DNA from: Octopus sinensis | Lineage: Eukaryota | Assembly: GCF_006345805.1 (NCBI RefSeq) | Contig: NW_021835901.1 | Span: 1-40,690 of the forward strand | DNA length: 40,690 nt | Direction: 5' to 3' | Shown: positions 1 through 40,690 of the stretch, in pieces | Layout: each line of letters starts with the position of its first letter | How positions within the stretch are numbered: the first letter of the stretch is position 1 | Position numbers and translations under genes: made by a program | The notes under the pieces: generated by a model | Database searches by the model: none | Seen by the model: the letters and a program-made list of their open reading frames with translations, nothing else | Told to the model about the DNA's origin: nothing

Positions 1-67
1 AACAAACTTACTCAGGTGAAAAAACCTTAAAACTCAAACTTATCCAACTGAAAACTTCTGATTCAAG
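1..67 (+). other. Possible 5' non-coding exon of the ANK-RING-Death gene
   Basis: Strong donor CAAG|GTAAGG at 67/68. An acceptor at 4197 lies 2 nt before the ATG at 4200. If joined, there is an in-frame TGA at 49-51. Confidence 0.45.
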
Positions 68-128
68 GTAAGGAAAAAATTTTCTTGTCTTAAATCTTGT
101 CATATATATATATATATAATATATATAT

Positions 129-440
129 ATATATTTAGTGTAGGAAGAAATGGAGCTGAACGAAGATTTAACAAAATTCCTTTATTATTTTTCTACATAT
201 GTTTCGAAGGCTGCAAAGTCCTAATTGCAGCCTTCGAAAAATATGTAGAAAATAATATAAGGGATTTTGTTAAATCTTCGTTCAGCTCCATTTCTTCCTA
301 CACTAAATATATAAAACTTCAAATTTCCGCATTAAGGCACGGTTTTTATGCCCAATGGTCGTAACTTCAACCGTGCGTTTTCTTGTGATTTTGCTACCCG
401 GTTTCGGTTAGCATTTGAATTATCCGTAAAAAGAGAATTC
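129..440. mobile_element. Penelope-like terminal-repeat fragment with an ~88-bp-arm palindrome
   Basis: Arms about 129-216 and 225-312. Contains GAAACATATGTA (hammerhead 3' half) on the - strand. A related copy lies at 7195-7510. Confidence 0.5.
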
Positions 441-564
441 ATTTATCTATTCAATACATTATATAGATATATAATATATATAATATTTTATCTTTTACTA
501 CTCAAAGCTGCGGACATGCTGGGGCACACTGTCATTATTGAGAACTTCCTCTGATATGTGGCAT

Positions 565-2334
565 TTGGTGATTTGAATATTTTCTTCTACGGAATGAAGA
601 GCAAGCCTTCTCCTATCATACTCTCAATTTTAGTCAACTTGCGCCACAGGGTCTCGGAGGAGATAGTGTTAGTTGAAGGCTACCAAACCTGCCATACTCA
701 GACAACTTCAGCTTTATATATATACTAGCAGTATCGCCCGGCGTTGCTCGGGTTTGTATCGACCCTTTAGAATTGGAATTTTTGAAAATAAAAATTTGCA
801 TTATGTAGCTTGTTATCTCTTTAAGTGACACATTTCTGGTTTATCTGGTTGAAATACACCAAAAAAGGCGATACAACAGTAAAAAAAATCGTAAAAAATA
901 GGGATTTTCATAGAAAAAAAGCACCTTTTTGATGTGAAAAATTTTTGGTGTTAACATGGTCCGATTTGAATTTTTTCTTCTACGGAAGGAAGAGCAAGCC
1001 TTCTTCTATCATACTCTCAAAAAACATGATCAACTTGCGCCACAGGGTCTCAGAGGAGCTAGTGTTAGTTTGAAGGCTACCAAACCTGTCATACACAGAC
1101 AACTTCACCTTTATATAAAGATAAAAAAAACACCTTTTTGATGTAAATAATTTTTGGTGTTAACATGGTCCGATTTGAATCTTCTTCTACGAAAGAAGAG
1201 CAAGCCTTCTTCTATCTACTCTCAATTTTGGTCAACTTGCGCGCAGGGTCTCCGAGGAGATGTTATTTGAAGGCTACCAAACCTGCCATACACAGACAAC
1301 TTCACCTTTATATATAACGATAAAAAAATCACTTTTTGATGTAAATAATTTGGTGTTAACATGGTCGATTGAATCTTTTCTTCTACGAAAGAAGAGTGCA
1401 AGCCTTCTTCTATCATACTCTCAATTTTGGTCAACTTGCTCCGTAGGGTCTCCGAGGAGATAGTGTTAGTTGAAGGCTACCAAACCTGCCATACACAGAC
1501 AACTTCAGCTTTATATATATACTAGCAGTATCGCCCGGCGTTGCTCGGGTTTGTATCGACCCTTTAGAATTAGAATTTTTGAAAAGTAAAAATTTTGCAT
1601 TATGTAGCTTGTTATTCTCTTTAAGTGAACATTTTTCTGGTTGAAATACACCAAAAAATGGCGATACAACAGTAAAAAACATCGTAAAAAATAGGGATTT
1701 TCATAGAAAAAAAGCACCTTTTTGATGTGAAAAATTTTTGGTGTTAACATGGTCCGATTTGAATTTTTTCTTCTACGGAAGGAAGAGCAAGCCTTCTTCT
1801 ATCATACTCTCAAAAAACATGATCAACTTGCGCCACAGGGTCTCAGAGCCTGTGTTTAGTTTGAAGGCTACCAAACTGTCATACACACACAACCAACTTC
1901 ACCTTTTATATAACGATAAAAAAACCACCTTTTTGATGTAAATAATTTTTGGTGTTAACATGGTCCGATTTGAATCTTTTCTTCTACGAAAGGAAGAGCA
2001 AGCCTTCTTCTATCATACTCTCAATTTTGGTCAACTTGCGCGGCAGGGTCTCCGAGGAGATAGTGTTATTTGAAGGCTACCAAACCTGCCATACACAGAC
2101 AACTTCACCTTTATATATAACGATAAAAAAATCACCTTTTTGATGTAAATAATTTTTGGTGTTAACATGGTCCGATTTGAATCTTTTCTTCTACGAAAGG
2201 AAGAGCAAGCCTTCTTCTATCATACTCTCAATTTTGGTCAACTTGCTCCGTAGGGTCTCCGAGGAGATAGTGTTAGTTGAAGGCTACCAAACCTGCCTCA
2301 CGCACAGACAACTTCAGCTTTATATATATATAGA
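565..2334 (-). mobile_element. Head-to-tail array of non-autonomous Helitrons (one partial + two ~800-bp copies) with internal ~200-bp tandem repeats
   Basis: On the - strand the copies end CCCGAGCAACGCCGGG (hairpin)...CTAG|T at 725 and 1522. The array starts A|TC at 2334. Each copy has about three 200-210-bp subrepeats. Confidence 0.78.
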
Positions 2335-2454
2335 TTATATGTTATGTATATATAGCTATATATATTTTTTACATATTTATAGAGATATTATTTTATAGGC
2401 TTATTGCTCATATATTTTTTACACATATTATTTCTCTATTCTACCTTCCACCCT

Positions 2455-3875
2455 GCATTTTCCCTGTGCGTATATAGACGTGTACATGGAATCTTTTGTG
2501 CGTGCGTGTGGATGTGTGCGGGTATGTGCGTATATAGACGTGTGTGTGTGCGTGCATGCGAGTATGTGCGTATATAGACGTGTGTGTGTGCGTGCATGCG
2601 AGTATGTGCGTATATAGACGTGTGTATGAACCGTTTATTGTGCGCGCATGTGTGTGTGTGTGTGTGGATGTGTGCAGATACGGGTGTATATAGACGTTTG
2701 TGTGTGCGTATATAGACGTGTTTCACTCATTGCTTTTTTACACATTTTCCTGTATTTTGCCTTTAGCCCTGTTTTTTCTTGTGCGTATATAGACGTGTGT
2801 ATGAACCATTTATTGTGCGCGCATGTGTGTGTGTGTGGATGTGTGCAGATAGGGTGTATATAGACGTTTGTGTATGCGTTTATATACGTATTTTACTCAT
2901 TGCTTTTTTACACATTTTCCTGTATTTTGCCTTTAGCCCTGTTTTTTCTTGTGGTATATAGACGTGTGTATGAACCGTTTATTGTGCGCGCATGTATGTG
3001 TGTGTGGATGTGTGCAGATACGGGTGTATATAAGTTTTGTGTGTGCGTTATATAGACGTGTTTTACTCATTGCTTTTTTACACAATTTCATGTATTTTGC
3101 CTTAAGCCCTGTTTTTTCTTGTGCGTATATTAGATGTGTTATGAAACGGTTTAGTGTGCGCGCATATGTGTGTGTGTGGATGTGTGCAGAGATACGGTGT
3201 ATATAGACGTTTGTGATGTGCGTATATAGACGTGTTTTACTCATTGCTTTTTTACACATGTTCCTGTATTTTGCCTTTAGCCCTGTTTTTTCTTGTGCGT
3301 ATATAGACGTGTGTATGAACCGTTTATTGTGCGCGCATGTGTGTGTGTGTGGATGTGTGCAGATACGGGTGTATATAGACGTTTGTGTGTGCGTATATAG
3401 ACGTGTTTTACTCATTGCTTTTTTACACATTTTCCTGTATTTTGCCTTTAGCCCTGTTTTTTCTTGTGCGTATATAGACGTGTGTATGAACCGTTTATTG
3501 TGCGCGCATGTGTATTGTGTGTGGATGTGTGCAGATACGGGTGTATATAGACGTTTGTGTGTGCGTATATAGACGTGTTTTACTCATTGCTTTTTTACAC
3601 ATTTTCATGTATTTTGCCTTTAAGCCCTGTTTTTTCTTGTGCTTATATAGACGTGTGTATGAACCGTTTATTGTGCGCGCATATGTGTGTGTGTGGATGT
3701 GTGCAGATACGGGTGTATATAGACGTTTGTGTGTGCGTATATAGACGTGTTTTACTCATTGCTTTTTTACACGTTCCTGTATTTTGCCTTTAGCCCTGTT
3801 TTTTCTTGTGCTTATATAGACGTGTGTATGAACCGTTTATTGTGCGCGCGTGTGTGTGTGTGTGGATGTGTGCAC
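2455..3875. repeat. ~170-bp tandem repeat (about 7.5 copies) preceded by ~40-bp units
   Basis: GAACC anchor at about 2628, 2803, 2972, 3143, 3317, 3488, 3661 and 3830; GTATATAGACGT occurs three times per unit. Confidence 0.92.
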
Positions 3876-4199
3876 TTGTGTGTGTGTGTGTGCGTGCGTG
3901 CGCGCGTGTGTGGGTGGGTGGGTGTGGGTGTGGGGGTGTGTGCATGCATGTGTGACCAATGAGACTGTGGTGAGCAGAGCAATGTAGCAAAACCAAAAGA
4001 TGCAACACAATGACTGTTGTTAGGTTTATTAGTGTCAAGAAGAACATTCAACTCTAAATAATTCTTGAGATAAGCTGAAGTTTTTAATATTTATGTCATT
4101 TCATGGGAGATTTGAGAAACACAGTCTTCTTTAAATTGCTCTTTACCTCATTTTATAAGTTTTTAAAAACTATCTTACTTACCTTTTTATTCAAAAGAC

Positions 4200-4283
4200 A
4201 TGGATGTAAATAAGATTATAAGCAAGATTCAGAATGGAGACTTTGAAGATGTTGAACGGCTTATCAAAGAAAATCCTGATAAA
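4200..4283 (+). CDS. Coding exon 1 ([28 protein letters not shown]), N-terminal ankyrin cap
   Basis: TCAAAAG|ACATG acceptor; AAA|GTAAGT donor; ends phase 0. Confidence 0.8.
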
Positions 4284-7119
4284 GTAAGTTTACTTTATAT
4301 TGCTTCTTCAATGTTGAATGTTTGTTTATTATTTTATACACAATATTAAATATTCCTAAATAACCAGATATATTTGTCCATAATATTTCATTTCTTTCTT
4401 TACCTCTTTCCTCTAATCCTCATCATTGTCACTTTTTATAAATATTCAACCAGACAATGAGGTATGCCAGAATTGATGGAATGTGAGTGAGAGAGAAACC
4501 CATCCTCACACACTGCAATGGAGTATTCTGGCAGGAAATATTCATTCCAAGAGATGGGGGACAGATGGATCCTATAGATAAATGGTGACTTTGTCAAGAA
4601 ATTCTCTTGCCATACACAGTTAAAGGTTTTACCGACGTCAAGGGCTACACCATTTCTTTTGCAGAAGTTGTCAAACATAACCAAAACACTGGGGAGTCAC
4701 GTAGGAATCAGACCCCTGCTTGAACCAGCTTTATGGAACTGTACTGGGGCTCATTGAATAGAGAAAGATACCCAAAGGGACAAAGATGATGGTTGTTTAT
4801 GACTTTTTACTTCATAATTGAAATATTGGAAGTTAGAATGACTGGCTGGTAGTCAGCAGATAGGACACTATCAGCAAGAATTATAAAACAGGGTTTCTCT
4901 AAGAGAGTAGTGCTACCCTTTGGTAGGGATTGTGGAAAATTTTATAAGGACCAGGGAGCCAAGGCGGCTGTGGTGGTACAAATATATGAAACTCAATGTG
5001 TAGTTGAGTTTGGATCAGAAACTAAAGTGCATCAAATTTTCACTTATTGTGGGGTGGTGCTGTGGTAAGTAGTCACCCATGTCAAGACTAGGACCCAAAG
5101 GTAAATTAATCTGACCTGTGAGAATATTAAAAATTAGGGATATTTCTAGAATAGCCAAGCATGTGGATCATCATATAGAATGAGGATACATGTATATAAA
5201 TACATGCCAGCCTCGCCTGGCCCCCGTGCCGGTGGCACGTACAAAGCACCCTCCGATCGCGGCCGTTTGCCAGCCTCGTCTGGCACCTGTGCCAGTGGCA
5301 CGTAAAAAGCACCCACTACACTCACGGAATGGTTGGTGTTAGGAAGGGCATCCCGCCGTAGAAACATTTTCCAGACCAGACTGGGCCTGGTGCAGCCTTC
5401 TGGCTTCCCAGACCCCAGTTGAACCGTCCAACCCATGCTAACATGGAAAGCTGACGCTAAACGAACGATGATGATATATATCAAATTAATTAGAATTAAA
5501 ACCACTATTAGGCAAATCAAACAGTGAAAAACATAAGCCAAAGCATAAAAATAAAAATAAATATAATATACAAAATATATAAGATATAAAATTTAAAATT
5601 CATATCATTTAATTTATTTAAATTTAAAATTATTAATTTATATTTTTAAATTTAAATATTTTTTAAATATTTTAAAAATTTAAATTAATAAACTTTTAGA
5701 TTAAAAAAAAATTTAAATATATAACAATCAAAAAGTATTAAAAAGTTTAATATACGATAATAAGTATATATATATATGTGTGTGTGCATGTGTGTATGTG
5801 TATGCACACACACACTCACATATATATATACATACACAAATACATATTTACAAATATATAATTAGACACGCACATACTTGTATGTGTGTGTGTGTGTGCT
5901 CTTATATATATATAACATGATGTGTGTGTGTGTGTGTGTGTGCATTTGTACTGGTGTGTGTGTGTGTGCATGTGCGAGTATGTAGGCATACTGGTGTGTG
6001 TATGTGTCTGCGTGCATGTGCATGTGTGTGTGTATATCTTTATTTCTCTTTCATATTCCTTTTTTTCACTCCTGCATCTTCTTTACTCTATCTTTCCTCT
6101 TCTCTCTCCCCCCTCTCTCTCCTCTCTCTATCTCTCTCTCTCTTTTAATATATTTCACGTCTTCTCTTTCTTCTCTTCAGGTTAAAGAAACAACTTCAAA
6201 TGGCCTTACATTACTCATGGCTGCCTGTGAACGAGGCAGCATAAGTTTAATAACCTTATTGACAGAATCTGGCGCTGATCTCAACATCGGAGACAAAGAC
6301 AAGAGGACAGCATTGCATTATGCTGTGGATAAGTAAGGCTTGAATTAACTAAAATCTTCAGATCTGCTTTTGTTTCAAAATTTTTTGCAATTCCAGACTA
6401 TTTGAATATCCAAAGATACCATAATAGTGGCAGTGTGACACGATAACAGCATGATAGTAGTAACCAAATAACATCTTTTTCTCATTTTCTCCATGAATCC
6501 TCTTCATTGAATCACAAAAATCTTTGTCATCATTTCTTGTCATAACAGATTCTTTTTGTTTTGGAGATATTCTTTGAGATCCAACAGTTCTTAAGATTGA
6601 CGCTGTGTGATTCAGTGTCCTTTCTTGATATTGATTTTGGAGAGATCGATCAATTTTTCTCCAAAGAAAATGTTATTTGAGATCCAAAACATGAAGAAAG
6701 ATTCTCAAGCTTGTTTTGGCAGTAAATAATCTGTAAATTTCTTACAGAAATTATTTCTCACCTCCATCTATAACTTACTCAACACATTTTTAGATGTATT
6801 GTATTTTGAATTGTGCTTCATAAGGTCGCCTTCGAAACATGCTTGACTCCACTAGCGACAGCTGATGACGGGGGTTTTGTCCTTGTGTAGCTCGTCCTGT
6901 AATTGTTTTTGCGTTTTCTTGTTTTTCGTTTTTCGTTTTCTTGTTTTTTGTTTTTTTGTTTTTTCCGTTTCTACGTCTTATTGTGATGTCCTGTACTCAC
7001 GTATAATTATTTATATATGCATGTATATATACATGTAGATGTAGGTACGTACATATATGTTTGTATGTATGCATATATTCTTATTTATCACCTATATATA
7101 TATATATATATATATGGAT

Positions 7120-7187
<68 letters not shown>

Positions 7188-7566
7188 TATATATATTAAA
7201 AATATAAGTTTATGAAAGAATGGAGTTGAACGACTTAACAAATATCCTTTATTCTCGACATATGTTTCGAAGGCTGCATATTCCTAATTCTCGAAACATA
7301 TATTTCGAAAATAAAGGAAATTTGTTAACAAGTCGTTCAACTCCATTCTTTCATAAACTTATATTTTTTAAATAAACATACAAATTTCCGCACGAAAGCA
7401 CGTAGTCGATGCCCTAGGGACGTAACTTCAACCGTGTTCTTTCTGATGTGAATTTGCTACCCAGGTATCGGTTATCTTTCGAATTATCCTTAATAAGATA
7501 ATTCATTCAACTACTCAAATATATATATATATGTAAATATATATATATATATATATATGTATGTAT

Positions 7567-7647
<81 letters not shown>

Positions 7648-10600
7648 ACACACACACACACAGACGAGGCTGTAGTATACATGGGTTTTTATGCATTTGA
7701 TGGAACACGAGTGTATATTTAACGTAATTATTAAGTGAATGTCCTTTTTTTCCCTTTCAGCCGTCAAACTGAGGCTGTGGCCTTCTTAGTCTCCAGGAGA
7801 GCAAATGTTAATGAGCAGAACTCACAGGGCGACACACCTCTACATCGGGCTGTGTGGAACAAAGATGAAGATGTAGTCAAAGTCCTGTTAAATATCAAAG
7901 GAAACAACAATTTACAGGTTAGCGAATATATATATATATATATATAAATATTGTTTAAATATATTTGCTTGTTTATTTAACTATTATCATTAACCTGAAG
8001 ATTGACTATAACTGTAATTCGAATTTTTAATTGAATTTAAATTATTGTAATTCGAATTAGGTTATGGCCATGAAACGTACGTAGTGGTTTTACTTATTAC
8101 CTTATATTAAACTTTTCAATACTTTTTCATAGTTATATATATTTATTAAAAAAAATTTAATTTAATAATTTAAAAATCTATTAATTTAAAATTTAAAAAA
8201 TGTAAAAATTTATAAATATAAATTAAAAATTTTAAATTTAAATAATTTAATTTAAAATTTTATATTTTATATATTTTATATTAATCATATTTATTTTTAT
8301 GTTTTGGTTTATGTTTTTCACTGTTTGATTTGCCTAATAGGGGTTTTATCTCAAATTTAATCTATATTTATACTGTGAAACCTGATTTAATCCTAAATCT
8401 AATTCTTCCCTGTAAGTTTGGATTTAATCCCTAATATTATTATTGCGCAGGAGTGGCTGTGTGGTAAGTAGTATGTTTATCAACCACATGGGTCCGGGTT
8501 CAGTCCCACTGCGTGGCACCTTGGGCAAGTGTCTTCTACTATAGCCTCGGGCCGACCAATGCCTTGTGAGTGGATTTGGTAGACGGAAACTGAAAGACAC
8601 CTATTGTGTATGTATGTGTGTGTGTATATATATATGTGCGTGTATGTTTGTGTGTCTGTGTTTGTCCCCCTAGCATTGCTTGACAACCGAAGCTGGTTTG
8701 TTTATGTCCCCGTCACTTAGGGTAAACTTAGCGGTCCGGCAAAAAGAGACCGATAGAATAAGTACTGGGCTTACAAAAGAATAAGTCCCGGGGTCGAGTT
8801 GCTCGATTAAAGGCGGTGCTCCAGCATGGCCGCTGTCAAATGACTGAAACAAGTAAAAGAGTAAGAGTATATGCAAACACACATGTGTGTGTGTCTGTGT
8901 GTATAGATACATTATAAATCTCACCTATTTATTTCCCCCCACCTTCATTCCACCTGTTTAAATTTATCTGATTCTTTTTTTCTGACATTTTTCATTTTTT
9001 TCCTTCTTCCCCCAATAAACACCATCTTTTATGTCTTTACTGTTTATCCTTTTTAGGTTAACAAGAAAAATAAGGATAGTAAGACACCGCTCCATCTTGC
9101 TTCTCAGAACGGGCAAACGAAGATTGTAAAACTTCTCCTTGAACACAATGGCACAGACATCTGTGCTGTGACCAATTCAGGTGACACACCTCTGCATCTG
9201 GCCTCATTCCTTGGACACATAGACATTGTAAAACTTCTCCTACAACAGAAAGGCACTGGTATCTGTGCTGTGACCCAATCTGGTTGTACACCTCTACATC
9301 ATGCCTGTCGGTATGGACACACAGACACAGCTACACTTCTCCTACAACAAAATGGCATCGATGCCAATAAAGTGGACAAAGCTGGTGACACTCCTCTCCA
9401 TCTGGCAGTTCAAAAGTAAGTCCCCAATGGATTTGGATTATCCAAATCTGTTTCTTTAATGTTTGTTTTCTTGTTTTAAGTCATTCATGTCATAATCCCA
9501 CCATGGGTCATCATACTTCAACTCCCTCTCTCTCACACTCTAATGACACTGTAATCTAACTTCATTAATTAGTCATCATAATTATTGTTGTTGTTGTTGC
9601 TACCTGGCTAGATTCTTTACTTCATCTCATCCTTCATTATCTCAACGTTACAGGTTCAAATCATCTCCCTTCTTCTTTCCATTCCATGTAAAACACCTCA
9701 CCCCCTCTCTCTTGTAATTTTCCTCTTTCCTCTGGTCCTGGGCTAAATGCAGAATCATACCCTTACTTTGATCTGTTTATGTTCCAAGTTCAAATCCTGA
9801 TGTGAAAATCTGTACCAGTAATATCCAGGGGTTCATTTAATAAATTGTCCTCCCTCTTTTCTCCTTTACTTGTGTCTGATTACTGTTGGATGGAATACCT
9901 TGTGGTGTTTATTTACCACCCTTTATGTTCAGAGTTCAAATCCTGCTGAGGTCACCTTGTCCTTCCATCTTTGCTAGGCTGATAAAATACAATACCAGTC
10001 ATATACTGGGGTCCTTATAATCCACATTATCGCTTCTCCCCATCCTAAATCTCATGTCTATATAATAGGTGTTCATCATACTATAAATAGATTGCTGTGT
10101 TTACTCAGGTGTGTATATATATATCGTTGGTCTATAATGTAGAGAGTATATTGAATATACGAGAGGGGTACCCAAAAGTAACCGAAAACGTTTCTGTGTG
10201 GGGCAAGGCCATTGAAGTTCAGGCTTCTGCTCCTAGAAGCCACTTGATGCGATACTCAGGCATAAGCCTGCCAAGTGGCATCTTCTAGGATGGTGCTGTT
10301 ACCATATGGTGCATCTTTGTTTTGCAGGGCTTCTCCCCTGTTCGAGTTTTGCAATGGCTGAAATGAAGGATCAGCTTGCTTCCATGAAATTCTGTTTTCT
10401 GCTGGAGAAAACTGCAGCCGAAACAGTTGTTATGCTTCAAACAGTTTACGAGGACACTGCCATGATGCCACGAGCAAAACACAAGATCACAAGTGGTTTT
10501 CTTGCTTTTCGAATGGTCACTTGTCACTTGAGGTCCAACCTTATTCAGGGCAGCCATCAAGCTCCCGAACGAATGAAAACATCATGAAAATTCATGAACT

Positions 10601-13455
10601 GATTTTGGAAGACATTCACCGAACAATTGACCAAACTTGTTGATATGACTGGTGAGTCTTCGAGCTCCTGTCAACGAATATTGAGCGAGGAATTGCAAAT
10701 GAAAAGTGTTGCAGCAAAATTTATGCTTCACTTGCTCACAGAAGATCAAAAGCATTCATGGTTGAATGCATTTCGTGAACTGAAAAAACAGCTGGAAGTC
10801 AGTCGCTATCTTTTATCGAAGGTCATCAATAGTGACAAAATCTGGTGCTACAGAATTTGCAGGTGTGGAAGAGATGAAGAAAAATACGATTGATGCTTCG
10901 AGAGGCATCACTTTGCCAGTGTTCCAGCACTGCTTTGAATAGAGGAAAACGCGTCTGGATTAATGCATTGTTTCAAATGGGGGGATATTTTGAAGGTGAT
11001 AAAAGTGTTAATACGTAAAACTAAGCAAATAAAATAATATTGCAAAATTCCGGGTGCTTTTGGGTCCCCACCTCATATATAACTTAGATAACTTAGATAT
11101 GTTTCAACCAAAGATTGGTCCAGGCCATGTCTAACTTAATAGCACCACCTGACAGGATTATTCAAATCTTGTTTAAGTCAAGTTTTGTTTAAGTCAATTT
11201 TTGTTCAAGTAGTGAGTTCTTGTTGGGTGAGTTGTATCCAATTATGGGTGGCTTATCTGGTATTCTTTGAAGGAATCTATCCAGACTCCGTTTAAAGTTG
11301 ATGGGATCCTTTTCCTCTTTGATCTCCCTCGGGACAATGTTAAATAGGGCAGGGCCTGTTGAGGAAAAGAAATTATGTTGCAGTGTACATGTATGTTGTG
11401 ATCTTGAATTGGGCAGGGGACGTATGGCCCGTGGTCCCAGTGTTGGATGAACCTTGAAGCTAATGTTAAGGTCGTTTGGGCAAAGTTGGCGGTATATTCT
11501 CCACATCGTACAAATGATGTACCGCTATATAAATGTAGGATCCAAGGATTGATGGGTAGGAAGGTGAGCTTCAACCAATCCATAGAAAATTTTAAAAAAA
11601 ACTTTAAGGAACAAAACGGGTTTATTAGGGCTCCAGGTTGTTGATTTTTTCCTTATTGAATCTTCTGTATGTTAACCTGTGCCTCTCCTATTGACAGTGT
11701 AAACTTCTTTTAATGAAGATACGCTTGGTCTGAAGAGTAGCCAGTGGTATACACCTCACCTGGATAGTTACCAGTTTCGATGTTCCGCTTGCTTTGAAAC
11801 ATACGTAGCCCAGATTTTATCTACACTATTCCTTCACTCATATATTTATGTATGTATATATATACATATATATATATATATTTTTTACTACCCCCAAGGG
11901 GCCAAAAACAGAGGGGACAAACAAGGACAGACAAACGGATTAAGTCGATTACATCGATCCCAGTGCGTAACTGGTACTTAATTAATTTATCGACCCCGAA
12001 AGGATGAAAGGCAAAGTCGACCTCGGCGGAACATGAACTCAGAACGTAACGGCAGACGTAATACGGCTACACATTTCGCCCGGCGTGCTAACGTTTCTGC
12101 CAGCTCGCCGCCCTATAAAGAATACAACAGGGGTCACCACCACCCCCTGCCGGAGCATCGTAGAGTTTTAGGTGTTTTCACTCAATAAACACACACAACG
12201 CCCGGTCTGGGAATCGAAACCGTGATCTTCCAATATATATACATGTATAGTCACATATGTATAATATGTATTTGTGTGTATGTAATTATTGATGTAATTT
12301 GGTTATAATGACCTAATTACATTTGTTTTAATTAATCTAATTATAATTATTTATTTCCTTTCCTCTTTCTATAACTTTCAGGCAACACCATAATGTGGTG
12401 GCTGCAATGCTGGCCCAGGTTAGTTAACAAATACATAATTATATCCTGTCTTTAATATTCAATATTAATATCATCAAAATACCAGTGAAATTCTGGGGGT
12501 AGGTTTAATCAACTTCACTGCAGCAGCCTTTAAACAGCAGGTCTTGGGTCTGTGAAGAATAATTATGTTGGTGATAACAATGATGATAGTAGTAGTGGTG
12601 GTGACAGTCCAACTGACCACCACTGCTGACAGTACTATCTTCAATGGTCAGACAAAACAAGGTCATTATAAATTCAACACATATATATCAGATTATATAT
12701 ATTATCATCATGATGTATGTATGTATGTATGTATGTATGTATGTATGTATGTATGTATGTATGTATGTATGTATGTATGTATGTCAGGTCACTTTCTAGG
12801 GCTACTGGTAACATGTAACCCAGTACAACCTGTTGCATGGTCGGGTCGTCGACGACTAAACCGGCAACCCCACCAAGCTTGCTTGGTGAGGAGGGTGTTT
12901 ATTGGACACCCTGTGGGATGAAAAACAAAACCCGTCAAAGGGTGGGGGAACTCTTGAGAGTCAACGGCCATCCAATAAATGTCTTAAGGCTGTATCATGC
13001 GTGGGGACATAGAAATAATCTGAATACCCGATTGCGCGGTTAAATCATTGAGAGTGAAGGACTCCTAGCCTTTGTTAGGGCATCCTTCTAGGAGAAGGTA
13101 ACTCAGGTAACTGGGATAACGCTGACATAAAACCTGCGGCTCAGTGGTTACCGATGATGTTGACTTTTTCTTCTTTTCGGATTATGGCTGCTGTTGCTTA
13201 GTGAGTGGGATTGACTCAGTGCACAGCCTTTCCTCACTTTAAAAAAATCTCCTTGCAAAGGCATTGCACGATAACAACATTGATTAAGCTTCGTGCAATG
13301 GCCATACTCGATAACGAGGGGGCAGCCACCATGTATGTATGTATGTATGTATGTATGTATGTGTGTGTGTGTGGGTATGTATGTATGTATGTATGTATGT
13401 ATGTATGTGTGTGTGTATGTATGTACGTATGTATGTGTGTGTGTGTGTGTGTATG

Positions 13456-13489
<34 letters not shown>

Positions 13490-13517
13490 TGCATGTATGT
13501 ATGTATGTATGTATGTA

Positions 13518-13554
<37 letters not shown>

Positions 13555-13559
13555 ATGTA

Positions 13560-13592
<33 letters not shown>

Positions 13593-13607
13593 ATGTATGT
13601 ATGTATG

Positions 13608-13641
<34 letters not shown>

Positions 13642-14847
13642 TGTATGTATGTGGTGTATGTATGTATGCATGCATGTATGTATGTATGTATGTATGTATG
13701 TATGTGTGTGTATGTATGCATGCATGTATGTATGTATGTATGTATGTATGTATGTATGTGTGTGTATGTATGCATGCATGTATGTATGTATGTATGTATG
13801 TATGTATGTATGTATGTATGCATGCATGCATGCATGCATGCATGTATGTATGTATGTATGTATGTATGTATGCATGCATGCATGTATGTATGTATGTATG
13901 TATGTATGTATGTATGTATGTATGTATGTATGTATGTATGCATGCATGCATGTATGTATGTAGTGTATCGCCAATTGTTATGACGATACTGTTTACACAA
14001 TAACCTTGTAGTAACAAGAAAGCATATTCCGGAGCTGAGTAACAACAACTGTCCATTAAACACTCTGCGAGCTATACACGAACCGACAAACAGTATTACA
14101 AGAAACTATGAAAAGAACACCTTACGAATACCTGCAATTAACACCTACTCTCTCTGGTCTATCACACCTCTGCTATTTATAGGTAGCCAGTCAAGTCTGT
14201 TCCCGCAGGGGTTGTCATGATTCGCACCACAACATATAATCAACCCCAGGACTTATTCTTTGTAAGCCTAGTTCTTATTCTATCAGTAGCTTTTGCCGAA
14301 TTATGGGGACGTAAACACACCAGCATCGATTGCCAAGCAATGTTGGTGGGGACAAACACAGACACACAAACATACACTCTCACACACATATATATACATA
14401 TACGACGGGCTTCTTTCAGTTTCCGTCTACCAAATAAACTCACAAGGCTTTGGTCAGCCTGAGGCTATAGTAGAAGACACTTGCCCAAGGTGCCACACAG
14501 TGAGACTGAACCTGGAACCATGTGGTTGGTAAGCAAGCTCCTTACCACACAGCCACCCCTGTATATATATATTTAAAAAGAAAATTATTAAATAAATAAA
14601 TAAATAAATATATAAAAAATAAAAATAAAAATAAAATATATATATATATAAATTTATAAAAATAAATAAATTATTTTAATTTTTAACTTTAAATTTAAAT
14701 AATTTAAATTTTAAATTTTGTATTTTATATATTTTGTATATTATATTAATTATTTTTATTTCTATGTTTTGGTTTATGTTTTTCACTGTTTGATTTGCCT
14801 AATATTGGTTTTATCTCTAATTCAATTTATATATATATATATATATA

Positions 14848-14901
<54 letters not shown>

Positions 14902-14921
14902 ATATATAATATATATATATA

Positions 14922-15000
<79 letters not shown>

Positions 15001-15102
15001 ATATGTATATATATACATACATATATATATGTATATATATATATAATATATATATATGTATATATATATAATATATATATATATATCTATATATATATAT
15101 AT

Positions 15103-15141
<39 letters not shown>

Positions 15142-15291
15142 GTATATTATATATATATATATATATAATATATATATTATATATATATATGTATATATAT
15201 ATATAATATGTATATATATATATATTGTATATATATATATAGATATATATATATTATGTATATATATATAATATATATATATATATGTATG

Positions 15292-15359
<68 letters not shown>

Positions 15360-15431
15360 TATAATATATATATATGTATATATATATATATATGTATATA
15401 TATAGTATATATATATATATGTATAGATATA

Positions 15432-15478
<47 letters not shown>

Positions 15479-16966
15479 ATGTGTGTGTGTATCTCACCTC
15501 CATAACATTCATGTATGTGTGTGTGTATGTACAGGAATGTTAAGGATGTGGACACTAACCAACTCACCTGTTTTATGAACCCCTTATTAATATAGCAACA
15601 TCATAATTCTTCTTTACTAGTTTTGATCTGCTAATTATATGTTCACTCTTGTTCTGCTCCCCTAAAATTTTCTATAGTGAGAGATAAATATAGATTAGGC
15701 TGAAACAATCTGTTTAAGACCCCTTAATAGATTTATCATGTTCCTAACACATATCCATAGCATGATATAGAGAGACCGTACAGAAGGTTGTCCTCACTAA
15801 CAAACATCAAATGTACATGATCAGGTTGATCAAGTACCCAGTAGAAGACAACAATGACACATCCACCCTAATTTTCATGTACATTTTCAATTTCTATTTT
15901 TACTTCCACAAAGGATTCAGTGAAACTGGATACTGAGAACAATCGTAAAAGAACACCCTTACTGGAAGCCGTGTCTGCAGCCCACCTCGGAATAATCCAT
16001 GACATTATCACGCACGGTGCAAACATGAATGCCATCGACAATGATGGCAATAATTGTTTGCACCTTTCCATAATAAGGAAAGAGATATTCCATTCTGAGG
16101 TGGAACCCATTCCCATTTTAGATGAGGTAAGTTTTAAAAATTGTTTGTGAATATATGTGTGTGTGGTTGGCATTAGGAAGGGCATGCAACCGCAGAGACT
16201 ATGCCAAAACTGGCAATTGGTGCCTGAGCAGCTCTGCAGCTGCCCAGCTTCTGCCAAACTATCCAACCCATGCCAGCATAGAAAACGAATGTAAAATGAT
16301 GATGAGGAGGATGTGTGTATGTGTGAGAGAGAGAAATAGAGAAACAGGCAGACATTGTTTGCTATTTTCTTTCACTCCCATCCACTTCTCTTCCTTTAGT
16401 ATTAAATAATTCAGTTTCTCCTGATAGCACTAGTTGTATTATGTAACTAACAATATTCCATCTCCTTTCAACTTCAAAAACGTGGCCACTCCACTGTAAA
16501 GAAGGTAACCCATCTTGGATATTGGTCATATAAACACTGCCATCACATATAAAGGAGAGGTGACCAATGACAGAGATGCAGGGTAGAGTAGAGTTCTTTG
16601 TGAGATGAAAGATGATAAACCTTTATAATGCTGGTTAGGGTTAGGCTGACATAATCCAGAACATTCTATGAAGAATGTTCTCTGAAACAGCTCTCTATCA
16701 CACCTCGCCATTAGATTCGAGAGCTATATTTTCATAGTGTTACTCTTTTTTACCCTTTTTACTCTTTTACTTGTTTCAGTCATTTGACTGTGGCCATATT
16801 GGAGCACCGCCTTTAGTCGAGCAAATCGACCCCAGGACTTATTCTTTGTAAGCCCAGTACTTATTCTATCGGTCTCTTTTGCCGAACCGCTAAGTGACGG
16901 GGACGTAAACACACCACCATCGGTTGTCAAGCAATGCTAGGGGGACAAACACAGACACACAAACAT

Positions 16967-17065
<99 letters not shown>

Positions 17066-20000
17066 CATATATACGACAGGCTTCTTTCAGTTTCCGTCTA
17101 CCAAATCCACTCACAAGGCATTGGTCGGCCCGGGGCTATAGCAGAAGACACTTGCCCAAGATGCCACGCAGTGGGACTGAACCCGGAACCATGTGGTTGG
17201 TAAACAAGCTACTTACCACACAGTGACTCCTACGCCTATGTTTTTATTTTTCTAGTTTTTTGTGTTGATTTTAAGCTACTTTTGTTGTTCTAAGCTTATG
17301 ATTATTATTATTATTATTATTTACAGAAGTTTTACTCTCCACCGCTTCCTCATTTAATGTATGTTTGTTTGTTTGAAAGACCTCAGCATCTATCCACTGC
17401 TAGATCTGATGGTGTTTATTGTCTGTTGTTGCAGAATTTAAGCAACTCTTTGATTCCCTAATATGTAACGGTCACTACAGATGTGTGGCTGTATTTCAGA
17501 CAGTTGATGGTCACCTATGTATTGTTGTAATGTCTTCTTTGGTGAGAAGAAGTTACTCTAGCAGTCAACGACCCATTATTATAGGAATTGTCTATCAGAC
17601 TAACAGTTTCAACAATTTCTTGACTATAATGTGTTGGTGTGTTGCCTCAACCACCACACCAATCTTTACTTCACTTCATCAGCCAAAAATGTTTCTTTAT
17701 AAATTTTGGAAACATTATTGATATGCTTGGATATGTCTGTCTGGTGTTGGTTTTGTTGCTGTGTCTGAAGAAATTATTATGTTCTTGGTGTTCTCTGTTC
17801 ATTGTTTGTTGTTATGGAAATGAGTTGCACTTAGTGACCAGTGAATCGTTTCCCAATCAATATTTGGATTATCGAAATTACTAGTAGGAAAATATGAGTG
17901 ACTACTTTCATAGATGCAGATCTGAAGATGTCAAAAATCTGAGTTTTGATGGCAGTTTTGCAGATGGTAAACAAATTCAAGTAGGAGTATATATGTTGTT
18001 AAAGAAATACTTCTTGTTGCGACCAGTTAAAATCTCCACAAGGAATTACAGAAAATCTTGAGTGACCACAGACCACCAGACGACCCCCATGGTAATTAGA
18101 ATGGCCTTTGTGTAACAAAATGTAGCTTGCCATTGTTTGTTGTTATGTTGTTGTGTTATATTTATATATACAATACTCTTCCATAAGTATTTCTTTTGTT
18201 ATGGCCAGTTGGCTTTATCAAGCCAGTTGTAAAGATAGGTTCTTGTTGGTTTGTTGTGTTCTGTTATTTGTGATACTTGTTCCATTATATTTCCTACATT
18301 TGACATGATTTGTTTATCTACAATATATATTTGTGTAATATTCTACTCATCGTTTTATATTTCATCATTTGCAGTGCTGCAAAGAGCTCCCACTGGACGA
18401 GGATAGAAGGCTCTCTGGAATTGTAGTTTTGAGTTATCTTGCCAACCAAGGAGCCAGCTTATACCATCGTAATAATAAGAATATGACCCCATTGGACTAC
18501 ATAAAAAATCAACTTTTAAAAGAAAATTTACAAACATTTTTACGATCACTGTAAGTACTCAGATAAACCAGGACATTTTCTCTTTTGTATATAATCATGT
18601 TTATATGTTTATTTAGTTTGAATTCTCCCAATGTATTATTCCGTCAAACATACATATCGTATATAATTAATTCTCAGGGCTTTGTTCAATGTTAGAAGGG
18701 AAACCTGTTTTGTTACCTGGTATCAGCCTGGTTACTTTTGATCAGGCATCAAAAGTCGTGGCACCCACTGAGCTGAAACCTTCGACATGCCAAGTTCGTT
18801 ATGCAGAATGTTCTCAACTTATTCACGGGAGAGTTTCCTACAGCATTAGTTATCTTGATTAATTTTTAAATGTCTGCCGTCCATTACTGTGTGGTGAACA
18901 TGGTCAATGTTTTCTTGGGTGGTGGCTGTGGCAGGACGTCCAGACCTTGGGTCATCTTCAAGACTTTTCCTACCTCTCTTGAATTCAGTTGCCCATATTT
19001 GCAGAGTTGATAAAGCTGGAGCATCATCCCCTAATGTAGCAACCGTGTCAGCATGAATGACCTTGTGGGGGCTAACCCCTTTTTCTGCAGATATCTGATA
19101 ACACCATGGTGACAAATTTTATCCATTTTCACAAAATGTCTCTAGTGCCACTTTTGCAAGCCCTCAATTCTGATTCCTATGTGGGTTTATCTGGAAAGAA
19201 AAAATGCAATTCGCATCAGTAAAGGTTGAATTTAATGCGTGCCAAGTTTAATTACTGTATGATAATTCCTCCTTAGTCAGCCTATAATATTTTCAGCCCA
19301 CCCTTGTATGTGTATGCTAATGTGACACTTGTATGCACACAAATCTGCTTGTATGTAATTGTTTACAGAAGAATTTACGATGTACTCTTGCTGGTTACTG
19401 TTGTGCCCCTTAATATTCTGTACTCTAAACATGTCCACAACGAAATATTTTATTATAAATGAATGTTAATGATGGGATGTGTTAATATTTTGTTCCACAG
19501 GTGTCGGTGGTGTCAAGAGAAAAAGGCTACTGTCACACTCCATCCATGTCAACATACTGTTATTTGTCAGAATTGCTGTTCTCAAATGACATTTAAGCAA
19601 TGCCCCATATGTCGACAACACATACACAGCAAAAGTGGATTTGGTAAGAACATTCTTTCTTGATCTGTCTGTTGTCTCATTAACTTTCTGGTATGGAATA
19701 ATGCACTTCATATTGTAGTGGAGACATGCAACTCCTTGTTTGTAACTATATATTATTAACACTTGTTATAATGTTTGCCATCCTTTTAGACATTTTATAC
19801 TCACACTCGTTAGTTTTTAGATGTGATTAATGCTAAAAGAGACATTGTTTTCTGACTCTTTCACCTTTTGGCTTTACTTTTGAGTTGATTCGTTTTAATT
19901 CGAACATGAAGCCTGGTCATTGCTCCAAGGTGGTATCAGAAAGTTCACGGACTAGTTCTGTAGCATGCCAACAGATGGCAGCACACCGTTCAGCACACAG

Positions 20001-23000
20001 TGAGAGCTAGCAATGACTTTCATGAGGCAGTGTGCTGGGTGACACCACTGCGTTTACTTCAAAAGTTGTGAAATTTGTGCTTTTGTGGTCATTTGTAGGC
20101 TGTAGTCTGCAATTTTCTAATGGGCAGGAACAAATAACCAATGTGAAATTTTGTGTTAAACTTGTCCAGCAAAGACATAAGAAAGAAGCAACAAAACTAA
20201 GAGAAAAAGAATGTTATGAAGTGATAACTAAGTGAGAGAATTTCAGAATTGTTAGATTAGTATATAGGATGTCTTAAGAGAACGATGAGATTTAGAAAGG
20301 CTTACCCATTTTGTTCTTGTTGTAAATATTGAACTATTATATAGTAACAGCTTAGAAAGTGTTGACCGAAAGCATAGTGGTCACCAATTGACTATTGATG
20401 ATATGAATGCCTTACAATAATGGAATATAGATTATTAAAAGAGACAAAGAAATTTTACTATGAAGTATAAAACTCTGAAATGCTTATTTCAGTGTGTCCA
20501 AAGTTTGAAGAGAAAGCAGTCCAGGCGGTTGTAGAGTCTGTTGGTGAGTATAAAATAACTGTAATTGATTTCTATAAATTTTACCTTCACCTGAGATGTA
20601 TTATTTGTGTGAATGACTGAGAACAGGTTCCATTCTTAATTTCCAATTCTTATTTCAGAGTGTCCAAGGTGTAGAGAAAAAACAGTCAAGACGGTTGCAG
20701 AATCTTTTGGTGAGTATAAAATAACTGTAATTGATTTCTATAAATTTTACCTTCACCTGAGATGTATTATTTGTGTGAATGACTGAGAACAGGTTCCATT
20801 CTTAATTTCCAATTCTTATTTCAGAGTGTCCAAGTTGTAGAGAAAAATCAGTCAAGACGGTTGTAGAATCTTTTGGTGAGTATAAAATAACTGTAATTGA
20901 TTTCTATAAATTTTACCTTCACCTGAAATATATTATTTGTGTGAATGACTGAGAACAGGTTCCATTCTTAATTTCCAATTCTTATTTCAGTGTTTCCAAA
21001 GTCTGAAGAGAAAGTAGTCAAGACGATGGTAGAATATTTTGGTGAGTATAAAATAACTGTAATTGATTTCTATAAATTTTACCTTCACCTGAGATGTATT
21101 ATTTGTGTGAATGACTGAGAACAGGTTCCATTGTTACATTTCTTTCGAATGGTTAGCAATAAAAGTAATCTATTCTCTACCTAAAAATGCAAGAATATCC
21201 AATAAAGGGGTTTTATGAGACACAGGAAAAATGTCTTTCACGATAAGGAAAAAATACAAAAGATGAAATATAAACCCCGAAGCGGTTCTCTACCCTTAAT
21301 GAGACACATTCACTTTTCTCTCATCTCATTGTTGTCTCCCTCCCCCCCTCTCTCTCTCAGCATCTACAAGTAGCAGCCTCTAGTTTCCAGTCGTGTAACA
21401 ACATGAATTATATTTAAAATATTGATATTACAGAAATTTAATAAAATGTCCAGCAGTGTTGGCCCTGTTGCTAAAATGGTTAAATTAGAAAAAAAACAAA
21501 ACAATAGAGTTAATATTGTGTTTTGAATGAAGGAAGAAAAACATTTTGTTGTTTAATGGTAAACAGGTGAGTTAATGACAGTGTTTGTTTGTTGTACATT
21601 TTCAATAAGTTTACTGATTATTGTTGTTGATGTTCTTGTTGAACAAGATGGTTAAGTTGAAAGCTTACAAGTGTGATCACCCTGTCTTTTTTTTCACTGT
21701 TAGTAAATCTATCATTACATCCATTAAAACGATGTCTTTGTCCAAGTAAGAAGCTTTGGTCTGCTGCTGAGACAATTGCTCTCTCTCTCTCTCTCGCACT
21801 CTCTCTCTCTCTCTCGCTCTCTCCTTAAGGCAGACATTGGCTGCAAGATACAATACAATCGATGTTATTGTCCTCATCATTTATAGTCTGCTCTCCTTGC
21901 TTCCATGTAATGGATGGGTGATCACTGTCCAAGTCAGTTCTTATTCAGAGTTACTGTCCCCCTTGACTGCTTGAGAAACACATCTCCCTTAAACATTCCA
22001 CCTTTTCTATAGTGGGATGCCCCCCCCCCCACACCAACCACTTCATAAAGAGTCCTGAGTACATTTTAATGTGGCACAAGTACTAGAAAGATTTTCATGT
22101 GTCCAACATTGAAACTGGAATAGCTGTAGGTTGCACACTATCAATCACTTGGTTTGTGCTTGTTATGGGGATCGGCAGATTTATGAGAAGAAATTACTCA
22201 GGCAAAATCACCTAAGAAGACATTCATGGATGACATAAAAATGCTAACAAGAGATCCAAAGTATATGCAATCAGTCCTAGATAGATTGGATGGACTAATT
22301 AATTGCTCAAGAATGCTGTTTGAAACAAATAATGAATGCATTCTGACATTTGTGAAAGGTCAACAGAAGCAAGTGAAGTTCAAAATAGCAGGAGAAACGA
22401 TGTGAAAGGTTAAAGAGTAACTTGTAAAATGTTTTGGACTGTGGTAGACGATCTCATTGTCCGATAAGAGTAGAGGCATTGATGTCATTGCGGAAACCGA
22501 GGATGGGCAATAAGCATTTGCCAAGTCAAAACTTCTGGGCAAAAACAAGATTTGGTGCTTGAAGTTTGATCTATATCACCATCTTGATAATATATTCTTA
22601 AATATCACTTCTTTTGTACCATTTCAGATGTTTTTCCTTTGCGAAAATCTGTGTATATTTGAATGTTGTTAAAGATGTTTTGTGCAAGTATACAGTGTTT
22701 TAGGATACTTGCTATCACTTTCTGTTTCACCTGTGTAGAACTAATCATTGCTCATCAGGAAAGAAAAGCATTTCATTAAGGAGTCCTTAAATATTTCCTG
22801 AATCAGATGAAATTCTGGTGAACTGTGAGTTGCATAGTTTAAAATTAAAGATTAAAAGCAGCAACGTTTGACAAAGATAACAGGTGTGACATGAGTTTGT
22901 GTCAAGGTCGTTGATGACCAGCTTGGTTGACATCAGAATTAAGCAAAAGATGAGGGGAATGTTGATTAAGTGAAGTCCAGTGGTGAGGGGACAATGCCAT

Positions 23001-24301
23001 GTCATAGGTTTAGCATGGATATAAGAGAGAAGAAAGATAAAAGGTGTTAACATGTGATCATTAAATAAGATGATTGCAACATTGTTAGATTAAGTAGGAT
23101 GTCTTAATAGAAAAAGGAGGCTTAGGAAGGTCAGTCTATTTTGTTATGGACCTAAATATTGAGCCATTATATAGGACCACTGTAGGCAGTATAAAAGTGC
23201 CAACCGAACCTATAGTGGTCAGAAGTTGTCCATTTATGATAGGAATGTCTTACAATAATAAAATATAAACCATTAACAGAAACGGGAAATTATGCTATGA
23301 AGTGTAAAATTTGGAAATATTTATTTCAGATTCTATAATGGTAGAGGAGAAGCATCTTCATAGGGTGTCCCAAAAGTTGGGAGGTAAATGGATGGTACTT
23401 GGTGAGTATAAAATACCCAATTTCTATAAATTTTGCTTTCAGCTAAACTTTTGTTTGTTTGAATGACTGAGAACAGGTTCCGTTCCTAATTTCCAATTGA
23501 AAGTTTAGCTATAAAGTAAAGCTATCACTGAAATTTCATAAAATATCTACGGACGTCAGCACGGTTGTAAAATGTATAAATTAGAAGGTCCAGTAGAGTT
23601 AATACTATCGTTTGTAAAAGGGGACCCCAAAATATTGTTGTTTAAGAATAAACAGGTGAATTAATGACAATGTTTTTGCTTGTTTACACTTTTAGTAAGT
23701 TTACTGGTAGGGTGTTGTTGTTGATGTTTATTTCGGCAGATATCGGCCTTAATCTGGCAGAATTAAGAGGAAAGGGTCCCAGATGTGCCATCACTCTTTC
23801 TCTTGGGGGAAGAGGACCATACTATCAAACACTTCTTCTGCCAGTTGTTCACCAGACATTTTCTCATGTGTAATTTTCAATGAATTTTTTTTTAAATTCT
23901 TCTCCTTCTCCAGCCTTTATTTCAAATTGTTTGGTATTTTTATCAACATCTTTAGAGATAGATAACAATGTCTTCTAATGTCCCTGTTTCTTAAGTATTT
24001 CTCATTCTTCTATTCACATAATTTCTTTGTCGTAATTAATACAGATTTTATATTATCATTAATGCTGTTGCAATTAATTCTCATTTCTTTTGCAGGAAGG
24101 GAATTAGGAATTCAACAAAATGACCTGGAAACCATCAAGCATGACCATACTGGTAACACTATGGAACAAGGCTTCCAGATGCTGCTCAAATGGTTTCGAA
24201 GTAATGACCCAGCGAAACGTAGACTTCAAATATTAAAAAAAGCTCTTGTAAGAACTGAATGTTATGAGGCACACGAATATTTATCATCAGAATTCAATTG
24301 A
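4200..24301 (+). CDS. Spliced gene (14 coding exons, about 600 aa): Mind-bomb-like ankyrin repeats + RING finger + 4x17-aa repeats + Death domain; putative E3 ubiquitin ligase/adaptor
   Basis: Exons 4200-4283, 6181-6332, 7761-7917, 9057-9415, 12382-12418, 15914-16126, 18375-18550, 19501-19643, 20493-20543, 20659-20709, 20825-20875, 20991-21041, 23330-23401, 24096-24301. All introns are GT-AG, phases match, and the total is 1803 nt with no internal stop. Shows TPLH ankyrin motifs, C3HC4 RING spacing and a Death-domain pattern (LG..W..LGRELG...EQ.FQML.KW). Confidence 0.88.
4440..4730 (-). mobile_element. Degenerate LINE reverse-transcriptase fragment (CR1/Jockey-like)
   Basis: [13 protein letters not shown]...[12 protein letters not shown] resembles the RT pattern ALD.SKAFD.VW...INSGVPQ. 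Confidence 0.6.
5205..5474 (+). mobile_element. SINE/retroposon 3' portion with (GAT)n tail (family D)
   Basis: Internal repeat TGCCAGCCTCG...GGCACGTA; CCAACCCATGC...GATGATGAT tail; related pieces at 16160-16305 and 25094-25151. Confidence 0.7.
5478..5760 (-). repeat. AT-rich dispersed repeat, inverted copy of the 7960-8370 family
   Basis: TAGGCAAATCAAACAGTGAAAAACATAA is the reverse complement of the motif at about 8310, 14775 and 28700. Confidence 0.8.
6181..6332 (+). CDS. Coding exon 2, ankyrin repeats
   Basis: Polypyrimidine tract + CAG; [12 protein letters not shown]...[19 protein letters not shown]; AA|GTAAGG donor, phase 2. Confidence 0.92.
7195..7510. mobile_element. Second palindromic Penelope-like terminal-repeat fragment
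   Basis: Inverted arms about 7197-7270 and 7290-7370. Same downstream sequence (CAAATTTCCGCA...CGTAACTTCAACCGTG...TTTGCTACCC) as 129-440. Confidence 0.5.
7761..7917 (+). CDS. Coding exon 3, ankyrin repeats
   Basis: TTTCAG acceptor; [18 protein letters not shown]; CAG|GTTAGC donor; phase 2 to 0. Confidence 0.92.
7960..8370 (+). mobile_element. AT-rich dispersed element headed by a hammerhead motif (Penelope-derived or retrozyme-like)
   Basis: Shares TTTATGTTTTTCACTGTTTGATTTGCCTA with three other copies in the window; hammerhead motif at 7993-8087. Confidence 0.6.
7993..8087 (+). ncRNA. Minimal type I hammerhead ribozyme motif with weak stem I
   Basis: CTGAAGA at 7995-8001; stem II TGACTATAAC/GTTATGGCCA extended by TAATTCGAATT/AATTCGAATTA; GAAA at 8072-8075; palindromic ACGTACGT; GUA site at 8083. 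Confidence 0.6.
8445..8867 (+). mobile_element. tRNA-derived SINE, family A, full length
   Basis: A box GTGGCTGTGTGG, B-box-like GGTTCAGTCCC, internal microsatellite, AAAAGAGT tail; five copies in the window. Confidence 0.85.
9057..9415 (+). CDS. Coding exon 4, about 3.5 ankyrin repeats
   Basis: TTTTAG acceptor; four TPLH motifs at 34-aa spacing; AA|GTAAGT donor; phase 0 to 2. Confidence 0.93.
10160..11075 (+). mobile_element. Internally deleted mariner (Tc1/mariner) transposon
   Basis: TIRs CGAGAGGGGTACCCAAAAGTAACCG / CGGGTGCTTTTGGGTCCCCACCTCA flanked by TA. Broken transposase: [50 protein letters not shown]. Confidence 0.88.
11189..11550 (-). mobile_element. 3' end fragment of a CR1/L2-group LINE
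   Basis: [18 protein letters not shown]...[16 protein letters not shown] is a typical LINE ORF2 C-terminus. Confidence 0.75.
11726..11812 (+). ncRNA. Degenerate minimal hammerhead ribozyme motif
   Basis: GGT-CTGAAGA (11730-11736); stem II AGCCAGTGG/CCGCTTGCT; GAAA at 11796-11799; near-palindrome ACATACGT; GUA; then GCC. Confidence 0.5.
11885..12112 (-). mobile_element. SINE family C
   Basis: Minus strand begins GGCGGCGAGCTGGCAGAAACGTTAGC (tRNA-like head); GACCCCGAAAGGATGAAAGG core; second copy at 39725-39901. Confidence 0.8.
12131..12230 (-). mobile_element. SINE family B fragment
   Basis: Reverse complement matches about 39985-40080. Confidence 0.75.
12382..12418 (+). CDS. Coding exon 5 (37 nt, [13 protein letters not shown]), completes an ankyrin repeat
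   Basis: TTTCAG acceptor, CAG|GTTAGT donor; supplies the phase 2 to 0 bridge needed between exons 4 and 6. Confidence 0.8.
12786..13330 (+). mobile_element. Non-coding dispersed element, probably RTE-derived, embedded in (TATG)n
   Basis: GC-richer block between two (TATG)n tracts; TAGGGCATCCTTCTAGGAGAAGG recalls RTE 5' UTR motifs (from memory). Confidence 0.4.
13331..13960. repeat. Compound (TATG)n/(TG)n/(CATG)n microsatellite
   Basis: Directly visible; explains the spurious HTYI/MYVC ORFs. Confidence 0.97.
14239..14561 (-). mobile_element. SINE family A
   Basis: Reverse complement of about 8447-8800. Confidence 0.85.
14570..14826 (+). repeat. AT-rich dispersed repeat (7960-8370 family)
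   Basis: TTTATGTTTTTCACTGTTTGATTTGCCTAATA motif. Confidence 0.75.
14827..15490. repeat. Long imperfect (TA)n microsatellite
   Basis: Directly visible. Confidence 0.97.
15914..16126 (+). CDS. Coding exon 6, ankyrin repeats
   Basis: [20 protein letters not shown]...[17 protein letters not shown]; GAG|GTAAGT donor; phase 0 to 0. Confidence 0.9.
16160..16305 (+). mobile_element. Family D SINE 3' fragment
   Basis: TGGTTGGCATTAGGAAGGGCAT...CCAACCCATGCCAGCAT...ATGATGATG, as at 5330-5474. Confidence 0.7.
16741..17236 (-). mobile_element. SINE family A, full length, with expanded internal (TA)n
   Basis: Reverse complement of 8445-8867. Confidence 0.88.
18375..18550 (+). CDS. Coding exon 7, last (Mind-bomb-like) ankyrin repeat
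   Basis: TTTGCAG acceptor; [28 protein letters not shown]; CT|GTAAGT donor; phase 0 to 2. Confidence 0.9.
18846..19307 (-). mobile_element. Mariner 5' remnant
   Basis: [24 protein letters not shown] (mariner HTH linker); TIR-like TACAAGGGTGGGCTGAAAA at about 19307. Confidence 0.8.
19501..19643 (+). CDS. Coding exon 8, C3HC4 RING finger (MIB/IAP-type spacing)
   Basis: CRWC...[12 protein letters not shown]...CPICR; CCACAG acceptor; G|GTAAGA donor; phase 2 to 1. Confidence 0.93.
19926..20165 (+). mobile_element. Mariner 5' remnant
   Basis: TIR-like AAGGTGGTATCAGAAAGTTC; [12 protein letters not shown] transposase start. Confidence 0.55.
20493..20543 (+). CDS. Micro-exon 9 (51 nt, [17 protein letters not shown])
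   Basis: TTATTTCAG acceptor, G|GTGAGT donor, phase 1-1, open frame. Confidence 0.75.
20659..20709 (+). CDS. Micro-exon 10 (51 nt, [17 protein letters not shown])
   Basis: Same splice signals as exon 9, phase 1-1. Confidence 0.7.
20825..20875 (+). CDS. Micro-exon 11 (51 nt, [17 protein letters not shown])
   Basis: Same splice signals as exon 9, phase 1-1. Confidence 0.7.
20991..21041 (+). CDS. Micro-exon 12 (51 nt, [17 protein letters not shown])
   Basis: Same splice signals as exon 9, phase 1-1. Confidence 0.7.
22110..22580 (+). mobile_element. Degenerate Hero-like (R2 group) non-LTR retrotransposon RT fragment
   Basis: [15 protein letters not shown]...[11 protein letters not shown]...[15 protein letters not shown]...FKIAGE...[12 protein letters not shown], with in-frame stops. 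Confidence 0.7.
23330..23401 (+). CDS. Coding exon 13, start of Death domain ([24 protein letters not shown])
   Basis: TTATTTCAG acceptor, G|GTGAGT donor, phase 1-1; joins exon 14 to give [13 protein letters not shown]. Confidence 0.88.
24096..24301 (+). CDS. Coding exon 14, remainder of Death domain and stop codon
   Basis: TTTGCAG acceptor; [33 protein letters not shown]...ILKKAL; TGA ends at 24301. Confidence 0.92.
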
Positions 24302-24479
24302 ATTTCTTTGCAAATTGTTGCTGTTGCTTAGTCGCAAGTCTATCTTCACCACAGACCTATTATCAAATGCCTTCCATCCAGGAGCATCCTGTCTTTTTCC
24401 TAAGTATAGAGAACGTAGAACCACATTGTTTAATGTGTCCTTCTTTAAGGTGATAAGTTCTGAATGGAGTAGGGTTTGG

Positions 24480-25370
24480 GGATCTTTACCTTTTGACCGG
24501 CAGATTTAGAAAATAATTTTTTGGAACTGAATACTTTCATACTTCGTATTCTGGTAGAATGTGTCGTATAAAACTTTTTTTACTCTTAGCATTTTTGAGA
24601 AAAGTTTATATTTACGAAGTTATTCCGTGTTAAATTTGTCGTATTTCAGTAATTTCAACCAATCAATGATGTGTATTCAGCTGAATAAAATTACTGCCGT
24701 TGTTTGTTAACAACAACTTCCGGAGGTGTATATTTTGTTTGTCACTGTTATTTATGACATATTTCATCTCAGTTATGTTTGTATGAAAAACGTGTGTATC
24801 TGCAACGTGTTTACTTCATGGCACCGCTATAATCGTTCGTGCATTTCTACTGGTTTTAGTTATTTTTTCCTGTTTTTCAGCTACTATTTTTGGAAAGACT
24901 TTTTTAACCCTAACCCTAAAACCCTATCCCTAACACTAAATCCCTAGCCCTAACACTAAAACCTTAACTCTAACCCCAAAACCTTAACCCTAACCTTAAA
25001 ACCTTAAAGCTAAAACTAGTACAAACGCACGAACGATGTCATAAATAACAGTGACAAATGAAAAATACACCGCCGATAGTTGTTGTTGACAAACATCATC
25101 ATCATCGTCATCATCATCCTTTAACGTCCGCTTTGCATGCAAGCATGGGTTAGCAGTAATTTTATTCAGCTGAATACACATCATTGATTGGTTGAAATTA
25201 CTGAAATACGACAAATTTAACACGAAATAACTTCGTAAATATAAACTTTTCTTAAAAACGCTAAGAGTAAAAGATGTTTTATACGACACATTCTACCAGA
25301 ATATGAAGTTTGAAAGAATTTAGTTACAAGAAATTATTTTCTAAATCTGCCAGTCAAAAGGTAAAGATCC
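24480..25370. mobile_element. Non-autonomous long-TIR (foldback/MITE-like) DNA element with internal telomere-like repeats
   Basis: ~280-bp TIRs beginning GGATCTTTACCTTTTGAC; flanks GGGTTTGG / GGATTTGG (8 bp, 1 mismatch); degenerate (TAACCC)n at 24905-25015. Confidence 0.85.
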
Positions 25371-26537
25371 GGATTTGGTTACTAATTCTATCAGATCTCT
25401 CTACCACCTGTAGACCCCTTTACTGGTTTGGTTCACTCATTGTTCTAGATAAACTGTGGAAATAAAGACAAACTTTGAAATTTCATTTGTTGTTGTTGTT
25501 GTTGTAAGTCCCAGCATCTCCCTAAACACTTCCATTGTTATATAGACAGTTTAAATATCCTGTGGAATTTTTCAAAAAACGAAAGTTGTAAATTCCATTT
25601 TGTGAAACTTACTTAAAATGCACATTTTGTTTTCAAGTAGAACCTCCTTGTGGACACAATTGTCAGTCAATATACAGTTTCTATTTGTCTCAGCCAATAT
25701 TTTTACATTAGCCTTCATCCAAAATCTAGAAAAGGAAACTTACAGCTGACCACGGGAGAAGAATTGCGTTGGAAGTTATATTCTGCTTGGTTTAAATGTC
25801 TGTCCCTGTGCCTTGCTGCATGTCAAGGCAGAGACTGGTTCCACAGGAAATTGTTTATGTGGTAACTGTGAATGGGAACTCCAGTCATTGAGACCCATGC
25901 GGAATCCTTGAGATTACCAGCACTGATCCTGCAGAAGGGCCACAAGCAACCTCAGTCACAATAATAAGATCGTGTAAGCAGATAATAACGTAGCCTGTGT
26001 CATTGCAATGGCCTTGTTTAACATCTAAATTCTTCGAAAACCTAATGCAGCCTCTTGCCTTTGAGGTGAGGATATGTCCATTGAAAACCTGATGGTAGGA
26101 GTTTGTTGATGAATTTGATTAGGTACAGAGCTTCGTTATCAACTGTATCTGAGCTTTCTGTATATCTTTACCTCGCCAGGGATCCTGGTCAACATGAATT
26201 CATTCACAAATTGTGATATTTTATTTGTTGGAATAATGGTCTATTTGCAAGCCTCACCGGGGTCTGTGAAGTTATTTGCAAGGTCAGCCTATACAAAATC
26301 ACTTAGAATTAAAGACAAAGGTTGTAAGTCAGGTTGATTTTGAATGCACCTAGACTTTGTTCGACAGAAATGTCACTATTTCCTACATCTCTCTTTCATC
26401 AGAATGATCTTTTGCAAAGTCTTAGATTGGTTGTCAACTTCACTACTTGTACCAAATCCTCATATAAATGTATTTGAATTTTTCTTGTTATATATTACAT
26501 TTAAACACAGATATATACTTGATTTTACATGATTGAT

Positions 26538-26570
<33 letters not shown>

Positions 26571-26576
<6 letters not shown>

Positions 26577-28363
26577 TGGCATCCTTTCTGTCTCGGGAGA
26601 CAATGGAGTTGCGCATTTTTTTTTTCTAGGTCTAGTCCGGCTGTTATATTTTATTTCCTGTTACATTTCTTGCTGTGGCTGTGTAGTCCTATCCTGGACA
26701 AACACTCCCTCTGGCAGGTACTGCAAATGTAGCGAAGACTGTTCCTGGCTGGTTGTAGTGCCATGGTCTCTTGTTTATGTCTCTTCCTTTCTTTCCATTT
26801 CTCCTCTCTCTTTCTGTCACTCCTCTGTATACCCTCTTTTACTGTACGTCGCCATTCTCCACGGTTGCCGGCGACTGCCTCCCAACCGCTAATGTTGATG
26901 TTGCAGGCCTTCATATCCCTTTTGCAAACATCCTTGTAACGCAAGATCGGTCTACCCACAGACCTAGTACCCCTAGCAAGCTCTCCGTAGAGTATGTCCT
27001 TGGGGATTCTGCCATCTTTCATACGGCTAACATGCCCAAGCCATCTCATACGTCTTTGTGTGAGGAGTGCAAACATGCTTGGTATTCCTGCTTGCCTGAG
27101 GACATCTTTGTTGGGGATATGATTCTGCCATTTGATGTGGAGGATTTTTCGGAGGCAGCGCAGGTGAAAGATATTTAGGCGACGCTCTTGGCGTGTGTAT
27201 AGCGTCCAGGTCTCGCTTCCATACAGTAGAGTGCTGAGTACACATGCCTGGTAGATCTTCATTTTTGTGGTCTTAGTCAGCTTATTGTTGTCCCAAGCCC
27301 GTTTGGAGAGTTGGGCCATCGCAGCAGCTGCCTTGCCAATGCGTATATTGAGCTCAGCGTCAAGGGATAGGTTGTAGGTGACGGTAGAGCCCAGATAGGT
27401 AAACTTCTCCACCTCTTGTAATGTGTGGTCTCCAATATGTATGTTTGGGATGTCCGATGTAGCCTGGCCCATGATGTTGGTCTTCTTAAGGCTGATAGCT
27501 AAGCCAAAGTCGTTACATGCTTGCTCAAAACAGTTAATGAGCCTTTGGAGGGCTTCTTCTGTGTGTGTTACCAGAGCGGCATCATCAGCAAATAACATCT
27601 CCTTGATCAGGACGTTTCTGATTTTGGTCTTGGCACGCAGGCGCGAGAGATTGAACAGTTTCCCGTCACTTCTACTGTGCAGAAACACTCCATCATCTGA
27701 TGTCTGAAAGGCATGTGACAGCAAGAGTGAGAAGAAGATGCCAAACAATGTAGGAGCGAGGACACAGCCTTGCTTTACCCCGTTTTTTATTTGGAAGGCG
27801 GCTGATGTTGAACCGTTGTGCTGTATGGTGCCTTGCATGTCATCATGGAAAGACTTGATGATCCTCAGCAGCTTTGGTGGACATCCGATTTTTTGGAGCA
27901 GGAGGAAGAGGCCTGTTCTGCTTACCGAGTCAAAAGCCTTTGTTAGATCAATGAAGGCCATATATAATGGCATTTTCTGCTCTCTGGACTTCTCCTGAAG
28001 TTGGCGTATGGAGAATATCATATCGATAGTTGATCTGCTTCTTCTAAAGCCACACTGCGATTCCGGATAGATTCGAGAAGCAAGTAGTTGTAGCCTGGCC
28101 AGGATAACGCGGGCAAAGGTCTTTCCAACAGTGCTTAGAAGGGATATACCACGGTAATTGTTACAATCACCACGGTCACCTTTGTTTTTGTAGAGCGTAA
28201 TGATGTTGGCATCCCGCATATCCTGAGGGACTGTACCCTCTTCCCAGCACTGACACAGAAGCTCATAAAGGTGCCGAAGCAGGATGGTGTTTTTGCCGGC
28301 TTTGATGATCTCTGAGGGGATGCCGTCTTTTCCCGGAGCCTTATTTCTTGCTAGGGAGTCAAC
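26571..28363 (-). mobile_element. 5'-truncated RTE-clade LINE inserted in (TA)n
   Basis: Uninterrupted frame from 28363 (NKAPGKDGIP) to the stop at 26651; short 3' UTR; (TA)n on both sides. Confidence 0.93.
26651..28219 (-). CDS. RTE LINE reverse transcriptase (N-terminally truncated) with C-terminal Cys/His motif
   Basis: NYRGISLL, QCGFR, FIDLTKAFD, GVKQG, LFADD, YLGS, RWLGHV, CSTC...HSH..C. Confidence 0.9.
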   Translation of the reverse strand: MRDANIITLYKNKGDRGDCNNYRGISLLSTVGKTFARVILARLQLLASRIYPESQCGFRRSRSTIDMIFSIRQLQEKSREQKMPLYMAFIDLTKAFDSVSRTGLFLLLQKIGCPPKLLRIIKSFHDDMQGTIQHNGSTSAAFQIKNGVKQGCVLAPTLFGIFFSLLLSHAFQTSDDGVFLHSRSDGKLFNLSRLRAKTKIRNVLIKEMLFADDAALVTHTEEALQRLINCFEQACNDFGLAISLKKTNIMGQATSDIPNIHIGDHTLQEVEKFTYLGSTVTYNLSLDAELNIRIGKAAAAMAQLSKRAWDNNKLTKTTKMKIYQACVLSTLLYGSETWTLYTRQERRLNIFHLRCLRKILHIKWQNHIPNKDVLRQAGIPSMFALLTQRRMRWLGHVSRMKDGRIPKDILYGELARGTRSVGRPILRYKDVCKRDMKACNINISGWEAVAGNRGEWRRTVKEGIQRSDRKREEKWKERKRHKQETMALQPARNSLRYICSTCQRECLSRIGLHSHSKKCNRK

Positions 28364-28385
28364 ATATATATATATATATGGATCC

Positions 28386-28482
28386 TAGTGGTTTTACTTT
28401 TTATCTTATTTTAAACTTTTTAATACTTTTTGATAGTTATATATATTAAAATTAAAAAAATAAAAATAAACATATATATATA

Positions 28483-28578
<96 letters not shown>

Positions 28579-28750
28579 TTATAAATATAAATTGATAATT
28601 TAAAATTTTTAACTTTAAATTTAAATAATTTAAATTTAGAATTTTATATTTTATATATTTTGTATATTATATTAATTAATTTTATTTCTATGTTTTGGTT
28701 TATGTTTTTCACTGTTTGATTTGCCTAGTGGTTTTGTCTCTAATTTAATT
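28386..28750 (+). repeat. AT-rich dispersed repeat (7960-8370 family), lacking the hammerhead
   Basis: TAGTGGTTTTACTT...AAACTTTT..ATACTTTTT matches 8082-8140; shared TTTCACTGTTTGATTTGCCTA. Confidence 0.8.
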
Positions 28751-29081
28751 GGGCAAGTGTCTTCTGCTATAGCCTCGGGCCGACCAAAGCCTTGTGAGTG
28801 GATTTGGTTAGCGGAAACTGAAAGTAGCCCGTCGTATATATGTACATATATATATGCGTGCGTATGTTTGTGTGTCTGTGTTTGTCCCCCTAGCATTGCT
28901 TGACAACCGATTCTGGTGTGTTTATGTCCCCGTTACTTAGCGGTTCGGCAAAAGAGACCGATAGAATAAGTACTGGGCTTACAAAAGAATAAGTCCCGGG
29001 GTCGATTTGCTCGATTAAAAGGCGGTGCTCCAGCATGGCCGAAGTCAAATGACTGGAACAAGAAAAAGAGTAAAAAAGAGT
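28750..29081 (+). mobile_element. SINE family A, 5'-truncated
   Basis: Matches about 8522-8867. Confidence 0.85.
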
Positions 29082-29220
29082 ATATTTATTCATATTTATA
29101 AGGTATAATTTATAAATTTCAATTCTTAATATTACGAAGTATAATTTTTAAATAGTTATTTTTAATCTTTAATGCTTATTTTTAAAGGGATATAAAATTA
29201 GATATACGATATTTTGAAAT

Positions 29221-29358
29221 AGAACCTGAAGATGTGTTGGAATAATTGTAAATCTGACGATTGAATATATGTATTTATATATGTATATATATATAGGTAT
29301 ACAGATGTGTATATGTATATATATTGTAATCTTCCAATACTGAAACACGTGTAGTTCT
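29221..29358 (+). ncRNA. Minimal type I hammerhead ribozyme with intact core and long stem II
   Basis: Stem I AGAAC/GTTCT; CTGAAGA at 29226-29232; stem II GTGTTGGAA/TTCCAATAC; GAAA at 29342-29345; palindromic ACACGTGT; GUA site at 29353; AATAAA at 29368. Confidence 0.78.
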
Positions 29359-29527
29359 TTCATATTTAATAAATATAAGTATTAACTAAAGTATGATATA
29401 ATTAATGAAGTACATTATATACCCAGCTGGTAATTTTGGTTATATCCTTTAAGTATTATTTCGTGATGTGCAAACTGATACCATGAGTTTATTGTCAGAT
29501 ATAGTCATTAGGGTTTATATATATATA

Positions 29528-29919
29528 CTAGCAGTATCGCCCGGCGTTGCTCGGGGTTGTAAGGGAAATAACTATATAAGTATTTTTAGAGATTTATAGC
29601 CCTAAAATAGCAAAATATGCATTAAAAATGGAAAAAAGATGATGGTAGATTTTTAAAAAATCGTTGACTAATCGTAGACATTTTTAGAGAGTTACTTCCC
29701 TTATATAATAGCGAAAAAATGTATTAAAATGGAAAAAAATGATGGTAAATTATTTTTTAAATCGAAGACTCATCGTAGACGCGCGCATATACCATAAGGG
29801 CTCGATATGAATCACGACTATAAGATACTCGCTTTTGGTTACACTGCACCGCAAAATGTGGGAGTAGTTAGGAATCTAAATCGTAGGAGACAGACACACA
29901 ACTTGACTTTTATATATAA

Positions 29920-29922
<3 letters not shown>
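29528..29922 (-). mobile_element. Non-autonomous Helitron
   Basis: Minus strand reads A|TCTTTATATATAAAAG...CCCGAGCAACGCCGGG-CGATACTG-CTAG|T. Confidence 0.85.
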
Positions 29923-29965
<43 letters not shown>

Positions 29966-29975
29966 TATTATATAT

Positions 29976-30500
29976 ATATATATATAAAACTGTATGAGTG
30001 TCTGTCCCCTGTGTGAGTGTCTGTCCCCTTCGATTTAGATTCCTAACTACTCCCACATTTTGCGGTGCAGTTTAACCAAATTCGGGTATCTTATAGTCGT
30101 GATTCATATCGAGCCCGTCTGCGTATTAGCGCGCGTCTACGATGAGTCTACGATTTTAAAAATAATTTAACATCATTTTTTATTCCATTTTAATGCATAA
30201 TTTTTCGCGTGTCGATGGCGGCGGAGTTGGCGTCCACGCTCACACCTGCACCTGATTGCTTCTCCCCCTTCGTCCCTCCTTCGTGAAGCTGTGGGGAAGG
30301 GAGTGTAAGGAAATCAACGTCGTAAAGCGTTGTCAAGGAGACCAGCGTTCTTTTAGAACAACGACTTCATGGCTTGAAGACACCAAAACAGAAATGGCTA
30401 AGAAAGCCCGAATTGGCATCTATAAGGGAAGTAACTCTCTAAAAATGCTTATATAGCTATTTCCCTTACAAACCCGAGCAACGCCGGGCGATACTGCTAG
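29976..30500 (+). mobile_element. Non-autonomous Helitron with extra internal segment
   Basis: 3' hairpin CCCGAGCAACGCCGGG then CTAG|T at 30500; body homologous to the neighbouring copies. Confidence 0.85.
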
Positions 30501-30640
30501 TATATATATATATATATATACACACACATATATATATATATATTATATATATATATATATATTATATATATATATAATATACATATATATATATACATAT
30601 GTATATATGTATATATATATACATATGTATATATATATAC

Positions 30641-30702
<62 letters not shown>

Positions 30703-30754
30703 GTATATATATATATATATATACATATGTATATATATATATACATATATATAC

Positions 30755-30798
<44 letters not shown>

Positions 30799-30856
30799 TA
30801 TATATATATACATATATACTCATTAGGTTATATATATATATATATATATATATATA
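30501..30856. repeat. (TA)n/(TACA)n microsatellite
   Basis: Directly visible. Confidence 0.95.
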
Positions 30857-31200
30857 CGAGCAAAACGCACCAGTCAAATGGACGGTGCTGAGTTGTCAAA
30901 CATTTAAACCAAATTTTCTGAAAACAATTTGCCCGACCGTCCCATAGGCCTCCCCTTTCAGAAACACTGATTTAGCCTAAATTTGAGACACCAGCAAAAG
31001 AACAAATAAAGATAGAAAGTTAAGGCAAAAAAAGACTTCTTGAGAAACCAAATAGTCTTTCCTTCCTTCATGCCAAGTTTGAAGAAAATATCTCTTTTGC
31101 GTCTCAGTCAAGTTGAAATTTCCTAGAGTAAGGCTAAGCAATTTTAAATGATAATTAGTTTGTAGATATGAATTGAAAAATGCTGCGGTTTAATATAAAA
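30857..31200 (-). mobile_element. Possible Helitron of a different family
   Basis: Minus-strand hairpin GCACCGTC...GACTGGTGC followed by GTTTTGCTCG|T (CTAG variant). Confidence 0.35.
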
Positions 31201-31235
31201 TTTCAGGATTTTCCATAAGTTGCCTGACTCTCTCA

Positions 31236-31542
31236 TCTTTATATATAAAATTGAAGTTGTGTGTATGAGACTCTGTCTCCTCCGATTTAGATTCCTAACT
31301 ACACCCACATTTTGCGATGCAGTTTAACCAAAAGCGGGTATCTTATAGTCGTCATTCATATCGAGCCCTTCTGGGTATTAGTGCGCGTCTAGGATGAGTC
31401 TAAGATTTTAAAAAAAATTACCATAATTTTTTCCGCATTTGTAATGATTTTTGCTCGGGTTATATATGGGAAGTAACTCTCTAAAAATGCTTATATAGTT
31501 ATTTCCCTTACAAACCCGCGCAACGCCGTGCGATACTGCTAG
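31236..31542 (+). mobile_element. Non-autonomous Helitron (307 bp)
   Basis: A|TCTTTATATATAAAA start; decayed hairpin; CTAG|T end; no target-site duplication. Confidence 0.87.
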
Positions 31543-31781
31543 TTTGAAATAAAACATCTACGTAGATACATTTGATAAGTGGAACTGTTTTATTATTACC
31601 CACAAGGGGCGAACATAGAGGGGGTAACATTTGATAAGTGGAACGTGTAGATGGGCATCAGGATGGACAGCTTGTCTCTTAATTATGGGTGCAGTTTCAA
31701 GTAAAGACAAGTCACTTGTTGGTGTTACATTAAGTCTATTAATCTGCACCTAACTGTTTTGAAAAGTAATAATCTACTTGT

Positions 31782-32088
31782 GGAGGCACATGGCCTAGTG
31801 GTTAGAGCAGCGGAGACGCGGTAGAGGGATCGCGGATTCGAATCTCAGACCGGGCGATATGTGTGTTCATGAACGAAACACCTAAGCTCCACGTGGCTCC
31901 GGCAGAAGGTAATGGCGAAACTTCTGCTGACTCTTTCGCCACAACTTTCTCTCACTCTTTTATCCTGTATCTTGCTGCTCACCTGCGAAGGAACGGCGTC
32001 TCGTCCAGGTGGGGAACCTACACGCCAAGAAACCGGGGAAACCGGCCCTTATGAGCCAGACATGGCTCGAGAAGGAAAACAACAATCA
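31782..32088 (+). mobile_element. tRNA-derived SINE (family B head, different tail)
   Basis: A box TGGCCTAGTGG, B-box-like GATTCGAATC, (AAC)n tail. Confidence 0.8.
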
Positions 32089-32134
32089 CCTACTTGGTTT
32101 GGGTGTCTTCATGCGCCATACATTATTATATTAC

Positions 32135-32661
32135 ATACAAAGGAGGGAGCCTAATCTCCGAACAGTTGCTCAAAATATAATTTCCTCTAAATATTTATCA
32201 GACGAGACGCTTCACCGTTTATAAAAACGTTTGGATAATGTGTGATGTTGAATAAGAGTTGCAGAAAGAGGATATAATAGTGGTATACACTTGCAAAGAG
32301 AAAGTAGGAGAAAGTGTGGTAATGGCAAGAGTAAAGCATTTGAAATGAGAGAGGCAAATCGTAAAATATTGGGTTTTCTCGAATTTTTGCTTAATTGGGG
32401 GTGAAATTGAAAAAAAATGTATATGCCATGACCCAATCGAATCTACTTCGAAAAATCATAGGTAAATTCCAATTGAAGGAATTCTATATTGTACAATTGT
32501 ATTAAAAAGAAACATAGTCACAGGCAGAGAAAATCTGCCTTTTATCATAAGAGATACAAAGGAGGGAGCCTAATCTCTGAACAGTTGCTCAAAATATAAT
32601 TTCCTCTAAATATTTATCAGACGAGACGCTTCACCCTTTATAAAAACGTTTGGATAATGTG
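32135..32661. repeat. ~107-bp direct repeat pair around a ~310-bp spacer
   Basis: 32135-32242 and 32554-32661 are nearly identical. Confidence 0.9.
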
Positions 32662-33761
32662 GTTCTTATAAGACACGGTCTGAAAATGGTTTGATAATGG
32701 CTGCAATTCTCTGACTAAGAAAGAACCACTCAATCGAGGCTCAGTGAAACCTGTGGCTAAACAACAGCCACCTTCAATGTCAAATTTCCAAGCTGCCTTC
32801 CGTTAAGAGGTCATACACTTCTCTGAAACTGCTGACTCTACCTAAATCCTCTCTCATTTGTCCTTCATTTCAAAACATTTGTTCTTCTTCAAGATGGTAT
32901 TTTTAACTAGTAAGATGTTTAGAGTTTGTAGGATACATCAATGTAAATCGAACCAACTTCAGTATTTTATTAGCAGCTTTATCGATCGAAGGCCAAGTTG
33001 GTATAAACAGTGAAGATTGATTGCTAATATCCATAGCTTTCTCGGAGGACATTATTGATATCCGTTTGACATCGAAATACAAACACAAAAGAAGCCTTTA
33101 TTAATTCAAAGCCTTAACTCTCTACTTGTTATGATTGACCGCACTTCATCCAACAACATTAAACATGAATAATCCGGTACAAAATGAAAAACAAAAACAA
33201 ATCGAAAGCTATCGATATATTGCAAAGTTGAAATAGTTTTTGTTCACCAGGCTTATAAATACAGTCAACTTGTTTCAAGAGGTATTGTTGCGGAGACCGG
33301 TGAATAAGAGCGGTCATTGATCGGAAAAGTAACGAAGCTGAGAGTGAAACTGATAGTTTATAAATAATCGTGAAAGCAAAGTATTTTGGAAAGAAAGCAA
33401 CGACAATATAAGACTCCAAGTTTGCGAACGTATTTGAGAAAAGCGAAATAACCTGCGGGCAAATTCTAGAGTCAAGGGGAACGAAAGTTCAAGTTGTACA
33501 TCTATCTTAATAAGAGAGTAAAAAATCTGAAGATATTGTTTTAAGGACATATCATCTTGAAGCTTGAATTGTGAAATATCTTAAGTTTATTCTTAAATTG
33601 TCGGAACGAAGAGAATAGAAAGGAATAAAAGAAATCCTGTTTATCGAAACTGGAAAAAAAGAAATATTAAAAGGAAAGAAGATATTGTTTCCAGTGAGAC
33701 ACGTCTGGTTGGTCGATTTTGCAACTAAAAGGGAAGTTTACTTAACAACCCTGTAACAGTC

Positions 33762-35346
33762 ATGAACCTTAAAGGTAAGTGAATTAATGATATTAGGAAT
33801 GAAAAGAGAGATAAATTCTAAACTTGTTTTTATAATTCTATGATATAAACACTGTGGAGGCGCAATGGCCCAGTGGTTAGGGCAGCGGACTCGCGGTCGG
33901 AGGATCGCGGTTTCGATTCCCTGACCGGGCGTTGTGAGTATTTATTGAGCGAAAACACCTAAAGCTCAATACTGCTACTACTTGTGCTTTCATCGCATTA
34001 GGTTTATCATAATCCTTTTCCCATTTCCAAGGAGAATGGAAAGAAGAGAGGTGGATTCGTTTAAATCTTGGATCGACTGATAGAATTCTTTAGAGACATA
34101 TTTTGTCCACAAATTCTGCACTTGTCACCACCTTCTGATGTGTTGTCTATTCTGTAGTTTTTGACTCAGTAGGTGAATATGAAATGTTATATCAGAACAA
34201 ATATTACCTATTTGTGTATTCAAGAAACATGCTCTCTCTCCCTCTCTTTTTCTCTCTCTCCATCTCTTTCTCTCTCTCTCTGTATGTATATATATATATA
34301 TACATATATATATATGCGTGTGTGTGTGTGTGTGTTATAAATGCATATCGTTATAGGTGTAAAAATACCATAAAAAATTATAGAAAAATGGAGGAGAAAA
34401 AGATGTTGAATCAAAATTAGATTTAATACAAAATAGGGTTCAATACATACGCGCATTTCAAAGGACAATACAAATAAGTAAGGAAAAATTTTGACCAAAG
34501 TAATTATGATTAAATTTATGCATTGTCATTTTCATCTGTGTGAGGAATTTTTGTAAGGACATCAAAAGAGGTTTAATAAAATAAAGTAAATTAAAAAAAA
34601 GATACAATACGGGAGAATACAAATGGGGTAATAGGGAAAAAAATCTGATATTTGCAAGCAAGTTTTAAAAGGGGAAAAAAGTAACAATAATAATAATAAT
34701 AATAATAGTAAGAGAGACGAAAGGTAAAAAAGACAGACATACCTATGCTTATGCATGTCTATATGTGCAGTAATATACCTTTATCGGTATTTTTCAACTA
34801 CTATTTTCGTATTCTCATTACTTGCTCTGGCTGTTTTTTTTTTATGAATATGATGAATATGAGAGAGATGAATAGACAAACACGCATGCGTGCATGTAAT
34901 CTTGTATATTTTTCAGGAATGGAAACATCAATTCAATATCATTTGATTCTCCTATTGCTGCCATATTTCACGCTTGTATTTTCCGTAACACCTGTAATTG
35001 GACAACCAACGTATAGAGAAGGCCAATTCACAAAACTCACAACAAAATGCTTAACTGATCAGAATAAAGCAAGAGAATACACGTCATCTCTTAAAGAATG
35101 TTCATTTCGGTGTATTTCCCGCGATGAGTGCGAATATTTTACCTATTGTAATGCCGATGTTATATGCACCGATTGTTCCACGACAAATACATCGAAGATT
35201 ATGATTGCAACTGTTCATCGTATATTTCGGCCAAGGGAAACGGTATGTAAATCAACATTTTCCTGTATGCTTTTTCTAATTATTACATATTTTAATCAAT
35301 AATCTATGTGTTCTATATACAAATGATTATAATAATATATATGTAT

Positions 35347-35381
<35 letters not shown>

Positions 35382-35392
35382 ATATATTAGAT

Positions 35393-35424
<32 letters not shown>

Positions 35425-35439
35425 ATATATATATATATA

Positions 35440-35478
<39 letters not shown>

Positions 35479-35510
35479 TGTATGTATATATATATATATG
35501 TATATATATA

Positions 35511-35561
<51 letters not shown>

Positions 35562-35706
35562 TATACATATATATATATATATATATAATATATACCATAC
35601 AACATTACAACATATGCGTGTATGTATGTACACGTGTGTGTGTATGTATGCACATATATATATGTGCGTGTGTGCGGGTATGTGTGTATTTGTGTGTATG
35701 TATATA

Positions 35707-35781
<75 letters not shown>

Positions 35782-38284
35782 CATACATATATGTGTATAT
35801 ATATATGCGTATATGTGTGTGTTGTATATATATGAATATGTATATTGTTCGTGTATATATATGTATATTCTGTATAATTTTTTGCCCGCAGTTTTACTTC
35901 ATGTCTACCCTTCTGTACCCACTATAATTCCGTATCTTGCCGTGTGCGAGAATGGATCTTTTTGTTATACCTGTGTCTGTGCATATACATACTTTTATGT
36001 ATAGGCATAGGGATCTACTCCCCCGTGTGCGTGGGTGTGGGCGTGAGTGCAGGTGTATACATATTTCTGCCCACACGCATGCGTGTAAGTGCGAGTGTGC
36101 CTGTATGAACGCATGTGCGTGTATGTACATACGCACGTATGCGCGTCGGTTCGTGTACCAAACTACATACGCCTTTTTCCATATATATCTGTATATGTTT
36201 ACACGAGAGTACGTATGTATGCTTGTATGCGTGTAGTTGCGTATGCGTGCGTATATGTACGCGTGTATATGGGTGTATGTATCCATGCGTGTACGTATGT
36301 ACATGATGACCACTTGATACGTTACGAGGAACTAGATAAGCGGTTTAACCAAACAACTCTAATTTACAATACACTAGGTCCCCAGACGCCCCGGTTGATT
36401 TATGACACCCACGGCTTCTACAACCAGAATTTGTCATTTTCCTGACCACCATGTTGGTCCGTAACAACTTTATATCCCTTATCCTTATATTCTTTTACAT
36501 TTCTATATTCTTATATCCTTTATATTTCTGATAATTTTTTAAAATATTTTTTTATAACTTTTATTTTTTATAACTTTATATCCTTATATTCTTTTATATT
36601 TCTATATTCTTATATCCTTTATATTTCTGATAATTTTTTAAAATATTTTTTTATAACTTTTATTTTTTATAACTTTATATCTTTATATTCTTTTATATTT
36701 CTATATTCTTATATCCTTTATATTTCTGATAATTTTTTAAAATATTTATTTATAACTTTTATTTTTTATAACTTTATATCCTTATATTCTTTTATATTTC
36801 TATATTCTTATATCCTTTATATTTCTGATAATTTTTAAAAATATTTTTTATAACTTTTATTTTTTATAACTTTATATCTTTATATTCTTTTATATTTCTA
36901 TATTCTTATATCCTTTATATTTCTGATATTTTTTTAAATATTTTTTTATAACTTTTATTTTTTTAACTTTATATCTTTATATTCTTTTTATTTTCTATAT
37001 TCTTATATCCTTTATATTTCTGATAATTTTTTAAAATATTTTTTTATAACTTTTATTTTTTATAACTTTATATCCTTATATTCTTTTATATTTCTATATT
37101 CTTATATCCTTTATATTTCTGATAATTTTTTAAAATATTTTTTTATAACTTTTATTTTTTATAACTTTATATCCTTATATTCTTTTATATTTCTATATTT
37201 TTATATCCTTTATATTTCTGATAATTTTTTAAAATATTTTTTATAACTTTTATTTTTTATAACTTTATATCTTTATATTCTTTTATATTTCTATATTCTT
37301 ATATCCTTTATATTTCTGATAATTTTTTAAAATTTTTTTTATAACTTTTATTTTTTATAACTTTATATCTTTATATTCATTTATATTTTTTTATATCTCT
37401 TTATATCTTTATACTCTATATTTTTATATTTTTATATACTTATATTCTTATTTTTCACATTTTTATATTTTTATCCTTCGTCCTGAATTCTCGTCCCTCC
37501 ATCTTTATCCCTATTTACTCTTATTACCAGGTTACTTCACGTCTGTCTGTATTTATATATGTATATATCTATTTATAAGGGCGCGTGGCTTAGTGGTTAG
37601 GGCATTCGGCTCATGATCGTAAGGTTGTGAGTTCGATTCCCGGCGACCTCGTTGTGTCCTTGACAAGACACTTCATTTCACGTTGCTCCAGTCCACTCAG
37701 CTGGCAAAAATGAGTTGTACTTGTACTTCAAAGGGTCAGCCTTGTCACTCTCTGTGTCACGCTGATTATCCCCGAGAACTACGTTAAGGGTACACGTGTC
37801 TGTGGAATGCTCAGCCATTTGCACGTTATTTCACGAGCAGGCTGTTCCCGTTGACGGATCAGCTGGGACCCTCGTCGTCGTAACCGACGGAGTCTTTATA
37901 TATTTATTTATTCATTTATTTATATTACCTCACATCCAAACTTCCTCATTCTACATTGAGAGAAGACGAGATGGACGCTTCATTTTTATGCTGTTGCGCA
38001 TTATGTCGTACGCGAATGAGAGGATTTGCATCCCCAACGTAGAATTTTTGATGTAATACATGTCCTTGGGGTAGTATTGTGCGCGGCTGAAAAAGACCAT
38101 AGACACACATTATGCATTGTTATAAATCCGTCTAATAAAGGCCCGAAACATATGTACCGCTGAATCCTTGGCATCATGTTTTATTTGATTAATATACTCC
38201 ACCACCTACACCACCAAACGGTATATACAGGTGCTTACAATTATCAAGTACTCACCCTGAATTTCTGTACCCAACTATATATAC

Positions 38285-38315
<31 letters not shown>

Positions 38316-39260
38316 CATACATATATATATATGCATATATATATTTATATATATAATATATATAAAAAAAAGTAATACCTACCAATCTACCCCCATCATC
38401 TCACAATCAATGGAAGAATTTAACCCCGAGACTTAATCCTCAATATGGTTACTTCAATCATTCAACTAGACACAACCTAACTATACAACATCACTTCTCC
38501 TTCCACCCACATTACAATATTAAAAATAAATTTAACCCAAACCACATCAACCATAGACAATATAACAACATCATAAGCGGAAAGTGTAACCTCTCGAAAG
38601 AGCTGTTCTTCACTCCTGCGCCAGAGCGTCGGCTGCGGGGTCACTCCGAAAAGCTCTATCTGCGACGATTTCATCTCAATCGAAGGAGAGGGGCTTTCTC
38701 CGTCCGGGTTGCGGATCTGTGGAATAAGCTGCTAGACGAGATAGTGAAGATGCCGACGTCCGCTTGGTTCAAAGTCTCTCTTGACCTCAAGTGGCCTGAA
38801 CTCTTTACATGAACACCACCCTGTACATAACTCCATGTCCCCCTACATGGCCTTGCTCTTTGCTTTTTGAGCCAAAAAATTAACTAACTAATACAACCAT
38901 AATCCAGTCCGCTACACAATCACTCCACCACGAATATACTAAGCAAGCTACTTACCACACAGCCACTCCTTTGCCTAACAATTATTTTAGTATTTGCACT
39001 AAATGAAAGTGAAAGTAAGTATAAATATTACCTTGAAAAAGAAAAGGGACATTTTTTCGTTTGGCCCCTTCTCTCACACACATTCATGTGACCCTTTCCT
39101 GCCGTTTACGGTTTAACATCTTGTATGTACATTTAGGTCTAAATTATTTACTTTTATTGTATATGCAGGTAAAGGCTGGCAGAAAGTATTTGAGGTAAGC
39201 GAAAACTCATTCACAAGAAATCTTATTTATTTATACTGGGACAAATTGCCTATTGAAAAG
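33762..39260 (+). CDS. 5' part of a gene for a secreted PAN/Apple-like domain protein (exons 33762-33774, 34917-35242, 39169-39260), apparent 1-nt frameshift near 35153
   Basis: AAAG|GTAAGT donor joins in frame (MNLKG-METSIQ). Hydrophobic signal-like segment, then [20 protein letters not shown] (C-x3-C-x5-C). Third exon KGWQKVF...YWDKLPIEK has CAG / GTAAGG boundaries. Confidence 0.65.
33856..33968 (+). mobile_element. SINE family B 5' fragment
   Basis: Nearly identical to 39938-40050. Confidence 0.85.
35330..35870. repeat. (TA)n/(TG)n microsatellite region
   Basis: Directly visible; degenerate purine-pyrimidine alternation continues to about 36310. Confidence 0.93.
36465..37440. repeat. 99-bp AT-rich tandem repeat (about 9.5 copies)
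   Basis: CTGAT anchor at 36528, 36627, 36726, 36825, 36923, 37020, 37119, 37218 and 37316. Confidence 0.95.
37579..37895 (+). mobile_element. tRNA-derived SINE sharing its 3' half with family B
   Basis: TGGCTTAGTGG and GTTCGATTCC boxes; 3' part matches 40140-40320. Confidence 0.82.
38083..38160 (+). ncRNA. Degenerate minimal hammerhead ribozyme motif
   Basis: Stem I GCGG/CCGC; core CTGAAAA (G-to-A change); partial stem II TAGAC/GTCTA; GAAA at 38145-38148; palindromic ACATATGT; GUA at 38156. Confidence 0.55.
38575..38891 (+). mobile_element. CR1-like LINE 3' end
   Basis: [17 protein letters not shown]...FKVSLD followed by an (AACT)n tail. Confidence 0.75.
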
Positions 39261-39516
39261 GTAAGGAATTTTTGACATTTCAAATTTCTCTCCATTTAAT
39301 AAACAATCTCCATTTTGGTCAATCTGCCATCTTTTGGGAAGATTTTATTTTTACCTTTTTCTGTCGATATTGCAATGGCTTATGTAATTAACACTCTTGG
39401 TACTGGCCATTTTGTTTTCACTGTTTAACCTTGGTCAACAAATCTCTTCACATTTCAAGAATCTGTCTTTGGATTCTTGTAGAATAAAGGAACGCACTTT
39501 TCTGCAGGTCGACATA

Positions 39517-39683
39517 TATACGACGGGCTTCTTTCAGTTTCCGTCTACCAAATCCACTCACAAAGCTTTGGTCGGCCCGAGGCTATAGTAGAAGACACTT
39601 GCCCAAGGTGCCACGCAGTGGGACTGAACCCGGAACCATGTGGTTGGTAAGTAAGCTACTTACCACCCAGCCACTCCTCCGCC
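39517..39683 (-). mobile_element. SINE family A, 5' half
   Basis: Matches about 17070-17236. Confidence 0.85.
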
Positions 39684-39724
39684 TATCTGTTTCAAATTCT
39701 AGTAAGAGGACACCAATATTTTAG

Positions 39725-39901
39725 TGTGGGGATAGGCCGATTACATCCACCCCGGTACTCAACTAGTACTTATTTTACTGACCCCGAAAGATTGAAAGGT
39801 AACGTCGACTTCGGCGGAGATCGAACTCAGAACGCAAAGACGGACGAAATGCCAGTAAGCATTTTTCCCGAACTGCTAACGATTCTGCCAGCTCACCGCC
39901 T
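39725..39901 (-). mobile_element. SINE family C
   Basis: Matches about 11945-12112. Confidence 0.75.
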
Positions 39902-39937
39902 TTTTTCCTTATCTGCAATATTCGTATTTTCGTGTGT

Positions 39938-40521
39938 GGAGGCGCAATGGCCCAGGGGTTAGGGCAGCGGACTCGCGGTCATAGGATCGCGGTTTCGATT
40001 CCCAGACCGGGCGTTGTGAGTGTTTATTGAGTGAAAACACCTAAAAAAGCTCCAAGAGGCTCCGGCAGGGGATGGTGGTGATCCCTGCTGTACTCTTTCA
40101 CCACAACTTTCTCTCACTCTTATTTCCTGTTTCTGTTGTACCTGTACTTCAAAGGGCTGGCCTTGTCACTCTCTGTGTCACGCTGAATATCCCCGAGAAC
40201 TACGTTAAGGGTGGACGTGTCTGTGGAGTGCTCAGCCACTTACACGTTAATTTCACGAGCAGGCTGTTCCGTTGATTCGGATCAACCGGAACCCTCGTCG
40301 TCGGAACCGGCGGAGTGCTTCCACTTCTTGTTTCTGTTGTACCTGTACTTCAAAGGGCCGGCCTTGTCACTCTCTGTGTCACGCTGAATATCCCCGAGAA
40401 CTACGTTAAGGGTGGACGTGTCTGTGGAGTGCTCAGCCACTTACACGTTAATTTCACGAGCATTCTGTTCCGTTGATTCGGATCAACCGGAACCCTCATC
40501 GTCGTAACCGACAGAGTGCTT
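39938..40521 (+). mobile_element. SINE family B with tandemly duplicated 201-bp 3' half
   Basis: tRNA-like head; GAGAACTACG at 40195 and 40396. Confidence 0.87.
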
Positions 40522-40690
40522 CTAATTTTCGTGCATCGCTCCCTCATCCGTATCACTTTTAAATCTCCATCACAAGTCTGCTTATGTTGAACTTCTTTTG
40601 CTCCAGATTCCTTATCCAAACTTACTTGCATCTTCCACATCATTTTCCTCATATTCTTTCTCATTCTTCTGTTGGTGTTAAAATTTCCTT

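Follow-up and report, generated by a model that had tools for sequence, protein, structure and literature searches.

Tandemly duplicated cassette exons of probable Death-domain origin in an Ank-RING-Death gene of Octopus sinensis

Background

Exons duplicated in tandem have reportedly been surveyed by Kondrashov and Koonin and by Letunic et al. In later reports, such duplications are described as expanding the alternative splicing repertoire (PMC9013439), and a tool, Exonize, is presented (PMC12343006). The case described here lies in a window of 40,690 nt of Octopus sinensis (assembly GCF_006345805.1, contig NW_021835901.1), in which four 51-nt exons sit between the RING exon and the 72-nt first Death-domain exon of an Ank-RING-Death gene. 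As in the duplications outlined in the first of these sources (PMC9013439), adjacent exons are homologous together with their flanks, have equal phase and a length multiple of three, and are alternatively spliced. The octopus copies, however, are not mutually exclusive, since all four and the parent exon are included in transcripts; moreover, the duplicated exon has shed length and a domain motif, and has formed arrays of 1 to at least 9 copies. The gene models are already present in the NCBI automatic annotation, and are not new. A literature search found no description of the family or of its exon arrays, and the locus is a new, well-documented case of tandem exon duplication.

A close parallel is provided by the helix-loop-helix region of COE/EBF proteins, where an exon encoding a single helix has been duplicated in tandem, is found in the mRNA, and adds a helix-like segment beside the domain; there, the extra copy is single, mandatory and conserved (PMC2394523). 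The octopus copies are instead truncated, numerous, variable and optional. Exons of the schistosome micro-exon genes (MEGs) are symmetric. Runs of short exons, alternative inclusion varying the protein, and fast coding evolution are features of MEGs shared by the octopus array, but MEGs are secreted, and made almost wholly of micro-exons of 6-36 nt (PMC4350168). The octopus array is embedded within a cytoplasmic multidomain Ank-RING-Death protein, and the origin of its cassettes can be traced to a domain exon. Micro-exons are exons of at most about 30 nt in the strict usage and of at most 51 nt in the wider one, and the octopus cassettes fall at the upper bound of the latter.

Many family members are named Mind bomb 2 (MIB2) by NCBI. 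In MIB1 and MIB2 the ankyrin repeats are preceded by MIB/HERC2 domains and a ZZ zinc finger, and MIB2 is not known to have a Death domain. The octopus proteins resemble MIB2 in having ankyrin repeats followed by a C-terminal C3HC4-type RING, and in being predicted E3 ligases that would act on death-fold signalling complexes, as does MIB2, which ubiquitylates RIPK1 and cFLIP in TNF death signalling according to two reports (PMC5912950, PMC7815719). In contrast to MIB2, they bear a Death domain of their own, and the window protein P0003 has no MIB/HERC2 or ZZ domain at E <= 0.01. Orthology to MIB1/MIB2 was rejected, as P0003, P0004 and P0007 give only Ank families, RING and Death in Pfam (E <= 0.01). 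Diversity restricted to exons lying beside homogeneous introns is known in MHC genes, snake venom PLA2 and conotoxins. Octopus exons similarly differ between copies more than the adjacent non-coding DNA does, but they belong to a cytoplasmic signalling domain rather than to a secreted or surface ligand-binding protein.

Gene structure and splicing

The window gene corresponds to an NCBI Ank-RING-Death model of O. sinensis (protein P0003, isoform X2, 583 aa). When the protein is compared to the window exons by tblastn, identity is 98-100% per exon, and 100% for each exon from the RING exon onward. The relevant features, all on the + strand, are the following:

19501-19643 (+): RING-finger exon (zf-C3HC4_3), ending in phase 1 and spliced to micro-exon 1; Pfam E 3.3e-11 (ORF)
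20199-20492 (+): upstream intron flank of the array, copy A, homologous to 23034-23329 (blastn E 6e-52; ungapped blocks 72-77%)
20479-21142 (+): tandem array of four 166-bp units (TRF and unit alignment)
20493-20543 (+): micro-exon 1, 51 nt, 17-residue peptide, phase 1-1 (tblastn and RNA joints)
20659-20709 (+): micro-exon 2, 51 nt, 17-residue peptide, phase 1-1 (tblastn and RNA joints)
20825-20875 (+): micro-exon 3, 51 nt, 17-residue peptide, phase 1-1 (RNA joint; absent from P0003)
20991-21041 (+): micro-exon 4, 51 nt, 17-residue peptide, phase 1-1 (tblastn and RNA joint)
21415-21634 (+): distal downstream flank, copy A, homologous to 23512-23728 (blastn)
23034-23329 (+): upstream intron flank of Death-domain exon 1, copy B (blastn, ungapped blocks)
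23330-23401 (+): Death-domain exon 1, 72 nt, 24-residue peptide, phase 1-1, encoding helix 1 and the first half of helix 2
23402-23728 (+): downstream intron flank, copy B, as 23402-23498 and 23512-23728 (blastn)
24096-24301 (+): Death-domain exon 2, rest of helix 2 to helix 6 and stop codon; Pfam Death E 1.7e-5 (ORF), tblastn 100%

The RING exon encodes P0003 residues 394-440 with full identity (tblastn), and the zf-C3HC4_3 domain (PF13920) spans residues 392-436 (39.8 bits, gathering cut-off 27). The Death domain (PF00531) spans residues 499-578, covering profile positions 2-82 of 86 (36.2 bits, cut-off 22.6). Between the two, P0003 carries micro-exons 1, 2 and 4, micro-exon 3 being skipped; the corresponding peptides (residues 441-491) have no Pfam match, and are kin of the helix-1 exon by way of their flanks, not members of the Death-domain family. 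A Pfam scan of 67 window ORFs (of at least about 60-90 aa) revealed nothing further connected to these exons. The same scan marked a nearby reverse-transcriptase ORF, at 26651-28384 on the minus strand.

Splicing was monitored in contigs of four runs (X1, X4, X6 and X12) from four studies, guessed to be RNA since the run type is not on record; contigs were mapped at 95% likeness, and may partly derive from near-identical paralogs. Canonical GT..AG joints are present at every micro-exon boundary, and exons 9-10-11-12-13-14 are joined. Joints 20543/20659 and 20709/20825 occur in X1, X4 and X6, joints 20875/20991 and 23401/24096 in all four runs, and joint 21041/23330 in X4, X6 and X12, with a loose end in X1. 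Loose contig ends at 19643 continue into TGTGTCCAAAG in X1 and X4. A single X1 contig (depth 116.6) runs across three joints in a row, with full 51-nt sides. Skipping is found as well: joint 20543/20991, which leaves out micro-exons 2 and 3 (exons 10 and 11), in X6 and X12, and joint 20709/20991, which leaves out micro-exon 3 (exon 11), in X1 only. Joints through all four exons, together with the two skipping joints, therefore identify the 51-nt exons as genuine cassette exons. A cluster of mutually exclusive exons is ruled out, as contigs join exons 9-10-11-12 and 12-13. Isoforms vary in annotated proteins too. P0003 holds three cassettes and P0004 six, both plus the parent exon, and in the O. 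vulgaris isoforms P0005, P0027 and P0048 the RING is followed straight by Death-domain exon 2, so that the domain lacks helix 1.

Origin of the cassettes

TRF defines the array as a repeat of period 166 (20479-21142, 4.0 copies, 92% matches, score 1116), each unit comprising approximately the last 10 nt of the acceptor region, the 51-nt exon and about 105 nt of downstream intron. The initial annotation had proposed that the array stems from an older duplication of the first Death-domain exon, flanks included, followed by an in-frame loss and tandem amplification, and this outline is borne out by flanks, tree, intermediates and RNA. The intron preceding exon 9 does align with that preceding exon 13: regions 20202-20445 and 23035-23283 share three ungapped blocks at 72-77%, and gapped blastn extends the match to 20199-20648 and 23034-23498 (69.8% over 480 columns, E 6e-52, 190 bits), against a top score of 31 bits in 50 mononucleotide shuffles of the B segment. 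Similarity is significant on the downstream side too. All four units match 23399-23498/23519 at 75-81%, and 21415-21634 matches 23512-23728 (71% over 226 columns, E 2e-25, 102 bits; blastn). The stretches at 21430-21640 and 23530-23730, which had been described as aligned downstream introns, are thus homologous, but the motifs GTGAGTATAAAATA..TTTCTATAAATTTT..GAATGACTGAGAACAGGTTCC had been misplaced there: they lie directly 3' of the exons, from 20544 and from 23402 onward, and 21430-21640 is a separate homologous stretch.

The supposed in-frame loss of 21 nt also held. The 72-nt and 51-nt exons align with a single 21-nt gap near the exon 3' end, the exact placement of which is an alignment choice, and the last 8 nt and the donor GTGAGTATAAAATA are kept. 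Read directly, the peptides have hydrophobic residues at positions 10, 13 and 17 (V, V, V in the micro-exon; L, V, L in helix 1). Neighbouring position and homology of both sequence and intron flanks are hallmarks of tandem exon duplication, as are phase and length: cassettes of 51, 72 and 78 nt are all phase 1-1 and multiples of three, so that any subset of them keeps the frame.

Comparison with paralogs, suggested earlier as a way to find intermediate states, retrieved degenerate 72-nt copies, namely ESLNLEENRSHSTSKKVAVKQQQV (six loci in the tree) and ASPKFADKGVQIDLQLLEPISEQS, and an O. bimaculoides protein has DSLKMEENHFHSTAKILSVKQQQV. Copies of 72 nt reside in nearly all family genes examined, a related 78-nt cassette with the same flanks matches the genome at least 105 times, and a 51-nt truncation of independent origin lies on another chromosome. 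Because of these degenerate copies, the 78-nt cassette and the independent truncation, copying of the helix-1 exon is seen as a recurrent event that multiplied it throughout the family. A 41-nt intron-start pattern gave 57 genomic matches, against none in the control, all inside 15 paralogous loci. Arrays at the 15 loci include from 2 to at least 9 units; among paralogs, cassettes number 1, 2, 3, 4, 5, 6, 7 or at least 9, more distant paralogs holding one. Copy number also differs between two Octopus species, as six units are present in the O. vulgaris counterpart, and the peptides of three are identical to those of window units 2, 3 and 4. The nearest relative of 39 of the 61 units resides in a different array. 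The initial annotation had envisaged a single, recent fourfold amplification in the window gene; the 15 array-bearing loci, the six-unit O. vulgaris counterpart and the cross-array relationships contradict this, and the amplification is older.

In a tree built on the flanks only of 45 units, a single clade (94/85) unites the 51-nt units of 17 loci, and L030 attaches to it with less support (84/12). L025, L028, L029 and L030, paralogs that have just one 51-nt copy, sit next to multi-copy arrays. The 51-nt clade falls together with one group of true helix-1 exons (L027 and the ETPKLEEK type) at 90/81, and the three copies designated C2 make a clade of their own (100/100). The tree is unrooted, midpoint rooting serving for drawing only, and its deep nodes, on which the order of the oldest duplications depends, are short, poorly supported and in several cases drawn open. 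A word-based protein search gave 212 proteins at E <= 1e-5; among those listed, the 76 best-ranking ones all come from Octopus, and the search turned up family members in no species but O. sinensis, O. vulgaris and O. bimaculoides. This may hint, as weak evidence, at a restriction of the family to Octopus.

Exon diversity and predicted structure

The 51-nt exon is intact in 52 of the 61 array units, with no stop codon in any of the 52. Indels, some frame-breaking, mark the other nine; frame-breaking ones are all on small unplaced contigs, which show single-base assembly errors in introns as well. Among intact units pN/pS is 1.1 (pN 0.152, pS 0.139), and therefore the amino acid sequence is not under ordinary purifying constraint. 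Yet, exons of the 166-bp arrays are about three times as diverse as introns (pi 0.156 vs 0.051, Mann-Whitney p 1.8e-5). When the comparison is confined to the first units of 14 loci, which are positionally homologous, pi is 0.129 in the exon, against 0.028 upstream and 0.047 downstream (p 2.5e-5), and segregating columns are 19 of 51 in the exon and 56 of 345 in the flanks (Fisher p 9e-4). The excess is not a property of all cassette arrays, and was rejected for the 78-nt ones (22 units; 0.053 vs flanks 0.040 and 0.026, p 0.42). Most positions vary among the 40 distinct cassette peptides, but C2, P3, E7, E15 and S16 are nearly invariant. Divergence concentrated in coding DNA is seen also in Death-domain exon 2, where L022 and L018 differ at 28 of 204 positions, against 2 of 443 in the flanks. 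Gene conversion by a paralog was discarded as the source of the divergent L018 exon, the best other match among 36 being 86%; a donor is thus absent from this assembly. Divergence of exons over introns may be due to selection, to gene conversion of introns, or to both.

AlphaFold2 (P0003, 16-sequence alignment) models the Death domain as a bundle of six helices (498-505, 509-518, 523-532, 537-551, 559-568 and 572-582; block pLDDT 84-91, the range including the exon 2 region). At residues 440-489, pLDDT is below 50 (27-31 across 440-479). The cassette region is not packed against the domain, and only the C-terminal part of the last cassette is helical, and continuous with it. The model lends no structural support to any defined role of the cassettes. 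The repeats had been viewed as helix-1 mimics that could act as a spacer or swap into the Death-domain fold; because of the low pLDDT the swap finds no backing, and a spacer is the better guess.

Discussion

The data are best explained, with a probability of about 0.8, by spliced cassettes derived from a duplicated helix-1 exon, shortened by 21 nt, amplified by unequal crossing-over and probably serving as a variable linker. Most likely, a duplication within the RING-to-Death intron copied the helix-1 exon together with its flanks; the copy would then have lost 21 nt in frame, passing from 72 to 51 nt, and the resulting 166-bp unit may have been multiplied via unequal crossing-over. We infer the direction of the change on the grounds that a Death domain needs helix 1 and that 72-nt copies are nearly ubiquitous, the tree being unrooted. 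Cassettes would probably form a variable, flexible or weakly helical linker from the RING finger to the Death domain. The whole protein is a predicted E3 ubiquitin ligase, which its own Death domain would recruit to signalling complexes based on Death domains. How long the tether between the RING and Death modules is, and what surface it presents, would depend on the array, and alternative splicing would let a single gene yield several tether lengths. The variation may also have selective value.

Whether cassettes do anything at all may be questioned. They could be tolerated, selectively neutral in-frame filler, endowed with inherited splice sites, permitted by phase 1-1, and drifting in number by unequal crossing-over. 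The pN/pS of about 1.1, the pLDDT below 50, copy numbers ranging freely from 1 to at least 9, the skipping of units in NCBI isoforms and RNA joints, and the equal diversity of exons and flanks in 78-nt arrays are all in line with this hypothesis. Neutral exons, however, are expected to be about as diverse as introns, and those of the 166-bp arrays and of the 14 first units exceed them; lack of stop codons in the 52 intact units and near-invariance of five residues in 40 distinct peptides similarly tell against neutrality. Neutrality is on balance rather unlikely, though it deserves serious consideration. More ambitious roles fare worse. Descent from the helix-1 exon, the conserved hydrophobic spacing at 10, 13 and 17, and the three O. 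vulgaris isoforms without helix 1 suggest that cassettes might dock as mimics in the groove of a Death domain, whether that of the same gene or a different one (autoinhibition, swap or decoy), above all in isoforms skipping the true helix-1 exon; but cassettes lack the LGxxW segment, vary at most positions, and are predicted to be helical only at the C-terminal part of the last one, all of which makes docking quite improbable. Slimmer still are the chances that CPxC cassettes pair as CxxC...CxxC zinc knuckles, extending the metal-binding region on the RING side. Window units 2 and 3 (ECPRCREK..., ECPSCREK...) would give CPRC-x13-CPSC, CPxC recurs in many of the 40 distinct peptides while ancestral-type copies have TPKL or SPKF, and four CPxC units follow one another in the O. 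vulgaris counterpart. Many units, however, have a single Cys, the pattern is not kept between paralogs, and AlphaFold2 gives no confident fold.

Hardly any credit can be given to transposon exonisation, in which a dispersed or mobile repeat, represented by the shared flank, would have carried or created the exon in place of an in-gene duplication. Of 176 candidates for the 244-nt flank, at least 40 are scored matches, spread over numerous contigs and chromosomes, the related 78-nt cassette with the same flanks has 105 matches, and the reverse-transcriptase ORF lies nearby. A flank common elsewhere in the genome had been indicated in advance as fatal to the duplication hypothesis, and literally the flank is found in many places; yet wherever it was inspected, it belongs to the same exon unit of a paralogous gene and not to a mobile element. 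The unit is in the same orientation, upstream of Death-domain exons, in the 14 aligned array-bearing loci and in L034, with a RING exon matched upstream wherever detectable. Copies are in tandem (periods of 166 bp, about 0.86-1.1 kb and 2.0-2.65 kb), not scattered singly, and the unit has neither a transposon protein nor terminal repeats. The array-type pattern is limited to 15 loci, with no control match, and the many places reflect a large Octopus gene family, to which the top 76 listed protein matches belong. Membership in a transposable element or dispersed repeat was accordingly rejected, all 57 pattern matches residing at 15 paralogous loci, and the loci inspected showing one gene context, with the unit between a RING exon and Death-domain exons in constant order and orientation.

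Derivation of the cassettes from a duplicated, shortened helix-1 exon hence remains the preferred explanation. An extension of it, unlikely though less so than docking or zinc binding, is that the Ank-RING-Death ligases constitute an Octopus diversity system, in which expandable cassettes of 51, 72 and 78 nt, amplified independently in many genes and combinatorially spliced, would be joined to varied Death specificities and tether lengths. If so, the system would be lineage-specific, with Death-domain exons diverging many times faster than introns, and its logic would be comparable to that of diversified innate-immune receptor families.

The locus offers an unusually complete record of the birth of coding exons, the use of which is shown by RNA. 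One family preserves, next to each other, the parent exon, full-length copies that have degenerated, truncated ones, dead ones whose donors are ruined, and newly amplified arrays. A single helix of a compact domain can plausibly leave the domain and gain a second life as a variable linker. Since exons diverge more than introns, the octopus Ank-RING-Death family stands out as fast-evolving, and for this reason is a candidate for cephalopod innate-immune or cell-death signalling, a little-known field. As an additional variant, a 36-nt derivative (ECPKCKEKVESF) is present in loci L017, L018 and L022, and in proteins P0014 and P0017.

Gene organization and splicing of the small exons

The unplaced 40.7-kb contig, out of a genome totalling 2.72 Gb, hosts a single gene on the plus strand, and models for its family are already present in the NCBI automatic annotation.

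about 4200 to 18551, +, ankyrin-repeat exons (Pfam and protein mapping)
19501-19643, +, RING-finger exon, directly preceding the 51-nt exons in gene order
20493-20543, +, 51-nt exon 1, phase 1-1
20659-20709, +, 51-nt exon 2, phase 1-1
20825-20875, +, 51-nt exon 3, phase 1-1
20991-21041, +, 51-nt exon 4, phase 1-1
23330-23401, +, Death-domain exon 1, 72 nt, phase 1-1
24096-24301, +, Death-domain exon 2, last exon

The corresponding protein P0003 (583 aa), named by NCBI 'putative ankyrin repeat protein RF_0381 isoform X2 [Octopus sinensis]', matches the exons at 98-100% identity, and at 100% from the RING exon onward. In P0003, besides ankyrin repeats, Pfam recognizes a RING of the C3HC4 type (39.8 bits, cut-off 27) and, at residues 499-578, a Death domain (36.2 bits, cut-off 22.6); it has no match for the 51 residues derived from the small exons. 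In the AlphaFold2 model the Death domain has six confident helices, of which helix 1 (498-505) and helix 2 (509-518) up to its midpoint are encoded by the 72-nt exon. A Mind bomb orthologue was ruled out, as the Pfam scan of P0003 found no MIB/HERC2 or ZZ domain. MIB2 ubiquitylates RIPK1 and cFLIP in death signalling (PMC5912950, PMC7815719), and this analogy leads to the prediction that the octopus protein as a unit acts as an E3 ligase, with its own Death domain as the means of recruitment.

Contigs from four public runs (four studies, two organism labels) were compared with 19400-24400 at 95% likeness, and some may derive from near-identical paralogs. They carry the canonical GT..AG joints 20543|20659, 20709|20825, 20875|20991, 21041|23330 and 23401|24096, and contig depth is about ten-fold higher in exon than in intron bins. 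Joint 20543|20991, seen in two runs, omits two units; joint 20709|20991, seen in one run, omits one and corresponds to isoform X2. NCBI models of O. sinensis and O. vulgaris include 1 to 6 such repeats, and their isoform sets differ solely by which repeats are included. Spliced joints, skipping joints and isoform sets therefore identify the 51-nt exons as cassette exons. A mutually exclusive cluster was rejected, since one contig of run X1 (depth 116.6) covers three successive joints with whole 51-nt exons in between. The cassettes are symmetric, are spliced but optional, and vary both in sequence and in number.

Origin of the cassettes

The initial annotation derived the small exons from a duplicate of Death-domain exon 1, on the basis of shared intron flanks. 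This homology is confirmed. The upstream flanks (20199-20648 versus 23034-23498) align at 69.8% over 480 columns (E 6e-52, 190 bits), the downstream introns (21415-21634 versus 23512-23728) at 71% over 226 columns (E 2e-25, 102 bits), while the best of 50 shuffles scored 31 bits; the alignment proposed earlier holds, with small slips in position. All five exons (four of 51 nt, one of 72 nt) are in phase 1-1. A multiple alignment that included 30 nt of flank shows the short exons to differ in length from the 72-nt exon by a single 21-nt gap near their 3' end, with the donor GTGAGTATAAAATA retained. Tandem Repeats Finder detects 4.0 copies of a 166-bp unit at 20479-21142 (92% matches).

A flank that is a dispersed repeat would undermine this origin, and the 244-nt upstream flank is indeed common elsewhere in the genome, with at least 40 matches of 176 candidates; among the matches listed, fourteen are at 91-100% and the others at about 70-93%. 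Yet these are not copies of a mobile element. Twenty match places were fetched first, and five more afterwards. In 14 fetched loci, the window's own not counted, an array of these 166-bp units comes next after the high-identity flank, and a 70-75% flank copy precedes a 72-nt exon located 1 to 5 kb further downstream. A RING exon was matched upstream of the unit wherever detectable, and a last Death-domain exon on the downstream side. The first part of the array intron supplied a 41-nt pattern that, with up to 2 mismatches, hits the genome 57 times, against 0 in the reversed control; 57/57 hits fall within 15 loci, of which five are on contig C27 and the other ten, the window among them, on unplaced contigs. 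Hits being restricted to paralogous loci, the repeat is a feature of the gene family, and exonization of a transposon is rejected on the same ground. Alleles of C27 loci probably account for some of the unplaced contigs; loci L017 and L022, for instance, have identical peptide series.

History of the units

Arrays contain, by locus, 2, 3, 3, 3, 4, 4, 4, 4, 4, 4, 5, 6, 7 and at least 9 units, the longest array and that of C12191 reaching contig ends. More distant paralogs (L025, L028, L029, L030) have a single 51-nt copy. In a maximum-likelihood tree of 45 units built from flanks alone, with exons removed and row L029_7174 left out as a chance regex match, a single clade (94/85) unites the 51-nt units from 17 loci, and L030 joins it at weaker support (84/12). 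This clade falls together with one of the sets of true helix-1 exons (90/81), in a tree whose deep nodes are short and partly unresolved and whose root is arbitrary.

Further descendants of this unit, intermediate forms among them, persist in the family. In seven loci a degenerate 72-nt copy, ESLNLEENRSHSTSKKVAVKQQQV, lies between array and true helix-1 exon, and a less decayed form, DSLKMEENHFHSTAKILSVKQQQV, occurs in an O. bimaculoides protein. The 72-nt copy ASPKFADKGVQIDLQLLEPISEQS and the 51-nt copy in L030 are, judging from their donors, which now read TT and AT, dead exons. Locus L024 (C2:61192000-61201999, minus strand) carries three tandem helix-1 exon units about 1.1 kb apart, forming their own clade (100/100); two retain 72 nt and the LAQKW motif, and the third was independently shortened to 51 nt, its donor (GTGTAT) being weakened. 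A further 15-nt in-frame loss turned the second array unit of L017, L018 and L022 from a 51-nt cassette into a 36-nt exon, ECPKCKEKVESF, annotated as coding (proteins P0014, P0017). In L014 (C10718; oriented locus 2696-2887) the last array unit contains, in addition, an internal ~58-bp tandem repeat in three copies, built of intron sequence.

Flank tree and intermediates support the order proposed initially, duplication, in-frame loss, amplification, but not a recent, one-time fourfold amplification. In O. vulgaris the counterpart contains six units, and the peptides of three of them are the same as those of units 2, 3 and 4 of the window; the nearest relative of a unit resides in another array in 39/61 cases, in the same array in 22/61. 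The process as a whole is an old and recurrent one, still running.

Unequal crossing-over between 166-bp units would alter their number. From the old acceptor region the unit retains only about 10 final nt, joined to the exon and some 105 nt of the intron that follows, so the new 115-nt introns would have to draw their branch point from former downstream-intron sequence. The 17-residue segments retain the hydrophobic spacing of helix 1 (positions 10, 13, 17), lack the LGxxW segment that begins helix 2, and have AlphaFold2 pLDDT of 27-31; most likely, the cassettes link RING and Death domain as a tether, flexible or weakly helical, whose length can be adjusted. A CPxC motif, which arose from ancestral TPKL/SPKF, occurs in window 20659-20875 and in many array units. 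Adjacent CPxC units give CxxC-x13-CxxC, a spacing known in zinc knuckles.

Divergence of exons and introns

Of 69 aligned rows, 8 were excluded (six true helix-1 exons caught by the pattern, L025 and L029). Nucleotide diversity among the remaining 61 array units is 0.156 in 51 exon columns versus 0.051 in 85 intron columns (Mann-Whitney p 1.8e-5), and 0.206 versus 0.012 in the window's own array. At 14 loci the upstream flank of the first unit is unique and out of reach of homogenization within the array; diversity of these first units is 0.129 in the exon, 0.028 in 250 nt upstream and 0.047 in 95 nt downstream, with 19/51 exon and 56/345 flank columns segregating (Fisher p 9e-4). The 51-nt exon is intact in 52/61 units, which are free of stop codons (0/52), encode 40 distinct peptides, and give pN 0.152 and pS 0.139.

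Death-domain exon 2 behaves similarly when compared with 270 nt of intron plus 178 nt of downstream DNA: window and L022 show 27/204 differences versus 22/444 in flanks (p 4e-4), L022 and L018 28/204 versus 2/443 (p 5.5e-13). Such excess between close paralogs (or alleles) involves window 24096-24301, L012, L016, L017, L018, L022 and L034. Its dN/dS is 4.6-5.6 in three close pairs and 0.5-1.2 in others, where dS far exceeds intron divergence. A near-identical donor for the L018 exon was not found in the assembly (best of 36 matches, 86%). The RING exon shows no excess (3/143 versus 5/400). From these comparisons, in which synonymous-site counts are small, we infer diversifying selection on the Death-domain part and the 51-nt cassettes, possibly plus intron homogenization.

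Related cassettes and known systems

Other subfamilies multiply their own cassettes, as VNRTFEVKETQTLAEPV, with the same flank as the helix-1 unit. A 78-nt phase 1-1 exon, [EG]APKFEDRCVQTEATCQELGAASQAI, shares its flanks and donor with Death-domain exon 1 and has 105 genomic matches, in arrays of 4-6 with a period of 2.0-2.65 kb. Exons do not exceed introns in divergence in these 78-nt arrays (p 0.42). Loci L040-L046 with this cassette lie at:

C8584:1431-11833
C11333:30252-43006
C12007:1629-14360
C29:95467-103117

C11333 and C12007 share the same 78-nt-cassette peptide series, and may be two haplotypes. In L011, L013, L014, L015, L019, L020 and L021, identity to window 19501-24301 is 94-98% for RING exon, upstream flank and array, and only about 70-75% for spacer and Death-domain part, both of which belong to a different clade (ETPKLEEK type). 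These mosaic sequences point to recombination or gene conversion among family members.

Tandem exon duplication is a known process (PMC9013439), of which the octopus array is a case. Its nearest parallels are found in COE factors, which have a duplicated helix exon (PMC2394523), and in schistosome MEGs with their symmetric micro-exons (PMC4350168). A full-text literature search found no description of the octopus family or exon arrays. New are the traceable series of stages, the departure of a single-helix exon from a Death domain to form an array of linkers, and, in a family specific to octopus, the excess of exon over intron divergence.

Additional elements reside in the window. Just 3' of the stop codon, an inverted repeat (24480-25370), probably a foldback-type element, has 218-nt arms (24480-24697 / 25153-25370; 94% complementary) and an inner arm pair (24701-24765 / 25031-25095), and encloses degenerate telomere-like TAACCC repeats (24905-25000). 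A 577-aa open frame with a reverse-transcriptase domain (26651-28384, minus strand; RVT_1 E 1.5e-34) indicates a retroelement 3' of the gene. At 13148-14105 all six frames are open for 222-307 aa within one kilobase, which suggests a stop-poor simple or low-complexity repeat within an intron.

Follow-up and report, generated by a model that had tools for sequence, protein, structure and literature searches.

Results

A predicted RING ligase gene with four tandem 51-nt exons

The window, by which we mean the whole 40,690-nt stretch of Octopus sinensis contig NW_021835901.1 that was analysed, contains a gene of 14 exons (4200–24301, plus strand). The exons form an open frame of 600 aa that is identical to RefSeq XP_029657320.1 (model X1), and the protein consists of ankyrin repeats, a C3HC4 RING (aa 392–436), a segment encoded by four micro-exons, m1–m4 (aa 441–508), and a death domain (aa 516–595; Table 1). 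By PDB sequence matches, the nearest solved relatives of the RING are those of cIAP1 and cIAP2, and those of the death domain are Fas and, weakly, RIPK1. Apart from the last pair, the eight ligands of the RING do not vary among the 14 proteins aligned, and a ligase role is predicted. A fold search with the host protein returned generic ankyrin matches alone, among many of which was the MIB1 ankyrin domain (8v0e).

The micro-exons account for 68 of the 600 aa (11%) of an apparently cytoplasmic multidomain protein. In an AlphaFold2 model built on an alignment of 14 sequences only, the sole long stretch with pLDDT below 50 was aa 440–510, which matches the micro-exon segment. The micro-exons are thus predicted to encode a disordered linker. 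The preliminary description had placed them between an upstream RING and a downstream death domain; both domains were found (PF13920 and PF00531), and the length of the linker between them varies.

TRF reported a period of 166 with 4.0 copies at 20479–21142, corresponding to four tandem 166-bp units, each with a TTATTTCAG acceptor, a 51-nt phase 1-1 exon and a GTGAGT donor. In pairwise comparisons the exons differed at 3–13 of 51 positions and the introns at 0–2 of 115 (0–2 of 90 for unit 4); among units 1–3, variable positions numbered 13 of 51 in exons versus 2 of 115 in introns (Fisher P = 4e-6). Over the six exon pairs we counted 54.5 non-synonymous versus 8.5 synonymous differences (pN 0.229, pS 0.125). 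There were no stops and no indels in m1–m4, and a CPxC motif was present in units 2 and 3. The counts, together with the frame and splice sites, bear out what had first been read from the letters: units of this build, nearly identical introns, mostly non-synonymous exon differences free of stops and indels, and CPxC in two copies. An assembly artefact or a non-coding minisatellite is excluded by the splice joints, the open frame, 14 sister arrays and a counterpart in O. vulgaris.

Table 1. Features of the host gene and the micro-exon array (window coordinates).
Feature	Position	Strand	Evidence and remarks
Exons 1–7, ankyrin-repeat region, aa 1–393	4200–4283, 6181–6332, 7761–7917, 9057–9415, 12382–12418, 15914–16126, 18375–18550	+	Open frame, splice sites, Pfam Ank, RefSeq X1
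Exon 8, C3HC4 RING	19501–19643	+	PF13920 E=6e-11; PDB sequence matches 6hpr, 3eb5; exon 7–8 joint in contigs
Older duplicate around first death-domain exon, array inside	20167–21633	+	Versus 23011–23728: 68% over 511 columns, 70% over 233 columns
Micro-exon m1	20493–20543	+	Register KAVQA, Gln retained, +1 Thr gone; m1–m2 joint in 4/6 RNA-type runs
Micro-exon m2	20659–20709	+	CPRC; register KTVKT, Gln to Lys; m2–m3 joint in 4/6 RNA-type runs
Micro-exon m3	20825–20875	+	CPSC; register KSVKT, Gln to Lys; m3–m4 joint in 5/6 RNA-type runs
Micro-exon m4	20991–21041	+	Register KVVKT, Gln to Lys; joint to first death-domain exon in X4, X12; loose ends X1, X2, X6
Three 115-nt repeat introns	20544–20658, 20710–20824, 20876–20990	+	0–2 differences; GT..AG joints
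First death-domain exon, 72 nt, phase 1-1	23330–23401	+	Acceptor/donor context as in micro-exons
Second death-domain exon, contains stop	24096–24301	+	PF00531; PDB sequence matches; joint 23401–24096

The micro-exons are included in transcripts and are likely skipped

Of 24 listed runs, contigs from eight were compared: six, from five studies, were taken as RNA, and the others were two large, DNA-like runs of unstated kind. None of the listed runs is recorded as RNA, and this status was deduced from the GT..AG joints themselves. Joints between consecutive micro-exons were found in most RNA-type runs (Table 1) and in 0 of 2 large DNA-like runs. Two of the four runs compared at the 3′ end of the array joined m4 to the first death-domain exon, and the connection from exon 8 to m1 was present as loose ends in RNA-type contigs. 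Three consecutive joints of 25+25 nt matched the window gene exactly, versus 1, 4 and 3 mismatches for the nearest other gene. Inclusion joints from m1 to m4 were therefore seen, and exon 8 is not always spliced directly to exon 13, the first death-domain exon; no such direct joint occurred among the joints listed (15 of 18).

Joints that skip exons were also recovered, m1–m4 in runs X12 and X6 and m2–m4 in X1, X4 and X2. As these lie only 2 and 1 nt, respectively, from joints possible in a paralog or neighbour, skipping at the window locus is likely, short of certain assignment. Two further candidates, exon 8–m4 and m2 to the death-domain exon, contain intervening other letters and look paralog-like, and they were left out of the skip counts. 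RefSeq has five models in Octopus sinensis, of 600 aa (m1–m4), 583 aa (without m3), 566 aa (m1 and m4), 549 aa (m1 only) and 499 aa (reading into the intron after m2). Of the proposal that any subset of the four exons could be skipped, giving 16 combinations, the in-frame property holds; RefSeq models only 4 of the 16, and the skip joints carry the ambiguity just given.

Unit number varies across a large octopus gene family

A DNA search gave 96 matches from 40 of 292 candidates scored. Arrays of 2–9 units were present in 14 of 20 stretches examined (two ended by contig ends), and the O. vulgaris counterpart, whose protein is 94% identical, has six. The copy-number survey suggested in the preliminary description thus found variation among sister arrays. 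Excluding one extra unit without a clear acceptor, we catalogued 63 exons, 55 of them 51 nt long, four with in-frame deletions and four out of frame, all four of the latter on short contigs. For statistics we used 49 exons and 42 introns from 12 arrays, leaving out L025 (a near copy of L024) and the indel-rich L034 and L029. These 49 exons contain no stops and encode 40 distinct peptides.

The family is large in octopus, with at least 83 RING-exon matches, and word-indexed searches returned family matches only from O. sinensis, O. vulgaris and O. bimaculoides. No usable match to the feature came from the ESM Atlas. Six paralogs (L021, L022, L026, L028, L030 and L033), which form one subgroup, have after the array an untruncated, degenerate second copy of the 72-nt first death-domain exon, in frame as an extra linker. 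A separate lineage (L047, L050–L053, L057, L058 and L063) repeats a 78-nt motif exon in units of 2–2.6 kb, with its own Gln-to-Lys knock-outs. In L090, L092, L093, L096, L097 and L104, exon 4, which corresponds to 9057–9415 of the window, encodes a variable number of near-identical 34-aa ankyrin repeats that differ mainly around TPLHxA, at the positions randomised in designed ankyrin binders. The repeats have the look of a natural variable receptor.

Exons diverge about four times as much as introns

Counting substitutions in the 49-exon set placed exon divergence far above that of introns: pN was 0.156 (0.115–0.198), pS 0.126 (0.03–0.27) and intron diversity 0.036 (0.022–0.053), so that exons varied about four times as much. 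The ratio pN/pS was 1.23, and pN exceeded pS in 69% of bootstraps, which is not significantly above 1. Under codon models, omega was 1.76 in the micro-exons (2dlnL 4.65), ~2.5 in the death domains (2dlnL 11.4) and ~0.75 in the RING. All three values are rough, and the first is inflated by dropped codon states and by recombination (of 153 site pairs, 104 failed the four-gamete test, failures rising with distance). An exon and the intron that follows it are unlinked (Mantel r = −0.01).

Diversifying selection on exons or homogenisation of introns had been offered as explanations for this pattern. Ordinary unique introns and flanks differ between paralogs by 1.2–8.6%, most of them by 1.6–4.7%. 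The repeat introns are no more alike than these, so array-specific homogenisation is not needed, and conservation of introns specific to the array is ruled out. Selection on exons is the better of the two options (omega ~1.8, rough).

The excess was also found in other coding exons. Exon 2 differs from paralogs by ~30% versus 2–5% just downstream (pS 0.26, flank 0.04), exon 7 by ~9% versus 0–3% at its flanks, and the last exon by ~15% versus 2–8% in flanks, the untranslated side included. Between the window gene and L027 the last exon has 30.5 non-synonymous and 1.5 synonymous differences. Exon 3 is an exception (pS 0.065, pN 0.092, flank 0.10), and the RING exon has pN 0.032 and pS 0.044 between paralogs. 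Exons 2, 6, 7 and 14 all stand far above their flanks with sharp edges, synonymous sites included.

Since ankyrin and death-domain exons share the coding excess, it points to fast coding evolution across the family and not to a special homogenisation of introns. Several exons also have elevated synonymous divergence, an effect not expected from simple positive selection; it would fit old coding variants that are kept while conversion evens out non-coding DNA. Exon-only change at the RNA level or through cDNA is disfavoured, because the 3′ untranslated flank of the last exon differs by 2–8 per 100 versus ~15 per 100 in its coding part; A/G changes, moreover, are common in introns as well.

Linker exons of older relatives carry a predicted LC8 motif

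From 45 stretches of more distant paralogs we collected 56 symmetric linker exons of 48–78 nt with the same splice context. Among 37 distinct older peptides, 23 have QT in one register and nowhere else, and 14 lack QT in that register. The pattern [KRN]x[VTISM]QT was matched by 31 of 42 distinct exons (three non-aligning ones removed) versus a mean of 0.17 and a maximum of 3 in shuffles, counts that overstate independence, as the exons share ancestry and the pattern was devised once the sequences had been seen. The Gln column is the most constrained (lowest pN, 0.10), and its two codons are equally frequent (CAG 18, CAA 18). Over 31 proteins, 39 matches lie after the RING versus none in 7428 aa elsewhere.

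The available text of PMC6607443 gives rules for motifs that bind LC8 (dynein light chain), namely D/E at −4, K/R at −3, V/T/I at −1, Q at 0, T at +1 and E/D at +2, and the older octopus exons follow them as known LC8 clients do. Scored on these rules as stated there, 19 of 35 older peptides have the anchor and 11 of 35 meet all six, and the mean number of rules met is 4.3 in register versus 0.4–1.8 in other registers. Several motifs nearly match measured LC8 binders in data sheet 1 of PMC12057147, for example ZFPM1 and Bmf. An O. bimaculoides protein with the same type of RING has three VQT motifs, and intact motifs are therefore probably ancestral for this RING-type subfamily. Judged by sequence, the older linker exons carry a predicted LC8 docking motif. 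The assembly encodes LC8 itself: a dynein light chain of 89 aa at L041 (1489–1755) matches solved LC8 with E=1e-55. The assembly has 22 dynein light chain matches (L042–L046 and other short contigs), several of them divergent and on unplaced contigs, and some may be extra paralogs or foreign DNA.

The motif has decayed in the arrays. In the same register the 49 array exons read QA in 21, KT in 15 and QT in 4. The anchor [TVI]-Q-[TVI] is found in 6 of them and in none of the four window exons (VQA and three times VKT), the +2 rule is met by 0 of 49, and there is no QT in the linker of the O. vulgaris counterpart. Lys replaced Gln on two separate occasions, with the codon AAG in the array and AAA in the 78-nt exons. 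Loss of LC8 docking explains relaxed exon change but not accelerated change.

Probable origin from the first death-domain exon

The array sits within an older duplicate of the stretch that surrounds the first death-domain exon (Table 1). In register, m1 and a paralog's death-domain exon agree at 29 of 51 nt, with 0 of 300 shuffles as good. A tree of 59 flanks was star-like, with the array clade alone firm (100/100), and leaves the root unset. The death domain is ancient, and the linker exons therefore most likely descend from its first exon, as far as these alignments can tell. Origin from the RING exon was rejected, as the DNA likeness is near chance (91 and 11 of 300 shuffles).

Discussion

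We lean towards the view that the array is a spacer of variable length derived from LC8-docking cassette exons, with the predicted docking turned down or off in the window gene by changed anchors. Each unit would be a copy of a cassette exon that has a predicted LC8 site in older family members. RINGs of the cIAP type must dimerise to work. LC8 is a dimer that duplexes its clients, according to the accessible part of PMC12057147. On these two grounds, a motif just behind the RING is expected to pair two chains. Such pairing would raise ligase activity and cluster death domains. Both the pairing and the distance from RING to death domain would depend on copy number, on anchor mutation and on exon skipping, more exons giving more sites and a longer reach. 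In the window gene, where the sites are predicted to be dead, a spacer of 17–68 aa would remain, perhaps with CxxC as a new property. The units may have been multiplied and shuffled by unequal crossing-over and short gene conversions, with selection retaining coding differences as in the ankyrin and death-domain exons.

A bolder version, which we hold only tentatively, is an exon-coded valency dial: an LC8 motif made from a duplicated helix-1 exon of the death domain and present once per skippable exon would let copy number, Gln-to-Lys knock-outs and splicing set dimerisation and signalling in a fast-evolving, DARPin-like receptor family.

Adjacent CxxC exons might instead fold a C4 zinc site (CxxC-x13-CxxC), added or removed by splicing or copy number, for which the LC8 motif was traded. 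Together m2 and m3 form one CxxC-x13-CxxC, an arrangement present in three of the six linkers inspected. In the O. vulgaris protein four CxxC follow one another, and CxxC is associated with the Lys anchor (13/20 vs 2/29, P = 2e-5), although this link may reflect shared descent of one haplotype. CxxC occurs, however, in only 15 of 49 exons; three of 12 arrays have none and several a lone one, the DNA likeness to the RING exon is near chance, and the model, weak here owing to its shallow alignment, has no fold at this place (pLDDT 26–37). We consider such a site improbable, and metal binding by paired CxxC, as first proposed, is unsupported.

Nor do we give much weight to the idea that the degenerate motifs of the window still bind LC8, weakly but jointly, as in ASCIZ-like multivalent clients. 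Of the 49 array exons, 48 retain position −4, 41 retain −3 and 41 retain −1, and weak sites can be carried by multivalent context, as described in the part of PMC12057147 available. Against this, Lys at 0 (m2–m4), Ala at +1 (m1) and a hydrophobic residue at +2 (all four) contradict the rules as given in PMC6607443.

It is about equally doubtful that the linker is a nearly neutral spacer, in which slippage multiplies units, nothing counts but frame and freedom from stops, and the diversity of the exons comes from old variation that conversion has reshuffled. The pN/pS ratio that is not significantly above 1, the raised pS and the tolerance of in-frame deletions (4 of 63 exons, with 4 of 63 out of frame) are consistent with it. 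Neutral exons should vary like introns, whereas common variants were present at 20 of 51 exon versus 8 of 115 intron sites; three amino-acid states occur at many positions, and the 3′ untranslated flank of the last exon lacks the excess. Least probable is an arms-race bait, by analogy with the tripwire linkers of NLRP1 and CARD8, in which cleavage or binding (e.g. by pathogen proteases or effectors) would free the death domain, even though the linker is disordered, fast-changing, variable in copy number and next to a Fas-like death domain, and the hypervariable ankyrin repeats of paralogs suggest an immune role.

The gene and its array can be compared with known systems. Like Mind bomb (MIB1/MIB2), the octopus gene encodes ankyrin repeats followed by a C3HC4 RING (PF13920), but it has one RING instead of several, plus a C-terminal death domain. 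Mind bomb ligases carry Mib_HERC2, ZZ and MIB-repeat domains before the ankyrins. We found no Pfam matches to these three in the proteins P0004 or P0052, so that "MIB2-like", the label that paralogs receive automatically, claims too close a kinship.

Intron homogenisation is known from MHC class I. Among the three-finger toxin genes of viperids (accelerated exon evolution; accessible part of PMC2474615), as in octopus, paralog introns are more alike than exons and segments are exchanged between exons. Unlike in these toxin and MHC families, the octopus excess is seen in a family of intracellular ligases and also between the tandem exons of a single gene. Schistosome micro-exon genes share with the octopus gene short symmetric exons, which would permit splice variation in frame, and fast non-synonymous change; as far as the available text of PMC5825161 goes, their exons are of 6–36 bp and make up ~80% of a secreted or surface protein, whereas the octopus exons are 51 nt long, constitute 11% of an apparently cytoplasmic protein with an ankyrin N-terminus and are tandemly duplicated with their introns. 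Multivalent LC8/DYNLL1 clients (ASCIZ/ATMIN, Nup159, Chica and 53BP1; accessible parts of PMC5963919, PMC6607443 and PMC12057147) likewise have several TQT-type motifs in a disordered region. In octopus, by contrast, every predicted motif has a symmetric exon to itself, and the number of copies varies among paralogs and species. The protein that carries them is a predicted E3 ligase, and the four window copies lack the anchor.

Arrays of symmetric exons, gene families whose coding sequence evolves fast and multivalent LC8 clients are known already. In the literature searched, mostly non-subscription, we found neither an account of the octopus ankyrin–RING–death-domain family nor a case with one LC8 motif in each duplicated exon. 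The locus may offer a traceable case of a short linear motif that arose from, or shares an ancestor with, the exon of a folded domain and was then multiplied and switched off. With variable ankyrin repeats and fast death domains, the family's members are candidate intracellular immune sensors.

Several other features lie in the window. A LINE-like open frame of 577 aa is found at 26651–28384 on the minus strand (reverse transcriptase PF00078, E=1.5e-34). Short frames at 10237–10893 (plus) and 18846–19118 (minus) resemble mariner transposase remnants by eye, with no Pfam match at E 0.01. A frame at 34712–35302 (plus), likewise without a Pfam match, has a signal-peptide-like stretch and a cysteine-rich segment and is possibly an exon of a secreted protein. 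Downstream of the gene, at 24905–25016, is a degenerate, telomere-like TAACCC repeat.
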